Shown: one piece after another, positions 1-64,000 of the stretch | Layout: each line of letters starts with the position of its first letter | Numbering within the stretch: position 1 is the stretch's first letter | DNA from: an uncultured Methanosarcinales archaeon | GTDB taxonomy: Archaea > Nanobdellota > Nanobdellia > Woesearchaeales > CAYSVS01 | Assembly: GCA_964479425.1 (NCBI GenBank) | Contig: CAYZMD010000001.1 | Location: 936 to 64,935 of the forward strand | Direction: 5' to 3' | DNA length: 64,000 bases | Translations under genes and position numbers: made by a program | Notes under the pieces: generated by a model | What the model was told of the DNA's origin: nothing | Databases searched by the model: none | What the model saw: the letters and a program-made list of their open reading frames with translations, nothing else

Positions 1-3000
1 CTCATTCTAATAAACTTTACCCTTTTAATATATTTTTCATATATATATGGGGCAGCTAAAATTAAAATGAATACTAATAATAACAAAATACCAAATGGTG
101 CAGACGTACAAACGTTTTCTTTTCGTAGGAATGTTGCACAATCTTTAGGACAATTTATTTCAGTTTCTCCATTTCCACAAAATCCATTTCCACATAGGCA
201 TCCTGTAGCATCATATACTTTATCGGGGTTTACTTTTTTACCAATTATAATATATTCTTTATTACATTTAACATCCATATCGTAATATTTAATATTCCCA
301 AGAATAGCTTTATTCTCAATATCTTTATTAATTTCTTCGGCGACAATTTTTTCAATAAGTCTACGCGAAAGTGGATTATCCAATATTTCTGTATGTGTTT
401 CTTCAATATCCCAGAAATTTTCACATCTATTATTTAGGATAACATCATTTATGGATTGTGCACTTTCAATTGATACAATTCCGTCGTTTATTTCTTTATC
501 TCCAAACATTTCTAGTTTTATTAGTTCTTTCCCAAATTGAAAAGTTTTGGTTCCTGCTATAGAATAATATTTAATGTTTGGAACTATTGGCGTATTTTTT
601 CCATTAATTAAATCTTGCATTCCTGGACTATTCACGTCGACTATTGCAGTTCCTGAATTTATATTTGTTAAAAATTGACTTAGAGAAATTAACGTTTCAG
701 CTCCAGGTGTTCCTTTATTTGGAACCCCAACCAGTATTACTTTTTTTATTTTATTTAAATATGTATATGTTCCTGGTTTTTCTAAATTCACAGCATAACT
801 GTAATACAGGGCGTCTCTTGTTACTAGTCCCCCCATTGAATGTGCTACAATATATGCATAATCAAACTCGTTTGCATTGGCTTCTAAGTGATTAGCTAAT
901 TCAACAGCATTTTCTGATACTGCTTTTTCTGTTGGGTATCCAAAGGTCCAAACTTGCCATGGTTGGTTTGTTAGCCTTATATCTTTCAAAATATTTTCAA
1001 AAGTTTTAGGAGAAGACCCAAATCCGTGAACGAGTAACAAAGCATCTCTTACATAATAGTCAGGTTCATAATTTTTCTTTAATGTACTAAACTTACAGTT
1101 TGCACATATTTTTCCTATTTGAGCAATAACAATTTCTTTATTTCTGTCTAAATATTTATAAGGATTTTTTAATTTTGCAACTAGTTTATCTTGCGTTATT
1201 GTCTCTAGTGGCAACCAGGAGTCCTTTGATGTTTTTATATAAAGCTTATTGCTATTACTTTCAATAATATCTTCTTTTATCTCATCAACAGATATTATGA
1301 TTTCTTCACTCAAATTTACATCAGAAGAAATGGCAATTGGATTTCCAAGTATTTTTAATAGGCTATTTTTTGGTTCTCTCACAATATTTTTTGGTTCTCC
1401 ATAAGTAATTGAGGCTTGTTGGTTAAATTGAAGTTCAAACTCATCTTTTCTAATCCTGCTACCACTAAAGACTGTTTCTATAAATTTTTCTTGTCCCAAT
1501 CTTTTTAGATATTTACTTTGTGTACTAAACTCTTTAAACTCTTCTCCACAACTTAAAGAATTAATTTCTTCTAAATTAACTGTCTTACACTCTCCATTAC
1601 AAGCATACGCTTGAATATCTTCATAATTATTAGGCAAAGATAAGCTTAATTTTCCGCTTTGTTCGCATTTTAGTTCAAATTTGTCAATCAAAATATCATA
1701 ACCCAAAGGAATATTAAAATTTAAATCCGAAGAAAATATTTTAAAATTATTTTGATATGATTTTTTGTCTTTTATGCAAGGCATGTTTTCAACATTAACT
1801 GATTTTATGTCAATAGAGCTTTCTAGTCTCTGTTTAAAAATATCAAAAACACTTGTTTCTTTTTCATTAATTATTTGTATTTCCAGCATGACTATGTCTG
1901 AGACAATTCTTCTGAGCTTTACCCTTATGTCAAATATATCATCATCATCTAAATTAATATTAATTATTTCATTAATAGATAAACCAAAATTAAAAGGCGT
2001 ACTTGCTACGGTCATATTAATTTTATATCCAATTTTATTAATTGTTAATTGATGCTCTTTTCCTTTTACACTGAAATTTCTACTTTCAAACTCAGGAATA
2101 TTTAAAAATATTATTTTAATTCCTGTATTTGAAGGAACTTCAGTTCTTGCTTCTTTTTTACATTTATTACAAGGCCCCCCACAGTCAGTTTTTTTCTCTC
2201 CTTGATTTTTTAATCCATCATTACATGTAGCAAGGCATGGCTGGCACGATCCCCCACAATCAGCACCAGTCTCGCCTTGATTTTTAATATTGTCTGTACA
2301 AGTCCCAATACCTGTACACATTCCATTAACACAAATATCTCCATTATTAGGACATCCGCAACTAGAACAATCATTAATTAGATTTAAATTAAAACCACAA
2401 TATTTTGGTTTTTCTATACTGCACTTTTCAACTTTAGTTCCATCTTTACATTCTAAAAAACATGCAGGACAACTTCCTCCACAATCTACATCGAGTTCAT
2501 CCCCATTTTTAATTTTATCTTTGCAGCTAGCGCAAGGTAGACAATTTCCTCCACAATCAATTCCAAGTTCATTTCCATTCTTTACATTGTCTGTACAGCT
2601 AGACATAACACATAAATTTGCAACACAATAATTGCTCAGGCAATCGATATCTAAAGAACAAGTTCTTCCAGCTCCACAGGCTTGACATGGACCTCCACAG
2701 TCTGTGTCCGTTTCTTCCTGATTTAAAATGGTGTCACTACAGCTTGCTTGTCTACATGTATTATCTTTGCAAAATAGACTTAAGCAGTCATAATTTATGT
2801 TACATTTTTCTCCAACTTTACAAGCATAACAACTTCCTCCACAATCTGTGGATGTTTCATCTCCGTTAAAAACTAAATCATTGCAACTTGCTTCTAAGCA
2901 TTTTCCATTGCTACAAAAATTAGAATTACAATCTGAATTTATATTACAGTTTTTATTTAAACTACAGGAAATACAACTTCCTCCACAATCCACATCAGTT

Positions 3001-5795
3001 TCACCCTGATTTAATGAATCATCTCTACAAGATGCAATTTTGCAAACATTATTTACACAATTCTTTGAATTACAATCAGTATCTATATTACAAATTTTAT
3101 CTAATGCACACTTATTACACAATCCTCCACAATCCACATCGCTTTCTTGATTATTCTTAAAATTATCTGCGCAACTTGCTGCAGAACAAGTATTACTTAT
3201 GCAATTATCATTTAAACAATCATTGTTTATATTGCAACTTTTGCCTTCATCACATTTACCACATATTCCTCCACAATCCACATCTGTTTCATCTTGATTC
3301 TGTAAAATATCTATACAGCTCGGAGTGATGCATTTGCCAAATAGACAAAAGTTATTTGAACAGTCTATGTTTGAATTGCATTTATCATTGTCACTACATT
3401 TATTACAACTTCCACCACAATCTACATCACTTTCATCCTGATTTATTATATTGTCAGTACAACTTTCTTGAGTACAAATATTATTTACGCAATTGTTTGT
3501 TATACAATCATCATTTATACTACAACCTTTTCCTGTCTGACACTTGGAACATATTACTCCTCCACAATCTATAAATGTCTCATCTTGATTTTTATTATTA
3601 TCTGTACAAGACGCTGTGTTACATATGTTATTCAAGCAATAATTACTTGCGCAATCTGTACTTATAGAACAACTTTTTCCAAAACCACACCCAATACATA
3701 ATCCTCCACAATCCATATCGCTTTCGTCTTGATTCAATAAATAATCAGAACAACTTTCTTCAAGGCAGATGTTATTAATACATAGGTTGGTCAGGCAATC
3801 ATCGTTTATGCTACAGCTTTTTCCAACATTACATTCGTTACAATTTCCTCCACAATCTACATCACTTTCTCCATAGTCTTTGATGTCATTATTACATCCT
3901 GATTCTACACACTTACCATTCATACACAATCCTGAAGTACAATCCATACTCCATGTACAATCCTTTCCTATATTGCATCCATCACATATTCCTCCACAAT
4001 CTACATCTGTTTCATCTTGATTTCTTATCCCATCACTACATGTTGGGATGTATGTACAACTTTTACTCTCACTATTGTCTCCTGTACAATCATTATTATC
4101 GGGACACAAACAACTACAGCTTCTTATTTGTGTGCCGCCAGGCAAGCAAGTTTCCCAATCACTACAATCCCAACTAGCAGAGCATATTTCTATTTCTGGT
4201 GGTTCATCATTTCCTCCTCCCCCCCCTCCTCCTGTAGATTGAGGTTCATTATCAATTGTAAATCCATGCAAGGTATTTATTTCATTTTCTCCTAAATCTC
4301 TACATACATAAAATTGAAAGTAAGTGTTCCCTTGTAAAACCGTTCTATTTACTTTGTGTAAAGTTCCATTAGACCATGTAAAATTAGCTCCATTTGTAAA
4401 ATTAAAAACAGAAAACCCATATTCACAATTTGCAAATTCGTTAGTAGATATTGTTAATTCTACTCTTGTTGTTGTATATGATAGAGTAACTCCACTATTT
4501 GGATTTTGTATACTTATTATTGGAGTAGTTGTATCAATAGTAAAATTTACATTTGTTGTATTAAGATTGCCTACGGTGTCGTTAGCATAAGCTAAAAGAG
4601 TATTGCTTCCTTCACTAAATATTCTATAAACAGGATTTGTGTATGTTTCATTTTCAGTTCCATTAAAGAACCAAATATTATTTCCATTGCTTGTTATATT
4701 TACTAGAACAGTTACATTATTGTATGTAATATTTTCTGGGGAATTTATTGATATCGTCGGAGCAGTTGTGTCAAATACAATGCTATAATTATCTTCTTCA
4801 CTCCAATTGTTGTTTTCTGCAGAATCATAACCTAAACAATTCCATTCAAATGTATCTTCATAGGGTAATGTATAAGCAAAAGTTGTAGAGTTTGATACTC
4901 CTAATAAATTTGTTGTGTTAGTATGTATATTATCTTCAGTTGAATTCCATAAATAAAGTGTTAAATTAGCAATACTTGTATCATCTGTAATATTACAGTT
5001 AAATGTTTGTAATGCTGTTGAAGTAACTGTTGCATTTATAGGATTTATTAAATGGATAGTTGGATCAACTATATCTTGTTCATTCTCACTAGTTACCAAT
5101 ATCAATTCAGGAGAATAAGTAATATTTTCTTTCGAATAAAAAGAACAACTACAATTAGAATTCTGATCTCTCCATAATCCAAAAGAGATTATTTTATCTC
5201 CATTTAAAACTTCTATTGTGTAATTGGTTACGTTATATGACATTGTTACCAAAACCAATGCTAAATCTTTATTATCAATTTTTGTACCTAAATTTGGTTT
5301 ATTTGCCCATAACAAAGTACTTTCTAACCATGAATCATCATTAACTTTGTATAATGCAACTTTATTATATTGTGAATCACAGTAGACGTTTCTAACGTTC
5401 ACAACCAAATTTAAAGTTGCATTGATTATATTACTTGAGTTATAGTCTGAAATATTAAATTTTAAAAATGATTGTCTATGAAAGCTAGTGCTATCCCATT
5501 CATCATTATCAACAGTTAATGGTTCTCCGTCATGGTTTGTGTCTCCGTAGAAAATACTTCCACAATATGCATCATCTGTTGGAATAATTCTTACATTGGT
5601 TTCGCTTATTTTTGTCTCTGGAATAAAACCCATAATATTAGACATATCTTCTTTTTCATTAATTAAATTTGTAAAATTAACACTATTATTATCGACAGTT
5701 GCCATTCCCGTTATCCCTGATCCTGTAAATATCATATTCAAAAGTAGCAAAAGAATTCCCCATTCCATGATTTCTTCTACTATTTTTTTATTCAT
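1..5795 (-). CDS. Giant secreted/membrane-anchored multidomain surface protein (partial, C-terminus beyond window start): signal peptide, NxS/T-rich region, poly-Gly hinge, ~13 Cys-rich 48-aa repeats, lipase-like alpha/beta-hydrolase domain, C-terminal TM anchor
   Basis: ATG at 5795-5793 overlaps the stop of the upstream gene (ATGA). By-eye translation runs without a stop to position 1, with frame consistent at both ends. The ORF track lists no minus ORF here, which is expected only if the ORF is open at the window edge. N-term MNKKIVEEIMEWGILLLLLNMIFTGSG. Repeats carry DVDCGG. LLVHGFG lies at ~1018-1035 and GxSxG AHSMGG at ~830-847. C-terminal TM APFGILLLLVFILILAAPYIY at ~50-110. Confidence 0.8.
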   Translation of the reverse strand, partial: MNKKIVEEIMEWGILLLLLNMIFTGSGITGMATVDNNSVNFTNLINEKEDMSNIMGFIPETKISETNVRIIPTDDAYCGSIFYGDTNHDGEPLTVDNDEWDSTSFHRQSFLKFNISDYNSSNIINATLNLVVNVRNVYCDSQYNKVALYKVNDDSWLESTLLWANKPNLGTKIDNKDLALVLVTMSYNVTNYTIEVLNGDKIISFGLWRDQNSNCSCSFYSKENITYSPELILVTSENEQDIVDPTIHLINPINATVTSTALQTFNCNITDDTSIANLTLYLWNSTEDNIHTNTTNLLGVSNSTTFAYTLPYEDTFEWNCLGYDSAENNNWSEEDNYSIVFDTTAPTISINSPENITYNNVTVLVNITSNGNNIWFFNGTENETYTNPVYRIFSEGSNTLLAYANDTVGNLNTTNVNFTIDTTTPIISIQNPNSGVTLSYTTTRVELTISTNEFANCEYGFSVFNFTNGANFTWSNGTLHKVNRTVLQGNTYFQFYVCRDLGENEINTLHGFTIDNEPQSTGGGGGGGNDEPPEIEICSASWDCSDWETCLPGGTQIRSCSCLCPDNNDCTGDNSESKSCTYIPTCSDGIRNQDETDVDCGGICDGCNIGKDCTWSMDCTSGLCMNGKCVESGCNNDIKDYGESDVDCGGNCNECNVGKSCSINDDCLTNLCINNICLEESCSDYLLNQDESDMDCGGLCIGCGFGKSCSISTDCASNYCLNNICNTASCTDNNKNQDETFIDCGGVICSKCQTGKGCSINDDCITNNCVNNICTQESCTDNIINQDESDVDCGGSCNKCSDNDKCNSNIDCSNNFCLFGKCITPSCIDILQNQDETDVDCGGICGKCDEGKSCNINNDCLNDNCISNTCSAASCADNFKNNQESDVDCGGLCNKCALDKICNIDTDCNSKNCVNNVCKIASCRDDSLNQGETDVDCGGSCISCSLNKNCNINSDCNSNFCSNGKCLEASCNDLVFNGDETSTDCGGSCYACKVGEKCNINYDCLSLFCKDNTCRQASCSDTILNQEETDTDCGGPCQACGAGRTCSLDIDCLSNYCVANLCVMSSCTDNVKNGNELGIDCGGNCLPCASCKDKIKNGDELDVDCGGSCPACFLECKDGTKVEKCSIEKPKYCGFNLNLINDCSSCGCPNNGDICVNGMCTGIGTCTDNIKNQGETGADCGGSCQPCLATCNDGLKNQGEKKTDCGGPCNKCKKEARTEVPSNTGIKIIFLNIPEFESRNFSVKGKEHQLTINKIGYKINMTVASTPFNFGLSINEIININLDDDDIFDIRVKLRRIVSDIVMLEIQIINEKETSVFDIFKQRLESSIDIKSVNVENMPCIKDKKSYQNNFKIFSSDLNFNIPLGYDILIDKFELKCEQSGKLSLSLPNNYEDIQAYACNGECKTVNLEEINSLSCGEEFKEFSTQSKYLKRLGQEKFIETVFSGSRIRKDEFELQFNQQASITYGEPKNIVREPKNSLLKILGNPIAISSDVNLSEEIIISVDEIKEDIIESNSNKLYIKTSKDSWLPLETITQDKLVAKLKNPYKYLDRNKEIVIAQIGKICANCKFSTLKKNYEPDYYVRDALLLVHGFGSSPKTFENILKDIRLTNQPWQVWTFGYPTEKAVSENAVELANHLEANANEFDYAYIVAHSMGGLVTRDALYYSYAVNLEKPGTYTYLNKIKKVILVGVPNKGTPGAETLISLSQFLTNINSGTAIVDVNSPGMQDLINGKNTPIVPNIKYYSIAGTKTFQFGKELIKLEMFGDKEINDGIVSIESAQSINDVILNNRCENFWDIEETHTEILDNPLSRRLIEKIVAEEINKDIENKAILGNIKYYDMDVKCNKEYIIIGKKVNPDKVYDATGCLCGNGFCGNGETEINCPKDCATFLRKENVCTSAPFGILLLLVFILILAAPYIYEKYIKRVKFIRM
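2150..4060 (-). repeat. Tandem ~144-nt (48-codon) intragenic coding repeats, about 13 copies, each encoding an 8-Cys module: SCxDNxKNQDETDVDCGGxCxKCxxGKxCxxNxDCxSNxCxNNxC
   Basis: Plus-strand motif tcctccacaatc (revcomp gattgtggagga = DCGG) recurs at ~2471, 2538, 2690, 2838, 2980, 3124, 3265, 3412, 3558, 3702, 3846 and 3994, i.e. a 141-152 nt period from 2538 onward. Confidence 0.8.
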
Positions 5796-6259
5796 TTTTT
5801 CTTTGCCCTATTATATGCTGTCCAGATTGTTTTTGGGTTTCTGTCTATCAATCTAGCAATATCTGTAAATCCTAAGTCATATTCTTTTTTTAGAAATACT
5901 GACATTGATTCTAAAGCAGATAATTTTTTCTTAAAAAACATTTTAATAGGAATATCAAAATCAGAATCATAAACGGTTATTTTATCTTTATTTTTTGCAT
6001 TATTATATGTTGTCCATATTGTTCTGTCGTCTCTATTCAAAATCTTAGCAATTTGACTATATTTATATTTACAATTTTCTTTAAGATATTTAACAACACT
6101 TTCTAGTATACTTAATTCTTTTGTAAAAGCAGATAAAGGAATTTTTTCTCTTCTTTCTTTTAATGAATTTGATTTGTTACTTAATTTTTTAAGAAGCATT
6201 TCTATTAATACCTCTTTATCTACGTTCTCTAGAACTTTTGCAATATTCTCTTTTTTCAT
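5792..6259 (-). CDS. Tandem helix-turn-helix domain protein (two ~45-aa HTH repeats, sigma-70 region 4/LuxR-like), putative DNA-binding regulator
   Basis: Internal duplication LSxLESxVKYLKE...IAKILNRDDRTIWTTYNNAK and LSALESMSVFLKK...IARLIDRNPKTIWTAYNRAKKK. Its stop overlaps the start of the giant gene (tcat at 5792-5795). Confidence 0.55.
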   Translation of the reverse strand: MKKENIAKVLENVDKEVLIEMLLKKLSNKSNSLKERREKIPLSAFTKELSILESVVKYLKENCKYKYSQIAKILNRDDRTIWTTYNNAKNKDKITVYDSDFDIPIKMFFKKKLSALESMSVFLKKEYDLGFTDIARLIDRNPKTIWTAYNRAKKK

Positions 6260-6279
6260 TAAACATTATTATTTTTGTA

Positions 6280-6300
6280 GTTTTTATATATAAATATTTC
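6280..6300 (-). promoter_or_regulatory. Putative archaeal TATA/BRE promoter for the HTH-giant surface protein operon
   Basis: Minus-strand sequence aaatatttatatataaaaactac lies ~25-40 nt upstream of the ATG at 6259, in an AT-rich 233-bp intergenic region. Confidence 0.3.
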
Positions 6301-6492
6301 CTTATTTCATAGAATAATTACTTAATTTATAGGTTATCCTATCGATTCTTACTGTATTTATATCAATATTTACCTATTATGTTATGTTTCTATCCTATTC
6401 TATAATAATTTCCACATTTTTATATATGTATATAACATGTTTTCGTATGTATTTGTCTTAAATTAGGATAATAAATACTTAATATGTAAGAA

Positions 6493-7716
6493 TTAAATTA
6501 CATTTATACAATCTGTTGCTAAATTCCCAATTACAATTTCCTGTTCTTGTTGAACATTTTTGTCAATGCCTATTACGTTGTTTAAGACATTAATCATCTT
6601 TCCAGAAATCATAAAATCTTTGATTGGTTTTCCATTATATATTGCATGTTCTACTTGCACGGAAAAATCAGAAGTTAATGAATTACCTGTATGTGCTCCC
6701 ATAATAGATTCTATTAATAATCCGTTTGGAATTTTATTTTTGTCTGAATTAAAGTATACATTGCTAAAGGCAATTCCTCCACCAGAACTATTTCCTGTTG
6801 TTTTTGTCTTTGTATGTGTTGCAGTATTATGATCGAAAATAAAATTTTTCAATTTTCCTTTATCTACTATGCACGTATTTTTACTTGCTGTTCCTTCATC
6901 GTCAAAACTACTTGCTTGCATTCCTTTTAATCCATTATCATGTATAGATATATTTTTCATAATATTTTCATTAATTTTTCCACAGAACAAACTTTTGTGT
7001 TTTTCTACATTCTTTCCATTAAAATTATCAAGTAAACTATATTTTGCTAATTCTGAAAAAACTTCAGGGTTTAAAATTACAACTTTTGGTTTATCACTTA
7101 ATTTTTTAGCATTAAGATAAAACAATGTTTTTTCGTTTACTCCTTGTCCCCAGCCACTTGATGTAAAAAACTGATTGCTTTCTTTGTCGTCAAACCAACT
7201 ACAGACCTTTCCTTTATGTTTTGCAACTGTACTTACTCCAATTCCATATTCTGTAGATTTTTCGCAGATATTTATTCCATTAGAATTAAGAATACAATTT
7301 TCGCTTACATTTGTTTGAACAGCCCCACTACTTAAAATTACATTATCTTTAACAATATCTTTTATTATTTTTCTTGCTTCGTCTACTAATATACTTTCGT
7401 CGATATTTGCAAGTTTTTTATCAAAGTTATTTATTTTCTTATATTTGTCTAGGTTGGGTATTCCATAAAAATATTCTTTATTTGCATTTAATTTTGCAAT
7501 TTTGATTGCTTTTTTTACTAATTCTTTATTGAGTTTATTTCCGCTTGCAAACCCTTCTTTATTATTTTTCCAAACCCTTATTGAATATAATGCTGTTTCT
7601 TTTTCCTGAAATGATTTAATGCTATTATTTTCTATGCTTAGAGATTTTTCTTGATTTTTATCTATATTTACTTGAATATGATCTACAAAATTATCTGCAT
7701 ATTTGATTACATTCAT
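6493..7716 (-). CDS. tldE: TldE/PmbA family metalloprotease component
   Basis: PmbA/TldD-fold C-terminal region (GAHTGNSLTSDFSV...). The internal ATG (MNVIKYADNF) gives an ATGA overlap with the tldD stop. The ORF-track start at 7797 is an upstream extension. Confidence 0.7.
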   Translation of the reverse strand: MNVIKYADNFVDHIQVNIDKNQEKSLSIENNSIKSFQEKETALYSIRVWKNNKEGFASGNKLNKELVKKAIKIAKLNANKEYFYGIPNLDKYKKINNFDKKLANIDESILVDEARKIIKDIVKDNVILSSGAVQTNVSENCILNSNGINICEKSTEYGIGVSTVAKHKGKVCSWFDDKESNQFFTSSGWGQGVNEKTLFYLNAKKLSDKPKVVILNPEVFSELAKYSLLDNFNGKNVEKHKSLFCGKINENIMKNISIHDNGLKGMQASSFDDEGTASKNTCIVDKGKLKNFIFDHNTATHTKTKTTGNSSGGGIAFSNVYFNSDKNKIPNGLLIESIMGAHTGNSLTSDFSVQVEHAIYNGKPIKDFMISGKMINVLNNVIGIDKNVQQEQEIVIGNLATDCINVI

Positions 7717-9065
7717 TGTCCGCCCACCCTTGCTTTTTTTATTAGTATGCTTGGACAAGGACCATATACTGGAACGTATTGTCCTCCTTTTCCACAATGT
7801 CCTGCAAAACTAGGTTCATATTCGTCAGATATCATTGTAATATCATTAAGTATTTTTAAGGTATTTCCTGATAGGCTAACTCCTTTTAATCTTCCTTTAA
7901 GTTCTCCTCTTTCTATGGCAAAGCCTTCTTGTGCTGAGAATGTAAAATTACCAGTTGTTGGATCAACCTGTCCTCCAACGCTTCCTTTTAGAAAAACTCC
8001 TTTCTTTACATTGGAAATAATATCTTCAAATTTATCTTTACCCTTTTTTATATATGTATTTGACATTCTTACTTGAGGCAAAAATGATGCAGATTGAGCT
8101 CTTGCATTTCCTGTTGGCATTGCGTTTAATTTTGCTGCAGTTTCTCTTGAATGCATAAGACCTTTAAGAATTCCTTTTTCAATTAATGTCGTTTTTTGTG
8201 CAGGTATTCCTTCATCATCGTAAAAATAACTACCCCATAAATTAGGCATTGTTGCATCATCATATATATTAATGAATTCTGGAGCTATTTTTTTTCCGCT
8301 TAGTCCTTTTAGACAGCTACTATTTTGTAAAATTTGATCTGCTTCTGCTGCATGCCCTAGTGCTTCATGTATAAAAACATCAGTCAAGGAGCCGTCACAA
8401 ACAACAGGTATATTTCCTGCTTTTGAATGCTTGGCGTTTAACATTTCTAGCGCCGTTTGTGTTGAGCTTTTTATTAACTCTGGCATTCTTTTTGTAACTT
8501 CATATCCTCTTAATTCCCCAACTCTTCCAAAGAAGTTCTCTATTTTATCATTCTTTTTTGTTGTTACTGAAGCTCCAATCATAGTATACTTTAGATTTTG
8601 TTGTATTTCGCTACCTTCAGAATTTACAAATAATAGTTTTTTATCAATTTCATTATAATTAACTAGACAGTTTTTTACTTTATCGTCTTTAATTTTGCTA
8701 TTTTTTAGGACTAGTTTCTTTTTTTCTTCTAGTGTAACATTTTGATTATCTATTTTCCATTTACTTTTTACATTCTTTTTTATTCTTTTTGTTTCAGCGA
8801 ATTCTCTTTTTTCTGTAGTATTTTTATCCATTAATTTAGCAATTTTTAACGCTTTTTTAACTCCTTTCTCAATATTATTAGAATATACAAAACCTTGTCC
8901 ATTGCCAGATATTATTCTAATGGAACTTCCTTGTCTTTGATTAGAATCAAAATTCTTGATATGGTTGTTCCAAGCAGAAACAGATAAATTATCTATATCT
9001 TGTCTTCTAAAGTCCCAATATTTAACATTCTCTTTTTTTAATAGTTTAGAAATTTTATTATACAT
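7713..9065 (-). CDS. tldD: TldD metalloprotease
   Basis: HEALGHAAEAD (HExxxH) zinc motif. TldD-like length (450 aa). Immediately upstream of the tldE/pmbA partner. Confidence 0.75.
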   Translation of the reverse strand: MYNKISKLLKKENVKYWDFRRQDIDNLSVSAWNNHIKNFDSNQRQGSSIRIISGNGQGFVYSNNIEKGVKKALKIAKLMDKNTTEKREFAETKRIKKNVKSKWKIDNQNVTLEEKKKLVLKNSKIKDDKVKNCLVNYNEIDKKLLFVNSEGSEIQQNLKYTMIGASVTTKKNDKIENFFGRVGELRGYEVTKRMPELIKSSTQTALEMLNAKHSKAGNIPVVCDGSLTDVFIHEALGHAAEADQILQNSSCLKGLSGKKIAPEFINIYDDATMPNLWGSYFYDDEGIPAQKTTLIEKGILKGLMHSRETAAKLNAMPTGNARAQSASFLPQVRMSNTYIKKGKDKFEDIISNVKKGVFLKGSVGGQVDPTTGNFTFSAQEGFAIERGELKGRLKGVSLSGNTLKILNDITMISDEYEPSFAGHCGKGGQYVPVYGPCPSILIKKARVGGQ

Positions 9066-9143
9066 ATTAAAATAAAAAAATAAGACATTAATAAACTTTA
9101 CCCTATTATTAATGAATCTTTGACTTTTTGTGTTACATTAAGC

Positions 9144-10160
9144 TCATAGATAAGCTTCATCATACAATTTTTGATTTTTTTCTAAAGCTTCACGAAGTGG
9201 CGTAATTAATTTAATTATTTCTTCAGCAACACCCTGCTTTAAATCAACTGAAGCTAATTCTTTCGCAGCAAAAGCTTCTTCTGCGTCTTCATAAGTTTTA
9301 AAAGTGATTTCTCCACCATATTCTTCTGGTCTATTAATTATAAAATTTCTTTTTTCTTTTTCAAGTTTATAGAAAATAATACTTTTAAGAATTGCTAAAA
9401 CTCCATTTGCTTCTATAATACCATCAACGCAAGCTGCTTTGTTAATCTTTTTTCTAATTTGTTTATCGGTATCTGAAAAATCAATTTTTGAGTTTGGTTC
9501 GGATGATGACATTTTTCCACTTTCACTAAGTCCCGGAATCATTGCATTCATTAAGTGTGATCTTTTAGGATAACCAACTTTAGGTAAAAATTCTCTAGCA
9601 AACATGAATATTTTTCTTTGATCCACTCCTCCAAATTGAACATCAACATCTAAATATTGTTCATCTAGTGATTGTAAAATAGGATAAAGAAGTCCAGACA
9701 GCTTGGGAGTTTCTAGTTGTTTTACAACTTCTGCTCCTGCTCTTTTTGTATCTCGAGTTGAAGCAAGGGCACTTATTTTGTATACATCCAATGTATATTC
9801 TTTGCTTAATTGAAATTCAGTACCTTTAACAAAATTTAATTTATTTATAGATACTCCAACACTTTTTAGCATTTCTTTAATTATGAATTCATAATAATTT
9901 GTTCTTTTCTCTAGTAGATCCCAATTACTCTTCATGTTATCTAAATATGCGTGAATATTAGCAAATAATATTTTTACTTCGCAACCTGCTTCTAGGAAGT
10001 CTGCAATTTTTAACATAGGAACAAAATATCCTAAATGAGGCGCTCCAGTAGGTGCAGTTCCCCAATAAATTTTAAGGTCTCTTTTATTGAGAATTTCTTT
10101 AATATTGTCTTCTCCAACAACTTCTTGTAAATTTCGAGTAATAAGCGCATATTTATCCAT
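9144..10160 (-). CDS. tyrS: Tyrosyl-tRNA synthetase (archaeal type)
   Basis: Class I motifs PHLGY (HIGH-like) and KMSSS. The region [32 protein letters not shown] matches archaeal TyrRS. 338 aa. Confidence 0.85.
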
Positions 10161-10316
10161 AATAATTCACCTAAATAGTGGATTTTAAGTATAATATATA
10201 AAATTTGCACTTTTACGTTTCTTCACTCTTGCGTGGCACCCTTTTAAAAAGCAAATCGCAAAGTTTAAATATACCTATGTGAATTCAATAACTATAATAT
10301 TTACGAGGGGATAATC

Positions 10317-10577
10317 ATGTCTGATGAAAAAAAATTTTCCAAACAACTAATTGGCAAGACTGTAGTTAGTAAAACTGGAAAGAAATTTGGCGAAGTTGGT
10401 GATATAATTTTTGAAGCTAGATCTGGTGAGTTAATTCACATGGTTCTGACTAATCCAACATCATATACTGAAAAATTAGAATTAGAAAAAGATAAAGCAG
10501 GATTAATCTTAATACCTTTTAGCGCAGTTATTGCTATTGGAGATTATATGGTTATTTCTGAAGAAGATATTCTTTAA
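10317..10577 (+). CDS. PRC-barrel domain protein
   Basis: LIGKTVVSKTGKKFGEVGDIIFEARSGELIHMVL matches the PRC-barrel pattern. 86 aa. Confidence 0.6.
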   Translation: MSDEKKFSKQLIGKTVVSKTGKKFGEVGDIIFEARSGELIHMVLTNPTSYTEKLELEKDKAGLILIPFSAVIAIGDYMVISEEDIL

Positions 10578-10643
10578 ATTATTTTTTTCTCTTACATTTT
10601 TTATTACATAAAATATATAAACTACTCCTATTTCTAAAATAAT

Positions 10644-11600
10644 ATGGTAGAACACAAAATCTGGATTGAGAAGTATAGACCTAAAAACTTCGATGAGATT
10701 AAAGGTCAAAAAGATATTATATCTAGAATTAAGGCGTTTGTTGAGCAAAAAAACATGCCTCATCTCCTGATGTCAGGTCCTGCCGGTGTTGGAAAATCTA
10801 CTACCGCAATTGTTATTGCTAAACAATTATTTGGAGATACTTGGCGTCAAAATTTTTTAGAATTAAACGCTTCTGATGAAAGAGGTATTGACGTAGTTAG
10901 AGTAAAAGTAAAAGATTTTGCTAGAACTAGAGCAATTGGCAATGTCCCCTTTAAGATTATTTTTTTAGATGAGTGTGATGCTTTAACTAAAGATGCCCAA
11001 CAGGCACTAAGAAGAACTATGGAGAATTATACGATTAATTGTAGATTTTTATTAAGTTGTAATTATAGTTCAAAAATAATAGATCCTATTCAAAGTAGAT
11101 GTGCGGTATTTAGGTTCAAGCCTTTGCCTGCAGAAGATTTATTTGAATTAATAGATTACGTAGCTCAACACGAAAATTTAACAATTGATGATGAAGCTAA
11201 AAAAGCGCTTGTTGATGTAAGTGAAGGAGACTGTAGAAGGATTGAAAACGTTATGCAGTCGTGTGCGGCATTAGACACCAATATAACCGCTGAAAATGTA
11301 TATAGTTTATCAAGCGTTGCTAGGCCTAAAGAAGTAAAGGAACTGTTAGAAATAGCTGTTAAAGGGGATTTCCTTGAAGCAAGAAATAAGTTGTTAAAAG
11401 TAATGCTTAACTATGGCTTGAGTGGTCTTGATATTATTAAACAAATTCAAAGAGAAGTTTGGAATTTAGATATAGACGCAAAAAGAAAAACCAAGTTAGT
11501 AGAAGTGTGTGGCGATATTGAATTTAGATTAGTTGAAGGAAGCGATGATTATATTCAGCTAGAAGCATTATTAGCTCAATTTACTTTAGCAAAACAATAG
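10644..11600 (+). CDS. rfcS: Replication factor C small subunit
   Basis: WIEKYRPKNFDEIKGQ, Walker A GPAGVGKST, DEAD-like FLDECDAL, and SRC motif SRCAVFRF. Confidence 0.9.
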   Translation: MVEHKIWIEKYRPKNFDEIKGQKDIISRIKAFVEQKNMPHLLMSGPAGVGKSTTAIVIAKQLFGDTWRQNFLELNASDERGIDVVRVKVKDFARTRAIGNVPFKIIFLDECDALTKDAQQALRRTMENYTINCRFLLSCNYSSKIIDPIQSRCAVFRFKPLPAEDLFELIDYVAQHENLTIDDEAKKALVDVSEGDCRRIENVMQSCAALDTNITAENVYSLSSVARPKEVKELLEIAVKGDFLEARNKLLKVMLNYGLSGLDIIKQIQREVWNLDIDAKRKTKLVEVCGDIEFRLVEGSDDYIQLEALLAQFTLAKQ

Positions 11601-11700
11601 TGGGACTGAACGAAGTGAAACTTTGAACTTGTTCAAAGGCCTAGACTTTGCATAAGACCCACTTAAGTGTCAGTTCAAATTCATTTGAACCTTACAAATC
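11601..11700. other. Relatively GC-rich structured intergenic element (candidate small RNA or terminator/regulatory structure)
   Basis: GTGGG...CCCAC closes a ~60-nt stem. Nested palindromes TTTGAACttgTTCAAA and GTTCAAAttcaTTTGAAC, then ACTGAttatTCAGT. Confidence 0.25.
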
Positions 11701-11796
11701 TGTGATTTTTCTTGACTGATTATTCAGTTGGCCCATTTCACATTAGCACAAAATTAATAAACACTAAAATATATATTTCTAAAAAGAGGTATTAAA

Positions 11797-12600
11797 ATGG
11801 ACTCAAAGAAAATAAAGGCATTATTAGCAAGTACTCAGAAGGTTAATAATCTTAATAAGAATTTGATAAAAGAAATAGAAACAAATAAGAATATAATTTA
11901 TGATTTAAAAAAAACTGAAGTCCAATATAAAAAATGTCAATTAGAATTTGATAAGAAGCAAGTCCATTCTAAATTATTACAAAAACAGGATGATAAGGAT
12001 AAAAATACAAATTCTAATTTAAAAAAGATTGAAAATCAATATAAAAAAGTTCAGCTTGAATTCAAAAAAAAATTAGATCAGATAAAAGAATTACAAAAAC
12101 AAACCGATAAAGACAAAAAAACAATTTCTAGTTTAGAAAAAATAAATTTTCAAAACAAAAAGGCTCAAGTAGATATTAAGAAAAAAACAGATTACATAAA
12201 ATCACTACAAAAAGAAATTGAAAAAAACATCAAAGTAAAAGCAGAATTAATTGAGATAAAAAAGAAATTAACATCGCCCTCAAAAACAATAGATAGACTT
12301 ATCTTAAATAATAATGAAAAAGACAAATTGATTGAAAAACTTCAAGATTTTGTTTTTAGGGCTGACGAAAAGAATAAAGAGTCTGAAAAATTAGTTGATT
12401 CTTTAAATAATGAAACTAATATGCTTAATAACAAAATTAAAGATATGCTTTCTTTACAACATAAATTAAGAAATCAAATAAATGCTATGAAAAATGAACG
12501 TGCTTCTTTTAAAAAACACATTATGCATTTAGAACAGCAGAAAGAAGAATTAGTAAAGGAAAAATTAAGATTTCAGAAAAAAAGAATGTATATTAAATAA
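11797..12600 (+). CDS. Lys-rich coiled-coil protein with ~41-aa tandem repeats
   Basis: Repeats of the pattern KKxEVQYKKxQLEFxKKxxxxKxLQKQxDKDKxTxSxLxKI. Oligo-T tract after the stop. Confidence 0.5.
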   Translation: MDSKKIKALLASTQKVNNLNKNLIKEIETNKNIIYDLKKTEVQYKKCQLEFDKKQVHSKLLQKQDDKDKNTNSNLKKIENQYKKVQLEFKKKLDQIKELQKQTDKDKKTISSLEKINFQNKKAQVDIKKKTDYIKSLQKEIEKNIKVKAELIEIKKKLTSPSKTIDRLILNNNEKDKLIEKLQDFVFRADEKNKESEKLVDSLNNETNMLNNKIKDMLSLQHKLRNQINAMKNERASFKKHIMHLEQQKEELVKEKLRFQKKRMYIK

Positions 12601-12619
12601 AAAAGAAAAAAATGTTTTT

Positions 12620-13573
12620 TTATTCTGTATGTCTTACGGCAATTTTTGTTTGAACTTTGTCTTCGTATGCATACTCTAAGTCTATTTTGATTTGTTTTTC
12701 GCTATCTATCCTTGTAGGAAGGGTTTGGGTACATACTATATTTCTTTTCTCATTACCACTATTTCCATATAGCTCAATGCTTCCTTCTGTTCCTTGTAGT
12801 CCTGTACATATCATCTGACCGCCAACAATATTGCTATCTACTTTTATGGTTACTCTATTTTTATTTTGTAATGTTGGTTCACAAGCAACTCCTCTTTTAT
12901 ACAATGCTCCTTCTCCTACATGTTCAACGTCAAAAGATAAACTTATTTTATCTTTTCCAATAGCGGATTGTTTTACATTTGTAACTTTTACTGGAGCGCC
13001 ACTATTTTGTGTTTCTTTATCATCATTTACTTCACATAATGCAGTTTCTCCTGTTTTTCTAGTACTGCCTAATAAATCTTCTAAAATGCAAATTTGAGCA
13101 ACAGCTTTTGTGGCATAAGGATAACATACTTCCGCTAGAATTGTTGGGTATATTGTCCCTGTAATAGTGTTTGCTTGCAGGTTAACAAATTCTACTCCAT
13201 CTATACTTCCTACAAGAGGATTCCCTTGAGGGTCTAAGCTAGCTCCCCTTAGTTCATTAACATTTTTTTTAACTAAGTCTGTAGCTATAACATTATAGTC
13301 TTGAGGAAAAATTCCTTTGATTCTTACAATTGCTTCATTGCCAGGAATATCTGTTTCTCCAACATTTTCGAGTCTTACATTTATATTAAAAGGATAATTT
13401 ACGTCGTAAACTTCTTCAGGAGGTGCTCCTGTGTTAAATTTAATATCTAATCCTTTGTCTCCTCCAATAAATGCAACACCTGAGCCGCCTGTTGAGGTTT
13501 TATCATCTGTTTGTTGACCATCACAACCAACAATTAATAACATTAATACAATTAATGCAATAATCTTTTTCAT
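12620..13573 (-). CDS. Lipoprotein, paralog 1 of 3 (CARDB-like beta-sandwich surface protein)
   Basis: Signal plus lipobox MKKIIALIVLMLLIVGCDG. Shared motifs with the next two genes (CYPYAT, GAPVKV, IKIDLEYAY). CARDB-like NINVRLENVGETDIPGNEAIVRI. Confidence 0.65.
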   Translation of the reverse strand: MKKIIALIVLMLLIVGCDGQQTDDKTSTGGSGVAFIGGDKGLDIKFNTGAPPEEVYDVNYPFNINVRLENVGETDIPGNEAIVRIKGIFPQDYNVIATDLVKKNVNELRGASLDPQGNPLVGSIDGVEFVNLQANTITGTIYPTILAEVCYPYATKAVAQICILEDLLGSTRKTGETALCEVNDDKETQNSGAPVKVTNVKQSAIGKDKISLSFDVEHVGEGALYKRGVACEPTLQNKNRVTIKVDSNIVGGQMICTGLQGTEGSIELYGNSGNEKRNIVCTQTLPTRIDSEKQIKIDLEYAYEDKVQTKIAVRHTE

Positions 13574-13588
13574 CTTTTCATCACCTTT

Positions 13589-14521
13589 CTAAGTAGGAAC
13601 TTTAATTATTTCAACTTTTTTCGAAATACTTTCCATATATCCATAATCAAGTTTGATTTCTAATGGTGTTTGGTAAGCAAATTTGTTTTCGCTAGGTATT
13701 ACAAATGTACAAAAAATAGTTGCTTTCCCATTAATCAATCTTACTTCATTGCTTGGACTACATTTTTCAGGTCTTTTTCCTGATAGTGTAACATAATATT
13801 TTGCTTTATTTAAATCATCATATTCTAAATCAAAAGGACATTCATGTATTCTTATTACTTTTCCTTTTCCTGCATTATTTACTTCAATTTTAAAATGTGC
13901 TTTATCTCCTATTGTATTTACTCTTACAGCGCTTACAGATACTGGACCTCCTTGCCCACTTCCCATTGGAACATCTCTTGGAACACATGCTTTTTCTTCA
14001 ATACTTATATCGTAAAATTTAGGATCAATACATACAATAGCATTAGATAAAGTTTGATATTCATAACACATTGTTGCAATAAGTGTTGGTTCATAGACAT
14101 CGGTTCCTGTTGGTAAATTGATTGAAGATGAACTAAATTCAATTGTTTCCATTTCTCCCTCTGTATTGTATTTTGTTCTACCTTCTAAAGGACCAAAACT
14201 TTTTTCGGTATCAATACCTCTTATTAAATTTTTATCATGTCCTCCTAAATAAATTTTCCCATTTGTTTTGTAGGCTCCTTTATTATTTATTTCAATAAGC
14301 ATATTAATGTTTGTTGTATCATATAGTCTAGATGGAGGCAAATCTTTCATAAAATCCATCGTTATTCCTTGTGTTCCTATATACACTTTGTCTGTTAGAA
14401 TTCCTCCTCCTGCTGTTTCGGTGCTTGTTTTTCTTAAATTAAATCTATCGCAACCTGTTAATAATAGTAAAGAAATTAATAACAATATAATCCAGACTCT
14501 TTTTTTTTTCATTTTATTCAT
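13589..14521 (-). CDS. Lipoprotein, paralog 2 of 3
   Basis: MNKMKKKRVWIILLLISLLLLTGCD lipobox. Motifs CYEYQT, GGPVSV, IKLDYGY. IEVNNAGKGKVIRI. Confidence 0.65.
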   Translation of the reverse strand: MNKMKKKRVWIILLLISLLLLTGCDRFNLRKTSTETAGGGILTDKVYIGTQGITMDFMKDLPPSRLYDTTNINMLIEINNKGAYKTNGKIYLGGHDKNLIRGIDTEKSFGPLEGRTKYNTEGEMETIEFSSSSINLPTGTDVYEPTLIATMCYEYQTLSNAIVCIDPKFYDISIEEKACVPRDVPMGSGQGGPVSVSAVRVNTIGDKAHFKIEVNNAGKGKVIRIHECPFDLEYDDLNKAKYYVTLSGKRPEKCSPSNEVRLINGKATIFCTFVIPSENKFAYQTPLEIKLDYGYMESISKKVEIIKVPT

Positions 14522-14554
14522 TATAAACCTATATTATAGTATATATAAATTTTT

Positions 14555-15478
14555 CTATTCTTTTACTTTAATACTTCCTTTATGTTCACTTCTATAATTA
14601 TAATTGAGCTTAACTGAAAAAATACTTTTGTAAACTCCTTCACTTCTTTCTATTAATGTTGAACATCTGAATGTACCTCTTTTTTCTTTTAATTTTACTT
14701 CCTTAGGTGTACATTCTAAATCCCTTATTCCTACAACAGCATCACTTATTATTATTTTTTCGTCAGTAACTTTTCCATCTCCGATATTACTTATTTCTAT
14801 GTCGTAATTAGCATATATACCACTACCTTTTGATGTTATATATTCTTTTATCTTTTTTACAGCCACGGGTGCTCCTTGATTATTTAGTGAGATTGTAGTT
14901 GGGTCGCAAGCGTCTTTCACAATTTTCATATGCTCATAGATATTTGGGTTTATGCAGACTTCTGTACTTGCTATTGTAGCATAAGGATAGTCTAATTCAA
15001 TAATATAAGGTTGTGTATATTCTTTGGCTCCATATTGTAGTTTTAAATTAACTATTCTAAATTCAATAATCTCTTGTTCTCCTTCTGGTAGGTATCTACT
15101 TTTTCCTGCAAGCGTAACCAATCTTTCGTCTTTATATGGAGAGAAGTAAAGAGAATTTAGTGCAGATAATATTACTTTTGCATCTGCAACATCTTCTGTC
15201 CCAGAATTTTTTAATTCCATTCCTATTGTGAATTCTTCTCCTTCAAAAATTTCTTTTGGAGGCATTCCTGTAATTTCTTTTATAGTTAGTCCATCATCTC
15301 CTTTTCTATAATCTTCTGTAGGCGGGACTTTTCCTTGTGCTGATAATTTACCAAAATTACCGAGTTTTAAATATTGACATCCACCTAGTAATATGACGAC
15401 AATTAATAAAATAATTATTTTTTTCATGCTTAAAAATCTACGATTTCTTTGATGCTGAAAATTTACAATTTTCATCAT
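14555..15478 (-). CDS. Lipoprotein, paralog 3 of 3 (alternative start 15427)
   Basis: MKKIIILLIVVILLGGCQ lipobox follows a 17-aa N-extension. Motifs DYPYAT, GAPVAV, KLNYNY. ELKNSGTEDVADAKVIL. Confidence 0.6.
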   Translation of the reverse strand: MMKIVNFQHQRNRRFLSMKKIIILLIVVILLGGCQYLKLGNFGKLSAQGKVPPTEDYRKGDDGLTIKEITGMPPKEIFEGEEFTIGMELKNSGTEDVADAKVILSALNSLYFSPYKDERLVTLAGKSRYLPEGEQEIIEFRIVNLKLQYGAKEYTQPYIIELDYPYATIASTEVCINPNIYEHMKIVKDACDPTTISLNNQGAPVAVKKIKEYITSKGSGIYANYDIEISNIGDGKVTDEKIIISDAVVGIRDLECTPKEVKLKEKRGTFRCSTLIERSEGVYKSIFSVKLNYNYRSEHKGSIKVKE

Positions 15479-17373
15479 GATACAAAATCACCTACTCGTA
15501 CATTATATTTTTTTTCAATGGTATATGAATATGTAACTCTTCCTTCAATATCTTTAGGCTCTTTTCTTGCTTTTGTTAGTTCAATTCCTAAATCATCAGT
15601 TTCATCAATTTTAAGTTGACAGGTCGCTATTCTTGTTTTTTTATTTTTTGTTATTTTACTAAAATCACTTTTGTATTCGTTAATAACCCAAGTTCTTTCA
15701 CCTGCATTCCATTCACTACATGTTTCTTCACTTTTTTTAGTAATTCCTGGAATCATATCAATTTCAATTCTTTTAATCTCTTTTATTTTTCCAACTTGGT
15801 TATTTGTTATTGAGTATGAAAAAGACAAATCAATATCTCCCGCAGGATTTCTTATGTTTGATATTATAGGATATGTTGGGGGCTGTCCGATAAAAAAGAC
15901 TAATGACGCAAATTCTTCTGCAGGAGTAAATGGAACATATATACCATTCTGAAAACATTCAGGACAACTTCCAAGGACTAAGGTCTGGATTAATTTATCT
16001 TTATTTTCTTTGTTTAATTTTTCATCTCCAACAAAAACTTTTGTTAATATGGATGTAGTTGTAACATCTTTTACGTAAAATACAAATTCTGCTGTATATT
16101 TTCCTTTCCCGAGTCGCTCAATTGGTCTACAAACAATTTCTGCTTCTAGTGGATAATCAGTGTCTTCAATCTTTGGAATAATAAAACTTGCATAAGAATC
16201 TACACTTCCTTTTATTGTCTTTTTATCTTTTTCACTTGGTTTAAAAAAACAACTCATTTCAACTGGAATTTCTTCTATAGCACTTCCATATTCTAATGCA
16301 ATTTGATATCCGCTAATAGGATCAATGTTTGCAATTGTTTCAGCAAGTGGGTATACTGATGATTTTTTTATTCTAAAAACCAACCCTTTTGCTCTTTTTG
16401 ATGTTGCTACAGTCATTTTTTTCTCTTCTTCTTCAGGAGGATGCATACAATCATAATAGTTTTCTCCATACCACAAACTTCTCCATGTACAATACATTGG
16501 ATTGGCAATAACTTTCTTAGTATCTTCAAGCTGGTCTTCTCGCGCTAACGCAACTTCTTCTGATTGACCAAATGCTGAAATTTGTTCCCCCATACCGCTT
16601 ATTGCAATTACAAATATTACAAAGTAAACAAGCGCTAGGCTTGTAATCGCTTTAGAAAATCCTTTCTCTGTGGTTGTTCTTGTATAATATGCAAATAATA
16701 CCCACCACGGCCAGAAAACAGAAAGAAAAAATGTATTTCCTGCAAGCCCTGCAATTGTTACAATTTCTGTATGTAAAAAAGTTAGAATTGCTGCAAATAT
16801 TGCTGTTGGTCCCAATAAATCAAGTGTATAAAAAATCATTAAAATATTAAGGAACATATAGCTAGTTCTTAATCCTGTACTGCTAACGTCAACAATATAT
16901 GGTAGTACCCAGATGAGTATTCCAAACAATAGAATTTTTTTATATTTTTTATCTTCAGATTCAGAAAGTTTTTGTTTTTGTGATTTTGCTTTACCTACTC
17001 CTTTTTTTAATCCCCATAAGCCCGCTGCTCCAAGGCCACCCAATGCCCATTTTATTCCCTTGCCTATGCCTTTAACTCCTTTTTTTAATGTAGGCGTATA
17101 AACATCAGTATAGTTGCCTACTGTTTCGGCACCTGATTTTACTGCATTTACTCCTGTTGATACTTTATCTTTAGTCCATTTGTGTGTATCTTTTGCCCAT
17201 TGAGGAGTTGCATTTTGAGCAGCTTCTTTTGCTACTTGCCCTACTCCTTTAGTCCACAAAGTTTCTTCTTGTAGATTTACTTTTGCAAGCTTTTCTTTCC
17301 TATCTGCATCTTTTTTTTTAGCTTCTTTATCCCATTGTTCTTGAAGGAAAGTACCTTCTTCTTCTTTAGCCAT
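15475..17373 (-). CDS. Polytopic membrane protein: Lys-rich cytoplasmic N-domain, ~4 TM helices, ~380-aa extracytoplasmic C-domain
   Basis: Hydrophobic segments ILLFGILIWVLPYIV, MFLNILMIFYTLDLLGPTAIFAAILTFL, TFFLSVFWPWWVLFAYY, ITSLALVYFVIFVIAISGM. ATGA-style overlap with the downstream lipoprotein gene. Confidence 0.6.
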   Translation of the reverse strand: MAKEEEGTFLQEQWDKEAKKKDADRKEKLAKVNLQEETLWTKGVGQVAKEAAQNATPQWAKDTHKWTKDKVSTGVNAVKSGAETVGNYTDVYTPTLKKGVKGIGKGIKWALGGLGAAGLWGLKKGVGKAKSQKQKLSESEDKKYKKILLFGILIWVLPYIVDVSSTGLRTSYMFLNILMIFYTLDLLGPTAIFAAILTFLHTEIVTIAGLAGNTFFLSVFWPWWVLFAYYTRTTTEKGFSKAITSLALVYFVIFVIAISGMGEQISAFGQSEEVALAREDQLEDTKKVIANPMYCTWRSLWYGENYYDCMHPPEEEEKKMTVATSKRAKGLVFRIKKSSVYPLAETIANIDPISGYQIALEYGSAIEEIPVEMSCFFKPSEKDKKTIKGSVDSYASFIIPKIEDTDYPLEAEIVCRPIERLGKGKYTAEFVFYVKDVTTTSILTKVFVGDEKLNKENKDKLIQTLVLGSCPECFQNGIYVPFTPAEEFASLVFFIGQPPTYPIISNIRNPAGDIDLSFSYSITNNQVGKIKEIKRIEIDMIPGITKKSEETCSEWNAGERTWVINEYKSDFSKITKNKKTRIATCQLKIDETDDLGIELTKARKEPKDIEGRVTYSYTIEKKYNVRVGDFVS

Positions 17374-17374
17374 C

Positions 17375-18577
17375 TTAGTCTTTTTCGTAATAGTCTATGT
17401 TGAATTCTCCAACATAAAAGTCATTTCTTGGCAAAATTTTAACAATGTTTGTTCCTTGATCAACAAAAATTTTAATCTTATCACTATACCCTACATCTGT
17501 AGTATCCAGAACAGTTTCATGACCATTGATTATTATTCTTGCTTCTTTTTCTTCTATGTCGTCTGCAAATCTCATTGTTAAATTGACATAAGCATTGTTT
17601 CTTTGTAGTTCACTATACTGCGTACTATTCAGATAGAAATCATAGATAAAGTCTCTTGATTCTTTTAAGTCACTTTTTACTTGAACTTGGTCTAGTAAGT
17701 AGCTTCCTTTATCTGCACTAATTTCAAGAATATTTTCTCCTTGAGCAATACAATAAGGTAGAATTTCATGTATACTTAATTGATTACAATCAGGAACTCC
17801 TGCAAAAACTTTACAGTCATTCAGATTAACTCTAAGAACTCCAACATCTCCAGGAGTACAGTCTGGAAAGTATCTTAATTTAATTCTATTCAAATTATCT
17901 TTTTCAAATTCATCTACAATAAATCTTAATTTGCTACTTCGTGCACTAACATCGGTTAAGTCTCCTGTTATTTGTACATTTTCTAGGCTGAACTCATGTG
18001 TTTTCCAAAATGCAGCTCCTACGCTAGATGCGCTAAATTCTATTAAATTTTGGTTTTTTAAGAAGTCCTTGGATATTTTTATAGGCGATATCTGTCCTTC
18101 TGATAATTCTTTATTGAAAATTTCATTACCATTAATTTTGATGTTTAACATACCAGCACTAGATATTATTTCAAAATTTAATAATAAATTTGCACTATTC
18201 TCTATGTCTTTCAATGTAAAACTAAAATTATCTTTCTCGTCGCTAAAAACTGCTCTTTTTACATAAATACTGTTTTTTTCTTTTAGAACAGTTCCTTCTG
18301 TTTTAGTATACAAATAAACCGAGGCGAGATCATGCTCTACTTCTTTTTGTTGTAGATATGTTAGTTTGCCAGGTATTTCAGAAAGTAAATTGGTTTGTAT
18401 ATAATCTTCGCTATCAGTAGACACGCTATTACTTGAACTGGAGCTATCTCCTTCAAGGATTCTTTGTCTATCTTCAGGAGGAATAAACATGATGTAAACA
18501 ACAATAAGAATTGTTATAACAACTACGAGTACCGCAGCACTTCCTCCTCCTTCTTGACCTCTTTTCTTTCTGAACAT
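17375..18577 (-). CDS. N-terminally anchored extracytoplasmic protein (signal-anchor)
   Basis: MFRKKRGQEGGGSAAVLVVVITILIVVYIMFI, then a ~360-aa Ser/Asn-rich soluble domain. The ORF-track start is GTG; the first ATG is at 18577. One nt from the next gene. Confidence 0.55.
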   Translation of the reverse strand: MFRKKRGQEGGGSAAVLVVVITILIVVYIMFIPPEDRQRILEGDSSSSSNSVSTDSEDYIQTNLLSEIPGKLTYLQQKEVEHDLASVYLYTKTEGTVLKEKNSIYVKRAVFSDEKDNFSFTLKDIENSANLLLNFEIISSAGMLNIKINGNEIFNKELSEGQISPIKISKDFLKNQNLIEFSASSVGAAFWKTHEFSLENVQITGDLTDVSARSSKLRFIVDEFEKDNLNRIKLRYFPDCTPGDVGVLRVNLNDCKVFAGVPDCNQLSIHEILPYCIAQGENILEISADKGSYLLDQVQVKSDLKESRDFIYDFYLNSTQYSELQRNNAYVNLTMRFADDIEEKEARIIINGHETVLDTTDVGYSDKIKIFVDQGTNIVKILPRNDFYVGEFNIDYYEKD

Positions 18578-18755
18578 AAATATCACCTTTTTATATTATT
18601 TTATATTATAGAGAACTTTGATTCATTTCTAAAAAATGTAGTTTTCATTTATTTATCATACATCAAAGTTCGCTATATAGGGTTATTAAACCCTCTATAA
18701 TCTTTATTACTTAAAAATAAATAACTTTATATATAAATATATTTCTATTTTGAAC

Positions 18756-19814
18756 ATGAAGAAGCTCATGTCTGATTTTAAGAAGGGTATAGTTAAGATT
18801 AAGGTTGAAAACTTAGATGATTTATGGTATTTAAGCCAAATTGTTGACGAAGGAGACTTGATTAGTGGTAAGACTGAAAGGAAAGTTAAGCTTGGTGGCG
18901 AAGGGGATAGGGCAGGGAAAAACGTAAGAAAAGTTGTATTTCTAGAAATTAAGGCAGAAAAAGTAGAATTTATTGATAATGTATTACGAATAAACGGAAA
19001 AGTTACTATAGGAACAGATGATGTTCCGGCAGCTTCATATCATACTTTTAATATTGATTTAACTCAACACACATTTACTTTAAAGAAAGAAAAATGGTTA
19101 ACTTATCAAAGAACTAAATTAAACGATGCATTAAATAGCGTTGCTTCAAAAATTATAATTCTTGTACTTGATAGAGAAAAGGCAATATTTGCCCAATCTA
19201 CTACTTCAGATTATAAAATTTTAGCAGAATTACAAGGTAGCGTAAATAAAAAGTCTGAAGAGAATCAAGCAAAAGGTTCATTTTATTCTGATGTTGAAAA
19301 AGTATTGAAAGATTACATTTTAAAATATAAACCCAATCATGTTATTTTGGGAAGTCCTGCTTTTTTTAAGGAAGATTTTTTGAAAACAATTAAAAGTAAA
19401 GAATTAAAAAAAATTATAACTTTTGCAACGTGTAGTAGTGTTACATCTAATGCAATTAATGAAATTTTGAAAAGGCCTGAAATAAATCATATATTAAAGC
19501 AAGATATGATAGCAAAAGAAACAAAGCTAGTTGCAAAATTAATGCAAGAAATATCTAAAGATAATCTTGCAGTTTATGGAATTAGAGAAACAAAAAAGGC
19601 TGCTGATTCTGGAGCAATCCAAATTCTTCTTGTTACAGATTCAAAAATAAAAAAATCACGAGAACAAAAAACATTTGCTAAACTTGATTCAGTAATGAGA
19701 CTTGTAGATGATATTAAAGGAGAAGTTCATTTGATTAGCTCAACGCACGAAGCAGGAAAGCAACTAGATGGTCTTGGCGGAATCGCTGGAATTTTACGAT
19801 ATAAATTATTATAA
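18756..19814 (+). CDS. pelA: Pelota/Dom34 mRNA surveillance factor
   Basis: eRF1-like three-domain layout with C-terminal AVYGIRETKKAADSGAIQILLVTDS. No GGQ motif, so not aRF1. The track start is TTG; ATG at 18756. Confidence 0.75.
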   Translation: MKKLMSDFKKGIVKIKVENLDDLWYLSQIVDEGDLISGKTERKVKLGGEGDRAGKNVRKVVFLEIKAEKVEFIDNVLRINGKVTIGTDDVPAASYHTFNIDLTQHTFTLKKEKWLTYQRTKLNDALNSVASKIIILVLDREKAIFAQSTTSDYKILAELQGSVNKKSEENQAKGSFYSDVEKVLKDYILKYKPNHVILGSPAFFKEDFLKTIKSKELKKIITFATCSSVTSNAINEILKRPEINHILKQDMIAKETKLVAKLMQEISKDNLAVYGIRETKKAADSGAIQILLVTDSKIKKSREQKTFAKLDSVMRLVDDIKGEVHLISSTHEAGKQLDGLGGIAGILRYKLL

Positions 19815-19871
19815 TTTTTTTTCAGACAATTATTAATTTAAACCCCTTATTTTTTTAATCATTAATAAAAA

Positions 19872-20921
19872 TTAAATTAACCTCATAACATCTTCTACAA
19901 TCATCAACTCTTCATTAGTCGGAATAACCATTACTTTTATTTTACTTTCATCAGAAGATATTATTGTGGAATTTTTTTTATTTTTACTCTTATCTAAATT
20001 TAAGCCTAGGAATCCAAAATTCTCGCAAATGTCTTTTCTTATATAATGTTCATTTTCTCCCATACCTGCTGTAAAAACTAAAGTGTCCAACCCCTTTAGT
20101 ATCGCAATAAGCGCACCAATTTTTTTAATTGCTTTATATACAAACATTTCTTTTGCAAGTTTTGCATTTTTAGAATTTGATTTATAAATATCTCTCATGT
20201 CATTACTAATTCCGCTAATACCTAGAAGTCCAGATTCCTTATTAAACATGTTCAATATTTCAGATATATCCATTTTATACTTTTTTGCTAGATACTCTAC
20301 AACAGCAACATCTATATCTCCACATCTTGTCCCCATAATAAGTCCTTCTAATGGTGTAAATCCCATTGTTGTGTCTATTGCTTTTCCATCTTTTATTGCT
20401 GTTATGCTACATCCATTTCCTAGATGACAAGTTATTACTTTTCCCTTTAACTTTCTGCTTACAAATCTATGACTTGTTCCATGAAAACCATATCTTTTGA
20501 TATCTTTGAAATATTTTTTAGGTATTGCATAATATTTTGCAACATCTGGCATGTTTGTATAAAAAGAAGTATCAAAAACACCTATTTGTTTTACTTTAAA
20601 CATTTTTTCACAAATTCTTATAACTTCTAATTCAGGAATATTATGTAATGGCGCTAATTCACAGCAATCTTCTATTATTTTAATTTTATTTTTCGTAAGA
20701 ATGCAGCTTTCTGTTAAATTCTTTCCATGAACTATTCTATGGCCAATAGCTTCAATTATTATTTTTTCTTTATCAATCTTTTTTATTATCTTATTAATAC
20801 ATTTTTCTCTAGATTTTTTTGTAAGTATATTTTGAAAATAATCTCCTAATATTTTTTCTTTCTTTTTATATATTGAATATTTTATTGAAGAACTACCTAC
20901 ATTTAAAATAAGAAAATTCAT
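19872..20921 (-). CDS. ackA: Acetate (or butyrate) kinase, ASKHA family
   Basis: N-term FLILNVGSSSIKYSIY, GFHGTSH, CHLGNGCSITAI. 349 aa. Confidence 0.75.
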   Translation of the reverse strand: MNFLILNVGSSSIKYSIYKKKEKILGDYFQNILTKKSREKCINKIIKKIDKEKIIIEAIGHRIVHGKNLTESCILTKNKIKIIEDCCELAPLHNIPELEVIRICEKMFKVKQIGVFDTSFYTNMPDVAKYYAIPKKYFKDIKRYGFHGTSHRFVSRKLKGKVITCHLGNGCSITAIKDGKAIDTTMGFTPLEGLIMGTRCGDIDVAVVEYLAKKYKMDISEILNMFNKESGLLGISGISNDMRDIYKSNSKNAKLAKEMFVYKAIKKIGALIAILKGLDTLVFTAGMGENEHYIRKDICENFGFLGLNLDKSKNKKNSTIISSDESKIKVMVIPTNEELMIVEDVMRLI

Positions 20922-20922
20922 T

Positions 20923-21897
20923 TTAATCCTCCATTATTGAAGTAATAGCAATCATATTTACAATATCGTCTACTGCGCATCCTCTGCTTAAGTCGTTTAT
21001 TGGTTTTGCCAATCCTTGTAATATTGGACCAACAGCTTTTGCTTTTGCTAATCTTTCTACTATCTTATAACCTATATTTCCTGCATTAAGGTCTGGAAAA
21101 ATTAAAACATTAGCATCTCCTTTTAATTTACTTTCTGGACATTTTATTTTTGCAACTTCAGGAACTATTGCTGCATCAATTTGGATATCTCCATCAATTA
21201 TTAATTTAGGATTTTTCATTTTTGCAATAGATGTTGCTTTTCTAACCTTTTCAACCATTTCGTGTTTTGCACTACCATGCGTCGAAAAACTTAACATAGC
21301 AACTTTTGGTTTCTTATCTACTAATTTTTTGAATGTGTTTGCGCTACATAATGCAATCTCTGCTAATTGTTCACTATTTGGATTAGGATTTACTGCGCTA
21401 TCTCCAAACAAAAATGTTTTTTCTTTTGTTATCATCAAAAAAACGCCACTAGCTATGCTTCTTCCCTCTTTTGTTCCGATTATTTGAAATGCAGGCCTGA
21501 TTGTATCAGCGGTTGAATGTATTGCACCACTCAAAAGTCCATCTGCATCTTTCATTTTAACCATCATTGTAGAAAAATAATTCGCATGTTTCAATAATTC
21601 TTTTGCTTTTTGAGTAGTCATTCCTCTATGTTTTCTTATTTTTACTAATTCAGAAATATAGTTTTCAAGCTTTTCACTTTTTAGATAATCTATAATTTCA
21701 ATGCCTTTCAAATCAAGATTTAAATTTTTAGCTTTTGCTTTTATTTTATTTTTTTCGCCCAATAAAATAATTCTTGCTAATTTTTTATTTGTGGCTATAA
21801 CTGCTGCTCGAAGTATTCTTTCTTCGTATGCTTCAGGAAGAACTATTCTTTTGTTTAACTTTTTACTTTGCCTAAAAATTTTGTTTAATATATCCAT
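20923..21897 (-). CDS. pta: Phosphate acetyl/butyryl-transferase
   Basis: PTA_PTB N-term KRIVLPEAYEERILRAAVIA. One nt upstream of ack. Track start GTG; ATG at 21897. Confidence 0.75.
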   Translation of the reverse strand: MDILNKIFRQSKKLNKRIVLPEAYEERILRAAVIATNKKLARIILLGEKNKIKAKAKNLNLDLKGIEIIDYLKSEKLENYISELVKIRKHRGMTTQKAKELLKHANYFSTMMVKMKDADGLLSGAIHSTADTIRPAFQIIGTKEGRSIASGVFLMITKEKTFLFGDSAVNPNPNSEQLAEIALCSANTFKKLVDKKPKVAMLSFSTHGSAKHEMVEKVRKATSIAKMKNPKLIIDGDIQIDAAIVPEVAKIKCPESKLKGDANVLIFPDLNAGNIGYKIVERLAKAKAVGPILQGLAKPINDLSRGCAVDDIVNMIAITSIMED

Positions 21898-22097
21898 TTT
21901 ATTCACTTTATGTTTTCCTATTTATTTACTTTTTGTTTTGTCATCACAAAGTTTAAATATGAGAGTGATATTTTATTAGTCATTGTTGTGTGGTTTCAAG
22001 GTTTTTCCAACTTCCAAAGGTAACAAAATCCGCATTTTTGGGATTACTTGTTCATGGTAAAAAATCTGATGTTTTTTGAAAAAAACGAGGGGTTAGT

Positions 22098-22904
22098 ATG
22101 ATTGTAAAAGATGAATTTTTAGGTAAGCTTAGACGATATTTCGCACTTAATTTATATGAGGTTAAAATTTGGACTGCTTTACTTTCTAGGGGAGTTTCTA
22201 CAGCTGGAGAACTAAGTGATATAGCTGATGTTCCAAGATCAAGAAGTTATGATGTATTAGAAAGTCTTGAGAAAAAAGGCTTTGTTGTTATGAAATTGGG
22301 TAAACCAATAAAATATTTGGCAGTTCCTCCTGTTGAGGTTGTTGAAAGAGTTAAGAAAAATATGAAGAGCGATGCTGATGAAAGAATACAAAGACTTGAA
22401 AATTTAAAAACTACCGAAGTTATTGGTGAACTTAATTCTTTACATGATCAAGGTATTGAACTTGTTGAACCAAGCGATTTGGCAGGAAGTTTAAGAGGCA
22501 GACATAACTTATATAATCATATTGAGTTAACATTAAGAGGCGCTCAAAAATCTGTTAATTTGATGACTACAGCTCAAGGTTTTATAAGAAAATCTGAAGG
22601 TTTAAAGTCCGTTTTTGAGAAACTAAAGAAAAAAGGTGTTAAAATTAGAATTGCAGCACCGATTACAAAAGAATCTAAAAATTCTATAAAGGAATTGGCA
22701 GGAATTGCAGAGGTTAAGCATATTGATAAGATTAGTGCAAGATTTGCAATAGTTGATGGTAAAGATATCGTATTTATGGTTGCTGACGATAAAAAAGTAC
22801 ACCCTACATATGATGTTGGTATTTGGGTAAAAACTCCTTTTTTCGCAAGCGCAATGGATGATATGTTTAATCTTGCTTGGAAAGACTTAAAACCATCTAA
22901 ATAA
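22098..22904 (+). CDS. trmB: TrmB-family transcriptional regulator
   Basis: N-terminal wHTH LYEVKIWTALLSRGVSTAGELSDIADVPRSRSYDVLESLEKKGFV. SD-like gagggg upstream. Divergent from pta-ack. Confidence 0.75.
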   Translation: MIVKDEFLGKLRRYFALNLYEVKIWTALLSRGVSTAGELSDIADVPRSRSYDVLESLEKKGFVVMKLGKPIKYLAVPPVEVVERVKKNMKSDADERIQRLENLKTTEVIGELNSLHDQGIELVEPSDLAGSLRGRHNLYNHIELTLRGAQKSVNLMTTAQGFIRKSEGLKSVFEKLKKKGVKIRIAAPITKESKNSIKELAGIAEVKHIDKISARFAIVDGKDIVFMVADDKKVHPTYDVGIWVKTPFFASAMDDMFNLAWKDLKPSK

Positions 22905-22943
22905 AAACTTTTATATATTATCCTTTTCTTTTTTTTATTCATA

Positions 22944-24482
22944 ATGAATGATTCAGATTTAGCTACAACTTTAAATAATATAGAGAGAAAGATTCTTCCT
23001 TTAATTAAAGAGAATCATGAATTCTTAGACTTAGTTGATGAATCAGGATTAAAAGATATTGAAGTTATGCGTGCGTTACAGTGGTTACAAAATAAAAACT
23101 TAGTTGAGCTAAAAGAACAAATTACTGAGTTTGTATCTTTGGACGTTAATGGTAAAGAATATTCTAAGAAGGGTTTACCCGAGATAAGATTTCTTAAGTC
23201 ATTAACTGACAAATTTCAAGATTTGAACAGTATTCTAAAAATTTCAGGATTACAAAAGGAAGAAGTGAATATCTGTATAGGTACGTTAAAGAAAAAGGCA
23301 GCGATAGATTTGAAAAAAGATAAGGGCTTAACTTTTAAGATAACTGACCAGGGTAAAAAACTTCTTGAAAAACCAAGTTTAGAACAGCAATTTTTAGAGA
23401 AGATAAGGAATTCTCCTATCGATTTTGCTCATCTTGCTCCAGAAGAAAAATTTGCGTTTGATAATTTAATTAAAAGAAAAGGAATAATTAAAAAAGAACA
23501 AATTAAAAAAAAATATGCTAATTTAACTGAGCTTGGAAAATTAGTATCTAAGCAAGACCTATCTGCAGATTATATTGAAAGACTAACTCCAAAGATGATA
23601 AAATCTAAAGAATGGAAAGATAAAAAGTTTAGAAAATATGATGTTAAAGTAAATGTTCCTAAAATTAATTATGGAAAAAGACATTTTGTTAATGAAGCAA
23701 TAAATTATATTAAAAAAATATGGTTAGAACTTGGATTTAAAGAAATGCAAGGAAATATGTTACAGACTAGTCTTTGGGATTTAGACGCATTATTTGTTCC
23801 ACAAGATCATCCAGCACGAGAAATGCAAGATACATTTTATATAAAAGATCCAAGAACAGGCAAAATTGATAAATCATGGTTAAAGAAAATTAAAGCAGTA
23901 CATGAACATGGTGCAGATACTGGAAGTAAAGGTTGGCAAGCTCCATTCTCAGAAGAAAAAGCTAAAGAAAATCTTTTGCGAACCCATACAACGGTTTTGT
24001 CTGCTCAAACTATTGCTAAACTAAAAGAAAAAGATCTACCACAAAAGTTTTTCACAGTTGGAAAAGTTTTTAGAAATGAGACGCTAGATTGGAAACACTT
24101 ATTTGAGTTTTATCAAGTTGAAGGTATTGTTGTTGATCCTGATGCCAATTTTTCAAATTTAATCGGTTACTTGAAAAACTTTTTTGGAAAGATGGGCTTT
24201 AAAGACGCAAGAATAAGACCTGCGCACTTTCCTTATACAGAACCATCTGCAGAAATTGATGTATTACATCCAGTAACTGGTAAATGGATTGAATTAGGTG
24301 GCTGCGGAATATTTAGACCTGAAGTTACTAAAACATTAATCGGAAAAGAAATACCAGTTCTAGCATGGGGCTTTGGTATGGGCAGAATAATTAGCGCATA
24401 TTTCGGAATAACTGATATTAGAGATTTATACAAGAACGATCTTAAGCAATTAAGAGAAATGAAATCATGGTTGAAGAGTTAA
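22944..24482 (+). CDS. pheS: Phenylalanyl-tRNA synthetase alpha subunit (archaeal)
   Basis: 512 aa. Class II motif 2 FFTVGKVFRNETLDWKHLFEFYQVEG. Motif 3 GFGMGRI. Confidence 0.9.
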   Translation: MNDSDLATTLNNIERKILPLIKENHEFLDLVDESGLKDIEVMRALQWLQNKNLVELKEQITEFVSLDVNGKEYSKKGLPEIRFLKSLTDKFQDLNSILKISGLQKEEVNICIGTLKKKAAIDLKKDKGLTFKITDQGKKLLEKPSLEQQFLEKIRNSPIDFAHLAPEEKFAFDNLIKRKGIIKKEQIKKKYANLTELGKLVSKQDLSADYIERLTPKMIKSKEWKDKKFRKYDVKVNVPKINYGKRHFVNEAINYIKKIWLELGFKEMQGNMLQTSLWDLDALFVPQDHPAREMQDTFYIKDPRTGKIDKSWLKKIKAVHEHGADTGSKGWQAPFSEEKAKENLLRTHTTVLSAQTIAKLKEKDLPQKFFTVGKVFRNETLDWKHLFEFYQVEGIVVDPDANFSNLIGYLKNFFGKMGFKDARIRPAHFPYTEPSAEIDVLHPVTGKWIELGGCGIFRPEVTKTLIGKEIPVLAWGFGMGRIISAYFGITDIRDLYKNDLKQLREMKSWLKS

Positions 24483-24489
24483 TAGAAAA

Positions 24490-24834
24490 ATGAAAATAAA
24501 AGAAGCACAGCAGGAAGTAAAAGATTTTACATTACGTCAATCCTGGCTAGATGTTCCAAACATTGATAAGATAGACCATATTCACGAAGAGTTAACAGAA
24601 ATAAGTCGATTATTAAGATATAAAACTGAAGATGAAAGAAAAAGTGTTGTTATAGAACATAAGGAGAAGCTTCAAAAGGAGATAGGAGATGTCTTATTTT
24701 GTACATTAAGATTGTCAAACCAACTTGGTGTTGATGCACAAAAAGGTTTTCTTGAAACCTTGCAAAAAGTACAAATAAAATTTGCGAGTCAATCTGAGAG
24801 TCAAAGTTCAGATAATGAACGTGAAGCTATTTAG
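24490..24834 (+). CDS. MazG-like all-alpha NTP pyrophosphohydrolase
   Basis: EELTEISRLLRY...KEIGDVLFCTLRLSNQLGVD is a typical MazG/NTP-PPase EExxE...D arrangement. Confidence 0.55.
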   Translation: MKIKEAQQEVKDFTLRQSWLDVPNIDKIDHIHEELTEISRLLRYKTEDERKSVVIEHKEKLQKEIGDVLFCTLRLSNQLGVDAQKGFLETLQKVQIKFASQSESQSSDNEREAI

Positions 24835-24845
24835 GTGGATGAAAG

Positions 24846-24996
24846 AATGAAGAAAAATGTTGATACATATATTGGAGTTTTTTTGATTGCACTAGTAGCT
24901 TTAAATATATTAGGTGTGCTTAGAACAATAGGCGTAACACAAAAATTTGTTGATATTGTTGTATTATTAACAGGACTATATTTAGTATTTAAATAA
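24846..24996 (+). CDS. Small (49 aa) two-helix membrane protein (not in ORF track, <60 aa)
   Basis: MKKNVDTYIGVFLIALVALNILGVLRTIGVTQKFVDIVVLLTGLYLVFK. Coordinates approximate. Confidence 0.3.
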
Positions 24997-25012
24997 AAAG
25001 AAAGATGAAAAA

Positions 25013-25291
25013 ATGGATGAACAAAAAATTTTAGCTTATATATCTATTGTGTTGGGAATATTAGCATTAGGTTTTGCAATATTTTTAACTAATGACACTA
25101 CGCTTCAAATAGGCTATATAGTATTAATAATATTATCAGCATTTGTTTATTTTATTTTTGAAAATAAAAATTCAATAAAAGTAAATGATAAAAAGTTAAA
25201 AAAAACAAAATTAGACATAAATGAGATAAATAAATCAATTGATTTCCATGAAAGATTGTTAAAGATAGAAAATGAGGTTTTTAAAAAATGA
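25013..25291 (+). CDS. Small membrane protein (2 TM) with Lys-rich C-terminus
   Basis: ILAYISIVLGILALGFAIFL and IGYIVLIILSAFVYFIF. Confidence 0.45.
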   Translation: MDEQKILAYISIVLGILALGFAIFLTNDTTLQIGYIVLIILSAFVYFIFENKNSIKVNDKKLKKTKLDINEINKSIDFHERLLKIENEVFKK

Positions 25292-25380
25292 ATAAAAAAG
25301 GTCAATCTGAGGTTGTATTGATTATATTACTTGTATTATTTTTAATATTTTTGATATTAAAATCTTTAGGTAAAATATAA
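25288..25380 (+). CDS. 30-aa hydrophobic micro-protein (class-III-signal-like N-terminus KKG/QSE)
   Basis: MNKKGQSEVVLIILLVLFLIFLILKSLGKI. Its ATG overlaps the stop of the upstream gene (ATGA), and its stop lies 1 nt before the pheT ATG. Confidence 0.3.
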   Translation: MNKKGQSEVVLIILLVLFLIFLILKSLGKI

Positions 25381-25381
25381 A

Positions 25382-27040
25382 ATGCCACAAGTAAAACTGA
25401 ACAAAAAAGTTTTTGAAAAATTGGTTGGAAAGAAATTACCAGACGCTAAACTTAAAGATAGGATTAGTTATCTAGGTACTGATTTAGATAGTATAGATAA
25501 TAATGAAATTAATGTAGAAATTTTTCCAAATAGACCAGACTTGTTAAGTGAACAAGGTTTTGCAAGAGCATTTAGTAGCTTTATTGGTGTTAAAACAGGA
25601 TTAAAAGAATATAAAGTAAATAAAAGTAATTACAAATTAATTGTTGAAAAATCCGTTTCTAAGATAAGACCCTATACTGCTTGCGCTGTTATTAAAAATT
25701 TAAAGATGGATGATGAAAAAATTAGAGAGATAATTCAAATTCAAGAAAAACTACACATAACTTTTGGCAGGAATAGAAAAAAAATGGCAATAGGTATTTA
25801 CCCAATGGAAAAAATAAATTTTCCAATCAGATATTTAGCTAAGTCACCTCAAGAAATAAAGTTTAAACCCCTTGAGTTTCCTAGAGTTATAACAGGACAT
25901 CAAATATTAAGTCAACATCCTACAGGTAGGGATTATGGACATTTATTGGAAGGTTATGACAAATTTCCAATTTTTATTGATGCAAAAGAAAAAATATTAT
26001 CGATGCCTCCTATTATTAATAGCCACGATGTTGGAAAGATTTCTAATCAGACAAAGGATGTATTTATTGAATGTAGTGGCTTTGATTTTTCTGTTCTTAG
26101 TCAATGTTTAAACATAATAGTTACTGCTTTAGCTGATATGGGTGGAAGTATCTATGAAATTAAATTAGAATATTTAAAAGAAAAATATGTTACTCCAAAT
26201 TTAAAACCAAGAAAAGAAAAAATTAGATTAGATTATGTAAATAAATATCTTGGACTTAATTTGAAAGAAAAAGAGATGAAGGAATTACTCGAAAAAATGG
26301 GATACGGATATTCTAAAGGAAACGTACTTGTTCCTGCATATAGATCAGATATTTTACATGAGATAGATTTTGTTGAGGATATAGCAATTGCTTATGGTTA
26401 TGAAAATTTTAAGGCAGAAATACCTAATGTTGCAACAATTGGTCAGGAAGATCACGAGCAGATTTTGATAAATAAGATTGCTGATATTTTAATCGGGTTT
26501 GGTTTGTTAGAGGTCAACACTTATAATATTACAAATAAATTTAATCAATCAGAAAGGATGAATGCAAAAATTTCTGTTATTGAATTAGCTAATGCTTTAA
26601 CAGTTGATTATGATGCTCTTAGAACCTGGGTCATTCCAAATTTAATACAGGTATTATCTGATAACAAACATAATGAGTTTCCACAAAAAATATTTGAAGT
26701 TGCTACTTGTTTTAAAAAGAATGAAAAAGAAGATACTAATGTTTCTGAATTTAAAAGATTAGCAGTTCTCTTAACACATGCAACTGCAGACTACACAGAA
26801 ATTAGGCAAATATTTGATGCACTTATGAGCGCACTTGATTTAAAGTACGAAGTTAGTGAGGTTGAACACCCTAGTTTTATTTCTGGAAGAGTTGGTAGAG
26901 TAAAAGTTGAAGGAAAAGATATTGCATATATTGGCGAGATCCATCCACAAGTTTTAGAAAATTGGGATTTAGATTATCCCATTGTAGCTTTTGAGTTAAA
27001 CATAACAGAAATAGTTAAAATTATTTTAGCAAAGGAATAG
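25382..27040 (+). CDS. pheT: Phenylalanyl-tRNA synthetase beta subunit (archaeal)
   Basis: 552 aa. B3/B4 and B5 regions. Typical archaeal PheT layout downstream of pheS. Confidence 0.85.
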   Translation: MPQVKLNKKVFEKLVGKKLPDAKLKDRISYLGTDLDSIDNNEINVEIFPNRPDLLSEQGFARAFSSFIGVKTGLKEYKVNKSNYKLIVEKSVSKIRPYTACAVIKNLKMDDEKIREIIQIQEKLHITFGRNRKKMAIGIYPMEKINFPIRYLAKSPQEIKFKPLEFPRVITGHQILSQHPTGRDYGHLLEGYDKFPIFIDAKEKILSMPPIINSHDVGKISNQTKDVFIECSGFDFSVLSQCLNIIVTALADMGGSIYEIKLEYLKEKYVTPNLKPRKEKIRLDYVNKYLGLNLKEKEMKELLEKMGYGYSKGNVLVPAYRSDILHEIDFVEDIAIAYGYENFKAEIPNVATIGQEDHEQILINKIADILIGFGLLEVNTYNITNKFNQSERMNAKISVIELANALTVDYDALRTWVIPNLIQVLSDNKHNEFPQKIFEVATCFKKNEKEDTNVSEFKRLAVLLTHATADYTEIRQIFDALMSALDLKYEVSEVEHPSFISGRVGRVKVEGKDIAYIGEIHPQVLENWDLDYPIVAFELNITEIVKIILAKE

Positions 27041-27752
27041 CTTTTATTATACTAGATTTAATTCTATATATTATTGAACTTTTATAATTTATATCACTCA
27101 CATCTGGATTAATTACTTTTTTATCAACAATAGCCTGTCTAATATCTTCTGTTTTAGTCATTGAATATAATTTACCTATTTGAGATTTAAAATGGGAATC
27201 ACTACCATAAACAACTGATAAGTCAAATTTTTTAGCAAGTTCAATTGCTTTTTTATTCTCTTCAACTTTCATGCATGCCCCATTAATTTCTGTATAATCA
27301 AAAAAATTAATTATTCCCGTATACGAATATAAGTAACCTGTCTTATATAATGCTTCAAAATCAAATCCTCCTCTTATCCCCCCACTATAGGGATGCATTA
27401 ATCCAACAATTAATTCTTTATTATTTTCTTTGAGTTCATTTCTTTTTTCGCTCAATTTAATAAAATCAAAAGCATCTTTTTTCTTAATTTTCATAAGTTC
27501 ATAACAATTTTTTACAGTCAAATAATCAATGGATATCTCGCCAAATTGTGTTTTTGCTTCGAGGCTTCTAACAACATTTACATTATATCTTCTAGAAAGT
27601 TCTGCTGCACGCAAAGTTCCGTCGCAAGTATTGTGATCTCTAACAAAAATAGTATGTAAGTCATGTTCTTCTGCTAAATCTAGAATATCTTTAATTTCCA
27701 AATTACTACATGGACTATATTTAGTATGAATATGTGTATCAAATTTGTACAT
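27021..27752 (-). CDS. PHP-domain metal-dependent phosphoesterase
   Basis: FDTHIHTKYSPCS ... RDHNTCDG is the PHP motif. Convergent 20-nt overlap with the pheT end. Confidence 0.7.
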   Translation of the reverse strand: MYKFDTHIHTKYSPCSNLEIKDILDLAEEHDLHTIFVRDHNTCDGTLRAAELSRRYNVNVVRSLEAKTQFGEISIDYLTVKNCYELMKIKKKDAFDFIKLSEKRNELKENNKELIVGLMHPYSGGIRGGFDFEALYKTGYLYSYTGIINFFDYTEINGACMKVEENKKAIELAKKFDLSVVYGSDSHFKSQIGKLYSMTKTEDIRQAIVDKKVINPDVSDINYKSSIIYRIKSSIIKAIPLLK

Positions 27753-27784
27753 AATAATAAAAGAAAAAATAATAAATAAAAAGC

Positions 27785-28195
27785 TTACTCTTTTTTAGTT
27801 TCAACTGAAGGTTTTTCTTCTGTTTTTTTCTCTACCTTTTTAGTCTCTTTTTCCTTCTCTACTTTTGGAGCTACTTTTTTCTTTGCTTTTTTAGGCTTTT
27901 TTTCTTTTAGAGTATGCTTGATAACTTTTTTAGGTCTTTCTTTTCTTTCTTTACTCTTTTTCTCTTTAAGTTCAATACCTAATTTTTTGAATTCAGCCAT
28001 AACAACACTATGCTCTGCATTTTTAGCTAATTCAACTTTAGTCTCTGACGGCTCTAGATGTAATACATTACATTTCTTTCTTCTAGTCTCTCCATCAACC
28101 ATAACAAACCTATCATCTATTATATCAATAATTAAACATTTTTTACCAGCATCTCTGCCTGCTAATTTTACACATAATCTACCAATTTCTAACAT
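27785..28195 (-). CDS. rpl14e: Ribosomal protein L14e (eL14)
   Basis: MLEIGRLCVKLAGRDAGKK KOW-like start, with a K/E-rich tail. Track start TTG; ATG at 28195. Confidence 0.8.
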   Translation of the reverse strand: MLEIGRLCVKLAGRDAGKKCLIIDIIDDRFVMVDGETRRKKCNVLHLEPSETKVELAKNAEHSVVMAEFKKLGIELKEKKSKERKERPKKVIKHTLKEKKPKKAKKKVAPKVEKEKETKKVEKKTEEKPSVETKKE

Positions 28196-28287
28196 TTTTA
28201 GTTCCTCCAAGAAATAGCCATAGTCCCTTTAAACAACAATAAGGCGTTGCCGCGCAAATTTATAAGTTAAAAGAGGCTATTTCTGTT

Positions 28288-28548
28288 TTATTGATTATTT
28301 TTTATTGTTTTTCTCATACATTTACTGCATAAGTTTCCGCCGTAAAGCCTTTCAACAGTCTTTTGTGATTTAGACATGTTCTTAAATTTTGACATAATTT
28401 TGTTTGGAATTCCATGTAATTCTGCTTTACAAATTCCACATTTAGCCTTGCTTGGCTTTCTAATTCTATAATGCTGAACTGTTTCTCCACCAGGAGTTTT
28501 TACCTTAAGTCTTCTTTTCGATCTTGATTTTTTTTTACCTTCAACCAT
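28288..28548 (-). CDS. rpl34e: Ribosomal protein L34e (eL34)
   Basis: RRLKVKTPGGETVQHYRIRKPSKAKCGICKAELHGIP ... CSKC zinc ribbon. Confidence 0.85.
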   Translation of the reverse strand: MVEGKKKSRSKRRLKVKTPGGETVQHYRIRKPSKAKCGICKAELHGIPNKIMSKFKNMSKSQKTVERLYGGNLCSKCMRKTIKNNQ

Positions 28549-28666
28549 TTTGTTTCCTCTGTTCTTGAATAATTTGATTTATTTATAAAACTTTCTGTTA
28601 AGAAAGTAAGGAACACCAGTGACGCAAGTTACTGAAAGTAACCTTTGAATATCAATAAAAGTGCTT

Positions 28667-29413
28667 CTAATGTAGCTTTAATAGTTTTCTCAAACTCATG
28701 CTAAAGAGTATTGAAAATATGATATATGTCCCAAGCCATCCTATTTGCCAACCAAATAGGTTTAAAGGTTTCATTTTTTGATTTCCTATATTTAGTGTCT
28801 TAATACTATTATCGTCTATTTTCTTAACAGGTTGCTCATACATTTGATCATTAGTTATTAATATTAATTGATTATATGATTTTTCTTTATACTTGTATTC
28901 TACCATATGTTGCCCTATTTTTCCTTTCATTGTCCAGAATGCTTTTGAATTCTCAATATCAACTGTCTTTCCAGATAATAATGTTATTTCTTTTGGTGTT
29001 ATAATTTCAATTTCTCCATTCATTCCTGTTTCAAATTCAATAAAAGTGCTAAACTCATTGTCAGGAGTTATTGGCATATAAGCAAGGTGCATATTTAGCC
29101 ATCCAAAAATAAGTATTATCGGAAGAAATGTTACTAGAGTTGGCTTCATACTCTGTGTCATGTATTTCATGTTTGTTGCCATTGCTCTTTTTTGTACTTC
29201 CATAACTTGAGCAGGATGATCTCTTAATTCCTTCATTTCTTTTTGAAAGCTTTTCATGTCTTCTTTTAGAATTTTCATAAGACTCTGATCAGTCATCCAT
29301 TTGTATATTAAAGTCATAACTATTGCAACAAAAAAAGAAATAATAATTAATGCAACTAATGGCGACAAATTCAACAATGGATTTAATAATGGGTCGAGTA
29401 TAGCCATTTTCAC
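28667..29413 (-). CDS. DUF106/EMC3-TMCO1-like (archaeal Oxa1/YidC-superfamily insertase homolog)
   Basis: Conserved position next to secY. TM-coiled coil-TM layout (LVALIIISFFVAIVMTLIYK ... KEMKELRDHPAQ...). Confidence 0.65.
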   Translation of the reverse strand: MKMAILDPLLNPLLNLSPLVALIIISFFVAIVMTLIYKWMTDQSLMKILKEDMKSFQKEMKELRDHPAQVMEVQKRAMATNMKYMTQSMKPTLVTFLPIILIFGWLNMHLAYMPITPDNEFSTFIEFETGMNGEIEIITPKEITLLSGKTVDIENSKAFWTMKGKIGQHMVEYKYKEKSYNQLILITNDQMYEQPVKKIDDNSIKTLNIGNQKMKPLNLFGWQIGWLGTYIIFSILFSMSLRKLLKLH

Positions 29414-30810
29414 TCCATCATTTTACGCATCATTGGATGCATATCCATCATGTGTTGCTTTGCAATCTCTTCATATAGCTTATAGATAATCATAACAGCT
29501 AGTAAGATACCCGTTCCAGTTCCAAGTGCATTACTTAAGTCAGCAACAGAAGCTAAAACACCTACAGCAATTCCACCCATTACAGTTAATGGCCAGATAT
29601 ATCTATCAAGTAATCTTTCTAAAACTCTTTGATCTTTTCTAAAACCAGGAATTTGTAGTCCGCTTGACATAATTTGTTTAGCTTGACTTCTAGCGTCCAT
29701 TCCACTTGTTTGTACCCAAAATATGGAGAACACTACAGCTCCGCCCACCATGAATAACATGTAGCTTAATGCGTGCATCATATCTCCAAAAACTAAGGTT
29801 CCTGTGAAAAATTTATTAATAATATTAGGTGCATAAATCCAATATACAAATCCTGAAGCAGGACTTTGTCCTACAAAAGTTCCTAATAATGGATATCCCC
29901 AATTTTGTAATAATCTTGCCCATAATTGAACATTTGCAATAAGTGCAGCAATCAAGATAACTGGAATATTTGAAGTATATAAAAAGTTTAAAGGCCATCT
30001 AATTCCGTGTCCTCTAATTCTTCCAAAGCTTAAAGGAATTTCAATTTTCATACTTTGTGCATAAACAGCTACTGCAAAAACTAATGCTGTTGCTAGTATT
30101 ACTGCTAAAGCAAGGCCCGCTGTTGTTGGGTCTCCTGTTGATAATGAATAAAATAATTCAAATATTTTTCCTACTGGTGCTTCAGATCCAAATGGCCAGC
30201 CTAAAATTCCTGAATTAGTAAAGGGACTTAATAATCTTACAAATATTGTTTCTGAAACTCCTGCTGCAATAAACAAACTAAGTCCAGACCCAAATCCCCA
30301 TTTACTGATAACCTCGTCCATAAACATAATAAGCATTCCACCCAGAATTAATTGAAATATTAATATTAATTGAAGTGTTCCGTATGATGCAGCGCCTATT
30401 GCCGGTGCAAGACCGCCCATATAAACATATATTCCTGCTTCAAATATAATAAAAAAGATTGCTAATAATTTTTGTACTCCTTGAAATTTTTTCTTACCTT
30501 CATGGCTAGTTAAATCCATATTAATGATTCCACTACCGTTTAATAACTGTAATACGATTGAGGCAGTAACAATTGGACCAATTCCTAATGAAATTATACT
30601 TCCAAATTTAGCTCCAAGAATTATTGATAAATATTGAAATCGTGATAATGCGTTTTGTCCTAATCCAAACAAAGGTATTAATCCAAGCACAAAAAATAGT
30701 ACAAGTGTTATTCCTGTCCATTTTAATTTTTCTTTAAATGATAGTTTTCTTTGTTGTGGTCCTGCAACTTCTGGCAGGTTTGATAATAACGAATTCCAAA
30801 ATGACATCAT
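29410..30810 (-). CDS. secY: Preprotein translocase subunit SecY
   Basis: 466 aa. 10-TM layout. GIGPIVTASIVLQLL. Confidence 0.9.
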   Translation of the reverse strand: MMSFWNSLLSNLPEVAGPQQRKLSFKEKLKWTGITLVLFFVLGLIPLFGLGQNALSRFQYLSIILGAKFGSIISLGIGPIVTASIVLQLLNGSGIINMDLTSHEGKKKFQGVQKLLAIFFIIFEAGIYVYMGGLAPAIGAASYGTLQLILIFQLILGGMLIMFMDEVISKWGFGSGLSLFIAAGVSETIFVRLLSPFTNSGILGWPFGSEAPVGKIFELFYSLSTGDPTTAGLALAVILATALVFAVAVYAQSMKIEIPLSFGRIRGHGIRWPLNFLYTSNIPVILIAALIANVQLWARLLQNWGYPLLGTFVGQSPASGFVYWIYAPNIINKFFTGTLVFGDMMHALSYMLFMVGGAVVFSIFWVQTSGMDARSQAKQIMSSGLQIPGFRKDQRVLERLLDRYIWPLTVMGGIAVGVLASVADLSNALGTGTGILLAVMIIYKLYEEIAKQHMMDMHPMMRKMME

Positions 30811-30864
30811 AACACCTCGTTAGTTTCAAGATTCCATTCTTATTTAAAAATGTATCGGTAAGAA

Positions 30865-31317
30865 TTACTCTTTTTTCGGCTCAGGTTTAGCAACTTTTTT
30901 CTCTACAATTAAGCCACCTACAGCCTCAAGTTTTTCTTTAGCTTTAGTAGAATATGTATCAATTTTAATTTTAAAATTTGAAACAGCTTTACCATTACTC
31001 AATAATTTATGATATCCTAATTTTGTTAAATCTAAAATACCATTTTCTTCATTGAATTTTGCTTTGTGAGCTTCAATATACCCGATTGTTATAGTTTTAA
31101 TATCCTGTCTTTTTACTGAGTAAAATCCAGTTTTTCCTTTATATTTTTCACCCTTTTTCCATAATAAACTAGGTTTTTGAGAATCTCCTTTTTTACCGCT
31201 TCCAGCCCTTCCTCTTCCGCCTCTGCTTCCTGCACCTCTATGCTTTTTCATACTACCATAGCCGTGAGTTTTGGTTCCTCTCTGTTTTACATTTTTTTTT
31301 CTTTTATTAACAACCAT
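30865..31317 (-). CDS. rpl15: Ribosomal protein uL15
   Basis: GGRGRAGSGKKG Gly/Arg-rich N-term. Position before secY. Confidence 0.85.
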   Translation of the reverse strand: MVVNKRKKNVKQRGTKTHGYGSMKKHRGAGSRGGRGRAGSGKKGDSQKPSLLWKKGEKYKGKTGFYSVKRQDIKTITIGYIEAHKAKFNEENGILDLTKLGYHKLLSNGKAVSNFKIKIDTYSTKAKEKLEAVGGLIVEKKVAKPEPKKE

Positions 31318-31749
31318 CTAAATCATCTTTTTTACTAAATCGTTCATTTTATCTGCTCTATAACCAAGAGCCCCACCCATAGTATATGGTGTTTTTATTC
31401 CTTTCTTTTCATAACCGCCCTTAGGTGGGTGCATTCTAAATACTGGTTTTATTTTTTTACCATTAATTTCTATATATTTTTTAGAATAATCAATTTTACC
31501 TGATTTATCTTTTAGAGGACCTTTGTATTCTTCTCCTCTTTTTTCCATTAACAATGTATATGTTTCATCATCAATTTCTCCCCATGCAACATAATCTTTT
31601 ACTTTTACTAACATACCTTTCATTGACGGTGTATTTTCAAAAACTGCACAAACATGTTTGTTAAGCAGCTTTAAAACAATTAATGTTTTTCTTATATTTA
31701 CATCAATTCCAATTTGTCCTCTAATTCTTATTGCAGCTAGTTTACTCAT
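31318..31749 (-). CDS. rpl30: Ribosomal protein uL30
   Basis: LAAIRIRGQIGIDVNIRKTL. Confidence 0.85.
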   Translation of the reverse strand: MSKLAAIRIRGQIGIDVNIRKTLIVLKLLNKHVCAVFENTPSMKGMLVKVKDYVAWGEIDDETYTLLMEKRGEEYKGPLKDKSGKIDYSKKYIEINGKKIKPVFRMHPPKGGYEKKGIKTPYTMGGALGYRADKMNDLVKKMI

Positions 31750-32546
31750 TTTTCTTCATCCTTAATTTTTTCTTCAACTTTAATTTTTCCTTCAATTATT
31801 CCGATTTTTTCAATAGCTTCTGGTCTTATTTTTGTAGTCATAAGAGACTTTAAAGCGGCCATACATGCTTTTATTAAATTTATTTTACTTGTTGTTTTTC
31901 CAAAACTTTTACTCCATACATCCTTAACTCCAGCCATACCTACTATTTTTTGAATAACTTTTTCAGCAACTAGACCAGTACCTTTTGGTGCAGGAAATAA
32001 ATGAACTATAACACTTCCACATTTTCCTGTTACTGCAAAAGGAATTGTGTGTGGTTCTCTGCATCCACATTCCCATGAACCGCAGCCTCTTCTAATTTTT
32101 ATAAGATTAAGTTTAGCATTTCTTGTAGATTTCTCTCGTGCAGGAACTGTCTCTTTACTCTTTCCATACCCTGTTCCAACAAGACCATTTTTATTTCCAA
32201 CTAAAGCATAAGTTGCAAACTTAGGTTTGTTACCTTCTCTAGTTTTCTTTTGTGTTTGTTTAAAGACTCTTCTTTGTCCTCCTCCAAACTTACCTTTTGA
32301 TTGTCCAATAAGTAATAATTCAGTATCTAAATCAGGAATCAGAATATCTACAATTTCTGTCTCTGATATGTTAAATCCGCTATCTAAAATAACTTCTATA
32401 TCTGTAATTTCTTTATTTTTAACTTGTTTACCAAGTGATGTTTTAGGTTTCCATTCTTCAGCGTTTAATTTAGGCTTTTCTCTTTTATCTCTACGATTTT
32501 TATCCCCTCTCTGAGGAGTTCTTCTTCTTTTCTTTTCTTCAGCCAT
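31746..32546 (-). CDS. rps5: Ribosomal protein uS5 with K/R-rich N-terminal extension
   Basis: GNKNGLVGTGYGKSKE ... GTGLVAEKVIQKIVGMAGVKDV. Confidence 0.85.
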   Translation of the reverse strand: MAEEKKRRRTPQRGDKNRRDKREKPKLNAEEWKPKTSLGKQVKNKEITDIEVILDSGFNISETEIVDILIPDLDTELLLIGQSKGKFGGGQRRVFKQTQKKTREGNKPKFATYALVGNKNGLVGTGYGKSKETVPAREKSTRNAKLNLIKIRRGCGSWECGCREPHTIPFAVTGKCGSVIVHLFPAPKGTGLVAEKVIQKIVGMAGVKDVWSKSFGKTTSKINLIKACMAALKSLMTTKIRPEAIEKIGIIEGKIKVEEKIKDEEK

Positions 32547-32548
32547 TT

Positions 32549-33115
32549 TTACACCTTTAAAATTTTGGATTTTGCATCTTCAATTTGTTTTGATAAATTT
32601 TCAACTTCAGATTTTGTAAATTGATTTTTGAATTTAGTTGAATCTTCTTTTGAAATTGTTGCAAATTTTTCAATATGTTTTCCGCTAGTTCTTTCGTCTG
32701 ATGGTAGCATCTTTTTATCAACAGTAATTACTAGTCCTGCTTCTAATGCTCCTTTTACAATAGCATACATTTTTGAACCTTTTGCGCTTTTTGTAAATCC
32801 TAAATCCAAAACTGCTTCTTTTATTTCAGCTTTAACGGCTTTTTTTCCTAATAATAAACCCACCAGATAAGCTGTTGGAATATTACTTCTTATTTGCTTT
32901 AAACCATATTTTTCAAGTTCTCTTGAGTGACATGCTGTAACAACCACATCTCCCTCTGGTTGATAATTTATAATTTGAGCAAATATATTAGCAGATGATT
33001 TTCTAACTACTAATCTAGGCTTTCTTGATTTTAATAACCCTAATCTTTTTTTATAGTTGGTCTTATTCTCTCTCTTTCTTCTGAATGCGACTGTATATCT
33101 TTTTGATTGTTTCAT
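32549..33115 (-). CDS. rpl18: Ribosomal protein uL18
   Basis: Conserved order; RLVVRKSSANIFAQII. Confidence 0.8.
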   Translation of the reverse strand: MKQSKRYTVAFRRKRENKTNYKKRLGLLKSRKPRLVVRKSSANIFAQIINYQPEGDVVVTACHSRELEKYGLKQIRSNIPTAYLVGLLLGKKAVKAEIKEAVLDLGFTKSAKGSKMYAIVKGALEAGLVITVDKKMLPSDERTSGKHIEKFATISKEDSTKFKNQFTKSEVENLSKQIEDAKSKILKV

Positions 33116-33561
33116 TTTTTAACCAACTCTTGATCTTCAATATAAAGTTTGATGTGCCTTTTGCTTCTAAAAAATCCACCTTTAGCTTTTCTCATTAGAT
33201 TACTATAAATTTTTTGTTCAATTATTTCTTTTTCTTTTAATAATTTTAAAAATTTTCTTTGAAGTCTTATTTTTATAACCCATAATTCTTTTTTACCAGT
33301 TCTTGCAGTTTTTTTACCTTTCTTTGCTCCTGAACCTTTTTGTCTTCCTTTTCTTTTTTGCTCTTTAGCTTTTCTGGTTCTAGCTTTAGAAATTCCTATT
33401 TTGGGTTTTTCTCTTATTGCACCATCAGAAATTAATCTTCTGATATCTGCTCTTGTGATTGATTCTTTAACTTCTTCCAATCTCTCGGTATCAAACCATA
33501 CTCTGTCAAGACCTATGTCCATTACCTGAGCTGCAAGTCTTCTTTGAATTGTTAGTATCAT
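33112..33561 (-). CDS. rpl19e: Ribosomal protein L19e (eL19)
   Basis: LQRRLAAQVMDIGLDRVWFD. Confidence 0.85.
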   Translation of the reverse strand: MILTIQRRLAAQVMDIGLDRVWFDTERLEEVKESITRADIRRLISDGAIREKPKIGISKARTRKAKEQKRKGRQKGSGAKKGKKTARTGKKELWVIKIRLQRKFLKLLKEKEIIEQKIYSNLMRKAKGGFFRSKRHIKLYIEDQELVKK

Positions 33562-33562
33562 T

Positions 33563-34129
33563 TTATTGTTTAGTTCTTAGCACTTTATCTTTTTCGGCTT
33601 TGTCTTTTTTTTGCTTTTCTTCGTCTGTTAATTCTTCTTTCTTCTCTTCTTTTTTCGGTTTAGCTTCTTTTTTCTTTTCTGTCTTTTTCGCTGTTTTTGA
33701 TTTTTTATTCTCTTTATTTTGCTTTAACTTCTCTTCAATTTCTTTTATGAAAGCATCAGAGTCAGAAAGATTTAAAATTTTAATATTAGCTTCTTTAGCT
33801 TTTTTTACTATCTCAACTTTTTTCCTTATACCTACTGTTCCAGCAATTATAATTCCGTCTTTATCTTTATCGATTGTTGATAATTCTTTAACATTATGAA
33901 CATTTTTAATTATTAATCCAGACTCATGCATTCCTTTTACTTCTGCAGGACTTTTCCAACCAGTACTAACACTTCTACAGTATCCTTTTCTGTGAAGTCT
34001 CATTTTGGATTGTAATCCTTTTGGTCTTCTCCAATTAAAAGAGATTTCTCCTTTTTTGTGAGCATCCTGTCTAATAAAATCGGGTTTTTTAGCTTTCAGC
34101 TTTTTTCTTAATTCTAGTTTTTCTTTCAT
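33563..34129 (-). CDS. rpl32e: Ribosomal protein L32e (eL32) with Lys-rich C-terminal extension
   Basis: FIRQDAHKKGEISFNWRRPKGLQSKMR. Confidence 0.85.
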   Translation of the reverse strand: MKEKLELRKKLKAKKPDFIRQDAHKKGEISFNWRRPKGLQSKMRLHRKGYCRSVSTGWKSPAEVKGMHESGLIIKNVHNVKELSTIDKDKDGIIIAGTVGIRKKVEIVKKAKEANIKILNLSDSDAFIKEIEEKLKQNKENKKSKTAKKTEKKKEAKPKKEEKKEELTDEEKQKKDKAEKDKVLRTKQ

Positions 34130-34674
34130 TTTAACTCTTTACCCGCTTTTTCAGTAATATATATACCGTCTTGAAATATTCTTCTATCAAATCCAGTTCT
34201 TCTTGTTAATTGTTCAATATCTGCAGCCATTTGACCAGCTGTTTCTTTATTAATACTCTCGACGGTGATAATATCTCCCTCTACCTTTACTGTTGATCCA
34301 TCTCTTATTTTTACAACTCTTGGGATTTTTTCACCGAACAGATTTTTAACACTAAATGAATCACCTTTTATAGTTACATTCATTGGAAAGTGCCCTGAAC
34401 ATATTTTTAATTTATATACAAATCCTTCTTCTGCACCTTTAATCATATTTTTTATGTGCGCTACAAAAGTATGAAGTATTTTTTTTTCTTTTTTGTTTGT
34501 TGTTTTACTTTCAGCTTTGATTTTATCTTTTTCAATTATGATAGATATTTGTTTACTTGCCAATCTCTTTTTTATTTCTCCTTTCGGACCTTTCATACTA
34601 AGTTCATAATTATCAAACTTAGCCTCAATGCCTTGTGGCAATTCAATTTCCTTAATCATATTTGTTTTTTCCAT
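34126..34674 (-). CDS. rpl6: Ribosomal protein uL6
   Basis: Order and length (182 aa); duplicated alpha/beta domain pattern. Confidence 0.8.
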   Translation of the reverse strand: MEKTNMIKEIELPQGIEAKFDNYELSMKGPKGEIKKRLASKQISIIIEKDKIKAESKTTNKKEKKILHTFVAHIKNMIKGAEEGFVYKLKICSGHFPMNVTIKGDSFSVKNLFGEKIPRVVKIRDGSTVKVEGDIITVESINKETAGQMAADIEQLTRRTGFDRRIFQDGIYITEKAGKELK

Positions 34675-34675
34675 T

Positions 34676-35068
34676 TTAATAACAGTAAGCTATTAGCCTT
34701 CCACCAATATTTTTCTTTTTTGCTTCTTCGTGTACAAGTAGATCTTGATTTGTTGATATAATTATTATTCCAAATCCTGATGCAGGAAGATATCTTTTCT
34801 CAAATTTTTCATAACCAGTTTTATCAATAGTATATCTTGGCTTGATTGCGCCACATTTATTGATATTTCCTAGTAAGTTTACTTTTAGGTAGTTGCCTTT
34901 AATATCTTTTACTTCTTCATAATCTCCTATGAATCCTTTTTTGTTTAAGATATCTAACACTTTTTTGATAACTTTTGAACTCGGTTTGATAACTACTTCT
35001 TTCTTTCCAATTTTTTCTGCATTCATTATCTTTGATAATGTGTTTGACAAAGGATCGTTTAATGACAT
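34676..35068 (-). CDS. rps8: Ribosomal protein uS8
   Basis: LSNTLSKIMNAEKIGKKEV ... KGFIGDYEEV. Confidence 0.85.
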   Translation of the reverse strand: MSLNDPLSNTLSKIMNAEKIGKKEVVIKPSSKVIKKVLDILNKKGFIGDYEEVKDIKGNYLKVNLLGNINKCGAIKPRYTIDKTGYEKFEKRYLPASGFGIIIISTNQDLLVHEEAKKKNIGGRLIAYCY

Positions 35069-35077
35069 TTTTTAACC

Positions 35078-35308
35078 TCAACCGTATTTCTTGAAACCTA
35101 TGTCAGTTGCAATGTCTCTAAAACATTGTCTGCATAATCCCAATCCATATTTTCTAATGTGTCCTCTAATTCTTCCGCATCTTTTGCATCTTCTTAATGC
35201 AATTCCGCAACTTCTTACTTTTGGACTATTATGTTTGATGAACTTTTTTAGCTTAACAGGTTTAACCTTAAGTTGCTTGAAAACTTTCTTATGATTACTA
35301 TAAGTCAT
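35078..35308 (-). CDS. rps14: Ribosomal protein uS14 (type Z, zinc-binding)
   Basis: [27 protein letters not shown] has a CxxC...CxxC motif. Confidence 0.8.
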
Positions 35309-35309
35309 T

Positions 35310-35825
35310 TTATTCCTCAGCTCCTAATTTAACTTTGAAACTTTCTTTCATAAAGTTAATTGCTTCTTCTTTGTTAATCCTGTGTTTTTTACCTATTTTT
35401 TTCTTTTGAATTTTTCTATTTTTAACTCTGAATCCTGGTCTTGATAATGTTACACATACTTCAAAACCCATAATTCCGATTTCAGGATCATATTTAATAT
35501 CTCTTATATCTATATATTCAGTTAAACCAAACGCTAAATTTCCATTATTATCAAATTGTTTTTCTGATATTATAAAATCTTTAGCTTCAATTAATTTCGC
35601 TAATAATTCTTTTGCAGCTTCCTTTCTTAATGTTATTTTACATCCAATAGGGAGTCCTGGTCTTAAATTCCATGCAGGAATTCTTTTGCTTGTAACAGTT
35701 TTTACTGGTGTAATCCCTGTAAGTTTTTTAAATAGTTTAATGCCTTTTTCAAGTCTATTAGCATCTTTACCAGCACCTATGTTTAAGGTAACTTTCTCTA
35801 TCCGGATATTTTTCATGTCATTCAT
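35310..35825 (-). CDS. rpl5: Ribosomal protein uL5
   Basis: [15 protein letters not shown] ... order. Confidence 0.85.
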
Positions 35826-36514
35826 TTTTCTATTGTTATTACCGCTTTTTCTTCTCCGATAACAAAAGCAAATTTCTTTAAAGTTTCATATACGTCATTT
35901 TCTTTAGTTTTGAATATGATTTTTTTGTTGTCGATTGTTTCAATCTTTCCAACTGAACCGATATGTTTTCCTCCAGTTAAATAAATTAAAGCTCCTTTTT
36001 CCAGTTTTAAGTGTTGAATTATTTTTTGTTTTTCAAACTCGATTACGACGCTATCTCCCACTTTGTAGGTATCTTTCTCAACTAAGATATTTCTTCCGTC
36101 AGTAGTATTAAGTTGTGTTTTTCCTTTAGACAATTTTTTTTGTCTAATTTTACAAACTTTTATTTTTGATTCTTTATCGTCAATTTTTACTGCTGAGATT
36201 TTTCCTTTTTTATTGAATAATAGCCTATGGTTTTCTTTAATTTCTGGTATACTTATAACATCCATTAATCCAACAGGATAAGCAAGATCTTTTCTTCTTT
36301 TTCCGTCGATTAAAACTTCTTTATTATATACTATGTGTTTTACTTCTCTTGTAGTTTTTGCATGTTTAAGTAAATCTCTTAATGCAATTGTTAAAGGAAT
36401 ACTATTTGCTAATTCATGAGCTCCTGGGTTAGGTCTAATTATCCAAATTGCTTCTTTTTTCTTTATTGGCCAGCTTTTTGGCGCGTTTAGTCTTTTTAGA
36501 TGATTTTTAACCAT
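35822..36514 (-). CDS. rps4e: Ribosomal protein S4e (eS4)
   Basis: HLKRLNAPKSWPIKKKE. Confidence 0.85.
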   Translation of the reverse strand: MVKNHLKRLNAPKSWPIKKKEAIWIIRPNPGAHELANSIPLTIALRDLLKHAKTTREVKHIVYNKEVLIDGKRRKDLAYPVGLMDVISIPEIKENHRLLFNKKGKISAVKIDDKESKIKVCKIRQKKLSKGKTQLNTTDGRNILVEKDTYKVGDSVVIEFEKQKIIQHLKLEKGALIYLTGGKHIGSVGKIETIDNKKIIFKTKENDVYETLKKFAFVIGEEKAVITIEK

Positions 36515-36887
36515 TTTTAACCTCTGTTAATCTTTTTTTGTCTTCAAGTTTTAGCTCAGTAATTATTAAATTTGATGGATCAATAGGATATTTTGTTTTA
36601 CTCCCATCTTTTTTTGCAGTTTCAATTCCAGTGATATATGCTTTAAGATCTTTTCTGTCAACTTTTTCAACAGTCCCTGTTTTTCCCTTGAAGTTTCCTC
36701 TTAATATTTCTACTTTATCTCCTGTAATTAAAGTAATGCTTCTTTTATTATATTTTTTAATTAATTCTTTTGATAAATGTGATGAAACTAATTTCTTTTT
36801 AATATGAAGTGGAGCATTATATCTATATTTTCTTTGCTTCCTTGGTTGGATGCTTCTATTCCATGAACTTGAAAATTTTGTTTTCAT
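36507..36887 (-). CDS. rpl24: Ribosomal protein uL24 (KOW)
   Basis: GDKVEILRGNFKGKTGTVEKV. Confidence 0.85.
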   Translation of the reverse strand: MKTKFSSSWNRSIQPRKQRKYRYNAPLHIKKKLVSSHLSKELIKKYNKRSITLITGDKVEILRGNFKGKTGTVEKVDRKDLKAYITGIETAKKDGSKTKYPIDPSNLIITELKLEDKKRLTEVKNG

Positions 36888-36894
36888 TTTTTCC

Positions 36895-37296
36895 TCATAC
36901 TATTATACTTGCAATTTTTGCAATTCCCGGATATCTTTCGCAAGCTTCTTTTGCTATTGGGCCTTTGAAAATTGTTCCTTTTGGGTTTCCTTTCTCGTCT
37001 TTAAGAACAACGGCTGCATTATCTGCAAATTTTATTCTTGTTCCGTCAGGTCTTCTATACTCTTTTTTTTGTCTTACGATGACTGCAAAGACAACTTGTT
37101 TTCTCATATCTGGCTTTCCTTTTTGTACAGAAACCATTATTAAATCGCCAATTCCTGCAGCTGGGACTCTTCTTTTTACAGTTTTATGTCCTTTTACACC
37201 AATAATTTTAACTAATTTAGCTCCACTATTATCGCATGTAGCTACTTTTGAACCAACTAGCAAACTTTTTACAATTCTTGCTTTGATTGGCTTCAT
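36895..37296 (-). CDS. rpl14: Ribosomal protein uL14
   Basis: VATCDNSGAKLVKIIGV. Confidence 0.85.
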   Translation of the reverse strand: MKPIKARIVKSLLVGSKVATCDNSGAKLVKIIGVKGHKTVKRRVPAAGIGDLIMVSVQKGKPDMRKQVVFAVIVRQKKEYRRPDGTRIKFADNAAVVLKDEKGNPKGTIFKGPIAKEACERYPGIAKIASIIV

Positions 37297-37694
37297 TCTT
37301 CTTTTTCCTCTTCTTTTTTCTGAGGTTTAGTAGCATATTTTTCTTCTTTTTCTGCAATTATTTTATGCTCTATTTTTTCAATAATAACAAAGTTTTTTGT
37401 TTTGCTTAATGGTTTACATTCAACAATTTTTACAATATCTCCTTCTTTTGCATTGATGCAAGTTGGATTATGTGCTTTAATCTTTGTTCTTTTTTTCTCA
37501 TATCTTTCATATTTTTGAATATAACTACTTCTTGGCATTTCTATTGTTGCACTTTTTTGCATCTTTGAACTTATTACAGTACCTACTAAAGTGTTAGTTC
37601 TAATTTTAAGCTGTCCGTGGAATGGGCAATATCTATCATCGCACTTCTCTTTAGGCGCTTTCACGTCAATACCAATTGTTTTATTTTTTTTCAT
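37293..37694 (-). CDS. rps17: Ribosomal protein uS17
   Basis: CPFHGQLKIRTNTLVGTV; order. Confidence 0.8.
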   Translation of the reverse strand: MKKNKTIGIDVKAPKEKCDDRYCPFHGQLKIRTNTLVGTVISSKMQKSATIEMPRSSYIQKYERYEKKRTKIKAHNPTCINAKEGDIVKIVECKPLSKTKNFVIIEKIEHKIIAEKEEKYATKPQKKEEEKEE

Positions 37695-37900
37695 TTTTTA
37701 ATCCTTTCTTCTGGTCTTTTTGTTTCCAATTTTATTTTTTTTCCGTTGATTGTGATTGTTGTGTTTTTTTTTAGTAATATTTTTTTGTTGATGTTGATTG
37801 TGTTTTTTGTTTCATCCAAAATTTTACCCTCAATTCCCTCACAACATTTGTTAGGGGAATCAACAACTTTGGCTGTTTTTCCAATCAGTTCTTTTTTCAT
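37691..37900 (-). CDS. rnp1: RNase P protein component 1 (Rpp29/Pop4), short form
   Basis: LIGKTAKVVDSPNKCCEGIEGKILDETKNTI; conserved location between sui1 and rps17. Confidence 0.65.
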   Translation of the reverse strand: MKKELIGKTAKVVDSPNKCCEGIEGKILDETKNTININKKILLKKNTTITINGKKIKLETKRPEERIKK

Positions 37901-38208
37901 ATTCTTATTTTGATTGTCTCTGGAGGAAAGCCCATTTCAATAAGCATATCCTTTACCTTTTGTTTGTGATCGCCTTGAAGTTCAATTTTTCCTTCTTTTG
38001 CTGTTCCACCACAGGCAAATTTTGATTTTAATTTTTTTGCTAAATCTTTTAAATTGATTTCTTTTTGATCAATTCCCGTAATCACAGTGTAAAGTTTTCT
38101 GAACTTCTTTTTTATGATTTTAACGATGATTTCTTGTGTCTCCTTTGCGATTATTTCGCAAACGCAAAGTTCTTGTGGTAATCCACATTGAGTACAAACA
38201 TCTCCCAT
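37897..38208 (-). CDS. sui1: Translation initiation factor aSUI1 (eIF1)
   Basis: CTQCGLPQELCVC zinc-ribbon-like N-term plus LAKKLKSKFACGGTAKEGKIELQGDH SUI1 fold. Confidence 0.8.
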   Translation of the reverse strand: MGDVCTQCGLPQELCVCEIIAKETQEIIVKIIKKKFRKLYTVITGIDQKEINLKDLAKKLKSKFACGGTAKEGKIELQGDHKQKVKDMLIEMGFPPETIKIRI

Positions 38209-38427
38209 TTATTTTTCCTCTTTTTTATTAGCTTTAGGTTCTGCCAATATTGTATGTATTCTAGCAATTGTTTTTTTAATATTTCTTACATTTCCTGGGC
38301 TTTTTGGAATTGTTCCAGTAGCAATTTGAGCATTTTCTTTCATTAATTCCATTTTAAGCTCTTTTATTTTTTTATCTAGGTCAGCGACATCCATACTTCT
38401 TAGTTCTTTTGTTTTTATTTTCGCCAT
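38209..38427 (-). CDS. rpl29: Ribosomal protein uL29
   Basis: ELRSMDVADLDKKIKELKMELMKE. Confidence 0.85.
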   Translation of the reverse strand: MAKIKTKELRSMDVADLDKKIKELKMELMKENAQIATGTIPKSPGNVRNIKKTIARIHTILAEPKANKKEEK

Positions 38428-38429
38428 TT

Positions 38430-39242
38430 TTATTCTTCTTTAGTCTCGGATTTTTCTTCTTCCTTAACTTCTTCTTTTATTTCAGCCTTAGGTTCTTCTT
38501 CCTTCACTATTTCTTCTTTTTTGGTTTCTTCATTTTTATCTGCTATTTTTTTCTTTTTTTCTTTTTTAGGCTTTTTTTCTTCCTTTACTGTTTCTTTTTC
38601 AGAAGTTTCTTCTTTTTTAGTCTCTTTCTTATTATCTTCTAGAACTTCTTCTCTTTTAGTCACTTTGTCAGGAAGTTTAGTGTCTGGTAACATTATTTTT
38701 ACTTTAACGCCAACAACTCCAGTTTTAAGCATAGCTTGCGCTTCTGCAACTTTTACATCTGAAACCGCAACGTCTCCGCATTTTTTTAAATATCCTTTAT
38801 AAAATCGCCATGTTTTAGCTCTTGAACTTGGAACTTTGCCTGATATTAATATCTCTACCCCAAGTGCTCCAGCGTCCATTACATCTTGAATTGATTTATG
38901 ACCAATTCCTTTGAATCTTTGTGTTCCAAATCTTTCGAGTGAACTTATAATTCTTTCAACAACAATTTGTGCATCAAGATTAATATTTTCAACTTCGTTA
39001 ATTTCAATTTGTGGATTTTCAAGACCAAATCTGCTTTTTAATGTTACAGTTAATTTTTTGATATTAGCACCTTTTCTACCGACAACAAGGCCAGGTCTTG
39101 AAGCAAAAACTATTATTTTTTCTCCTAGTGGAGTTCTTTGTAATTTAGTATGTGAATGTCCGACATTTCCAAGAGTTTCACTTATGTATTCTTGTATTTG
39201 GAATTCTTTTAATTTTTGATTAACGAAATTTCTCTCAATCAT
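38430..39242 (-). CDS. rps3: Ribosomal protein uS3 with ~70-aa K/E-rich C-terminal tail
   Basis: KH domain KLKEFQIQEYISETLGNVGHSHTKLQRTPLGEKIIV. Tail KKETKKEETSEKETVKEEKKPKKEKKKK. Confidence 0.85.
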   Translation of the reverse strand: MIERNFVNQKLKEFQIQEYISETLGNVGHSHTKLQRTPLGEKIIVFASRPGLVVGRKGANIKKLTVTLKSRFGLENPQIEINEVENINLDAQIVVERIISSLERFGTQRFKGIGHKSIQDVMDAGALGVEILISGKVPSSRAKTWRFYKGYLKKCGDVAVSDVKVAEAQAMLKTGVVGVKVKIMLPDTKLPDKVTKREEVLEDNKKETKKEETSEKETVKEEKKPKKEKKKKIADKNEETKKEEIVKEEEPKAEIKEEVKEEEKSETKEE

Positions 39243-39694
39243 TTTTTCGCCTCAGGTTTTCTCTCTTCAACTACCATTTCTAGATGTGTGCTTTTCGCTT
39301 TTCTACCATATCTTCTTCCGTGTCTGTATTGAGCCGCAGCTTTTTGTGGAATTATATGTGAAATGTATAAGTCTGCAGTATTTAATCCTTTAAATTGAGC
39401 ATTGCTTTCTAATGATGCAATTAATTTTAAAATTTCACCACACGCTTTCATTGGATATCTACCTGGACCAATTTTTGTTTTATGTCCCATATCCATATTA
39501 AATTTAGTAAATTTAACAGCTCTTTTTTTATCAATAACTTCTGCAAGATATTTTTTAGCGTATGCTATATTTTTATTTCTTATAGCGTTACTTATCATCT
39601 GCGTTTGCTTTATTGAAATAGGCATGTCTCTACCTACAACTCTAGCCATGTGTTCTTTTTTATACTCTTTCATTGAATAATTGTATTGACTCAT
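39239..39694 (-). CDS. rpl22: Ribosomal protein uL22
   Basis: Order; HMARVVGRDMPISIKQTQMI. Confidence 0.8.
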   Translation of the reverse strand: MSQYNYSMKEYKKEHMARVVGRDMPISIKQTQMISNAIRNKNIAYAKKYLAEVIDKKRAVKFTKFNMDMGHKTKIGPGRYPMKACGEILKLIASLESNAQFKGLNTADLYISHIIPQKAAAQYRHGRRYGRKAKSTHLEMVVEERKPEAKK

Positions 39695-39696
39695 TT

Positions 39697-40080
39697 TTAT
39701 TTAACACTCACTGATGAACTTGATTTTGTTGCACCTACCCCAGGTGAGCTATGTGCAATTCTTTTTCTTGTTAAAGCGAATTCTCCAAGGAAATGTCCAA
39801 TCATTTCAGGCATAATTTTTACTTGTCTAAATTCTTTTCCAGTATGAATTCTAAAAGTTAGATCAATCATATTAGGTAATATAATTAAATCTCTGCAATG
39901 TGTTTTAATATCTGTTTTTCCTTTTTCAATGGCTGAAATAACTACTTTTTGAGCTTCAGTAAATCCTCTTTTGATAGTTCTCCTTGTTCTTGATGGAGCA
40001 ATCTCTGCGAACTCGTTTGGACTCATTTTCTTTAATTCCTCTTCGCTGAAACCTTTGTATGTGAATTCTTTTTTAGCCAT
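39697..40080 (-). CDS. rps19: Ribosomal protein uS19
   Basis: KIMPEMIGHFLGEFALTRK. Confidence 0.85.
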   Translation of the reverse strand: MAKKEFTYKGFSEEELKKMSPNEFAEIAPSRTRRTIKRGFTEAQKVVISAIEKGKTDIKTHCRDLIILPNMIDLTFRIHTGKEFRQVKIMPEMIGHFLGEFALTRKRIAHSSPGVGATKSSSSVSVK

Positions 40081-40084
40081 TTTT

Positions 40085-40813
40085 TCACCTAATAATTATT
40101 CTCTTTCTTTGACCAGTTCTTCTAGCTCCAACCTGTCCTACTTTTCTTCCAGGTGGTGCATTTTTAGATATTGGTTTTGATTTAGTTTTTCTTGATGACC
40201 TAGCACAACCAAACGGATGGTCAACAGCGTTCATTGCTGTTGCTGATACTTTAGGCCATAATTTATTTCTTGCTTTGTTTTTATAATAAGCATTACCTGC
40301 TTTTAGTAATGGTTTATCAAGTCTACCGCCTGCAGAAAGCACTCCAATAGTTGCTCTACAGTTAGCACTAAATTGTTTATGTCTTTTTGATGGCATTTCT
40401 ACAATAATTTTATTACCTGTTTTGCTTACAACTCTTGCAGAACATCCGGAACTTCTTACGAATTTTCCGCCATCTCCTAGATTTTGTTCAATATTATAAA
40501 TAGTAGTTCCTTCAGGAATCGCGCCTAAGCTAAGTGTATTGCCAATTGTAGGTTTTGCACTATCTCCTGAAAACACTTTATCTCCGATTGCTACTCCTTC
40601 TGCAGATAAAGATAAGACCTCTTCGCCATCATCATATTTAATTTTCATTAATGGAACTGAATGTCCTTGGCAATGTATTAGTTCTACAATTGTTCCTTCC
40701 CGTAAATTCTCTGATATTTTGTTATGGGTTGCTGCTCCTTTATATCTAAAGCTAGGTGCTCTATATGTAGGTCCGCCTTTTCCTCTTGCTTGTGAAATTA
40801 TATTTTTACCCAT
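40085..40813 (-). CDS. rpl2: Ribosomal protein uL2
   Basis: GGRLDKPLLKAGNAYYK ... VDHPFGCA. Confidence 0.9.
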   Translation of the reverse strand: MGKNIISQARGKGGPTYRAPSFRYKGAATHNKISENLREGTIVELIHCQGHSVPLMKIKYDDGEEVLSLSAEGVAIGDKVFSGDSAKPTIGNTLSLGAIPEGTTIYNIEQNLGDGGKFVRSSGCSARVVSKTGNKIIVEMPSKRHKQFSANCRATIGVLSAGGRLDKPLLKAGNAYYKNKARNKLWPKVSATAMNAVDHPFGCARSSRKTKSKPISKNAPPGRKVGQVGARRTGQRKRIIIR

Positions 40814-41074
40814 TTACATCAAACCCATTTTAGTTGCAACGTCAATTGCAGGTGTATCAGCTGAAAGCTTAACATATGCCTTTTTGTTGCCTTTTCTATC
40901 AATATAAGTGTTAACTTTTTCTACTTTTACTTTGAATAATTCTTCAACTGCTTTTTTTACATCTTGTTTCTTTGACGCTTTTGTAATTACAAAAACTAAT
41001 TTATTCTCAGCTTCCATAAGCCTGATGGCTTTTTCTGTTGATATCGGATATTTTACTACGTCCATTTTAATCAC
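40814..41074 (-). CDS. rpl23: Ribosomal protein uL23
   Basis: ISTEKAIRLMEAENKLVFVI. Confidence 0.85.
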   Translation of the reverse strand: MIKMDVVKYPISTEKAIRLMEAENKLVFVITKASKKQDVKKAVEELFKVKVEKVNTYIDRKGNKKAYVKLSADTPAIDVATKMGLM

Positions 41075-41877
41075 ATGAATAATTTATCTTTATTAAGCGC
41101 TTCAATTGCACTTTTTGTAAATAAACTTATTCTACCCATATCTGCACCTGGTGCAAGTAATTCAGCATTAAGTTCTTTTACTGTGACGATGTCTGTGCCT
41201 GCAATGTTTTTTGCGCTTTTTGTTAATTCGCATTTATCTTTTACGACTAATAATATGCCTTTTTTTCTTTTATATTTTCTAGATCTTGCTTTTCCTTTTC
41301 CTGCTCTTACTTTTTTCTCTTCTGATCTTATTAATTCGTTTGCAAAACCTAGTTCTGTTAAAATATCACTAACTTCTTTAGTCTTTTTTATTTTTTCAAA
41401 ATCGTCATCAATAATAAATGGATAATTTTCAGGGACATTGTGTCCTCTTTCTTCTACCATTTCTTTTATCATTACAGCAGCTAAAGCGCTTCTAATAGCT
41501 TTTCTGTTTTCTTTTTTATTTATTTTTTGGCCCCATTTCTTCTCTGCTTTAGGTCCGTGAGCTCTTCTTCCGCCTCTAGTACCAGATATCTTTGCTCCTA
41601 CCCAGTTCATCCTTGTTCCTCTTCTACTCATTACTTTTCTTGGAACTCTAGATATACCTTGACCATAACATCCTCTGTAATCTCTTCTTCTTTTTGAAAC
41701 TCTTGCTGAATGTTTTAATCCTGCTCTAGAATCTACTCCATATGCTTGTCTATTATTAGCGTGTAATGCAAGGACTGCTCTTTTAACAATATCTTGTCTT
41801 ATTTCTTCATTAAATTGTACTGGTAACTCAATGCTTCCATTTTCCTTGTTTTCTTTATTAATTATTTTGAGCATCAT
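41071..41877 (-). CDS. rpl4: Ribosomal protein uL4
   Basis: Order; GQGISRVPRKVMSRRGTRMNWVGA. Confidence 0.85.
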   Translation of the reverse strand: MMLKIINKENKENGSIELPVQFNEEIRQDIVKRAVLALHANNRQAYGVDSRAGLKHSARVSKRRRDYRGCYGQGISRVPRKVMSRRGTRMNWVGAKISGTRGGRRAHGPKAEKKWGQKINKKENRKAIRSALAAVMIKEMVEERGHNVPENYPFIIDDDFEKIKKTKEVSDILTELGFANELIRSEEKKVRAGKGKARSRKYKRKKGILLVVKDKCELTKSAKNIAGTDIVTVKELNAELLAPGADMGRISLFTKSAIEALNKDKLFM

Positions 41878-41878
41878 T

Positions 41879-42847
41879 TTATAATCCTTCCAAATGAGTG
41901 TAGTTTATTTCAGGTGCTTGTGTAGGCACTTTTTTGCTAGGTCTGATTGAATGATTGAATCTTATGATTCTTTTTCTTGGACCAGGCACACTACCTTTAA
42001 CTAATATATAACTATTTTTAACAACACCAAATCTTTTAATTCCTGCTTTAGATTTAACTTCTTCAGGATTATCGCTAATTTTAATTATTTGATGATTATA
42101 ATGTGTTCTTAGATAATATCCTTCTTTTCCAGCATTAGGATTTCTCCACATTGTTTGATTTTCTCTATTCCAAGCTCCTGCTGGGGACGCTGTTCTCTTT
42201 CCTTTCTCGGATTTATGCTGTTTAATAGAAACACCAAATCTTTTTACAACACCACAGAAACCTTTTCCTGTAGTTACGCCGTGTAGGTCAACTTGCTGTC
42301 CTTCTTTGAATATATCTTTAACTGTAATTTCTTTACCTAACATTTCTTCTGCATATTTTGCTTTTTCATCTTTACTTCCGCCAATCGCCAATTCAAAGAT
42401 ATCTGGTATTTTTTTACCGATACCTGTTAATTTAGGTTGTGTATATACTATAAGATGAATATTGTCAAAGTCAATATCTTTAGAATCTTGTTTTTTCTTT
42501 GGTTTAGTTACTTTTTTTAGAATATCTTTGTCTAGGTTTTCAGCAAGTTTATCATGAACCGCCTTTATACCATAACTAGTTGTTTTATAGTATCTTATTG
42601 CCATAACTTTCATTGGTGGGCATTCAATTACCGTAACTGGAATTTGAATGTCTTGACCTTTTGTTAATGTTTTAGCTCTATTATCTGTAACTATTAGATG
42701 CATCATTCCTGCTTTGTATCCAGCAAATCCTAGTGCAACTGGTTCTTTAATATCGGCCCAAGCTCTAACTAGTGCTGTCTGTTTCTTGGCTCTTCTTCTT
42801 GGCCAAAATTGCATTGTTCCAAATCTCGGATTTTTTCTTGTAGGCAT
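41879..42847 (-). CDS. rpl3: Ribosomal protein uL3
   Basis: HLIVTDNRAKTLTKGQ ... GKGFCGVVKRFG ... WNRENQTMWRNPNAGKEGYY. Confidence 0.9.
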   Translation of the reverse strand: MPTRKNPRFGTMQFWPRRRAKKQTALVRAWADIKEPVALGFAGYKAGMMHLIVTDNRAKTLTKGQDIQIPVTVIECPPMKVMAIRYYKTTSYGIKAVHDKLAENLDKDILKKVTKPKKKQDSKDIDFDNIHLIVYTQPKLTGIGKKIPDIFELAIGGSKDEKAKYAEEMLGKEITVKDIFKEGQQVDLHGVTTGKGFCGVVKRFGVSIKQHKSEKGKRTASPAGAWNRENQTMWRNPNAGKEGYYLRTHYNHQIIKISDNPEEVKSKAGIKRFGVVKNSYILVKGSVPGPRKRIIRFNHSIRPSKKVPTQAPEINYTHLEGL

Positions 42848-42879
42848 GTTTTATCCTCAAATTAACCTATTATGTAAGC

Positions 42880-42935
42880 TTTTCGTTAGAAACAGTTTTA
42901 TTTATCAAAACTGTACTGAAAAAGCTTTTTTCAGG
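42880..42935 (-). promoter_or_regulatory. Two adjacent hairpins in the 5' leader region of the rpl3 operon
   Basis: AACAGTTTTatttatcAAAACTGT and CTGAAAAAGCTTTTTCAG perfect palindromes, 35-90 nt upstream of the rpl3 ATG. Confidence 0.3.
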
Positions 42936-43138
42936 CTGTTTATGACGGGAATTTAATTGAATTAAATACCCTTCTTTCTCTTTTTTTACATAGAAATTAT
43001 GGGGCATTTATAAAGCTTACTGTTTCTTACACTAAACCTCGAGTATTAATGAGATTGTATGTGTCTTTAGGTATATTCTCAACATTTAAATATTACTTCT
43101 TTATCTTTTTGTTAGATTTTAATATATGAGGTATCAAG

Positions 43139-43825
43139 ATGGATGAAATTGTTATTAGGCTAAGGCCAAAGCATGTCGAGAGATTAATATTTATCGTAGT
43201 TATTTTATTGTTACTTGGTGTAGTTTTTTGGCAAAGAGGATTAACACCATTTTCAACAGAAACAAAAACAACTGCCTCAGCAGTTGCTGAAGAAGTAAAG
43301 GCTGCAGATACTGTCGCAACAAAAACAGAAGTCGCGACTGAAGAAGCAGTAGAATCTCTTGTTAAAGAAGACCCCGAGAAAATAGAAGATCCCGTTGTAG
43401 AGGAGCCTATTGTAGAAGCAGAAGAAGAAATAGTAGCTGAAGAGGTAATTGATAACACACCTAAAGCAACTTCAGGTAAGAGAACTTTTACTATTACTGA
43501 TATTGAAACTACAATTAAAGGTGAGGATTGGGCAAAATTAAACACTTTTAATTTAAAGATTGAAAATGGTTTGTCTGGAATTAATATTACTTATAAAGTA
43601 TATATCTATAATTCAGGAGATACTGCTTCTGATAATCCTTTTGAAACTGTAATTCTAAGACAGATTGAAGATGGAGAAATTTATGATGAAGTACAAAAGA
43701 TTGCAGAGAAGGTGCACGGAGAAAGTTTCAATGAAATTGATGAAGACAAGAAATTAAAGGTTGTCTTTGAAAATTCTGCAGGAAATACTTTAGAAACCAT
43801 AGTCATGAATTTTAAAGCATCTTAA
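43139..43825 (+). CDS. Membrane-anchored acidic extracytoplasmic protein, unknown function
   Basis: N-terminal TM LIFIVVILLLLGVVFW, then an acidic Ala/Glu/Thr-rich linker and a ~130-aa C-domain. Confidence 0.5.
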   Translation: MDEIVIRLRPKHVERLIFIVVILLLLGVVFWQRGLTPFSTETKTTASAVAEEVKAADTVATKTEVATEEAVESLVKEDPEKIEDPVVEEPIVEAEEEIVAEEVIDNTPKATSGKRTFTITDIETTIKGEDWAKLNTFNLKIENGLSGINITYKVYIYNSGDTASDNPFETVILRQIEDGEIYDEVQKIAEKVHGESFNEIDEDKKLKVVFENSAGNTLETIVMNFKAS

Positions 43826-43841
43826 TTTTTTTTATTTTTTT

Positions 43842-45191
43842 TTAATTATATTCTATTTCGTATTTTTCATCTGGATTTTTCTGTTTCTTAGTTTTCTTCT
43901 TATCTCCTGAAAAAAAAGTTTTTCTTCTAGAATATTGTAAAGGATTTCTTACTTTATTACATAAATTATCTGGAGAACAAACCTGTAAATCTTTATAGAA
44001 TGTAGAAGTACAATTGTGAGGTAAAACTCTCTTTTTATTTTGTTTATGATATCTTATTTGTCCTTTTATCATTACTTCTCTTAATGGTTCGGGATTAGCT
44101 TTATTCCATTCTACTAACCTTTTTTCAATCATTTCATGACTCCATCCAGAGGATGCCATAAAATTAACTAAACAAAATAAAGCCCTTTTCCTTCCATCTG
44201 CAAGTCCTTCTAACATTTTTTTAATGCAAGGTGGAAATAAATCTTCAATAATTGCTTCTTCTGGAATTTCGTACTCCTTTTTGTCTTCTACAATTTGTTT
44301 ATATTCGTCCTCTATTTGCGGTTCAAAATCATATGCCTGAACAAATAAATTCTTAGCTTCTCCCTCAATTGCACTTTCTCTGTCTAAAAACTTTATTGAA
44401 AAATCATTCACATTCTCAGGCTTTGCTTGTTTCTTACTAAAACTTAGTATTTTATCTAATTCCACAGGAATGCTGACTAGTCCAGATTTTTCATTAAATG
44501 AATAGTTATGTCTAAGTAAATGCCTTGAAGAAATTAGAATAGTATCAATTTCTAATACTAAGAAAGGATCAAACTCTCCTTTATCCATTATTTCATCTAT
44601 TCCGCTCTTTTCTTTTATTGTTTCAAAAGAGTCCTTGATCATCATTTTTTTAAGATGCCCTCTAATCATATCTTTAAGGTAGGCAGCAATTCTTCTTGGA
44701 GCTTCAGGAAATAATTTTCTTATTTCTTGATTACTAACTGTTTTAGGAAATGCTTCAAATGGCACGGCAATATGGTATCCATGATTTCCAGAAAATTTCA
44801 CACTGACAGAATCTATACCATGATGTTTTAGTGCATGCACTAGTAGGTGTGCTGCCATTCCGCTATATCCCAAATCTTTACAGTCAATATCAAGTATTAA
44901 ATCCCATCCACTTCTTAATGTTTCTATCTCATTCTTTTTCATTAGTGGATCAATAGCAAGAGGGTTATTCCAAGTCTCTTCAGAAAAATGAAAGGAAGTT
45001 ATGCCTTGTTTTACTAATTCAAGAATATCTCCTTCATACATGATTGTATCTGGTCTTCTTGCATAGCCTTTTCCGCCATAGCTACCAACAACTTCTTTAT
45101 TCTGGCTAATTCTAACTATCTCTTTTTGAACTTCCTTTCTAGAATAATGTTTGAGTACAATATTTTTATCAATCTCAATCATGTCAGCCAT
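43842..45191 (-). CDS. priS: DNA primase catalytic subunit PriS fused to a PriL-like C-terminal (Fe-S) domain
   Basis: AEP motifs LILDIDCKD (DxD) and SGNHGYHIAV. The C-terminal LFPPCIKKMLEGL ... CLVNF ... C ... C resembles the PriL-CTD FPPCM region. ATG at 45191 (MADMIEID). Confidence 0.7.
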   Translation of the reverse strand: MADMIEIDKNIVLKHYSRKEVQKEIVRISQNKEVVGSYGGKGYARRPDTIMYEGDILELVKQGITSFHFSEETWNNPLAIDPLMKKNEIETLRSGWDLILDIDCKDLGYSGMAAHLLVHALKHHGIDSVSVKFSGNHGYHIAVPFEAFPKTVSNQEIRKLFPEAPRRIAAYLKDMIRGHLKKMMIKDSFETIKEKSGIDEIMDKGEFDPFLVLEIDTILISSRHLLRHNYSFNEKSGLVSIPVELDKILSFSKKQAKPENVNDFSIKFLDRESAIEGEAKNLFVQAYDFEPQIEDEYKQIVEDKKEYEIPEEAIIEDLFPPCIKKMLEGLADGRKRALFCLVNFMASSGWSHEMIEKRLVEWNKANPEPLREVMIKGQIRYHKQNKKRVLPHNCTSTFYKDLQVCSPDNLCNKVRNPLQYSRRKTFFSGDKKKTKKQKNPDEKYEIEYN

Positions 45192-45299
45192 ATGTTTTTT
45201 AATTTTTAGCAATCTTATATAGTTTGTTATAATACAAACAATAATTAATGAAAAGTAAATTCTTAGCAAATATAGTATTATAATAGTATTATAAGAGTT

Positions 45300-47516
45300 T
45301 TAATTAACATACATCTCATCAAATATCTGTTTTAGGTTCTTTGCTTTAATTGTTCCAATTTTATCTATCTTTTTTAATTCTTCAACATCAGCATTAACAA
45401 TATTCTTTACACTACCAAGCTGTTCTAATAGGGGTTTTGCTAGCGTCATTCCAATTCCAGGAAGGCTACTTATCAAATATTCTTGTTGCTCTTTGAAACT
45501 TTTTGGTTTCATGCTTCCGTGTGGAGTGAAAGCATTTCCATCTTCTTTTTGTTCTCTTTTAGCAATCATTGCGAGCATTGCAGCGCTCTCTTTAAAATCT
45601 TTAGTGAATAATATAGGTATACCATAACTCACAGTTATTGTCGCTAATAAGCCCCTAATCGCATTCGGGTGTATGTTTTTAATTCCATATATATCTTGTT
45701 TTCCTTCAATTAAAATAATCGGTCTAGAAAAGTTTTGTTTAAGACTTTTTATCTGTTCCATAATCCGTCCATCAAGGAGACTATTTACAAAATCTTCTTG
45801 ATTTTTGTATTCAATAGCGCACCTATTGCTCAGGACATAATCTCCTACATCTAATTTTTCTAATTTAATTTCGCAACCATTTTCTATTAAATTCTTAATT
45901 ATTGCATTTCCTTTTTCTCTATAATCAACATGAATTTTAATTTTGTCATACAAATATTTGTTAAGATTACTCTGTTCTTTATTCTCAGTCCTAAACTTTT
46001 TTCTCTTGAAATTATTTTTTAATAATTCTAAATTTCTATACATCCTATTTATTTTATGATGAGCACTCCATCTATATGCTTCATCTCTTGTGCCTTGTGC
46101 AAGTAGGATTAACACTCTGCCCTTATCGAGCCTTCCAGTCCTTCCTTTTCTTTGAATTGTTCTAACAGCGCTAGGGATTGGCTCAAAGAATACGACTAAG
46201 TCAACTTGTGGAATATCAAGACCCTCTTCTCCCACACTTGAACTTACTAAAACATTGAATTTTTTATTTCGAAATCTATCAAGCATTTCAATTTGTTTTT
46301 TTTGTGATAATCCAGACCCATTTCTTTTAGCTTGTCCTACAAATAATTCTGCATTAATATTATCTATAGAATTCATTTCCTCGACTATTCTTTTTGCATT
46401 ATCTCTATATTGGTTGAAAACAATTATTTTTGTTTCTGGATTTTTTTTATATTCTTGTTCAATTATTTTTCTTAATTCGCTAAGCTTAGGATGCTCTATG
46501 TCTTTATCATACAATGCTTTAGTTTTAATTAAAGCACTTCTAAAATTAAGATCTTTTGCTAAATTAATTGTTGCTTTTGTTTTTGTCGTATAACTTTCTC
46601 TTTGAATTTTATCTAAGTATTGATATAGTGCATAAATCCCTTGCGTTTCTAATAATTCAAGACCATGATGCACTTTCATAATCTCTGCTAGTAAACTTAT
46701 CGTCCTCAATATTTCTATACTTTTATTCCCAGACATTATCTCTTTTTTAACTTGCGCTTGCATGCCAAGCAAGTCTCTTTTAGAACTTTCGAGTACAATA
46801 TTACTAATAACTCCCATCTCTTTTATATCGCCAATTTTAGTCCTAATACAATCTTTCAAATACTTTTGAATTTCTTTGAATAGCGGTGGAAGTTGAACTT
46901 TTACCCACTCAACTTTTACATCTTGGACATATGGTTTTACGTCTGGATCTTTGTCTGTTCTTATTTCAATCTCGTCTATATATAAATTTTGACAGACTTC
47001 ATTAATCACATCTAAATCGCTACCAGGAGAAGCAGTTAGTGCTAAAATTCGAGGATATCTAGCTTTTTCATTGTATTGTTTACTTATCCAAACATATGAA
47101 TATTCTTTAACAGCTCTATGTGCTTCATCAAATACCATTAAGCTAACATCATCCAATTTTATTCTATTTCCTATAATATCATTTTCAAGCCCTTGAGGAG
47201 TCGTTGCAATTATCTGTTTTTCTTTCCATAACTCTTGCCTTTTTTCTGGACTTATGCTGCCAGTAAACATTGCAATTTTATTATCATCAATAGTGGTCTT
47301 CGCAATAAAAACTTGCATTATTTGTTCAACTAGAGGTTTAGTTGGTGCAAGAATTAGAACTTTTGAATTAGGGTATTGTTTTAATCTTTGTATTGCGAGC
47401 ATTAAAGCAATCGCAGTTTTACCCATTCCAGTCGGGAGAACAACTAATGTATTATGGTTAACAGTTGTCCCAAATATTGTTTCTTGGTAAAGTCTTGGTT
47501 CAAATTCTCTTAGCAT
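45300..47516 (-). CDS. hef: Hef helicase-associated ERCC4 (XPF-family) nuclease
   Basis: SF2 helicase core (LPTGMGKT, DEAH-like FDEAH, QRKGRTGR), an ERCC4 nuclease domain (DYREKGNAIIKNL ... GDYVLSNRCAIEYKNQEDF), and a C-terminal HhH2. Confidence 0.8.
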   Translation of the reverse strand: MLREFEPRLYQETIFGTTVNHNTLVVLPTGMGKTAIALMLAIQRLKQYPNSKVLILAPTKPLVEQIMQVFIAKTTIDDNKIAMFTGSISPEKRQELWKEKQIIATTPQGLENDIIGNRIKLDDVSLMVFDEAHRAVKEYSYVWISKQYNEKARYPRILALTASPGSDLDVINEVCQNLYIDEIEIRTDKDPDVKPYVQDVKVEWVKVQLPPLFKEIQKYLKDCIRTKIGDIKEMGVISNIVLESSKRDLLGMQAQVKKEIMSGNKSIEILRTISLLAEIMKVHHGLELLETQGIYALYQYLDKIQRESYTTKTKATINLAKDLNFRSALIKTKALYDKDIEHPKLSELRKIIEQEYKKNPETKIIVFNQYRDNAKRIVEEMNSIDNINAELFVGQAKRNGSGLSQKKQIEMLDRFRNKKFNVLVSSSVGEEGLDIPQVDLVVFFEPIPSAVRTIQRKGRTGRLDKGRVLILLAQGTRDEAYRWSAHHKINRMYRNLELLKNNFKRKKFRTENKEQSNLNKYLYDKIKIHVDYREKGNAIIKNLIENGCEIKLEKLDVGDYVLSNRCAIEYKNQEDFVNSLLDGRIMEQIKSLKQNFSRPIILIEGKQDIYGIKNIHPNAIRGLLATITVSYGIPILFTKDFKESAAMLAMIAKREQKEDGNAFTPHGSMKPKSFKEQQEYLISSLPGIGMTLAKPLLEQLGSVKNIVNADVEELKKIDKIGTIKAKNLKQIFDEMYVN

Positions 47517-47544
47517 AAATTATAACAGGATAAAAGTCCTTTAA

Positions 47545-47640
47545 ATAGCTTACGCGTACCTGTCCAGTGTGTCCAGTGCTCTAAAAGAGAAACTGGACGC
47601 CAGGAACGATAGTGACAGGATGTCCAGTGCCGTTTTATCA
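47545..47640. other. GC-rich intergenic island with three copies of TGTCCAGTG (candidate operator array or small RNA)
   Basis: tgtccagtg at 47561-47569, 47570-47578 (tandem) and 47611-47619. Inverted copy ctggac at 47594-47599. Sits between the divergent hef and HIT genes. Confidence 0.3.
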
Positions 47641-47707
47641 TTATTTGATATAGAATTGTTCAACAAAAAGCAAAAAGGCTTATAAGTTATTATGACCTAT
47701 CTGATTT

Positions 47708-48478
47708 ATGAATAGGAATAGTATCAATGAAGGATGTGTTCTTTGTGATGGAATATCTAATGACTTTTTAAGTATGAATAAAACATATCCGAACTTGACT
47801 GATTCTCCTGTCCTTTTTAGAACAGACAATTATGTTATAATTCCGGATAAATATCCTTTGGGTGAGGGCCATGTACTTGTTGTACCTAAAAAACATGTAA
47901 ATTCTTTTGCAGAATTTGATAGCGAAGAATCTTTAGAAATTGGATTTATTTATGATAAGCTTCGGCAAATTACAAATGCTGATTCTTTTTTAATCTTTGA
48001 ACATGGAACTAGCAAACTTGAACAAGCTACAACTGATCCGAAGATAAAGTCTATTTTTCATGCTCATTTGCAATTTATTCCAAATTTGGGGTGTACTTAT
48101 GAAGGTTTAGAGGATTTTTTTGGAGTAAAGGATGTTCAACTATTAGATGAGTTAGGCAAATCTAGATCTTTGGAGGAATATAGACAAGATTATGTAGGAA
48201 ATGGTGAGATTGTAAATTTTCTTAGAAAGAATACAGCTTATGATGATGAATCTATAAATTCTATAGCATCTTACCTGTATATAAGGACATCAGATGATAA
48301 TCAATTTTTCTTTCCAGAACATTTAATCACTCCAAAATTGCCATCGCAATTTTTACGAGAAGCTTTATCGGATGTTAGTAATACTCCAGAATGGAATTGG
48401 AAGATTGCTATGACTGATGAAGGGTTAGCGAAGTATTTTGATAGAATCATTAGAACAATTGATTTATTTAAAAAATGA
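47708..48478 (+). CDS. HIT-superfamily protein, GalT-branch-like (HxHxQ), putative nucleotidyl-transferase/Ap4A phosphorylase-like
   Basis: GHVLVVPKKHV substrate-loop motif and FHAHLQFIP (H-x-H-x-Q). 256 aa, larger than Hint-type HIT proteins. N-terminal CVLCD. Confidence 0.55.
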   Translation: MNRNSINEGCVLCDGISNDFLSMNKTYPNLTDSPVLFRTDNYVIIPDKYPLGEGHVLVVPKKHVNSFAEFDSEESLEIGFIYDKLRQITNADSFLIFEHGTSKLEQATTDPKIKSIFHAHLQFIPNLGCTYEGLEDFFGVKDVQLLDELGKSRSLEEYRQDYVGNGEIVNFLRKNTAYDDESINSIASYLYIRTSDDNQFFFPEHLITPKLPSQFLREALSDVSNTPEWNWKIAMTDEGLAKYFDRIIRTIDLFKK

Positions 48479-49494
48479 AACTAAAAGATATGCCTAAATT
48501 TAAAAGAGAAGAATCTCCAGAACATATAAGAAATATAATAGATTCTTTTTTTAATTATTTTCTAGATTTATCATATTTATTACACGAACCCGTTAAAATT
48601 CATTCAGGGATTGATACTTCAGTGCATTATATTGGGGCCCATATAAGCGTGTTAAAAAAATATCTTATAAATGATAATGTTCCGGAAAAAGGATTTGTGA
48701 TGTCTCAACCTTGTGTTAGAACACAAAATCTAAAAAAATATTCTGATGATTTTTATATTCCTAATTGGGGTTCTTTCTTTCATAGTTTAGGTGCTTTAGT
48801 AAGAATTGATAAAATTGAAGAAGCAACCGCACAAACTTTTGATTTGCTAAGAAACGTGTGGGGAATTAATGAAGAAGATATAATTTTAAGGGTAAGTAAA
48901 AAAGACAAGGATTTAATGGCTTTAGCAAAAGCAAATGCTTCTTCAGAATTTCTTGAAGTAGATACTATGAATCCTATATATTATAGACATAAATTTGGAT
49001 TGGAAACAATTTTCGGACGAAGTTTTAATATTGCTTTAAGAGATTATGAAAAAAACACTTATTCAGATATAGGAAATATAATAATTCTTGAAGATAGGAA
49101 TAAACCTGTGGGTGTTGAGATTGCTTTGGGAACTTCTACTGTGCTTAAGCAAGTACATGGTTTAAGTCATGTGTTGGATTGTCATCCTCTTTTGGGAACA
49201 GATATAATTGAACAAAAAAGTATTCGTTTAAAATTGGAAGATTGTATTATAACATCAATGCATCTTTATCATCAAGGTTTGGAACCTTCTAATAAACATA
49301 TTACAAATAGATTAATGAGAAAATATATGAAAAATATTGCAAAGGTTTTAGAAAAAGGATATTTTTCTGAAGATAATTTTTTAAATATGATTAAAAGATA
49401 TGAAAAATCTGAATTTGGAATTAATTCTCATACGCAAAGATTTATTTCCTATTTAGAATATTTTAATACAATTACGAAAAAAACTGTTTTGTAG
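48475..49494 (+). CDS. Stand-alone class II aaRS catalytic-core-like protein resembling the AlaRS N-terminal domain (no editing, tRNA-recognition or C-Ala domains)
   Basis: IRNIIDSFFNYF aligns with AlaRS EIRQAFLDFF. SQPCVRT aligns with SQRCVRAGG (motif 2). NWGSFFHSLG aligns with HHTFFEMLGNFSFG. GVEIALGTSTVLKQV aligns with DTGMGLERIAAVLQ. The AlaRS consensus is recalled from memory. ATGA overlap with the HIT gene. Confidence 0.45.
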   Translation: MKLKDMPKFKREESPEHIRNIIDSFFNYFLDLSYLLHEPVKIHSGIDTSVHYIGAHISVLKKYLINDNVPEKGFVMSQPCVRTQNLKKYSDDFYIPNWGSFFHSLGALVRIDKIEEATAQTFDLLRNVWGINEEDIILRVSKKDKDLMALAKANASSEFLEVDTMNPIYYRHKFGLETIFGRSFNIALRDYEKNTYSDIGNIIILEDRNKPVGVEIALGTSTVLKQVHGLSHVLDCHPLLGTDIIEQKSIRLKLEDCIITSMHLYHQGLEPSNKHITNRLMRKYMKNIAKVLEKGYFSEDNFLNMIKRYEKSEFGINSHTQRFISYLEYFNTITKKTVL

Positions 49495-49560
49495 ATTATG
49501 ATTTGATATTAGTAAACACGTATAACATCGGGTCATGTTATATCCAATCAAACTTAATTA

Positions 49561-49944
49561 CTAAAGAAGACCATCTTCCAATAATTTAGGAATTAATATT
49601 GTTTCAATTGTATATCTCATTTTGGGCAGATTATCTCTTGAAAACCAATCACACCCACCAATTTCTTGTGATGGAATAGGAGTTCCTCCATGTTTAACAA
49701 AATAACAATATACTTCTTGTTTTTGTTTATATACTTCATTAAAAGTTTTATAATTAATATATTCCCGTGTCGATACCAAATTTATTTTCAATTCCTCAGA
49801 AAGTTCTCTTTTAAGAGCTTCTTCATGGGTTTCACCTTCATCAACTTTTCCTCCCGGTGTCCAATAAACTTTTTTTTCTTTGTCTGTTACTAGAAGAATC
49901 TTTTTATCTTGAATAATTACCGCTGAAATACGATTAGCTAACAT
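49561..49944 (-). CDS. NUDIX hydrolase (stand-alone)
   Basis: Nudix box GGKVDEGETHEEALKRELSEELKI. Confidence 0.8.
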   Translation of the reverse strand: MLANRISAVIIQDKKILLVTDKEKKVYWTPGGKVDEGETHEEALKRELSEELKINLVSTREYINYKTFNEVYKQKQEVYCYFVKHGGTPIPSQEIGGCDWFSRDNLPKMRYTIETILIPKLLEDGLL

Positions 49945-49990
49945 AGAATTTGGGAAGGGTATGTAATTTAAAAGTTTTATGCAACTAAAC

Positions 49991-50004
49991 TCAAATCAAT
50001 TTGA
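49991..50004. promoter_or_regulatory. 14-bp palindrome TCAAATCAATTTGA (16 bp with flanks CTCAAATCAATTTGAG), putative operator
   Basis: The identical 14-mer recurs at 50750-50763. Each copy lies 37-38 nt upstream of the ATG of a wHTH-NUDIX paralog and next to a TATA-like stretch. Confidence 0.55.
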
Positions 50005-50041
50005 GGAATTCTTTATAAGGTTTCTAATTTTTCTTATTTTT

Positions 50042-50737
50042 ATGAATGATACTCAAAGGCAAATTCTATTGAAACTTATTCATCATCCTAAATTATCATT
50101 TACACAATTATTAGCTGGTAGGCGTGATTCTAATTTATTTGCTTATCACCTGACTACGTTAAAAGAGAAGAATATTATAGAATTAAATGATGGATTTTAT
50201 TCTCTATCTGACGAAGGTAGAAAGATGTCTGCTTTTATTGAGGGAGATACTGGTAAAAAGGCATTATTTCCTACGTTTGTTCATGGGCTTATTATAGAAA
50301 AAGATGGTAAAATCTTGGTACAAAAACGACTAAAAGAACCATTTTATGGATATTGGAGTTTAATCTCCGGAAAGATTAATTTAGGACTGAATATTGAAGA
50401 ATGTGCAAATCATGATCTTACAGAAGAAACTGGATTAATTGCAAATAGTAGTAAGATTATAGGTATTAACCAGATAAAAACACTAAAGGATAATAATCTT
50501 TCTTTTCATTGTATAGTATTTTTAGTAAAACTGTTTGGTATTCAAGGAGAGCTTATTGAAAAAACTCATAAAGGAATAAACAAGTGGATGACAATTGAGG
50601 AATATAAAAAACAGAAAAGGTTTCCGGATCCTTGGCTAGATGATGTGCTTAATGCTAAGGAATTCATTTTTTTAGAGACTGAAAGAACATTTGAAAATAA
50701 AGAGTTCGTAGATTTTAAAATTATTAAACAAAGGTAA
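50042..50737 (+). CDS. Winged-HTH + NUDIX fusion protein, putative Nudix-related transcriptional regulator, paralog 1 (the ORF-track start 49979 would include the operator)
   Basis: N-term QRQILLKLIHHPKLSFTQLL ... HLTTLKEKNIIE wHTH. Nudix box SGKINLGLNIEECANHDLTEETGL. Confidence 0.65.
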   Translation: MNDTQRQILLKLIHHPKLSFTQLLAGRRDSNLFAYHLTTLKEKNIIELNDGFYSLSDEGRKMSAFIEGDTGKKALFPTFVHGLIIEKDGKILVQKRLKEPFYGYWSLISGKINLGLNIEECANHDLTEETGLIANSSKIIGINQIKTLKDNNLSFHCIVFLVKLFGIQGELIEKTHKGINKWMTIEEYKKQKRFPDPWLDDVLNAKEFIFLETERTFENKEFVDFKIIKQR

Positions 50738-50749
50738 CACCAATTAAGC

Positions 50750-50763
50750 TCAAATCAATTTGA
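50750..50763. promoter_or_regulatory. Second copy of palindrome TCAAATCAATTTGA, with downstream TATA-like ttttatatttatata
   Basis: Exact repeat of 49991-50004. 38 nt upstream of the ATG at 50802. Confidence 0.55.
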
Positions 50764-50801
50764 CTTTTATATTTATATACTTCTAGATTTTTCCCTAAAT
50801 C

Positions 50802-51509
50802 ATGGGAAACGAAATCCAAGAATACATCATCAAAAAATTAATTCATAATCCTAATATGAGGTTTAATGAATTGCTGGATAAAAAATTTGAAAGTAATAAG
50901 TTTTCTTATCATATTAAACAATTAGAAGCAGTTGGATTAATTGAAAAAAAAGATGAAACCTATAGTTTAAGCCATGAGGGTAAAAAGTATTCAACCTTTA
51001 TTGAAGGAAATACTGGGGCTAAAGCCAAAGCTCCTTTGTCTGCTGTAATTATGTTTGCGATTAAAGGAGATAAAGTTCTTTTAATGAAAAGGTTAAAGGA
51101 ACCATTCTATGGTTGTTCTGGAGGACATGGTGGAAAAATTAAATTTAACCAATATCCTGATGAATGTGCAAAAGAAGAATTCAAAGAGGAGACAGGTCTT
51201 GATGCGGATGTTGAACTAAAAGGAATATATTTATCAAAAACATATAATAACAAAAAACAAAGTTATAATCATCAATTTTATATTTACTTATGTACTAATT
51301 TAGAGGGTGAATTGATAGAAAAAGATAGAGAAGGAGAGAATTATTGGATAGAAATTTCTAAAATTTATGAATTGTATATTTTTCCAGATGTTCCTAAATT
51401 GATAGAAATGTGCACTCGCCCAGGTTTTACAGTTTTTGAAGCTGATAGACACCAAGAAAATGACGAATTTAAAAACATGGTAATCAGAAAACACATTCAG
51501 TATTCATGA
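50802..51509 (+). CDS. Winged-HTH + NUDIX fusion protein, paralog 2
   Basis: IQEYIIKKLIHNPNMRFNELL ... HIKQLEAVGLIEK wHTH. Nudix box GGKIKFNQYPDECAKEEFKEETGL. Confidence 0.65.
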   Translation: MGNEIQEYIIKKLIHNPNMRFNELLDKKFESNKFSYHIKQLEAVGLIEKKDETYSLSHEGKKYSTFIEGNTGAKAKAPLSAVIMFAIKGDKVLLMKRLKEPFYGCSGGHGGKIKFNQYPDECAKEEFKEETGLDADVELKGIYLSKTYNNKKQSYNHQFYIYLCTNLEGELIEKDREGENYWIEISKIYELYIFPDVPKLIEMCTRPGFTVFEADRHQENDEFKNMVIRKHIQYS

Positions 51510-52060
51510 CCCGCACATAGAATTTTAAAATTATAACCAACTAATTTAACAATTGTATCTTTCATTTTTTCTTCATCTGATGTAGGTAAATCAGTTCTTC
51601 CAGTACCTTCATTTAGAAGAGTATCCCCACTATACAATATTTCATTTTCTTTATCCCATATACAAATGCTACCATTTGTATGCCCAGGAGTGTGTATTAT
51701 TTCATATTTTTCTAAAAGCTCTGATTCTTCAACATCAAGTAATTCAATATTAAATTTGTTTGCCATATCCTCATTCAAAATTACATTATTTTTATTCTCT
51801 TTAAAATCACAAATTGCTTCTTTGCTTGCATAGAATTTTGCGTTAGGAAATAAATCAAAATTACCTATGTGATCGTAATGTAAATGAGTAAAAATAACTT
51901 TATCAATTTTTTCTAAAGAAACAACTTTACTCAAAAAACTTTTTACCATTTCTCTATTCTTTCTATCTCCGGTATCAATTATAGCATTAATATCCTCAAT
52001 ATAATATAAATTAGAATCTGCATTTATTTTCCATACACCGTTAATAACTTTAGTAATCAT
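51497..52060 (-). CDS. Metallo-beta-lactamase-fold hydrolase (glyoxalase II-like)
   Basis: HLHYDHIGN (HxHxDH) and HTPGHTNGSICI. Confidence 0.75.
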   Translation of the reverse strand: MITKVINGVWKINADSNLYYIEDINAIIDTGDRKNREMVKSFLSKVVSLEKIDKVIFTHLHYDHIGNFDLFPNAKFYASKEAICDFKENKNNVILNEDMANKFNIELLDVEESELLEKYEIIHTPGHTNGSICIWDKENEILYSGDTLLNEGTGRTDLPTSDEEKMKDTIVKLVGYNFKILCAGHEY

Positions 52061-52389
52061 ATGTATCCTTTTCTATGTATAAAATGACTTAGGTATGCTG
52101 ATACTATTGCCAATAAAAATATTATTTTTAATGTAGCATTGCTTCCTACTAAAGCTCCTAATAAGAATCCTATCAGTGTAGCAATTGATACAAGATAGTA
52201 TGGAAAAATAGGATGTTTTCTTGCTAGCCATAAAGTTCTTCCAGCAACAATTCCACCAACACTACTAATAACATACAATGTATATTCATTTCTAAGCAAT
52301 AATGCTATGATAAAACCTAAAATAAACCCTAGAGCGGAATATCCTTCAGCCCAATGTTCCAAAAAACTAAGTCCTTTCTTATTCATCAT
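52057..52389 (-). CDS. Small integral membrane protein (3 TM)
   Basis: Hydrophobic profile; overlaps neighbours by 4 nt on both sides. Confidence 0.45.
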   Translation of the reverse strand: MMNKKGLSFLEHWAEGYSALGFILGFIIALLLRNEYTLYVISSVGGIVAGRTLWLARKHPIFPYYLVSIATLIGFLLGALVGSNATLKIIFLLAIVSAYLSHFIHRKGYI

Positions 52390-53129
52390 AGTTCTTTCTC
52401 ATATTTCCAATAGTATGTTCCCCAAATTACAGTCCCAATTACGAGCGCACCTAATAGGGTTATCAGTGTACTAAGTCTTAAGTAAATAAGTAAAGCTGCC
52501 CCAAGCAAAGCACCATATGAGAACGCATACGTTAATCTTGAAGCAAATAATAAATTAAACCCGTCTAGTGGCGGAATAAATAAATTTGTAAAAACTGCAT
52601 ATAATAAATTAACAACGATTGCTTTTTCAATCAAAACATTTGTAGATAAAAATGATATGTTAGATAAAATTCTGAAAAACAATGCCAATATTATGTTTGC
52701 CAAAGGACCAACAAATCCAATTAATCCTAGTGGCCAGTAATTTATTCCATATCTGAATTTCCCAAGTCTATGTTTTTCTAGCATTAAAGCAACAAATCCT
52801 CCAGGAAGCATAAACCATAGCTTTCCGTTGCTGATAAATGTAACAATTAAGCTTGCAGCTAATCCATACCACCAAACTTTATACACGAGTTTAAACCCCG
52901 CATGTAACGCAACAATTCTTTGAACAGAAATATGTACTAACACAGCAAGAGCGACAATTAATAATGAACTAAGCATATTCCAACCATAAAATATATCTAC
53001 AGTACTTGAAATCCTGCCGTCATTAAATCCCACTATAAATCCTAATATTAAAATTACAATAGCTAAACTTTTAATTTCTTCTTTAGAATATGCAAAAAAT
53101 TTTTGTATTTTTACTTTTAAGTCTAGCAT
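52386..53129 (-). CDS. Polytopic integral membrane protein (~7 TM), unknown function
   Basis: Hydrophobic profile; no recognisable catalytic motif. Confidence 0.45.
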   Translation of the reverse strand: MLDLKVKIQKFFAYSKEEIKSLAIVILILGFIVGFNDGRISSTVDIFYGWNMLSSLLIVALAVLVHISVQRIVALHAGFKLVYKVWWYGLAASLIVTFISNGKLWFMLPGGFVALMLEKHRLGKFRYGINYWPLGLIGFVGPLANIILALFFRILSNISFLSTNVLIEKAIVVNLLYAVFTNLFIPPLDGFNLLFASRLTYAFSYGALLGAALLIYLRLSTLITLLGALVIGTVIWGTYYWKYEKEL

Positions 53130-53218
53130 TGTTTACCTCTTTTTTTCTTCAGGAAAAAAGGGACTAGTAAATAAATTTCACTTACGTTGCCTCTTTTATA
53201 TGAATTATTTGATTTTGA

Positions 53219-53947
53219 TTATTTAAAGTTTTCTACAGTAAGGCTATAGCTGATTTTGTTATTCTCTTGAATCATCTTAAACATTTCATCTTCATGTCCT
53301 GCTCCAACTACTGCTAATATATGTTTATCGGGATTTTGTTGCATTATTTTTGATAAATTTCTTGCCATTATTACATTCCTTTCATGAACAAGGACTCTAT
53401 GAATATTTGGATATCTTTTTTTTAAAACCCTCATTATTTGTTTTATAACTTTTTTTCCAGGAACTTTAGTTAAGTCTAATTTTTCCATACCATATTTTTT
53501 CATTTCTCTTTTTTTGAAAAACACACCTTTAAGCATATCAACAAATAATTTCCACATTTCTTTTATTGTAAATGCCTTTGATAATTTTTGTAATGTAATA
53601 GAAATGTTTTGGTCAATTAATGCAATTTTGGCATTATGTTCTTTTGCCATTTTTACTGCAGTAAGCATATCTTCTCCTGGCTGTATTTGTACAATCTTAC
53701 CCATCTTCTTTTGAATCCAGCCTCCAATGACTGCAAACATGAATCCTTTAAATCCGATGTGTCTAATCTGTTTAAAGCTAATATGTTGTTGTTTCTTTTT
53801 TTGTAATAAAGCAGAAAGTCTATTTCTATCAAGTTCAACTGCTACAATATTAGGATTATTATCTATGATATACCTTTTTATCTCATTAACGCTTTGTTTA
53901 GCTATATGACTTGTTCCAATTATTGTTAAATTATGAATTCTATGCAT
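53219..53947 (-). CDS. TraB/PrgY/GumN-family protein
   Basis: LTIIGTSHIAKQSVNEIKRYIIDNNPNIVAVELDRNR matches the TraB family N-terminal signature. Confidence 0.6.
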   Translation of the reverse strand: MHRIHNLTIIGTSHIAKQSVNEIKRYIIDNNPNIVAVELDRNRLSALLQKKKQQHISFKQIRHIGFKGFMFAVIGGWIQKKMGKIVQIQPGEDMLTAVKMAKEHNAKIALIDQNISITLQKLSKAFTIKEMWKLFVDMLKGVFFKKREMKKYGMEKLDLTKVPGKKVIKQIMRVLKKRYPNIHRVLVHERNVIMARNLSKIMQQNPDKHILAVVGAGHEDEMFKMIQENNKISYSLTVENFK

Positions 53948-54057
53948 TATTTTAGTAATATCTCTATTTTTTATAACCTTTTCTATGAATACTATATATT
54001 GTTGAACAGAAAAGTATATAAATAAGATTTGAAATATCTAGAACTAGGTGGTAATAC

Positions 54058-54333
54058 ATGCTTAAACTTAAAAGAATCTCTGAAACTTACGAAATGAAGG
54101 TTTTTACAGACCAAGGCGATTATTTTGGTGATATTGAAGAAAGTATTTTAACAAGCAACAAAGTGTTTGGTTGGAAAGTTAAAGCTTCAAGAAACTCATT
54201 TTTGAATAAAGTTTTGGGTAGCGCTAAAGGCGTAATTGTTCCACATCAGCTTGTAAAGAGCATTGGAGACATTATGATTATCAGCAAAGCTGCTGTACCA
54301 AGTTATAATTCAGAAGATGCAGGAGCAGAATAG
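54058..54333 (+). CDS. Small PRC-barrel-like protein
   Basis: YEMKVFTDQGDYFGDIEESIL ... GDIMIISKAA. SD-like aggtgg upstream. Confidence 0.4.
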   Translation: MLKLKRISETYEMKVFTDQGDYFGDIEESILTSNKVFGWKVKASRNSFLNKVLGSAKGVIVPHQLVKSIGDIMIISKAAVPSYNSEDAGAE

Positions 54334-54431
54334 ATTTAAACAGGATCTTATTAGATCCAATTTATTTTTGATTAATTATTCTTATCCTAGATTGCCCGAG
54401 GCAAAGGATAACATTAATTTACCAAACTAAG

Positions 54432-54782
54432 ATGAAGATAACTATTGACACACAACATGATTCTAAAGAAGATATTTTGAAAGCTATTGAACTATTAAGA
54501 AATTTGAGTGGAAACGTTAAAACAAATACAGCTACAAATATTTTTGATAACAATACTTCATCTTCAGAACCATCAAACATGATGAATATGTTTGGAAATA
54601 ATTCTTCAACTTCGTCTTCTGAAAACAATTCAAGCGTAATGGATATTTTTAATTCTACTCCGAAAGTAGAATCTCCTTCAAACTCAACAGATGCCATAAC
54701 TAACGTTTTTAGTGGTGTAAATGAAGATCCAAAAGAAGAAAAGGTTGAAGAACAAGCTCCAGGATTAATTTTCTTAGATTAA
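54432..54782 (+). CDS. Ser/Asn-rich low-complexity protein
   Basis: N-terminal structured ~30 aa, then NNSSTSSSENNSSV-type low complexity. Confidence 0.35.
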   Translation: MKITIDTQHDSKEDILKAIELLRNLSGNVKTNTATNIFDNNTSSSEPSNMMNMFGNNSSTSSSENNSSVMDIFNSTPKVESPSNSTDAITNVFSGVNEDPKEEKVEEQAPGLIFLD

Positions 54783-54815
54783 TTTTATATACTACTCTTA
54801 GCAATTTCTATCATA

Positions 54816-55226
54816 ATGAAAAAATTCGAATATTTAGAACATACAGCCGACGTTAAAATTAAGGCTTATGGTAATAATTTAGAAGAAACTTTCACAAATG
54901 TAGCTTTAGGGATGTTTAATCATTTAACAGATATTGAAAAAGTTAAACCAGTAATAAAGCACGAATTAAATATTAAGGCTAAAAGAGTAAAATCTCTATT
55001 ATATGATTTTTTAGAGGATTTACTTATTTTACTTGATACTGATGGATTTATTTTAAACAAAATAGAAAAAATATCAATAAAAGAAGAGGGCGAAGAATTT
55101 ATTCTTCATGCAATTTGTTATGGAGATTCTTATAAAAATTATGATGTGAATGGAAATATAAAATCTATAACTTATAATGATATGGAAATTACAGATAAAG
55201 AAATAATTGTGGTGGTAGACGTATGA
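54816..55226 (+). CDS. Archease (RtcB activator)
   Basis: FEYLEHTADVKIKAYGNNLEETFTNVALGMFN is the archease N-term signature. ATGA overlap with rtcB. Confidence 0.85.
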   Translation: MKKFEYLEHTADVKIKAYGNNLEETFTNVALGMFNHLTDIEKVKPVIKHELNIKAKRVKSLLYDFLEDLLILLDTDGFILNKIEKISIKEEGEEFILHAICYGDSYKNYDVNGNIKSITYNDMEITDKEIIVVVDV

Positions 55227-56644
55227 AATTAAAAAAAATAAATGATCATGAATATGAAATTGAAAAAGAAGGGGATATGAATGTTCCTGTTAAAATTTTC
55301 TCATCAGAAAAACTTATGGAAAATTTGAAAGGGGATAAAAGTCTTCAACAAGCTATAAACGTATCAAAGCTTCCAGGAATCTATAAAGCAAGCTGTATGT
55401 GTCCTGATGCTCACCAAGGATATGGCTTTAGTATTGGCGGTGTTGCAGCTTTTGATATAAAGAAAGGTCTAATAACTCCTGGCGGAATTGGATTTGATAT
55501 TAATTGTGGCGTAAGATTACTAACTACAAATTTAACTAAAGAACAAGTAGAACCTAAAATCAAAGAATTATTAGAAGTTTTATTCAAAAGGGTTCCTAGT
55601 GGTGTTGGTAGTGAATCCAAAATAAGATTAACTGACGCTCAGCTTGATTCCGTTCTTAAAAATGGAGGACAATGGGTTCTCGATAATGGATATGGCACAA
55701 AAGATGATGTCGAATTAGCAGAAGAAAACTCTAGAATGCCAGAAGCTGATCCAAGCAAAGTTAGCCAAAAAGCAAAATCAAGGGGTAGAAAACAATTAGG
55801 CACTCTTGGAGCGGGCAATCATTTCTTAGAAATTCAAATTGTTGATGAAATTTTTGATGAAGCCATTGCAAAAGAATTTGGTATTATAAAAAAAGATCAA
55901 ATTGTTATTATGATACATTGTGGAAGTAGGGGGTTAGGGCACCAAGTCTGCTCAGATTACTTAAGACGAATGGAAGAAGAAAATCCAGAGCTAGCAGATT
56001 CTTTACCTGAAAGAGATTTAGTTTACGCTCCTGCAGGAACAGAATTAGCAGAGGATTATTTTAAAGCAATGTCTGCTGCGGCTAATTATGCGTGGGCCAA
56101 TAGAACTGTTATAGCACACGAAGTTAGAGAAGGATTTAAGCAAGTTTTTGGCGACGTTGAAGTTTTACCAGTATATGATGTCGCACATAATATTGCAAAA
56201 AAAGAAAAACACATTATTGATGGTGAAGAAAAAGAAGTTTATTTGCACAGAAAAGGTGCAACTAGAAGCTTTCCTCCAGGACATCCTGACTTACCTGAAA
56301 AATATAAAAAAACAGGCCAGCCAGTATTAATTCCTGGAAGTATGGGAACCTCTTCATATATTTTGGTTGGCACACAAAAAGCAATGGAAGAATCTTTTGG
56401 TTCAACGGCGCACGGAGCGGGCAGAGCAATGTCAAGGCATGCAACAAGACAATTTAGAGCTGAAGATATTAAAAAAGAACTTGAAGAAAAACATATTTAT
56501 GTTAAATCAGCGTCGTGGAAAGGTATAGCAGAAGAATGTCCTCAAGCTTATAAAGATATAGACGAAGTAATTAAAGTTAGTCATGAAGCAGGAATCGGAA
56601 AATTAGTTGCTAAAGTTAGACCTTTAGGAGTTATTAAAGGTTAA
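55223..56644 (+). CDS. rtcB: RtcB RNA 3'-phosphate/tRNA-splicing ligase
   Basis: CMCPDAHQGYGFSIGGVAAFD, GAGNHFLEIQ and HCGSRGLGHQ metal-site motifs. 473 aa. Confidence 0.9.
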   Translation: MKLKKINDHEYEIEKEGDMNVPVKIFSSEKLMENLKGDKSLQQAINVSKLPGIYKASCMCPDAHQGYGFSIGGVAAFDIKKGLITPGGIGFDINCGVRLLTTNLTKEQVEPKIKELLEVLFKRVPSGVGSESKIRLTDAQLDSVLKNGGQWVLDNGYGTKDDVELAEENSRMPEADPSKVSQKAKSRGRKQLGTLGAGNHFLEIQIVDEIFDEAIAKEFGIIKKDQIVIMIHCGSRGLGHQVCSDYLRRMEEENPELADSLPERDLVYAPAGTELAEDYFKAMSAAANYAWANRTVIAHEVREGFKQVFGDVEVLPVYDVAHNIAKKEKHIIDGEEKEVYLHRKGATRSFPPGHPDLPEKYKKTGQPVLIPGSMGTSSYILVGTQKAMEESFGSTAHGAGRAMSRHATRQFRAEDIKKELEEKHIYVKSASWKGIAEECPQAYKDIDEVIKVSHEAGIGKLVAKVRPLGVIKG

Positions 56645-56659
56645 TTTTTTATTTTATTT

Positions 56660-57004
56660 TTATTTAGAATATCGTTTAAATATTTTTGTATCATAGCCTA
56701 TATTTTTTTTCTTCTTTCCAGAATATAATTTATATGTTATGTCCTTTTTTCTTCTTCTACATATTATTTCATTACTGCTCATTACATAAGACTCTAATTT
56801 TTTAATAATATTTTCTTTATTGGATTTTTTATTTATTATATCAATGTCTGAATCATACTCAACAAGATTGTTTTCAGCATCATAGTTCACGATATAGATT
56901 TCTTCAGGGTTCTTAAGTACAAAAACAAGTCTTTCAAAATTATCTTTTAGAATTATATCTGTTAATTCTTCAATAACTTTATCTTCCTGAACAGCTTTAG
57001 CCAT
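56660..57004 (-). CDS. Hypothetical protein
   Basis: ORF only; Lys-rich C-terminus. Confidence 0.35.
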   Translation of the reverse strand: MAKAVQEDKVIEELTDIILKDNFERLVFVLKNPEEIYIVNYDAENNLVEYDSDIDIINKKSNKENIIKKLESYVMSSNEIICRRRKKDITYKLYSGKKKKNIGYDTKIFKRYSK

Positions 57005-57041
57005 ATTTAATAGAATAATTAAGATTAATTATAAATTTACT

Positions 57042-57644
57042 CTATAATTCAATTATTTTTCCTTCTTTTCCAACATTAATTACTTTAGTATTTCCAATCA
57101 TTTCCTCAATACCTTCAGCTTCATGAACATGACTGCAAAGCATTATATCGGGCTTGAAAGTTTCTATTGCTTTTCTTATGCCACTAGAACCTTTGAAAAA
57201 AGAAGTGAATTTTTCCATTTTTGTACCTGTTGGATGTACGTGTGTAACCATAATTTTTTTCTTTAAATCTTTAATATATTCATGTCCCTTTTTTAATAGG
57301 TCATAAAATTCATCTTCAGAAATTTGATGCATTCCAATATTTGCGCCACCTGCTCCAAATAGCCCCACACCTTCTGCTTTTATTGAGTATCCGTGTAAGT
57401 TTGTAGCACCATATAATTCAGCTAAAAAATCAACTGTAGCATTACTCTCATGGTTACCAGGTATAATTATTACTTTTTGTTTACGCTTAACAAATGGACC
57501 AATAATTCCTTCTGTAGACATTTCACTCATAGTCAAATCTCCACATAAAACTACCATATCTACGTTTTCTTTTTCAGCACGCTCAGCAAGCTTTTCAGCT
57601 AAACTTGTGTCTCCGTGTATGTCTCCACTTGCTAATATTTTCAT
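57042..57644 (-). CDS. Calcineurin-like metallophosphoesterase
   Basis: ILASGDIHGD ... VLCGDL ... PGNHE motif series. Confidence 0.75.
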   Translation of the reverse strand: MKILASGDIHGDTSLAEKLAERAEKENVDMVVLCGDLTMSEMSTEGIIGPFVKRKQKVIIIPGNHESNATVDFLAELYGATNLHGYSIKAEGVGLFGAGGANIGMHQISEDEFYDLLKKGHEYIKDLKKKIMVTHVHPTGTKMEKFTSFFKGSSGIRKAIETFKPDIMLCSHVHEAEGIEEMIGNTKVINVGKEGKIIEL

Positions 57645-57666
57645 TTTATTATTTATAATATTAAAC

Positions 57667-58224
57667 CTATATAAGTTTTATTACTTTTAGAAGAGCTTCT
57701 TTTTTATCTCCTTTGAATTTCCATCCATCTTTTCTTTGAGATATTTTGTCTTTTTTAACTCTAGTATATGGTACTTGTTCCATTTGTTCTGCATCATAAA
57801 TAAGTAAAATATTTCTTGGAACATATTCTAAATCATGTTCTTCATCTTTTTCTTTGAATATACTTAGACATTTGTATAATGTACTTTTTTCAATATTTTC
57901 ATCAACTAAATGTTTCAATCCATAAATTTCAATATCTTCTGTTCCTTTTCTTTTATAGCCCCTGCCTTGTTTTTTTTCAACAGACCTAGTATCTAATCTA
58001 TCCCATCCTGTTTCTTCAATTTTATTACAAAATTGCTCTAATACTAACCCTGAATTATCGTTACAAATCTCCGCATTTATAAATCTAAAAACTACATTTT
58101 TCCCTTCATAATGTTGCATTAGATACTTATTTATTATTGAAGCAGAAGCTCTCATTGTATCATATTCTGCACGCTCAGTAGACCAATATTTTTTTGGCAT
58201 TTCCAAAATATGTTGCTTATTCAT
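57667..58224 (-). CDS. Hypothetical protein (185 aa)
   Basis: ORF with good coding character; no confident family assignment. Confidence 0.4.
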   Translation of the reverse strand: MNKQHILEMPKKYWSTERAEYDTMRASASIINKYLMQHYEGKNVVFRFINAEICNDNSGLVLEQFCNKIEETGWDRLDTRSVEKKQGRGYKRKGTEDIEIYGLKHLVDENIEKSTLYKCLSIFKEKDEEHDLEYVPRNILLIYDAEQMEQVPYTRVKKDKISQRKDGWKFKGDKKEALLKVIKLI

Positions 58225-58285
58225 ATAAGAATAAATATGAATCTATTATATAAACCTTTCGAAAACAACCACTACAAAGTGACAA

Positions 58286-58858
58286 CTATCTTTTCTTAAT
58301 ATTAACAATATTTCCTTCTAAATGAATAATATTACTAGCACTACCCTTTTTCTCGCCTTCATATATGCAGAAATGAACGCTTTTTTCAATATCGGGGTCT
58401 ATATCTTCTTGTGTTGTCATGAAGCTTTTACCAGTAATATTTGCACTAGTAGTACAGATTGGTTTTCCATATGATTGTACAAATCCTGAGAACCAATGGT
58501 TTGGAATTCTAACTCCTAAAGAATTTAATTCATGATTTACTAATTTACTTACACAATTATTATTTTTTAATTTTAAAATTAAAGTATATGGTCCAGGCAA
58601 TTTATCTATCCATTCTTGTGCCTCAGAATTAACCTCACAATTTTTAATAATCCATTCCTTGCTTGGAGCAATCACAGATATTGGTTTTGTTGGCATCTGT
58701 TTTATTTCTCTTAATTTTTCGACTGCTTTGTCAGAAGTGGCGTCACATCCGAGTCCATAAATTGTATCAGTAGGGTGAATAAATACATGTCCATCATCCA
58801 TTTCTTTAGCAAAAATATGTCCTTCGTACTGTAATTCTTCTTTTGTGACGTTTTTCAT
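58286..58858 (-). CDS. tsaC: L-threonylcarbamoyladenylate synthase (YrdC/Sua5 family, short form)
   Basis: HVFIHPTDTIYGLGCDA ... ISVIAP signature. Track start is TTG at 58939; ATG at 58858 (MKNVTKEEL). Confidence 0.75.
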   Translation of the reverse strand: MKNVTKEELQYEGHIFAKEMDDGHVFIHPTDTIYGLGCDATSDKAVEKLREIKQMPTKPISVIAPSKEWIIKNCEVNSEAQEWIDKLPGPYTLILKLKNNNCVSKLVNHELNSLGVRIPNHWFSGFVQSYGKPICTTSANITGKSFMTTQEDIDPDIEKSVHFCIYEGEKKGSASNIIHLEGNIVNIKKR

Positions 58859-58935
58859 ATTAATGGTTAAAGTACTGGCATTTTTAAAGCTTTTGCCATT
58901 AGGATAAAGTAGAAAATAAAAGGCGCTGATGGACC

Positions 58936-58958
58936 TCAACCTTTTAAGAAAAGGTTGA
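58936..58958. other. Perfect 10-bp hairpin TCAACCTTTTaagAAAAGGTTGA
   Basis: Downstream of tRNA-Cys on the minus strand, after an oligo-T tract; ~80 nt upstream of the tsaC ATG. Confidence 0.4.
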
Positions 58959-59003
58959 CCAAAACATAGTATTTCGTTTAACTCAATACATAAAGAAAAT
59001 AAA

Positions 59004-59075
59004 AGGCGCCGCTGGGACTTGAACCCAGGATCATCGGGTTGCAGCCGAACGCCTTAGCCGCTTGGCCACGGCGCC
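59004..59075 (-). tRNA. tRNA-Cys (GCA), no intron, no encoded CCA
   Basis: Minus-strand GGCGCCGTGGCCAAGCGGCTAAGGCGTTCGGCTGCAACCCGATGATCCTGGGTTCAAGTCCCAGCGGCGCC+U73. 7-bp acceptor stem. T-loop TTCAAGT. Anticodon loop CTGCAAC. Confidence 0.85.
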
Positions 59076-59094
59076 ATGAATATGAAATTAAAAA

Positions 59095-59250
59095 CGGGCC
59101 TGGAGGGATTCGAACCCACGGTCTATAGCTTACTTCTAAGCTTGCTTTGAAGTATTACAAAGCTTGCCTTTGAAATAGAAGGCTATCGCCCTATTTGCAC
59201 TACGTGCTAATCCTTGCGGTTAGCAAGTATCCAGGCTAGGCTACAGGCCC
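59095..59250 (-). tRNA. tRNA-Arg (UCU) with two putative introns: ~36 nt in the D-loop region (59192-59227) and 45 nt at the canonical 37/38 site (59131-59175)
   Basis: 155 nt between perfectly paired acceptor arms GGGCCTG/CAGGCCC, with T-arm GTGGGTTCGAATCCCTC. Anticodon arm ATAGC-CTTCTA|intron|A-GCTAT. The intron contains TAGAAG, complementary to the anticodon loop (BHB-like). Confidence 0.7.
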
Positions 59251-59328
59251 ATTGAACAGAAGAACTTTCTGTTAGTTTTTAAATATTTCGTACAAAACTA
59301 TTTAATTAGCAAAATACTTCTTAATTAT

Positions 59329-59949
59329 ATGTCCATTATTTCACTTATTCCGAGAAAAGTTAAAGCAAAAGGAAGCAATCCTAATTCTATTTTAGATTAT
59401 ACTTTATTGGAAAATTTTTTGTTTGAAGAAGAATTGATGTCCATTAGGCTACTTGATTCAGTAGATAAAATTTCAATAAATAAAGCACCAATAATTTTGT
59501 TTTATCCAGGCTGTGGTTCAGACATCTTAACACCATTAATTTATTTAGAGAAATTGTTTTGTAATAATAATTATTTTCATTTTATTTTTAATGATATTGA
59601 CAATACTTTTGATTTAATCAAAACAATTTTAGATGATGTTCAAATTCCATTTTCAGAAGATAATTCAAAAATCAATTTTTTTATTAATAATAAAAACATT
59701 ACTTTGGAATTTTTACAAGGAGATGTCTTTGAATTAATATATAATATAAAATATGATATTTATTTTGAAAGAACATTTAGAATAATGAAAGATAATCATC
59801 CAGAATATGAACATATTGCATATAATAATCTTAATAAAAATGGGGTTCTAATTTCTGACTCCGGTTTTCATAACGTAAAAAAACTTAATATTCCTAAGGA
59901 ATTAAGCGCTTACAAAGAAATGGTTATAGCAATAAAGGAACAGGATTAG
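59329..59949 (+). CDS. Hypothetical protein (possible Rossmann/methyltransferase-like PGCGSD motif)
   Basis: ILFYPGCGSDILTPL resembles SAM-MTase motif I; weak. Confidence 0.35.
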   Translation: MSIISLIPRKVKAKGSNPNSILDYTLLENFLFEEELMSIRLLDSVDKISINKAPIILFYPGCGSDILTPLIYLEKLFCNNNYFHFIFNDIDNTFDLIKTILDDVQIPFSEDNSKINFFINNKNITLEFLQGDVFELIYNIKYDIYFERTFRIMKDNHPEYEHIAYNNLNKNGVLISDSGFHNVKKLNIPKELSAYKEMVIAIKEQD

Positions 59950-60256
59950 CAAGATATTCTTTATGATCTTTTACTTCAAGTTCCAAATCATTTCCTGTTC
60001 TTCTTGCAATATCTTCTAGGCGGTCTTTTTCATTATAAAGAATTATTTTTAATATACTTAGTCCTGCTCTTCGAGCACTATTGACTCTTTTGTGTCCATC
60101 AGCAAATGAATAGAAATTATTAAACTTAATTGCAGGAATTCGTGGAATATCATCTGTCCATCCTTTTTCTTTGAAATGAAAAACTAGTTCTGGAATATAA
60201 TCAGTTGTAGGGTAACATTCTTTTACCAAGTCGCTATTTATTTCAAGTTCTTGCAT
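59924..60256 (-). CDS. ParB/sulfiredoxin-like nuclease-domain protein
   Basis: FADGHKRVNSARRAG resembles the ParB-N DGxHR motif. 110 aa. Confidence 0.45.
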   Translation of the reverse strand: MQELEINSDLVKECYPTTDYIPELVFHFKEKGWTDDIPRIPAIKFNNFYSFADGHKRVNSARRAGLSILKIILYNEKDRLEDIARRTGNDLELEVKDHKEYLANPVPLLL

Positions 60257-60288
60257 TTAATTTAATAAAAAAAGAATAAATAAAAGCT

Positions 60289-61389
60289 TTATGGTAACCA
60301 GCTTTTAGGATTATTTAACTTTTCAGGCAAATAATCTGAAATTACGAAATTAAGACCGTGCGCTGCTAACGCTTGCTGCTCTGCTCTTATTTTCATCTTT
60401 GCTAAATCGAGTAAGCATTTTTGCCATTCTTTATGATGATTAACAAATGGATCATTTTTAATTCCATCTTTTATCCTCTTTAAATCAACTTCTTTTAATG
60501 GATGTGATGGCAAATCATATTTTGTTATATCTTGCGCTGTTATTCCGAAAAATTTAGCTTTAGGTACACAAAAATATTCATTGATATGTGCTGCATTTCC
60601 ACTTCCAACCTTTAGTGTTCTGTAGATATTTAACCATCCGTATGGGTCTCCATCAGTAAATACATATACAGGAATCTTTTTCTCATCTGATAATTTTCTG
60701 ATAAATCTTCGAGTAGCTCTTGTTGGAACCCCTCCAAGAGAAATAAGAATACCGTTTGCTTTCTTCCAAAATTTATGTTTTACTAATCTTTGAAACATAC
60801 CGGCTGTCTCGATTGCTAAAACAAAGTCAGCATTAGTTTCAAATTTTAATTGTTCTACTGACGAAGGTATGCTATAAGCTCCGCTTCCAAATTTAGTACA
60901 ATCAATTTTTATTTCTTTTCCAGTTTCACTATCATAATCAATAACTGTTAGTTTTCCTGCAATATCTCCGCCCTTTTCTTCTGGCAAAAATCCCATTTGT
61001 TCTCTATTTACTCTCATCATGGCTTCAATATCATCCATAACAGTATCTGATTCGGGTTGCTCTTTGAATCTTGCTTCAGCCCAATTTTTACTTACATAAT
61101 ACGCTTCTCTTTTAGTTGCAATATCTTTAGTTTCAACTAGTTGTTTACTAAGCGCCATCATTCTTAGAGTTTGAGCAAATGTTTTTACTGTGTTTGCAGT
61201 CAATGTTCTTGACTTCATTTTACCAATTAGTTCAAAGAATCCTGCTTTCGCTTCATATTTTACATTACTTAATGATCTCAAAGGCATGCTAATCTCGGGT
61301 GGAATCTTTTTAATAATCTTTTTATATATATCATTAGAAACATCTTCTATCTCTTTGATGATATTTTTATTCTGTTTACTCATCATCAT
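60289..61389 (-). CDS. top6A: DNA topoisomerase VI subunit A (Spo11 homolog)
   Basis: Active-site region [10 protein letters not shown]. Toprim [11 protein letters not shown] (DxD). Track start is GTG; ATG at 61389 overlaps the top6B end. Confidence 0.85.
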
Positions 61390-63025
61390 CACCCTTATCT
61401 TCTGGATCTTCTTTTCCTATTTTTGCAAATTCTTCGTCGTAGTCTTCATTCACTACTTTTATCTCTTCTAGTTTTCCACGCTTTTGTTCCAGGATTTCTT
61501 CTAGCATATGTACTATATTGCTTTCTTCAGAATCTTTTAATTTTAGAATTTCTTTAAGTCCAATTGCAACATGTGGAATATATTTTTCAATGTAGCTTCT
61601 TTTTTTAGCTTCGTCTGAAATATTTTTTCTTTTTCTAACGTAGCTTGCTAATTTTCTTCCAATTTCTTGCAAAGCTAATTTTATTTCTTTGATTATTTCA
61701 GGATAATGAGCAATTGCTTCTTTACTTTCACTAGTAAATGGAACCCATACCGATGCAATATGTACAACAATTGTACATGGTCCAATAGGCATATTCCCTG
61801 AACTTTGATTCATTCCATAACTTCTCCAGCCTGTTGTTACGACTGATTTTGTAACCGCGCAAGCTCCTTGTTGGAATAATAAAGGTACTCTATTTGCAAA
61901 TCTAACAAGCCTGATTGCATCGTCTCCTTTTTGCTCTCCGCCGTATGCTACTGCAGCTTCAATTGCGAAAGGATTACCTCTATATACAACAGGTGCTCTA
62001 GAAACAGAAGCATAAAATTCTGCATTAATTTCTTTTCTTAATCCTTTTTCGAGTAAGTCTGCTCCTATTGGAGAAATACAATCTGTTGGTGGATTAATTA
62101 ATTTAGTTTTCTTAATACCTTCCATTAACTTTTCAGCCATGTCTCTTGACATTTTTGTTGGTTTTGTTTTAGGAAGAAGTGCAGAATTTTCGCAAATTTG
62201 CTTTGCTGTTCCCGCTCCAACTCTTGAGAATTCTGTTGTTAAGAATTGTTGTAGAGTTTTTTCTTGAGAATATTTCATCATTCTCATTAATATTCCAAGT
62301 TCAACTCCATATGGATGTGGTTTAATCTCTTTTGGTTCTGCAGGTAAAGAATTTGCAGCTCTTGGAAAAATAATTTGTTCTGCTTTTGGATTAGTATATA
62401 TTATTGTAGCATGTGGATTTGAAATTGCTGTTTGTTTTAGGTATTCATCAATGCTCTGAAGTCCTTTGTGATAGCTTGCTTCAATATCTATTTCAATTTT
62501 TGTACCATGCTCTTTTGCCCAATCAACTATATCATCTTTAATAATTTCTGGAGCATTTTTTTGAGTATTAATTTTTAATTCATAATAATGTGCATCTTTT
62601 CCTTCTCCAATCGTAGAAGTTATTTTTGCAGGTCTTCCAGTAGTTAATTGTCCATACATGACACTTGCAGAAATACCAATACCTTGCTGTCCTCTACTTT
62701 GTTTCATACTATGAAATTTACTTCCATATAATAATTTAGCAAATATTTTAGGGATTTGTGCTTTTACAATTCCAGGTCCATTATCTTCAATAATAATTTT
62801 GAATCTATCATTTCCCATGTCAATAACTTCAACAATGATTTCTGGTAGAATTCTAGCTTCTTCGCATGCATCAAGTGAGTTGTCTACTGCTTCTTTTATA
62901 GTAGTCATTAAAGATTTTCTTTTGTTATCAAAACCTAATAAATGTCTATTTTTTGCAAAGAATTCACCTACTCCAATATCTCTTTGTTTTTTTGCTAATT
63001 CTTCAGCGCTAACTTTTCCTACCAT
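61376..63025 (-). CDS. top6B: DNA topoisomerase VI subunit B (GHKL ATPase)
   Basis: Bergerat fold [15 protein letters not shown] and G-rich GQQGIG boxes. 549 aa. Confidence 0.9.
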
Positions 63026-63083
63026 AGTATACCCTCTTTTATAACAAAAGTGGATTATAACTCATATAAAAAGTTTTTGTAGC

Positions 63084-63647
63084 TTAAGATTCGTTTAGAA
63101 TTCCTATTTGTCCTTCAATTTCTCTTCTTTTTGATTCTCTTCTTTTGTTTTCTAGCCATTTGTAAACATGAGAATGAGGACTTCCTGTTAATAAACTTTC
63201 AACAGCTTTTCGTGCATTAGCGACGTATTCTGGGAATCCAATAATTGCAATTGTTTTTCCATAAACACTAATGTAGGTTTCAGTTAACTGCTCTATTGTT
63301 CTTCTACTTTTTCCTTCTTGACCAATAACTCTTCCTTTTAGTCTTAAAGCCTTTTTTTGATTATCTCCAACGAAATCTTTTATATTGATAATTTCTAAGC
63401 TATAATCGCCTTTTAGAAGTAATCTTGCAAGTTCTGGATTAAATCCTCGACTTATTGCTCTAATAACTTCTTTTGCATTAAATAGTCCTAATGCATCTTC
63501 TCCATAAATGAAAACATCTCCTTCTTTGCTGTCCACTTCTAGTCTTGTAAGTGTCTGTTCTTCTATTTCTTCTTTAACGTCTCCTTTCTTACCTATTAGA
63601 ACAGCAATCCTATCTTTTGGTATTTTTAATTCATAATGGAATTCCAT
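63084..63647 (-). CDS. KH-domain RNA-binding protein (Dim2/Pno1-like ribosome biogenesis factor)
   Basis: Two KH-like modules with IGKKGDVKEEIE and IGQEGKSRRTIE GxxG loops. Located beside the RIO kinase gene. Confidence 0.7.
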   Translation of the reverse strand: MEFHYELKIPKDRIAVLIGKKGDVKEEIEEQTLTRLEVDSKEGDVFIYGEDALGLFNAKEVIRAISRGFNPELARLLLKGDYSLEIINIKDFVGDNQKKALRLKGRVIGQEGKSRRTIEQLTETYISVYGKTIAIIGFPEYVANARKAVESLLTGSPHSHVYKWLENKRRESKRREIEGQIGILNES

Positions 63648-63679
63648 AAATGAGAAGTAAATTTGCTTGTTTTTAAAGG

Positions 63680-64000
63680 TTATCTTTCTAATATCGATTT
63701 TAGAACTTTATCCTGATCAATTGTTAATCCTATTTTTGTAAAAAAGTTACATACATTCTTAACATCTCTTTTGATAAACCTTCCTGCATCAACACTATTA
63801 ATAGGACTAGTTTGACTAAAATCAATAAAATAAGGTTTGTCATCTTTTAATAATATATTGAATGCAGATAAATCAGCGTGAATAAATCCTGCCTTAAACA
63901 ATTTTTTCATGTTTACAATAACATCATCAAAAATTTTCTTTTTAGCTTTTGGTCTACAATTAACTAATTTTGGCGCGGGATCGTTATCTCCTATATATTC
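63680..64000 (-). CDS. rio: RIO-type serine/threonine kinase (partial; N-terminus beyond window end)
   Basis: Catalytic loop FIHADLSAFNIL and metal-binding FIDFSQ. The reading frame stays open from 63911 to 64000. Confidence 0.7.
   Translation of the reverse strand, partial: EYIGDNDPAPKLVNCRPKAKKKIFDDVIVNMKKLFKAGFIHADLSAFNILLKDDKPYFIDFSQTSPINSVDAGRFIKRDVKNVCNFFTKIGLTIDQDKVLKSILER

Follow-up and report, generated by a model that had tools for sequence, protein, structure and literature searches.

A predicted giant surface protein of an archaeon, with an array of Cys-rich repeats and a probably membrane-proximal alpha/beta-hydrolase

Little is known of how DPANN archaea attach to partner cells and draw on them, and only a few of the molecules that take part have been named. 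Among described proteins, the SPEARE proteins of Nanohaloarchaeota are giant, mostly extracytoplasmic and proposed to act in host interaction; their conserved part is an intracellular type III restriction-like region, and they also carry a serine protease and a toxin-like domain (PMC6642349). For carbohydrate recognition, there is CBM96, a genuine family of polysaccharide binders; the ligand of its founding member is alginate (PMC9971899). Among esterases, the lipase BlEst2 of Bacillus licheniformis has a chain of 487 residues and carries inhibitory beta-sandwich domains at its C-terminus (PMC10816834; 6wpx title). Here, we analysed a stretch of 64,000 nucleotides of archaeal DNA (the window), which starts with a giant gene. 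We hold it fairly probable that this gene encodes an adhesin-like modular surface protein of a low-GC archaeon with a small genome, with a carboxyl-ester hydrolase close to the membrane.

The giant gene and its neighbours

The giant open reading frame (ORF) occupies positions 1..5795 of the minus strand, where all features below are located. It comprises 1,931 stop-free codons, from 5795 down to 3, and the window edge cuts its 3' end; in-frame stops are found 5 codons upstream of the ATG at 5795. An earlier note, made from the sequence letters, had described one unbroken minus-strand frame running past the edge, and this is what we find. The closest homologue, a protein of 5,021 aa (P0125), is collinear with the giant protein over aa 252-1928, with 43-53% identity. 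Because of this collinearity, of the intact frame and of the low nucleotide identity between the repeat units, we reject that the gene is an assembly chimera or a pseudogene. The ORF is real and encodes a very large protein, predicted to be on the cell surface. Exact patterns of 56 nt had no match in genome contigs or metagenome contigs. Exact look-up of the HTH and TldD proteins encoded nearby led to three contigs (L002, of 8.4 kb, L079 and L080); only L002 reaches the giant gene, ending 73 codons into it, and the 5' junction of the ORF is found again in this independent assembly.

The neighbours of the giant gene include genes for RFC, an eRF1-family protein (aRF1 or Pelota), Topo VI B, Hef and primase, and the earlier picture of a giant, membrane-anchored and largely extracellular archaeal protein is supported. 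A search of the whole window revealed no second member of the cassette family described below and no further Cys unit. Immediately upstream, a gene at 5792..6259 encodes a protein of 155 aa with two sigma-70-region-4-like HTH units (Pfam Sigma70_r4_2, E 1e-8), to which the sigma-70-type families of NCBIfam match weakly. Its stop overlaps the start of the giant ORF (ATGA). Homologues of this gene adjoin the giant gene with the same 4-nt overlap at three related loci (L007, L009, L012) and take the corresponding position at a fourth (L008). Of the 10 genome loci, 6 lack the HTH gene, and where it lies with respect to the giant gene varies. We regard this small tandem-HTH gene, linked to the cassette family, as a putative regulator.

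Domain order from the N-terminus to the membrane helix

Residues 1-32 (5700..5795; MNKKIVEEIMEWGILLLLLNMIFTGSGITGMA) consist of a basic N-terminus and a hydrophobic segment, putatively a Sec signal peptide or an N-terminal anchor. Kyte-Doolittle values exceed 1.6 at aa 5-32, and a basic n-region precedes a hydrophobic h-region at about aa 12-32, where the earlier note had read a signal sequence. A CBM96-like carbohydrate-binding module follows (aa 68-234; 5094..5594), matching PF24517 with E 1.8e-21 and 77.1 bits for a cutoff of 26, over profile positions 3-163 of 164. It would form the distal tip of the protein and is a putative glycan binder. Next come about three sequon-rich Ig-like domains (aa 243-515; 4251..5069), a segment matched by Big_13 above its cutoff (E 6e-6 in a scan of this segment by itself) and weakly by Big_7. 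N-glycosylation sequons are biased towards this part of the protein: 29 of the 32 are in aa 33-535, whereas shuffling gives an expectation of 14.8 +/- 3.2 and reached 29 in 1 of 5,000 shuffles. Hence, the earlier description of some 500 aa dense in sequons stands for the two-fold enrichment, but the region is in fact made of the folded CBM96 module and about three Ig-like domains. The Gly7 hinge was correctly seen; the run at aa 522-528 (4212..4232) is also reported by Tandem Repeats Finder as (TCC)7 at 4212-4233.

The array beyond this linker contains 112 Cys in total. It opens with an irregular Cys-rich segment without a Pfam match (aa 538-585, CSASWDCSDWETC...; 4041..4184) and continues with ten tandem units of 48/49 aa and 8 Cys each (aa 586-1066; 2598..4040), whose boundaries follow the Cys pattern. 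Their consensus is CxDxxxNqdEtDvDCGGxCxxCxxgkxCninxDCxsnxCxnnxCxxaS, and they share 49% identity in amino acids and 59% in nucleotides. Four half units, each with 4 Cys in 24-25 aa (aa 1067-1115 and 1166-1214), surround another irregular Cys-rich segment (aa 1116-1165) at 2154..2597, a region where Tandem Repeats Finder detects a 72-nt period (2468-2602). The proposed Cys-rich repeat array is therefore present, but instead of some 13 tandem 8-Cys modules it has ten full units, four half units and two irregular segments. Sequons are absent from the ten-unit array, against 12 expected. An AF2 model of three units has a pLDDT of 86.7, and the predicted shape of the array is that of a rod.

The Cys units match neither Pfam nor NCBIfam models, and the 48-aa unit is therefore an uncurated repeat type. 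We found no profile or structural match of the units with EGF, LDL-A, TSP1 or knottin, and searching four of them against PDB sequences gave only a spurious match to BID (E 1.6). The 8-Cys unit also occurs 22 times in one other protein (P0001), whose composition suggests a high-GC and presumably bacterial source, and 11 times in another (P0009).

The array is followed by a poorly conserved region to which we could assign no fold and which has no Pfam match (aa 1215-1334; 1794..2153). Most family alignments begin at about aa 1325-1360 and, among the family proteins found, only P0125 spans this region, which it covers from aa 1235. The cassette proper begins with a domain of unknown function (aa 1335-1554; 1134..1793), some of whose Cys are conserved. 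It invariably precedes the hydrolase, is conserved in the homologues P0044 and P0045 and in most family proteins listed, and has no Pfam or NCBIfam match.

The alpha/beta-hydrolase domain (aa 1555-1838; 282..1133) contains an oxyanion HG (H1590-G1591), the nucleophile S1653 in AHSMGG (nt 837-839), D1771 in NDGIV (nt 483-485) and H1801 in THTE (nt 393-395). Both motifs previously read here, LLVHGFG and AHSMGG, are present, and the fold is supported by Pfam, by the model, by the family alignment and by structural neighbours. The Pfam match to DUF7379 (PF24096) is marginal in score (34.1 bits for a cutoff of 33, E 3.4e-8, profile positions 1-137 of 191) and is also found in P0044 and P0045. The model has a central beta-sheet flanked by helices in the canonical alpha/beta-hydrolase order; AHS1653MGG lies between the strand at 93-98 and the helix at 100-118 of the model, and D1771 and H1801 follow in canonical order. 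Neither HG nor the Ser, Asp and His of the triad vary among 25 diverged family members, and the triad is kept in about 97-99% of the aligned rows (Ser in 148 of 152, Asp in 152 of 153, His in 151 of 152). Since the triad is conserved, a degenerate, non-catalytic hydrolase can be rejected. The domain is apparently active and of lipase/esterase type, with Ser1653-Asp1771-His1801 as predicted catalytic residues. Searched as a single sequence, the C-terminal 717 aa had no match in the PDB; only the family profile reached BlEst2 (6wpx), the closest solved relative (E 1e-10, 19% identity). The hydrolase-fold match that the earlier note had proposed as a check of this region is found, both with DUF7379, above its cutoff, and with BlEst2, by family profile.

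A small Cys knot (aa 1844-1886, CLCGNGFCGNGETEINCPKDC; 138..266), whose Cys are invariant or nearly so across the family, precedes a transmembrane (TM) helix (aa 1899-1919; 39..101). The helix reaches Kyte-Doolittle values of 2.7 and aligns with the TM helix of P0045 and P0125. The knot, of the form CxCGNGxC...C, and the hydrophobic helix had both been recognised before. Twelve residues after the helix the window edge cuts what appears to be the start of a K/R-rich cytoplasmic region (aa 1920-1931 onward, EKYIKRVKFIRM; 1..38). That this is a type I protein ending in a short basic tail, as had been suggested, is unproven, because P0125 aligns up to the last window residues and then goes on for about 480 aa with further TM helices. 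At related archaeal loci, 11 of the 14 ORFs run 135-811 aa past the first TM helix, often with one to four more TM helices, and three have tails of at most 12 aa. The P0125 tail is K/R/E-rich and of low complexity, with no domain recognisable by eye. We reject an archaeosortase substrate of the PGF-CTERM kind: the last 92 aa have no NCBIfam match to a sorting signal (PGF-CTERM and similar) at E<=5.

An N-terminal signal and a C-terminal anchor would place the hydrolase, about 55 residues from the TM helix, at the membrane-proximal base of the protein and CBM96 at its distal tip. A stalk carrying a lipase head, the architecture originally proposed, is not supported by this arrangement, where the distal head would be CBM96. 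An extracellular orientation fits the enrichment of sequons at the tip, their absence from the Cys array, the 112 Cys and the K/R-rich segment after the TM helix.

The cassette family and its possible function

The search for the cassette, i.e. the last ~570 aa, detected it in 462 representatives, of which 198 match at E<1e-30, and we take the family to include at least 198 50%-identity protein clusters, with lengths of 600-7,646 aa. Among the matches listed, it is mostly near the C-terminal end of the protein. The Pfam domains outside the cassette differ widely among 24 members and include beta-helix, LamG, propellers, protease and others. The cassette is the constant part of a large uncharacterised family with swapped outer domains. 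Labelled relatives come from Woesearchaeota, Nanoarchaeota or Nanoarchaeia MAGs, two of the MAGs have two paralogues each, and 3 of the 10 archaeal loci, which were searched with a three-sequence alignment (A2), are labelled Methanosarcinales. The labels of the homologues suggest a DPANN affiliation for the archaeon of the window as well. The architecture had been thought unusual for an archaeon. This view is not supported, given the recurrence of the cassette in so many clusters, including Woesearchaeota and Nanoarchaeia MAGs, and the giant protein is not a one-off because it belongs to a large family with DPANN-named members. In the literature, we found no published description of the cassette family, nothing on DUF7379 and nothing relevant on DPANN and lipase.

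How might such a protein work? An N-terminal signal would direct its export, and the helix near its C-terminus would keep it in the membrane of the producing cell. From outside to inside, it would present a glycosylated CBM96 module with three Ig-like domains, a flexible Gly7 joint, the Cys stalk and the ~570-aa cassette. The stalk, with its 14 small Cys-knotted units, would be long and stabilised by disulfides. In the mechanism that we find most likely, the variable tip would attach the cell to a glycan-bearing partner or substrate, and the invariant hydrolase would cut a carboxyl-ester bond of an ester lipid, an acylated glycan or an acylated protein in the narrow zone directly outside the producer's membrane. 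Several points count against this main reading. The membrane lipids of archaea are ethers, which leaves a classical lipase without an obvious target on an archaeal host or on the producing cell. The hydrolase is far from the binding tip, DUF7379 is barely above its cutoff, and the nearest solved structure is only 19% identical.

The co-occurrence of an active-looking lipase-type hydrolase with adhesion-type domains, in a family whose labelled members come from DPANN lineages, known ectosymbionts (PMC6642349, general concept), would also fit a weapon as pictured in the earlier note, where an adhesin stalk presents a lipase head to attack or penetrate a host membrane. This seems improbable to us, as only ~55 residues separate the hydrolase from the TM helix of the producing cell while CBM96 takes the opposite end, and the matches to effectors do not stand out in score from dozens of matches to other, unrelated alpha/beta-hydrolases. 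The idea of host-membrane attack is further weakened because carboxyl-esterases do not cleave the ether-linked lipids of archaeal membranes. Ester bonds of another kind would be cut if the protein were a carbohydrate esterase or some other non-lipid hydrolase, serving, together with CBM96 and on extracellular polymers, in polysaccharide or cell-wall deacetylation or in polyester breakdown; its role would then be nutritional rather than one of host interaction. The polysaccharide-binding nature of CBM96, with its alginate-binding founding member (PMC9971899), and the presence of feruloyl esterases, PHB depolymerases and PET/MHET hydrolases among the structural neighbours of the hydrolase speak for it. 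Yet, CBM96 is no constant partner of the cassette, the outer domains of which differ among members, tethering by a ~1,300-aa stalk is atypical of polymer-degrading enzymes, and the closest relative in sequence and structure is a lipase. We thus see this as very unlikely.

A further point against the main reading is that the missing 3' end may add TM helices and a large cytoplasmic domain, which would allow a role in signalling or transport. The extracellular cassette would then sense or process a ligand, one or several TM helices would pass the information or the product to a large tail, and the adjacent HTH protein would be the output regulator. Such long tails are what 11 of the 14 related loci encode, and that of P0125 starts directly after the last window residue; the overlap of the HTH gene with the giant ORF, in the window and at related loci, points the same way. 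But the tail itself lies beyond the window, the one of P0125 is of low complexity, three relatives nearly lack it, and the HTH gene, missing from most genome loci, has no fixed position, so that we consider this reading unlikely. Returning to the adhesin-like protein with a membrane-near esterase, its parts could also belong to an undescribed, family-wide contact-dependent system, an idea we find rather doubtful: the tip would pick the partner and the esterase would process captured ester-linked material, for uptake or for signalling across the membrane. The parts at hand are the unknown domain, the hydrolase, the Cys knot, one or more TM helices, the cytoplasmic tail, the swappable outer domains and a translationally coupled HTH gene. 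Bacterial or eukaryotic lipids and acylated envelope glycans are candidates for the captured material. Uptake in this sense assumes that, as in other DPANN archaea, the cell may be unable to make its own lipids.

An apparently active esterase that stays constant near the membrane while the outer domains are swapped is what one would expect if the protein served in partner recognition and had one fixed enzymatic function. The giant gene is a clear example of this large family, whose proteins reach 7.6 kaa and have more than one copy in some MAGs. It offers a concrete enzyme with a defined active-site mutant, S1653A, and a defined CBM for glycan binding, and the 48-aa Cys repeat and the ~220-aa conserved domain, both uncurated, could become database families. 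If it is true that the enzyme acts on ester lipids, this would bear on the membrane source and on the partners of lipid-auxotrophic archaea.

Comparison with known systems

The hydrolase shares with BlEst2 and the PGAP1/DUF676/DUF7379/LCAT-like branch the motifs HG, x-S-x-GG, GTPxxG and NDG(I/A)V. Unlike in BlEst2, it is embedded in a protein of more than 1,931 aa, towards the C-terminus, after an unrelated conserved domain and before a Cys knot and a TM helix. The PGAP1-class likeness put forward earlier is not borne out, as PGAP1 (PF07819) has no match at E<=0.1 in the giant protein and only a faint one in P0045. The likeness to LipA survives in part. Bacillus subtilis LipA, of lipase family I.4, has the same A-H-S-M-G nucleophile elbow, the HG oxyanion motif and a common fold. 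But Lipase_2 (PF01674) has no Pfam match in the giant protein, the LipA/EstA chains match the family profile at a non-significant E of 0.91, and our domain has inserted helices and exceeds LipA by ~100 aa.

The small disulfide-rich repeats of eukaryotic and bacterial surface proteins, such as EGF, LDL-A and knottin-like modules, likewise come as tandem units of 24-48 aa with fixed Cys spacing and an acidic D/E/N cluster, although none of the corresponding Pfam or NCBIfam models matches the Cys array. The CBM96 match in the giant protein is full-length, as in the alginate-binding modules of alginate lyases. The founding members of CBM96 are in secreted bacterial polysaccharide lyases (PMC9971899), whereas here the module would be the N-terminal tip of an archaeal membrane protein. 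In overall plan, the giant protein resembles SPEARE: both are giant DPANN proteins, ours by the labels of its homologues, with variable adhesion domains, a TM region toward the C-terminus and a conserved membrane-near region, and for both a mostly extracytoplasmic location and a role in host interaction are proposed. Protease, LamG and restriction domains have no Pfam match in the 1,931 aa, the cytoplasmic part being beyond the window. Unlike in SPEARE, where the conserved part is intracellular, the conserved part of the giant protein would be an extracellular alpha/beta-hydrolase cassette.

Reading frame, domain order and topology

The giant gene at the start of the window is, as the earlier note described it, a single uninterrupted minus-strand frame running past the window edge. 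It holds 1,931 codons without a stop from 5795 to 3, where the edge cuts the frame, and in-frame TAA and TAG codons five codons 5' of the ATG make 5795 its earliest possible start. At the ~30% G+C of the window, such an open frame cannot have arisen by chance. A collapsed or chimeric assembly is unlikely too, because a separate short-read assembly (L002) repeats the 5' junction, from the upstream 155-aa gene through the ATGA overlap to codon 73 of the giant gene, because the closest homologue (P0125, 5,021 aa, from another MAG) is collinear with residues 252-1928 at 43-53% identity, and because nucleotide identity between the Cys-repeat units is only 50-67%. Three short-read assemblies of the same organism, L002, L079 and L080 (in this order ENA ERZ27315925, ENA ERZ27315904 and Logan SRR7526679), have identical neighbouring genes. 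Only L002 reaches the giant gene, stopping after those 73 codons, and the other two stop upstream of it; the gene seems hard to assemble with short reads.

Translation and hydropathy place a basic n-region and a hydrophobic segment at residues 1-32, followed by a full-length CBM96 domain (68-234, Pfam E 1.8e-21), three Ig-like domains (~243-515, Big_13 at E 6e-6 when the segment is scanned alone, Big_7 weakly) and a Gly7 (522-528). The Cys-rich array comprises an irregular segment (538-585), ten units of 48/49 residues with eight Cys apiece (586-1066), two half units of 24-25 residues with four Cys apiece (1067-1115), a second irregular segment (1116-1165) and two further half units (1166-1214). 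After a poorly conserved region (1215-1334) come a conserved domain matching nothing in Pfam or NCBIfam (1335-1554), an alpha/beta-hydrolase (1555-1838), a Cys knot, CLCGNGFCGNGETEINCPKDC (1844-1886), a TM helix (~1899-1919) and, up to the window edge, EKYIKRVKFIRM (1920-1931).

N-glycosylation sequons are distributed in a non-random manner. The density reported for the N-terminal ~500 residues is real: residues 33-535 hold 29 sequons against 14.8 +/- 3.2 expected, a two-fold enrichment reached in 1 of 5,000 shuffles. The Cys array (538-1214; window 2154-4184, minus strand) has no N-x-S/T at all, against 12.0 +/- 3.0 expected, and none of 5,000 shuffles reached zero. The pattern fits an exported, glycosylated tip on a disulfide-packed stalk, and the sequon-free array suggests selection against glycosylating the latter.

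The putative N-terminal signal, the extracellular hallmarks up to residue ~1890 and the K/R-rich stretch past the helix imply that CBM96 is the distal tip and that the predicted hydrolase sits next to the membrane of the producing cell, ~55 residues away. This is the reverse of the stalk bearing a lipase head that was first pictured. Rather than ending in the short basic tail first proposed, the gene probably reaches several hundred codons beyond the window, since P0125 and most related loci continue past the first helix. P0125 aligns to residue 1928 (...YVYEKYIRRLRF in the window protein, ...YIYEKYIKRVKF in P0125) and then runs on for ~480 aa that include about four further hydrophobic helices and a tail rich in K, R and E. 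In 11 of 14 related archaeal loci the frame goes on for 135-811 aa past the first helix, and the five loci with the highest hydrolase identity are all among these 11; the other three end within 12 aa of that helix.

The Cys-rich array and the hydrolase

The 48-aa unit has the consensus CxDxxxNqdEtDvDCGGxCxxCxxgkxCninxDCxsnxCxnnxCxxaS, with a mean amino acid identity of 49% between units, and the half units are its first 24 residues standing alone. The earlier count of about 13 eight-Cys modules took in the 14 CGG-bearing units, just ten of which have eight Cys. Searches of Pfam and NCBIfam gave no match to the repeat, PDB sequences gave nothing, and Foldseek with the repeat model found only matches at E>1, to knottin toxins and colipase. 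By these searches it is an uncurated repeat type. Of the proteins retrieved, P0001 has 22 copies of the unit along with fibrinogen-C domains, and its amino acid composition suggests a high-G+C, presumably bacterial source; P0009 has 11 copies, and four more proteins have fewer. An AF2 model of three units (pLDDT 86.7, pTM 0.52) shows short bridges and a one-turn helix recurring in every unit, which fits a string of independent mini-domains. The most plausible role of the array is that of a rigid spacer. At 2-3 nm per unit, as in other small disulfide domains, the stalk would be ~25-45 nm long.

The hydrolase fold has gained support from a Pfam match to DUF7379, marginally above the cutoff (34.1 against 33 bits), and from an AF2 model built on a 56-sequence alignment (pLDDT 85, pTM 0.87); Abhydrolase_6 and DUF676 match the protein faintly. 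Its proposed likeness to Bacillus LipA/PGAP1-class lipases is borne out for the AHSMG elbow, a LipA-type pentapeptide, but Pfam gave no match to Lipase_2 or PGAP1, and the family profile had no significant match to LipA chains in the PDB. The domain looks catalytically competent, because the oxyanion HG and the predicted catalytic residues are kept almost universally. H1590-G1591, S1653, D1771 and H1801 are invariant in all 25 profile members, which are 25-39% identical to the window protein. In the wider family, 148 of ~152 aligned rows keep the Ser, 152 of 153 the Asp and 151 of 152 the His.

The cassette family and the neighbouring genes

With the last 717 aa as query, 1.84 billion representatives yielded 462 proteins, and for 198 of these E is below 1e-30. 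Among the matches listed, most span query positions ~120-710 (residues ~1335-1925) and have this cassette near their C-terminal end, in proteins of 600 to 7,646 aa; those with a named source come from Woesearchaeota, Nanoarchaeota or plain "archaeon". Two proteins show the opposite of the usual order, with thousands of residues after an N-terminal cassette: P0238 (5,821 aa, "SpoIIE family protein phosphatase", Woesearchaeota; cassette at 3-576) and P0264 (3,973 aa; 67-351). Their N-termini may be truncated. Ten archaeal loci emerged when one genome per GTDB species was scanned: the label is Woesearchaeota, Nanoarchaeia or Nanoarchaeota for seven and "uncultured Methanosarcinales" for three, and two MAGs have two loci apiece; bacterial matches were just 24-32% identical and limited to the hydrolase domain. 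The three loci of the latter kind, L003 (CAYSVS010000002.1), L010 and L012, have 27-36% G+C and close cassette homologues, and were deposited as "uncultured Methanosarcinales archaeon"; either these labels are doubtful or the family extends past DPANN.

Outside the cassette, Pfam domains vary widely among 24 mid-sized members (beta-helix/NosD, Laminin_G_3, PQQ, FG-GAP, Kelch and NHL propellers, subtilase, PKD, LTD, pentaxin). The family design joins one constant membrane-proximal cassette to an outer part that varies from member to member. Since it recurs across those 198 proteins and ten loci, the architecture, which the earlier note called unusual for an archaeon, is common in these archaea. 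CBM96, the Ig-like domains and the hydrolase are known parts; the Cys unit and the 1335-1554 domain are uncurated. Their combination belongs to a family already present in databases, where its members are at best called "esterase/lipase family protein" or else "hypothetical". It is no one-off, and falls among the giant, modular surface proteins known from DPANN archaea. A literature search found no published description of this cassette family or architecture.

The neighbours are archaeal housekeeping genes: TldD/PmbA (two copies), TyrRS, RFC small subunit, an eRF1-family protein, PheRS, Hef, primase large subunit and Topo VI B. The only one that seems linked to the giant gene is a 155-aa ORF (5792..6259, minus strand) with two sigma-70-region-4-like HTH units, ending in a stop codon that overlaps the ATG of the giant gene. 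In L007 (8646-8873), L009 (8601-9023) and L012 (9561-9980), homologues with one or two units share a 4-nt overlap with a giant cassette gene, and another has the corresponding position in L008 (~8691-8933); the HTH gene lies upstream in the window and downstream in these four. Such adjacency in several loci points to a dedicated regulator or partner, although the gene is absent from 6 of 10 genome loci. Elsewhere in the window, six consecutive ORFs beside RFC (11797-18586; 267, 317, 310, 307, 632 and 403 aa, five on the minus strand) form an uncharacterised cluster with no Pfam match at E<=1e-3 (E<=1e-5 for the 403-aa ORF). At 19872-21906 (minus strand) acetate kinase (E 5e-114) adjoins phosphotransacetylase (E 3e-132), a bacterial-type pair in an otherwise archaeal, housekeeping-dominated window. 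The single tRNA gene in the 64 kb is tRNA-Cys GCA (59004-59075, minus strand), besides which no Rfam family reaches its gathering score.

Possible functions and related systems

We consider it reasonably probable that this is an adhesin-like surface protein, whose variable, glycosylated tip would bind a glycan-bearing partner or substrate and whose invariant membrane-proximal Ser-Asp-His hydrolase would cleave a carboxyl-ester bond close to the cell's own membrane. The sequences and models establish the domain order, the fold, the conserved triad, the spread of the family and the sequon bias; export, glycosylation, disulfides, enzymatic activity, binding and the substrate are inferred from them. 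The hydrolase might instead attack a host membrane. That would be easier to understand if ester lipids were present in the partner or in scavenged material. Yet archaeal lipids are ethers, and this chemistry, together with the position of the domain near the producer's membrane, leaves such an attack improbable. Equally doubtful is a device for signalling or uptake in which the HTH protein and a probable cytoplasmic tail take part. An esterase for carbohydrates or polyesters, tethered to the cell, seems more unlikely still.

The protein is a useful starting point for work on an unstudied family with possible relevance to host interaction. The closest characterised enzyme to its hydrolase is BlEst2, the Bacillus licheniformis lipase (PDB 6wpx), which the 25-member family profile matches at E 1e-10 across the VHGL, S-x-GG, GTPxxG and NDG(I/A)V motifs. 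The closest published concept is SPEARE, the giant surface proteins of Nanohaloarchaeota (PMC6642349). These too combine an ectodomain that varies with a TM segment towards the C-terminus and a conserved core, but share none of the domains of the window protein.

Follow-up and report, generated by a model that had tools for sequence, protein, structure and literature searches.

The locus and the host protein

The window, i.e., the whole stretch of 64,000 nucleotides that was analysed, begins with a stop-free frame on the minus strand that encodes a giant protein with a tandem array of cysteine-rich units. A complete unit comprises two halves, referred to here as A and B, and some units consist of half A only. 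The features of this region are the following:

3..5795, minus strand: giant surface-protein ORF; stop-free frame of at least 1931 aa, ATG at 5793-5795, C-terminus running past the left window edge
4212..4232, minus strand: Gly7 linker (aa 522-528) from the Ig-like region to the Cys-rich putative stalk (translation)
4044..4184, minus strand: pre-array Cys-rich element CSASWDCSDWETCLPGGTQIRSCSCLCPDNNDCTGDNSESKSCTYIP (aa 538-584) (translation)
3900..4043, minus strand: AB unit 1 (aa 585-632) TCSDGIRNQDETDVDCGGICDGCNIGKDCTWSMDCTSGLCMNGKCVES (unit table; profile i-Evalue 4.6e-16)
3756..3899, minus strand: AB unit 2 (aa 633-680) (unit table, profile)
3612..3755, minus strand: AB unit 3 (aa 681-728) (unit table, profile)
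3465..3611, minus strand: AB unit 4 (aa 729-777; 49 aa, extra residue after CGG) (unit table, profile)
3321..3464, minus strand: AB unit 5 (aa 778-825) (unit table, profile; in the AF2 model, pLDDT 94)
3177..3320, minus strand: AB unit 6 (aa 826-873) (unit table, profile; in the AF2 model)
3033..3176, minus strand: AB unit 7 (aa 874-921) (unit table, profile; in the AF2 model)
2889..3032, minus strand: AB unit 8 (aa 922-969) (unit table, profile)
2745..2888, minus strand: AB unit 9 (aa 970-1017) (unit table, profile; 62% identity to ortholog unit 7)
2601..2744, minus strand: AB unit 10 (aa 1018-1065) (unit table, profile; 62% identity to ortholog unit 8)
2457..2600, minus strand: two A-only half-units, SCTDNVKNGNELGIDCGGNCLPCA (aa 1066-1089) and SCKDKIKNGDELDVDCGGSCPACF (aa 1090-1113) (profile positions 2-25 only, i-Evalue ~2e-8)
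2304..2456, minus strand: 51-aa 8-Cys insert LECKDGTKVEKCSIEKPKYCGFNLNLINDCSSCGCPNNGDICVNGMCTGIG, a Cys-rich element of another kind (translation; conserved in the ortholog)
2154..2303, minus strand: two A-only half-units (aa 1165-1189 and 1190-1214) (unit table, profile)

The domains of the protein are arranged in the following order: a signal/TM segment, CBM96, an Ig-like region, the Gly7 linker, the Cys element with its W motif, the AB array, a conserved region of 370 aa, an alpha/beta-hydrolase (AHSMGG), a CLCGNGFCG motif and a TM helix; Pfam recognised CBM96 (E 1.8e-21) and DUF7379 (E 3.4e-8). The N-terminal 499 aa carry 28 NxS/T sequons, and the 668-aa Cys-rich region carries none, versus 11.9 +/- 3.1 expected. 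The window also encodes L32e, S4e, L5e, Hef and Topo VI; the GC content is approx. 30%, and the named relatives of Topo VI-B, at 70-74% identity, belong to Woesearchaeota/Nanoarchaeota. Judging from these sequences, the host is a tiny, symbiotic-type DPANN archaeon, Woesearchaeota/Nanoarchaeota-like and low in GC, and the protein is a type-I cell-surface protein of very large size.

The element that precedes the array shows a TSP1-like WxCxxWxxC...GxQxRxC pattern without a Pfam match, and it is kept in L005 (a Methanosarcinales-labelled bin) and L003 (a Nanoarchaeota SAG), directly before the AB module or modules in both; in L003 a lone AB module is placed directly before a TM helix. No family match was found for the 51-aa insert. 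The ortholog, P0148/L005, has 5021 aa and the same domain order, with additional TM helices and a tail rich in Lys, and GGGEEEPP takes the place of the Gly7 linker. It has eight AB copies versus ten in the window protein, and the end units of both proteins pair with each other at 60-62% identity, versus a background of 44-54%. Only two real relatives were found for the C-terminal 716 aa, P0232 and P0233, and both lack the array, which indicates that the array is an optional insert.

The repeat array

The sequence-only reading had described a plus-strand motif that recurs 12 times with a strict period of approx. 144 nt over positions 2150-4060. The motif, TCCTCCACAATC, is present in 10 exact copies and in 12 when one mismatch is allowed, all on the plus strand between 2250 and 4001; its chance expectation is 0.18, and 12 copies were reached in none of 100 shuffles. 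There are 14 occurrences of the degenerate form CCNCCACARTC, the reverse complement of D-C-G-G. Repeat finding gave a start-to-start spacing of 144 nt for 9-12 copies; the array was not reported by TRF because its copies are only ~59% identical.

The coding strand is the minus strand, and positions 2154-4043 contain ten 8-Cys units of 48 aa (49 aa in one of them) and four half-units of 24-25 aa. The consensus that had been assigned to each period is the one found in the ten units of this frame, SCxDxxxNQDETDVDCGGxCxxCxxGKxCxxxxDCxSNxCxNNxC. The four last DCGG motifs (2154-2600) are those of the half-units, with the 51-aa insert between the second and the third; therefore, the 144-nt period is true only for 2601-4043. 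A profile search in six frames found no AB module elsewhere in the window.

Between units, identity is 59% at the nucleotide level and 49% at the amino acid level, and by codon position (1/2/3) it is 0.64/0.63/0.51. It had been proposed that the repeats diverged at wobble positions and are old and selected. Divergence is not confined to the wobble position; nevertheless, age and selection are supported, given that conservation reaches 98-99% in the columns of Cys, E11 and D15 across 2656 instances of the module (E11 99%, D15 98%) and that the end units have positional orthologs in a second genome.

Two mini-modules in each unit

The unit had been taken for a single 48-aa module with eight cysteines, and its whole Cys spacing is Cx13Cx3Cx2Cx5Cx5Cx4Cx4C, without a terminal CC. 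Each unit is, however, a pair of unrelated and separable 4-Cys mini-modules. Half A has the form CxDGxxN(G/Q)xE(T/S)DVDCGGxCxxC, with D4, N8, E11, D13 and D15 as near-invariant residues of an acidic loop. Half B has the form GxxCxxxxDCxSxxCxxxxC, and its Cx5Cx4Cx4C spacing is seen in 10/10 window units and in the consensus of the 2656 instances; its loops are nearly free to vary, and the non-Cys, non-acidic positions of the module are highly variable. Besides the A-only units of the window protein, A-only arrays of 32 and 39 copies are present in P0152 and P0153, and P0121 carries a B-only unit. An origin of the unit by internal duplication was rejected, since hhalign showed the profiles of the two halves to be unrelated (probability 0.7%).

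Comparison with known families

No match on the repeats with E <= 10 was obtained in Pfam or NCBIfam with the full-length protein, with units taken singly or in pairs, with the array or with five homologues. In profile searches of PDB, run with the complete unit and with each half on its own, no match of the LDLa, TSP or EGF type was better than E ~0.3. A match of this kind to an established module had been named in advance as the observation that would make the module a known one; these searches found none. With half A, the PDB profile search returned only chance 'DCGG' strings (calreticulin, Dcp2), PDB sequence and fold searches with the unit gave no significant match, and a full-text literature search turned up nothing relevant on a DCGG-type motif or on cysteine-rich surface proteins of DPANN archaea.

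LDL-receptor class A (LDLa) modules have approx. 40 aa, six Cys in a 1-3/2-5/4-6 pairing and, at the C-terminus, a calcium cage of the form D-x-S-D-E. This family (PF00057) was discarded: it gave no Pfam match with E <= 10, the only LDLa-type match in PDB was VLDLR (E 3.2 over 9 residues), and the unit has eight Cys (4+4) with a probable 1-3/2-4 pairing. Thrombospondin type-3 (TSP3) repeats carry DxDxDGxxDxxD calcium motifs; PF02412 gave no Pfam match, and the consensus N-G-x-E-T-D-V-D-C-G-G is devoid of DxDxDG. The initial remark that the Cys spacing is unlike that of LDLa or TSP3 is borne out by these comparisons. EGF domains have six (or eight) Cys paired 1-3/2-4/5-6 within one domain, and cbEGF adds the motif D/N-x-D/N-E/Q-C; EGF, laminin-EGF and cbEGF gave no Pfam match, and only fibrillin-1 was retrieved (E 0.27 over 9 residues). 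In EGF, only the N-terminal subdomain resembles the 1-3/2-4 pairing of the unit halves (PMC12723725). Judging from its position and composition, the unit may work in the manner of cbEGF, TSP3 and LDLa, as a small, disulfide-locked tandem extracellular module that has an acidic cluster beside a Cys and builds rods; in contrast, each of these families has its own Cys number, spacing and pairing, as well as a defining motif (DxDxDG, D/N-x-D/N-E/Q-C, or the SDE cluster with six Cys) that is absent from the unit. The Myxococcus cysteine-rich repeat (TIGR02232/DUF4215) gave no NCBIfam match with E <= 10, either for the window array or for the Myxococcota homologues. This repeat and CysRRep are likewise Cys-rich, plentiful in surface proteins of Myxococcota and patchy in eukaryotes; nevertheless, the CysRRep spacing, Cx6-9Cx5-7Cx8-11Cx7-8CC (Daugavet et al. 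2026, bioRxiv 10.64898/2026.06.07.730663), differs from that of the unit, which has no terminal CC.

It could be argued that the unit is a divergent member of one of these families (LDLa, TSP type 3, EGF/laminin-EGF or the Myxococcus cysteine-rich repeat) missed by simple searches, given that the acidic motif before a Cys is superficially that of LDLa, cbEGF and TSP3, that TSP_C (PF05735) follows the array in P0004, P0014 and other homologues, and that hmmscan filters can hide weak, biased matches. The failure of the searches even at E <= 10, together with the Cys arrangement and the missing DxDxDG, makes this highly improbable.

Half B has closer counterparts. The best PDB sequence match of the unit is the DPY module of Dumpy (1OIG), at E 0.023, a match that is not statistically secure; this E was obtained with the window profile, and it was 0.27 with a broad B profile, and Dkk1 and a spider toxin followed at E 0.1-0.2. 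Like DPY, half B has four Cys in approx. 20 aa, a conserved 'sDCxS..C..g.C' signature, a predicted beta-hairpin and probable C1-C3/C2-C4 disulfides, and it occurs in long tandem arrays of giant extracellular structural proteins. On the other hand, the DPY spacing is Cx5Cx5Cx4C instead of Cx5Cx4Cx4C, and Dumpy alternates DPY with EGF modules whereas B alternates here with the unrelated acidic A, in prokaryotic hosts. CREMP modules, which are related two-disulfide modules (PMC12723725), can also be likened to half B, and so can, with regard to the backbone of the C-terminal part of the unit, peptides with a disulfide-directed beta-hairpin (DDH) or an inhibitor cystine knot (5FZV, 1HVW and baculovirus conotoxin-like peptides) and the colipase-fold Cys domain of Dickkopf; however, the DDH and knot peptides are single-domain secreted toxins and not tandem stalk modules, and their E values are 0.1-3. 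The C1-C3/C2-C4 disulfide pattern is known from DPY, CREMP and DDH modules, and DPY and CREMP form extended structural filaments (PMC12723725, PMC11891777). Half B bears a weak likeness to the DPY module and to the DDH/knottin core, known two-disulfide hairpins like those of Dickkopf-type modules, and is probably not fold-novel.

Probable disulfides and predicted fold

All eight Cys are kept in 2624/2656 instances. Where they are lost, paired losses affect C1+C3 of A (six cases), C2+C4 of A (one case) and C1+C3 of B (two cases). These nine cases, with the weak DPY and knottin matches, suggest disulfides Cys1-3 and Cys2-4 within each half, so that B would be a small disulfide-directed beta-hairpin and A an irregular loop pinned by two disulfides. 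The original description of a coding, extracellular, disulfide-type tandem module is supported.

A structure model had been proposed as a means to examine the pairing. With three units and a 45-sequence alignment, AF2 reached a pLDDT of 94.4 and predicted one turn of helix at 'DC' and, in half B, a beta-hairpin that covers residues 40-45 of every unit; the model of two A-only units, from a shallow alignment, was unusable (pLDDT 49). It may be that A needs B to fold, or that the prediction was short of alignment depth. In Foldseek, knottin peptides superpose with the C-terminal 23-29 residues of the unit (rmsd 0.5-0.8 A, E 0.2-3.5). In the sequence alignment, CII, CIII, CV and CVI of the knot correspond to C29, C35, C40 and C45 of the unit; hence, the two B disulfides would be CII-CV and CIII-CVI of the knot. 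At the CIV position, 71% of the instances have Ser, and the CI-CIV disulfide is missing, therefore B would be DDH-like and form no knot.

Distribution of the module

The search of protein databases with a repeat profile, a check that had been suggested for the novelty of the module, found it in 14,204 cluster representatives from Myxococcota, DPANN and Altiarchaeota archaea, CPR bacteria and one entry of a eukaryotic protein set. The suggestion of a new family holds as far as no significant match was found in Pfam, NCBIfam or PDB; given these numbers, the module is not a discovery of this window. The family is widespread and uncurated in Archaea and Bacteria, and possibly in algae. In the set of 214 homologues with an initial Met, 143 have the beginning of the array within 150 aa, 120 have at least 200 aa after it, and 97 have a lipobox-like N-terminus. 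The partner domains are diverse (CBM_3, TSP_C, fibrinogen_C, PKD, Kelch, SBBP, DUF11 and GEVED), and the homologues include lipoproteins and secreted proteins from aerobic Myxococcota, along with T9SS cargo among Bacteroidota-type proteins.

Possible function of the array

The best explanation is probably that the array is a rigid, disulfide-stapled stalk of a DPANN surface protein. Ten tandem 48-aa units and then four half-units would form the central stalk; the four-disulfide units would stack head-to-tail into an extended, glycan-free rod that resists proteases and denaturation, and this would hold a distal 'head' of CBM96 and Ig-like domains off both the TM anchor and the lipase-like alpha/beta-hydrolase near the membrane. 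The reach would depend on copy number, with ten units here and eight in the ortholog. The conserved acidic residues D4/N8/E11/D13/D15 make it plausible, as a conjecture, that the A loop binds Ca2+ and stiffens the rod in the manner of cbEGF or TSP3 arrays. In the window protein and its ortholog, the array sits between the anchor and the globular domains; this position and the domain promiscuity of the module point to a spacer, and would fit a role in binding or adhesion just as well. Extracellular disulfides are also a less obvious assumption for the many DPANN archaea whose habitat is anoxic water.

DPANN archaea rely on contact with their hosts, and the array itself could be a functional adhesin or ligand-binding surface (for a host S-layer, a glycan, a mineral, a metal or homophilic contacts), whose acidic loops would act multivalently and might be bridged by Ca2+. 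The conservation of E11 and D15, as strong as that of the cysteines, is more than a pure spacer seems to need, the full absence of sequons could leave a binding face free, and the module is plentiful in surface proteins of predatory and social Myxococcota. Nevertheless, dedicated binding domains (CBM96, Ig-like) are already present in the same protein, the remaining positions vary widely (49% identity between units, with the B loops nearly free), many unrelated head domains accompany the module, and copy number differs between orthologs, all of which is typical of spacers; we therefore regard the adhesin as unlikely. Far less likely is that the Cys coordinate metal (Zn or Fe-S clusters) in a metal-binding or redox repeat. 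Four Cys in 24 aa, including a CxxC, recall the spacing of zinc ribbons and Fe-S proteins, and the host is probably anaerobic, judging from its DPANN lineage. However, the N-terminal signal, the C-terminal TM helix and the sequon-rich flanking domains place the region outside the cell, homologues are secreted by aerobic Myxococcota or exported as T9SS cargo, the Cys are lost in 1+3 and 2+4 pairs as expected of disulfide partners and not of tetrahedral sites, and the structural matches are disulfide-bonded hairpins and knottins.

With the stalk as the preferred reading, a broader proposal can be made, which we consider possible but doubtful: half A would be a two-disulfide loop module that binds Ca2+ and is new to the catalogues, AB arrays would represent a stalk architecture that spans the domains of life, a prokaryotic counterpart of cbEGF/TSP3 rods (in DPANN, Altiarchaeota, Myxococcota, CPR, green algae and perhaps giant viruses), and half B would be a disulfide-directed beta-hairpin that is ancient and abundant in prokaryotes. 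The literature assigns this hairpin to peptides of arachnids and sea stars only (PMC11891777). Should half B be truly related to DDH and DPY, the age and spread of two-disulfide hairpin modules would far exceed what the animal-centred literature supposes, and, if ancient in prokaryotes, the hairpin would be a candidate for the deep origin of the knottin core. For DPANN surface proteins that contact hosts, telling stalk from head in a protein of 2000-5000 aa indicates which domains should be tested for host binding. The module lies in more than 14,000 protein clusters without a Pfam or NCBIfam model or a solved structure, which leaves hundreds of residues unannotated in many giant surface proteins of DPANN, Altiarchaeota, CPR and Myxococcota, and defining A and B would improve their annotation.

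Organization of the repeat array and its reading frame

The repeats lie in a giant open reading frame on the minus strand, which runs without a stop codon from an ATG at 5793–5795 to the left edge of the window (at least 1931 residues). On the plus strand, the motif TCCTCCACAATC, the reverse complement of the D-C-G-G codons, is present in 10 exact copies, or 12 with up to one mismatch, all within 2250–4001, against 0.18 copies expected by chance (shuffles); its degenerate form CCNCCACARTC occurs 14 times. A repeat search revealed a start-to-start spacing of 144 nt in families of 9–12 copies. Tandem Repeats Finder reported just a 72-nt fragment of the array, which was largely missed because the copies have a mean identity of only 59% at the nucleotide level. 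Cutting the translation at every DCGG delimited the units and the following elements were recognized.

Elements of the giant surface protein, all on the minus strand, from its N-terminal side
4044–4184: W-rich cysteine element of 47 residues, CxxxWxCxxWxxC...GxQxRxC, just before the array
2601–4043: ten AB units of 48 residues each (one of 49)
2154–2600: four half-units of 24–25 residues with the first four cysteines only
2304–2456: insert of 51 residues and eight cysteines, LECKDGTKVEKCSIEKPKYCGF...CSSCGCPNNGDICVNGMC, between half-units two and three
516–2153: conserved region of about 370 residues and a lipase-like alpha/beta-hydrolase, outside the cell and close to the membrane
111–218: membrane-proximal motif CLCGNGFCGNGETEINCPKDC, just N-terminal to the transmembrane (TM) helix

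The consensus of the ten units is SCxDxxxNQDETDVDCGGxCxxCxxGKxCNINxDCxSNxCxNNxCxxA, with 13 invariant columns that include all eight cysteines, E11, D15 and D34. From these it follows that the sequence-only reading had described the repeat correctly, except for two points that are amended here: the repeat is real and coding, in a stop-free minus frame, with ten units at the 144-nt spacing and the consensus that had been proposed. The 12 motif copies it counted are found if one mismatch is allowed; the last four DCGG motifs belong to the half-units and not to 48-residue units. The 51-residue insert matched no family, and it is kept in P0148, the ortholog of this protein.

A composite unit with two disulfides in each half

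The unit had been regarded as one 48-residue module; instead, it is a pair of mini-modules with four cysteines each. Half A (24 residues, CxDGxxNGxETDVDCGGxCxxC) occurs without B in four copies in the window protein; P0152 and P0153, homologues that have T9SS sorting tails, carry pure A arrays of 32 and 39 copies. Half B (GxxCxxxxDCxSxxCxxxxC) is found without A at the end of another homologue, P0121. No relation between the two halves was detected by profile-profile comparison (probability 0.7%).

Conservation was evaluated in 2656 full instances, drawn from 231 homologues. The complete set of eight cysteines is kept in 2624 of them, and the best-kept columns other than cysteine are E11 (99%), D15 (98%), G17 (98%), D34 (94%) and G18 (93%), while D4 is present in 86% (otherwise N) and N8 in 73% (otherwise D). 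In half A, the first and third cysteines were lost together six times and the second and fourth once; in half B, the first and third were lost together twice. This loss in pairs points to a 1-3 and a 2-4 disulfide within each half, and speaks against four-cysteine metal sites.

Units 5–7 were modelled with AlphaFold2 from a 45-sequence alignment of three-unit segments (mean pLDDT 94.4, pTM 0.65). In the model, half A is almost devoid of regular secondary structure, and half B has a short helical turn at 'DC' as well as a beta-hairpin. A Foldseek search of the PDB with the three-unit model gave no significant match; the best local matches were knottin/DDH-type toxins and colipase (1HVW, 5FZV and 6ENA; rmsd 0.5–0.8 Å across 23–27 columns, E about 1–3), and in the viral library, baculovirus conotoxin-like peptides (0.8 Å across 29 columns, E about 0.2). 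Pithovirus Cys-rich 'transmembrane proteins' in BFVD matched the model with E values from 3e-6 to 5e-3, suggesting that giant viruses may carry related Cys-rich tandem modules. When profiles were compared with the PDB, the whole unit retrieved the Dumpy DPY module 1OIG (E 0.023), aligned on half B; half B retrieved the spider toxin 5FZV (E 0.12), Dickkopf-1 (E 0.15) and DPY (E 0.27), and half A only chance strings. In the toxin alignment, C29, C35, C40 and C45 correspond to cysteines II, III, V and VI of the knot, and a serine replaces CIV; half B would thus agree with the definition of a disulfide-directed beta-hairpin. Its inferred pairing, C1-C3/C2-C4, is also that reported in DDH, DPY and CREMP modules (PMC11891777, PMC12723725). 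The evidence that places half B in this known class of two-disulfide hairpin modules is therefore weak but consistent. A pair of A units modelled by itself, from an alignment of little depth, gave a poor prediction (pLDDT 49), although the existence of pure A arrays suggests that half A folds autonomously.

Known families and distribution

The repeats had no match in Pfam-A and NCBIfam using hmmscan at E values up to 10, with queries that ranged from a single unit or a pair of units to the 712-residue array and the entire protein, and also with the half-unit stretch and with five homologues; this includes TIGR02232, the Myxococcus cysteine-rich repeat. Hence no established module of the kind that had been named as refuting was found. 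LDLa, TSP3 and EGF/laminin-EGF are ruled out by profile, by the number and spacing of the cysteines and by the inferred pairing, as had been anticipated for the spacing of LDLa and TSP3; the spacing of 'CysRRep', a repeat described recently, also differs from that of the AB unit. The precomputed Pfam annotation of 120 homologues covers flanking domains only, the source names are all 'hypothetical protein' or refer to a flanking domain, and no description of the motif string was found in literature full text. The unit is thus an uncurated composite, and its acidic A module is undescribed.

The suggestion of a new family holds as regards curation, but the family is very common and not peculiar to the window. 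A word-indexed search with the array matched more than 6321 proteins, and an exhaustive HMMER search with a 10-unit profile against 1.84 billion cluster representatives matched 14,204 at E ≤ 1e-3, 6,440 at ≤ 1e-10 and 1,678 at ≤ 1e-30, with up to 39 matched stretches per protein. The best 120 homologues have 8–22 copies with a period of 48–51 residues, and 1046 of their 1076 full instances have exactly eight cysteines. At least 557 loci in GTDB species genomes carry array matches; the best 79 of these come from Myxococcota, Polyangia, Bradymonadia and one Uhrbacteria (CPR) genome among bacteria, and from Woesearchaeota, Pacearchaeota, Nanoarchaeota, Altiarchaeota and Methanosarcinales-labelled TPA bins among archaea. 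One EukProt entry (JGI portal Chrzof1, which we take to be the green alga Chromochloris zofingiensis) also matches, possibly through contamination.

Architecture of the protein, its host and its ortholog

The host is a DPANN archaeon: the window (GC about 30%) carries archaeal genes for r-proteins L32e, S4e and L5e/L18, the Hef helicase-nuclease and Topo VI-B, and the named relatives of the latter, with 70–74% identity, are from Candidatus Woesearchaeota and Nanoarchaeota. The giant protein starts with a hydrophobic signal/anchor, followed by a CBM96 domain (PF24517, E 1.8e-21), a region that is Ig-like and weakly similar to Big_13, a Gly7 linker and the W-rich cysteine element; then come the AB array, the ~370-residue region, the alpha/beta-hydrolase, the CLCGNGFCGNGE...C motif and, where the window ends, a TM helix. 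The W-rich element is reminiscent of thrombospondin type-1 repeats, has no Pfam match, and stands directly N-terminal to AB modules in three archaeal proteins (those of the window, of the ortholog's locus L005 and of L003, a Nanoarchaeota SAG locus). The ~370-residue region matched no family; the hydrolase is DUF7379/DUF676-like with an AHSMGG nucleophile elbow, and besides the ortholog, region 516–2153 has just two real relatives among 5.8 billion proteins. The motif CLCGNGFCGNGETEINCPKDC resembles Cys motifs of the CGNGxCExGE type and is kept in P0148, P0232 and P0233, among which one bears a bacterial label.

P0148, a clear ortholog of 5021 residues, has its elements in the order seen in the window protein and is 45% identical to it across 491 residues of the C-terminal region. 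Its first TM helix is followed by additional TM helices and by a tail of about 500 residues rich in Lys, which indicates that the window protein is truncated C-terminally by the window edge and that the array is extracellular. P0148 has eight AB units against ten in the window; the first two and last two are positional orthologs (60–62% identity versus a background of 44–54%), from which it follows that the array is old, with turnover in its middle. The age that had been proposed is therefore supported, but divergence was not confined to wobble positions, given the identities of 0.64/0.63/0.51 by codon position; amino-acid identity between window units is 49%. The L005 record is labelled 'uncultured Methanosarcinales archaeon', a label that looks doubtful for a contig with a GC content of 36% and a giant gene shared with the Woesearchaeota-like window. 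Many low-GC loci of TPA assemblies with DPANN-like giant surface proteins bear the same label.

A possible stalk

The array always lies between anchor and globular domains. In the window protein and P0148 it separates an Ig/CBM head from a hydrolase-plus-TM base, and in L003 a single AB immediately precedes the TM helix. Among 214 homologues with a Met start, the array begins within 150 residues of the N-terminus in 143, is followed by at least 200 residues in 120, and a lipobox-like N-terminus is present in 97. The array is combined with a wide variety of other domains (CBM_3, TSP_C, fibrinogen_C, PKD, Kelch, SBBP propeller, DUF11, GEVED, metallophosphatase). In several Myxococcota homologues (P0004, P0014, P0027 and others) the array directly precedes TSP_C (PF05735), the position occupied in animal thrombospondins by the Ca2+-binding type-3 repeats. 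P0232 and P0233, the only close relatives of the C-terminal 716 residues of the window protein, lack the array, which is thus an optional insert. The 668-residue Cys-rich region (2154–4184, residues 538–1214) has 84 Asn and no NxS/T sequon, versus 11.9 ± 3.1 expected (zero in 0 of 2000 shuffles), and the N-terminal 499 residues (4191–5687), with the Ig-like region, have 28; P0148 shows none in its 587-residue Cys-rich region versus 221 in the 3231 residues N-terminal to it.

Together, the position, the diversity of partners, the optional presence, the change in copy number and the absence of sequons are consistent with a stalk that is rigid, stapled by disulfides and free of glycans, and whose length would depend on the number of units. 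Such an array could be compared with the DPY and CREMP arrays of animals, which form extended structural filaments (PMC12723725). The main alternative is that the array itself would serve as a multivalent adhesive surface. For the stalk, the near-invariance of the acidic residues makes half A a candidate for binding Ca2+, with a stiffer rod as the result, a conjecture that we consider possible but less likely than not.

Neighbouring genes

Directly upstream of the giant gene is a gene of 155 codons (5792–6259, minus strand) whose product has two internally repeated HTH halves and resembles Sigma70_r4_2. Because its stop and the giant gene's start codon overlap, both may be co-transcribed or co-regulated. 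Adjacent ORFs of 434 and 450 residues (6493–9065, minus strand) resemble, on visual inspection, a metalloprotease pair of the PmbA/TldD type.

Follow-up and report, generated by a model that had tools for sequence, protein, structure and literature searches.

The question raised by the present locus is what a small HTH protein does directly ahead of, and physically overlapping with, the gene for a giant surface protein. DPANN archaea are symbionts of tiny size that have mostly not been cultured. Their giant surface proteins are thought to mediate host attachment, and to our knowledge nothing is known about the control of these costly genes. The locus lies in a stretch of 64,000 nucleotides from an uncultured archaeon of the Woesearchaeales, which is called the window here. 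The HTH gene (5792..6259, minus strand; ATG at 6259, TGA at 5794-5792) encodes 155 aa, and its stop overlaps the start of the giant gene (ATG at 5795-5793) in a 4-nt ATGA (5792..5795, minus strand), exactly as claimed in a preliminary description of this DNA. That description had proposed either a dedicated regulator co-expressed with the giant gene or a sigma-r4-like factor for this one transcription unit.

In the AF2 model the whole of the protein is taken up by an N-terminal helical region and a pair of region-4 units. The two HTH repeats, supported by an internal repeat test and by covariation, occupy aa 39-92 (5984..6145, minus strand; recognition helix NRDDRTIWTTYNNAK) and aa 102-155 (5795..5956, minus strand; recognition helix DRNPKTIWTAYNRAK). 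They are 45% identical over 47 aa, with an internal alignment score of 114 compared with 23 ± 4.4 for shuffled sequences (z = 20), and the Pfam model Sigma70_r4_2 (PF08281) is matched in two stretches with 35.1 bits (cutoff 25.7), which places the protein in this family at the domain level and bears out the two diverged HTH copies of the preliminary description. The N-terminal region (aa 1-37; 6149..6259, minus strand), defined from AF2, the family alignment and the fused forms described below, presented helices at residues 4-12 and 15-36 with lower pLDDT (65-82), and its length and sequence vary across the family alignment; it corresponds to the linker that follows a polybasic stretch in the fused homologues. 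The window protein is without a hydrophobic segment and is therefore not a transmembrane transcription regulator, in which a TM segment and the DNA-binding domain share one polypeptide.

The giant gene (1..5795, minus strand) is open to the left window edge and its translation comprises at least 1931 aa. The product starts with a signal anchor with an ITG motif, preceded by only ~12 residues, and contains CBM96 and a DUF7379 alpha/beta-hydrolase domain of lipase-like type, both above the Pfam threshold, as well as ~20 Cys-rich repeats and a C-terminal TM segment. The Ig-like Big_13 match was weak and sub-threshold (18.6 bits; cutoff 27). In homologues of the C-terminal 400 aa, DUF676, PGAP1(-like) and DUF7379 domains are present. 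The earlier label of adhesin/lipase is a fair one. The C-terminal tail of the protein lies beyond the window.

The HTH protein belongs to a DPANN-wide family with ~2,000 cluster representatives. Among the stand-alone members with readable downstream sequence (n = 68), the stop overlaps the next gene in 67, with an offset of exactly -4 in 24. The partner nearly always encodes a membrane or secreted protein, with an N-terminal hydrophobic segment in 58 of the 68, and at least 22 partners reach 1000 aa or more, compared with 3.3% of the ORFs in the same loci. In the ortholog L001, TyrRS, TldD, PmbA, the HTH gene and a giant gene (5021 aa) follow one another with the same 4-nt overlap. The association extends to fusion: giant surface proteins with the HTH module as their C-terminal tail are encoded in at least 13 fetched loci and are also numerous in the database, where they reach 5919 aa. 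In the fused forms a hydrophobic segment is followed by a polybasic stretch and then by the HTH module, as in L041, L074, P0257 and P0208, which also present a TM segment near the N-terminus; the hydrophobic segment ahead of the HTH module is short (~12-18 residues), and the positive-inside pattern, the only basis for this assignment, suggests that it spans the membrane. The conserved overlap across dozens of divergent DPANN genomes, the fusions and the operator at the family's own promoters strongly support, by sequence comparison, the earlier proposal of a dedicated regulator co-expressed with the giant gene.

This operator is a 17-bp palindrome, TACTTA-CATAA-TAAGTA, in the family promoters (TTCTTA-CATAT-TAAGTA in the window). 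Allowing up to 3 mismatches, 188 consensus matches were found in 1.16 Mb against ~25 expected, an enrichment that is partly circular because the upstream regions counted are also those in which the consensus had first been recognised by eye. The matches within 300 bp upstream of family genes, which represent 1.9% of the sequence, numbered 143, corresponding to 6.6 per kb compared with 0.039 per kb elsewhere (~170-fold); 58 of 71 loci carried at least one match, and several of the remaining matches lie directly ahead of the start codons of fused giant genes. The operator is present in 1-4 copies, which flank TATA on either side. Across the family, the TATA octamer precedes the start codon by a median of 39 nt. 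Measured from the TATA start, proximal sites begin 10-14 nt downstream in 24 cases and the distribution of distal sites has its peak 30-45 nt upstream, the usual layout being one site between TATA and start codon and another just upstream of BRE/TATA. The magnitude of the enrichment, the fixed register and the covariation described below are not explained by circularity. Since the scan covered 1.16 Mb of fetched loci, the regulon may extend beyond the own operon.

In the window, the spacer between the HTH gene and the upstream PmbA/TldD gene covers 6260-6492 (233 bp). The preliminary description had placed a TATA-like element ~30 nt upstream of the ATG; it was found as TTTATATA (6287..6294, minus strand; -35 to -28 from the ATG), directly preceded by a BRE-like GGAAATA (6295-6301, minus strand), and the block GAAAnnTTTATAWA is conserved in a three-way alignment of the window with the orthologous loci L001 and L094. 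The TATA position implies an HTH-gene mRNA that would be leaderless or have a very short leader. Predicted operator site 1, TTCTTACATATTAAGTA (6476..6492, minus strand), lies 217-233 nt upstream of the ATG, immediately after the stop of the PmbA/TldD gene. With a PWM that is partly circular, being built from consensus-selected sites, it was the top match in the 64-kb window (22.3, followed by 14.1 for the runner-up); its 17-mer has just one other match in the 64 kb at up to 3 mismatches and is identical in the spacers of L001 and L094. Operator-like site 2, AACCTATAAATTAAGTA (6319..6335, minus strand), begins 41 nt ahead of the TATA start, i.e., at the canonical distal position, with a PWM score of 10.0 (7th best in the 64 kb). 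Its right half TAAGTA is intact and its left half degenerate, the orthologous versions being TTCTTATAAATTAAGTA in L001 and TTCTTACAAATTAAGTA in L094. Only upstream sites were found in the window spacer, with no operator between TATA and ATG. The lack of this proximal site, the distance of the strongest site (>200 bp upstream) and the degenerate left half of site 2 make the predicted local circuit weaker than, and different from, the family norm.

The spacer also contains the two TATCCTAT direct repeats to which attention had been drawn earlier (6335..6342 and 6391..6398, plus strand), the first of which abuts site 2 and shares one base with it (6335). The repeat exists, but it does not exceed the chance expectation: 5 copies occur in the whole window against 3.3 expected, ~1.3 repeated 8-mer pairs would arise by chance in a 233-bp AT-rich spacer by our own estimate, and the spacers of the orthologous loci lack it, the second copy included. 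It is not considered functional, and the role of conserved DNA element passes to TTCTTACATATTAAGTA and AACCTATAAATTAAGTA.

The correspondence between the two repeats and the two operator halves was followed through covariation, counted per gene and uncorrected for phylogeny; each substitution class may represent one or two independent events only. Genes with the repeat-2 helix RT[IV]W presented T at left-half position 4 (16 of 17), and those with RN[IV]W presented A (8 of 8). At right-half position 14, the dyad equivalent of position 4, the repeat-1 helix RT was accompanied by A (18 of 22) and RN by C or T (6 of 6). Additionally, only the right half-site has been lost in a clade with EIALAVT in repeat 1. 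Repeat 1 is thereby predicted to read the gene-proximal half-site TAAGTA and repeat 2 the distal half-site TTCTTA (TAAGAA when read on the complementary strand); the pairing of a K-variant of the repeat-2 helix with TTCTTA in the window, L001 and L094 is suggestive only.

The 155-aa protein is therefore best explained, with good though not full confidence, as a cytoplasmic, sequence-specific autoregulator, a pseudo-dimer in a single chain that is dedicated to the operon of the surface protein, and not as a sigma factor. Two HTH units of the sigma-region-4/LuxR type in one chain would each read half of the 17-bp near-palindrome. Since the sites lie at the promoter of the own operon, placed relative to BRE/TATA as expected computationally of an autoregulated archaeal transcription factor, the regulator would control its own synthesis. 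A leaderless transcript starting just downstream of TATA, together with the ATGA overlap, would place the giant protein on the same mRNA and under the same control. In archaeal regulators, sites that flank BRE/TATA on both sides predict negative autoregulation, and this direction would apply to the usual two-site layout of the family; in the window, where only upstream sites are present, regulation may be of either sign.

Compared with the LuxR/FixJ/GerE effectors (NarL, GerE, RcsB, TraR), which are homodimers, the dimer is here hard-wired as a tandem duplication in a single chain, which leaves the two half-sites free to diverge independently. In contrast with these effectors, the window protein is without a receiver or ligand domain, and the Pfam GerE/LuxR model (PF00196) had no match in the 155 aa. 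Sigma-70 region 4 itself (PF08281; ECF sigma factors, sigma-28 FliA) targets a -35 element, whereas two such units stand here in tandem without regions 2 and 3, and the predicted target is a 17-bp dyad flanking TATA in a host with TBP and TFB, the factors with which archaeal RNA polymerase works.

These differences weigh against a genuine sigma-like initiation factor, derived from bacteria, that would recruit RNA polymerase to this one promoter, a reading that agrees with the 'sigma-70' annotation of such genes in DPANN surveys but is very improbable. No Sigma70_r2 match was found with Pfam, region 3 is absent, both units are region-4-like, and the scores for TIGR02937 (13.8; cutoff 42.9), SigX4 (26.3; cutoff 323) and SigJ (25.9; cutoff 271) are far too low for membership in the sigma-70 family of sigma factors. 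The promoters carry ordinary archaeal BRE/TATA elements, and the operator is dyad-symmetric, in 1-4 copies on either side of TATA rather than at a fixed -35-like position; the sigma-r4-like alternative of the preliminary description is consequently not supported. The 'sigma-70' family fam00359, prevalent in Woesearchaeota, has been treated as bacterial-type sigma factors, although no anti-sigma factor was identified and the mechanism was stated to be unclear (Castelle et al. 2021, PMC8204110). Being likewise Woesearchaeota-rich and classified as sigma-70, the window family is probably the same or an overlapping gene set, for which the tandem region-4-only architecture, the tie to giant surface proteins by linkage or by fusion, and the specific operator are put forward here in place of a sigma factor. 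Equally doubtful is an accessory DNA binder of mobile or recombining cassettes, e.g., a paired-HTH site binder of transposase- or invertase-like type, for which the sites would be recombination sites driving surface-gene variation. The 155-aa protein does match HTH_23 and HTH_38 weakly, paralogous HTH/surface-gene cassettes are clustered with same-orientation repeated sites, near-identical segments are common to fused genes and the next secreted paralogue, and small ORFs and toxin-antitoxin genes occur in some contexts. Nevertheless, neither the window nor most of the loci present a neighbouring transposase or recombinase gene, the sites stay in fixed register with TATA, and an ortholog with 62% identity shares the synteny of the window locus with housekeeping genes.

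A membrane-sequestered regulator, comparable to an ECF sigma/anti-sigma pair, would extend the single-chain autoregulator rather than exclude it, and is regarded as possible though unlikely. A cytoplasmic part of the co-translated surface protein would keep the HTH protein inactive at the membrane, or a covalent tether would do so in the fused forms; release or activation would follow when the surface protein perceives something outside, e.g., host contact, so that the surface status would feed back on transcription. In gene order and in the 4-nt coupling the arrangement resembles that of sigma/anti-sigma operons, and the coupling and a membrane partner are both present in the window. A subset of the partners and all N-terminally complete fused proteins begin with a ~85-aa cytoplasmic helical domain, followed by a TM segment and a huge ectodomain, and the fusions put the HTH module after the hydrophobic and polybasic segments, i.e., on the cytoplasmic face. 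Membrane-bound regulators of archaeal surface structures, such as ArnR/ArnR1 (PMC6396743), and the transmembrane transcription regulators surveyed in PMC10269533 were also counted in its favor. On the other hand, many partners, that of the window included, have a short N-terminal signal anchor only, without a cytoplasmic domain there, and no anti-sigma-like domain was found by Pfam search. The fused homologues likewise resemble ToxR/CadC and ArnR/ArnR1 of Sulfolobus in joining a DNA-binding domain, membrane anchoring and a link to the cell surface (PMC10269533, PMC6396743), whereas the window protein is soluble, the type of DNA-binding domain is different, and the fused forms, of up to ~5900 aa, have a C-terminal HTH module and an enormous ectodomain rich in glycosylation motifs. 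Taken further, and with similarly low probability, the HTH module could be the output end of a DPANN-specific surface-to-genome signalling device, a Notch-like or ToxR-like one-component circuit controlling episymbiosis proteins. Giant host-facing proteins would end in the regulator, as a tail on the cytoplasmic side, or be made stoichiometrically with it, and their state (completion, insertion, host contact, cleavage) would set the occupancy of the TATA-flanking operators by the module, through a readable recognition code in which Thr or Asn of the helix would pair with A or a pyrimidine of the half-site.

The proposed single-chain autoregulator turns puzzling 'sigma-70' genes into a concrete model, a region-4-only tandem HTH protein tied to giant surface genes by overlap or fusion, and defines a 17-bp operator, its position relative to TATA and a predicted residue-to-base recognition rule. 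The family is a natural case of a dimer in one chain, with specificities for the two half-sites that have diverged independently of each other, and the operator provides a route to regulon prediction across thousands of metagenome-assembled genomes. This large, uncharacterised HTH family gives a first testable handle on the control of giant surface proteins in DPANN symbionts.

The 155-aa protein is encoded on the minus strand from an ATG at 6259 to a TGA at 5794-5792, and the giant ORF starts with the ATG at 5795-5793 and continues without a stop through 1931 codons, up to the left window edge. The ATGA shared by the two ORFs is thus present in the sequence, as the preliminary description stated, and the same 4-nt overlap was found in the closest ortholog (locus L001). 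In Pfam, the small protein matched Sigma70_r4_2 in two stretches (35.1 bits against a cutoff of 25.7) and nothing else above threshold, while its scores with the NCBIfam sigma-factor models were far under the cutoffs. The proposal that it is made of two diverged HTH copies was confirmed by aligning the two units (aa ~39-92 and ~102-155), which are 45% identical over 47 aa with a score 20 standard deviations over shuffles. On sequence grounds, the protein is classed as a tandem region-4/LuxR-type HTH protein. A sigma factor identity was ruled out because region 2 is absent, and the sigma-r4-like factor that had also been suggested is dropped with it. The family profile, searched against solved structures, gave no meaningful match (best E of 0.022, to NifU), and the PHROGs scan gave only weak matches (E ≥ 3.6e-4), so that no viral assignment was made. 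Many family members of ~320-370 aa contain two complete tandem modules, with four HTH units per chain, such as the library proteins P0126 (360 aa) and P0130 (328 aa) and those encoded in the family loci L036 (9662-10645) and L074.

The HTH gene is separated by a 233-bp spacer (6260-6492) from a TldD/PmbA metallopeptidase pair (6493-9065, minus strand), beyond which lie genes for a class I tRNA synthetase of the Tyr/Trp type (Pfam tRNA-synt_1b) and for an RFC small subunit; the window is archaeal, with a G+C content of ~30%. The mechanical ORF of the downstream TldD/PmbA member starts with a TTG at 7797 (434 aa, 85-nt overlap with the upstream member), and the public gene call for this member on L013, an identical contig, has a later start (407 aa, 4-nt overlap). 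The giant protein carries a signal anchor followed by GITG, CBM96 and DUF7379 alpha/beta-hydrolase domains in Pfam, a weak, sub-threshold Big_13 (Ig-like) match and a C-terminal TM segment. Homologues of its hydrolase region also carry DUF676 and PGAP1-like domains, and its last 400 aa, used as a query to recover the complete protein, returned only five partial lipase-domain homologues. Between aa ~560 and 1290 (window ~1925-4115, minus strand) it contains ~20 tandem Cys-rich units of ~45 aa each, with the pattern C..D...NQDE[ST]D.DCGG.C..C..G..C....DC.S..C.N..C, for which no Pfam match was found; in this region, the G+C content is locally raised and the GC skew strongly negative.

Nearly all homologues of the small protein derive from Woesearchaeota, Pacearchaeota and Nanoarchaeota (DPANN) assemblies. 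The family is large: the word-indexed search returned 250 family matches, 304 stretches were confirmed in one-genome-per-species contigs, and an exhaustive HMM search gave 2072 cluster representatives at E ≤ 1e-10; members are usually 140-200 aa long. Complete DPANN genomes, CP066683.1 (737 kb) for one, also code for members. The taxonomic titles of related MAG records look unreliable: many bear the title "uncultured Methanosarcinales archaeon" (L014, L016, L020, L021 and others) and carry the same DPANN-type loci as those titled Woesearchaeota, Pacearchaeota or Nanoarchaeota, and a small number go under "Patescibacteria", "Bacillota" or "bacterium" (L062, L076, L083). For the genomic context, 94 loci were fetched and each family copy was located with its neighbours. 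Downstream sequence could be read for 68 stand-alone copies, and in 67 of these the stop and the start of the next ORF on the same strand overlap, by 4 nt in 24 cases and by 7 to 40 nt in the others. The partner encoded by this next ORF has an N-terminal hydrophobic segment in 58 of the 68 cases and reaches 1000 aa or more in at least 22 (5021, 2609, 2360, >3027 and 1744 aa, for example); of the ORFs with at least 100 aa in these loci, just 3.3% are that long. The rest of the partners are small proteins, secreted or in the membrane, and in some cases a giant gene comes next. That giant genes elsewhere are also preceded by a tandem-HTH gene was borne out in L001 (62% identity), where the entire synteny is kept together with a 5021-aa gene; synteny and the 4-nt overlap are likewise kept in the third ortholog, L094, as far as its short contig extends. 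Pfam found essentially nothing besides the HTH in partners, fused giants and small downstream ORFs. A further trait of the partners is an N-terminal [ILV]-T-G signature within ~20 aa after the hydrophobic segment, seen in 32 of the 58 partners that have this segment (~4 expected), namely in the window (...LLLLLNMIFTGSGITGMATV, aa 12-30 of the giant protein, ~5706-5760, minus strand) and in 31 partners of related loci such as L019 (13060-), L032 and L086 (15157-). A lineage-specific role in processing or sorting is possible for this motif.

At least 13 loci have the tandem-HTH module as the C-terminal end of one uninterrupted giant ORF, with a length of up to 3401 aa; they include L041 (176-10381), L058 (230-10390), L060 (3536-10456), L074 (4052-10663), L076 (5693-10477), L073 (1797-6236) and L047 (4186-8304). 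The independent gene calls of the protein library contain the same architecture, with up to 5919 aa (P0134; also P0138 and P0159). Fused proteins with a complete N-terminus share a layout beginning with a helical region of ~85 aa and a TM segment, followed by a huge, NxS/T-rich ectodomain that ends in a conserved '...SGQEQlyfC...Q.YS...G.W.I' domain, and then by a short hydrophobic stretch, an Arg/Lys run, a helical linker and one or two tandem-HTH modules. They would in effect be very large membrane-tethered DNA-binding proteins, with a topology that we can only infer because the hydrophobic segment ahead of the HTH has only ~12-18 residues. Several stand-alone copies precede giants of the same family, which stop right after the 'G.W.I.V' motif; the module is therefore found with one kind of protein, ahead of it as a separate gene or attached behind it. 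This pattern speaks for a functional link between the HTH module and the giant surface protein and, with the topology predicted here, puts the HTH in the cytoplasm. At 24-81 nt beyond the fused giant genes lies a gene for a secreted protein of ~300-317 aa, a paralogue of the membrane-proximal portion of the giant ectodomain that stops inside the 'G.W.I' motif (L039 1490-2443, L018 1111-2031, L076 10503-11429, L089 3363-4295 and similar others). The ~305-aa secreted paralogues also carry the [ILV]-T-G signature ('ITGKAT'). In L039 and L018, the paralogue shares long, nearly identical stretches with the gene before it, pointing to a recent duplication or gene conversion.

A 17-bp near-palindrome, TACTTA-CATAA-TAAGTA, is common to the regions upstream of family genes in very different genomes. 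Across 86 non-redundant loci (1.16 Mb), 188 matches with up to three mismatches were counted, 14 of them perfect, against ~25 expected from composition. Of these, 143 fall in the 300 bp preceding family genes, a zone that makes up 1.9% of the sequence, giving a density of 6.6 per kb there versus 0.039 per kb elsewhere; at least one upstream match was present in 58 of 71 loci. Several matches outside this zone directly precede the start codons of fused giants (L041, L047, L060, L073, L074, L076), and the orientation of the site is nearly always that of the gene. In 47 of 73 genes, a TTTAWAWA box was present 20-110 nt before the start (median 39 nt). Relative to this box, the sites form two sharp classes, one starting 10-14 nt past its first base (24 cases) and the other 30-45 nt upstream of that base. 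In 19 genes both flanking zones (8-30 nt after and 17-60 nt before the first TATA base) are occupied. The consensus was spotted by eye in the same upstream regions and the PWM was built from sites picked with the consensus; the magnitude of the enrichment, the TATA register and the covariation between helices and half-sites are independent of these choices. Operator-like sites (AATACTTATATAATATATATT) also recur every ~750-830 bp in an ORF-poor stretch of L069 (10149, 10897, 11724), between two HTH/surface-gene cassettes of a syntenic cluster beginning with topoisomerase I, and similar ones were seen in L019 (11233), L035 (13438/14777) and L038 (13759). Small genes or RNAs may be expressed from this stretch. 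In one syntenic cluster, a conserved upstream gene of 736 aa was set aside when it proved to encode topoisomerase I, a housekeeping enzyme.

The usual recognition helix in both repeats is R-D-x-R-T-I-W-T-x-Y. Where repeat 2 reads R-N-[IV]-W, a class that takes in all the fused forms, the left half-site is TACATA or TACACA in place of TACTTA; counted per gene, with kinship ignored, position 4 is A in 8/8 such genes versus T in 16/17 genes with R-T-[IV]-W. Similarly, R-N-I-W-H in repeat 1 goes with a right half-site of AACGTA or AATGTA in place of TAAGTA, position 14 being C or T in 6/6 genes versus A in 18/22 (again per gene, kinship ignored). As positions 4 and 14 are dyad-equivalent, a given residue change goes along with one and the same base-pair change, whichever half is concerned. 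A clade with a diverged repeat 1 (N-E-I-A-L-A-V-T) has sites that keep TACTTACATAAT and have lost the right half. From this covariation, repeat 1 is predicted to read the gene-proximal half and repeat 2 the distal half. Of the computational evidence that the protein would bind these predicted sites, the covariation is the strongest. An association of an Arg-to-Lys helix variant with a TAAGAA half-site is suggestive, fitting the window clade and L011, with few counts and some counter-examples.

In the window, site 1 (TTCTTACATATTAAGTA, 6476-6492, in gene orientation) has the top PWM score of the 64 kb on both strands (22.3; next best 14.1), and a three-mismatch search with its 17-mer found only one other match there. 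Site 2 (AACCTATAAATTAAGTA, 6319-6335, PWM score 10.0) starts 41 nt upstream of the first base of the TATA box at 6287-6294, the canonical distal position, and is full in the orthologues (TTCTTA-TAAAT-TAAGTA in L001, TTCTTA-CAAAT-TAAGTA in L094). The conserved blocks in the three-way alignment of the window, L001 and L094 are the distal site, the TATA-upstream site and the BRE/TATA block. Both helices of the window protein agree with its own sites, repeat 1 (RDDRTIW) fitting TAAGTA and repeat 2 (RNPKTIW) fitting TTCTTA. The TATCCTAT direct repeats reported earlier for the spacer are real (6335-6342 and 6391-6398), but occur at chance level (5 copies in the window against 3.3 expected) and are absent from the orthologous spacers; they were rejected as the operator. 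The classical position for archaeal repressors is a site filling the gap between TATA and transcription start. The TATA-to-ATG interval of the window has no operator site, so that activation, or no more than weak repression, may be the mode of the local circuit.

The small protein is probably a single-chain pseudo-dimeric HTH regulator that would bind the predicted operators at its own promoter and, through a short-leader transcript and the ATGA junction, set the expression of the giant surface protein. True sigma function is unlikely, and the same holds for a role as a binder of recombination sites. An extension in which the activity of the regulator is coupled to the surface protein by sequestration or tethering is rather doubtful: the gene order resembles that of sigma/anti-sigma pairs, some partners have cytoplasmic N-domains and fusions exist, but the window partner has no N-terminal cytoplasmic domain.

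Autoregulated operons, region-4/LuxR-type HTH domains and membrane-bound regulators each belong to a known kind (PMC10269533, PMC6396743). A survey of DPANN proteomes found "sigma-70" genes prevalent in Woesearchaeota, did not find an anti-sigma factor and called the mechanism unclear (PMC8204110); these genes very probably are the tandem-HTH family described here. The literature search for a DPANN tandem-HTH/giant-gene system found none, only this "sigma-70" remark and the papers on membrane-bound regulators being relevant, and the literature searched gave no description of a tandem region-4-only architecture, of the systematic way in which it is coupled or fused to giant surface proteins, or of the 17-bp operator and its recognition covariation. 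The tandem-HTH system is of real interest for DPANN biology and for archaeal transcription.
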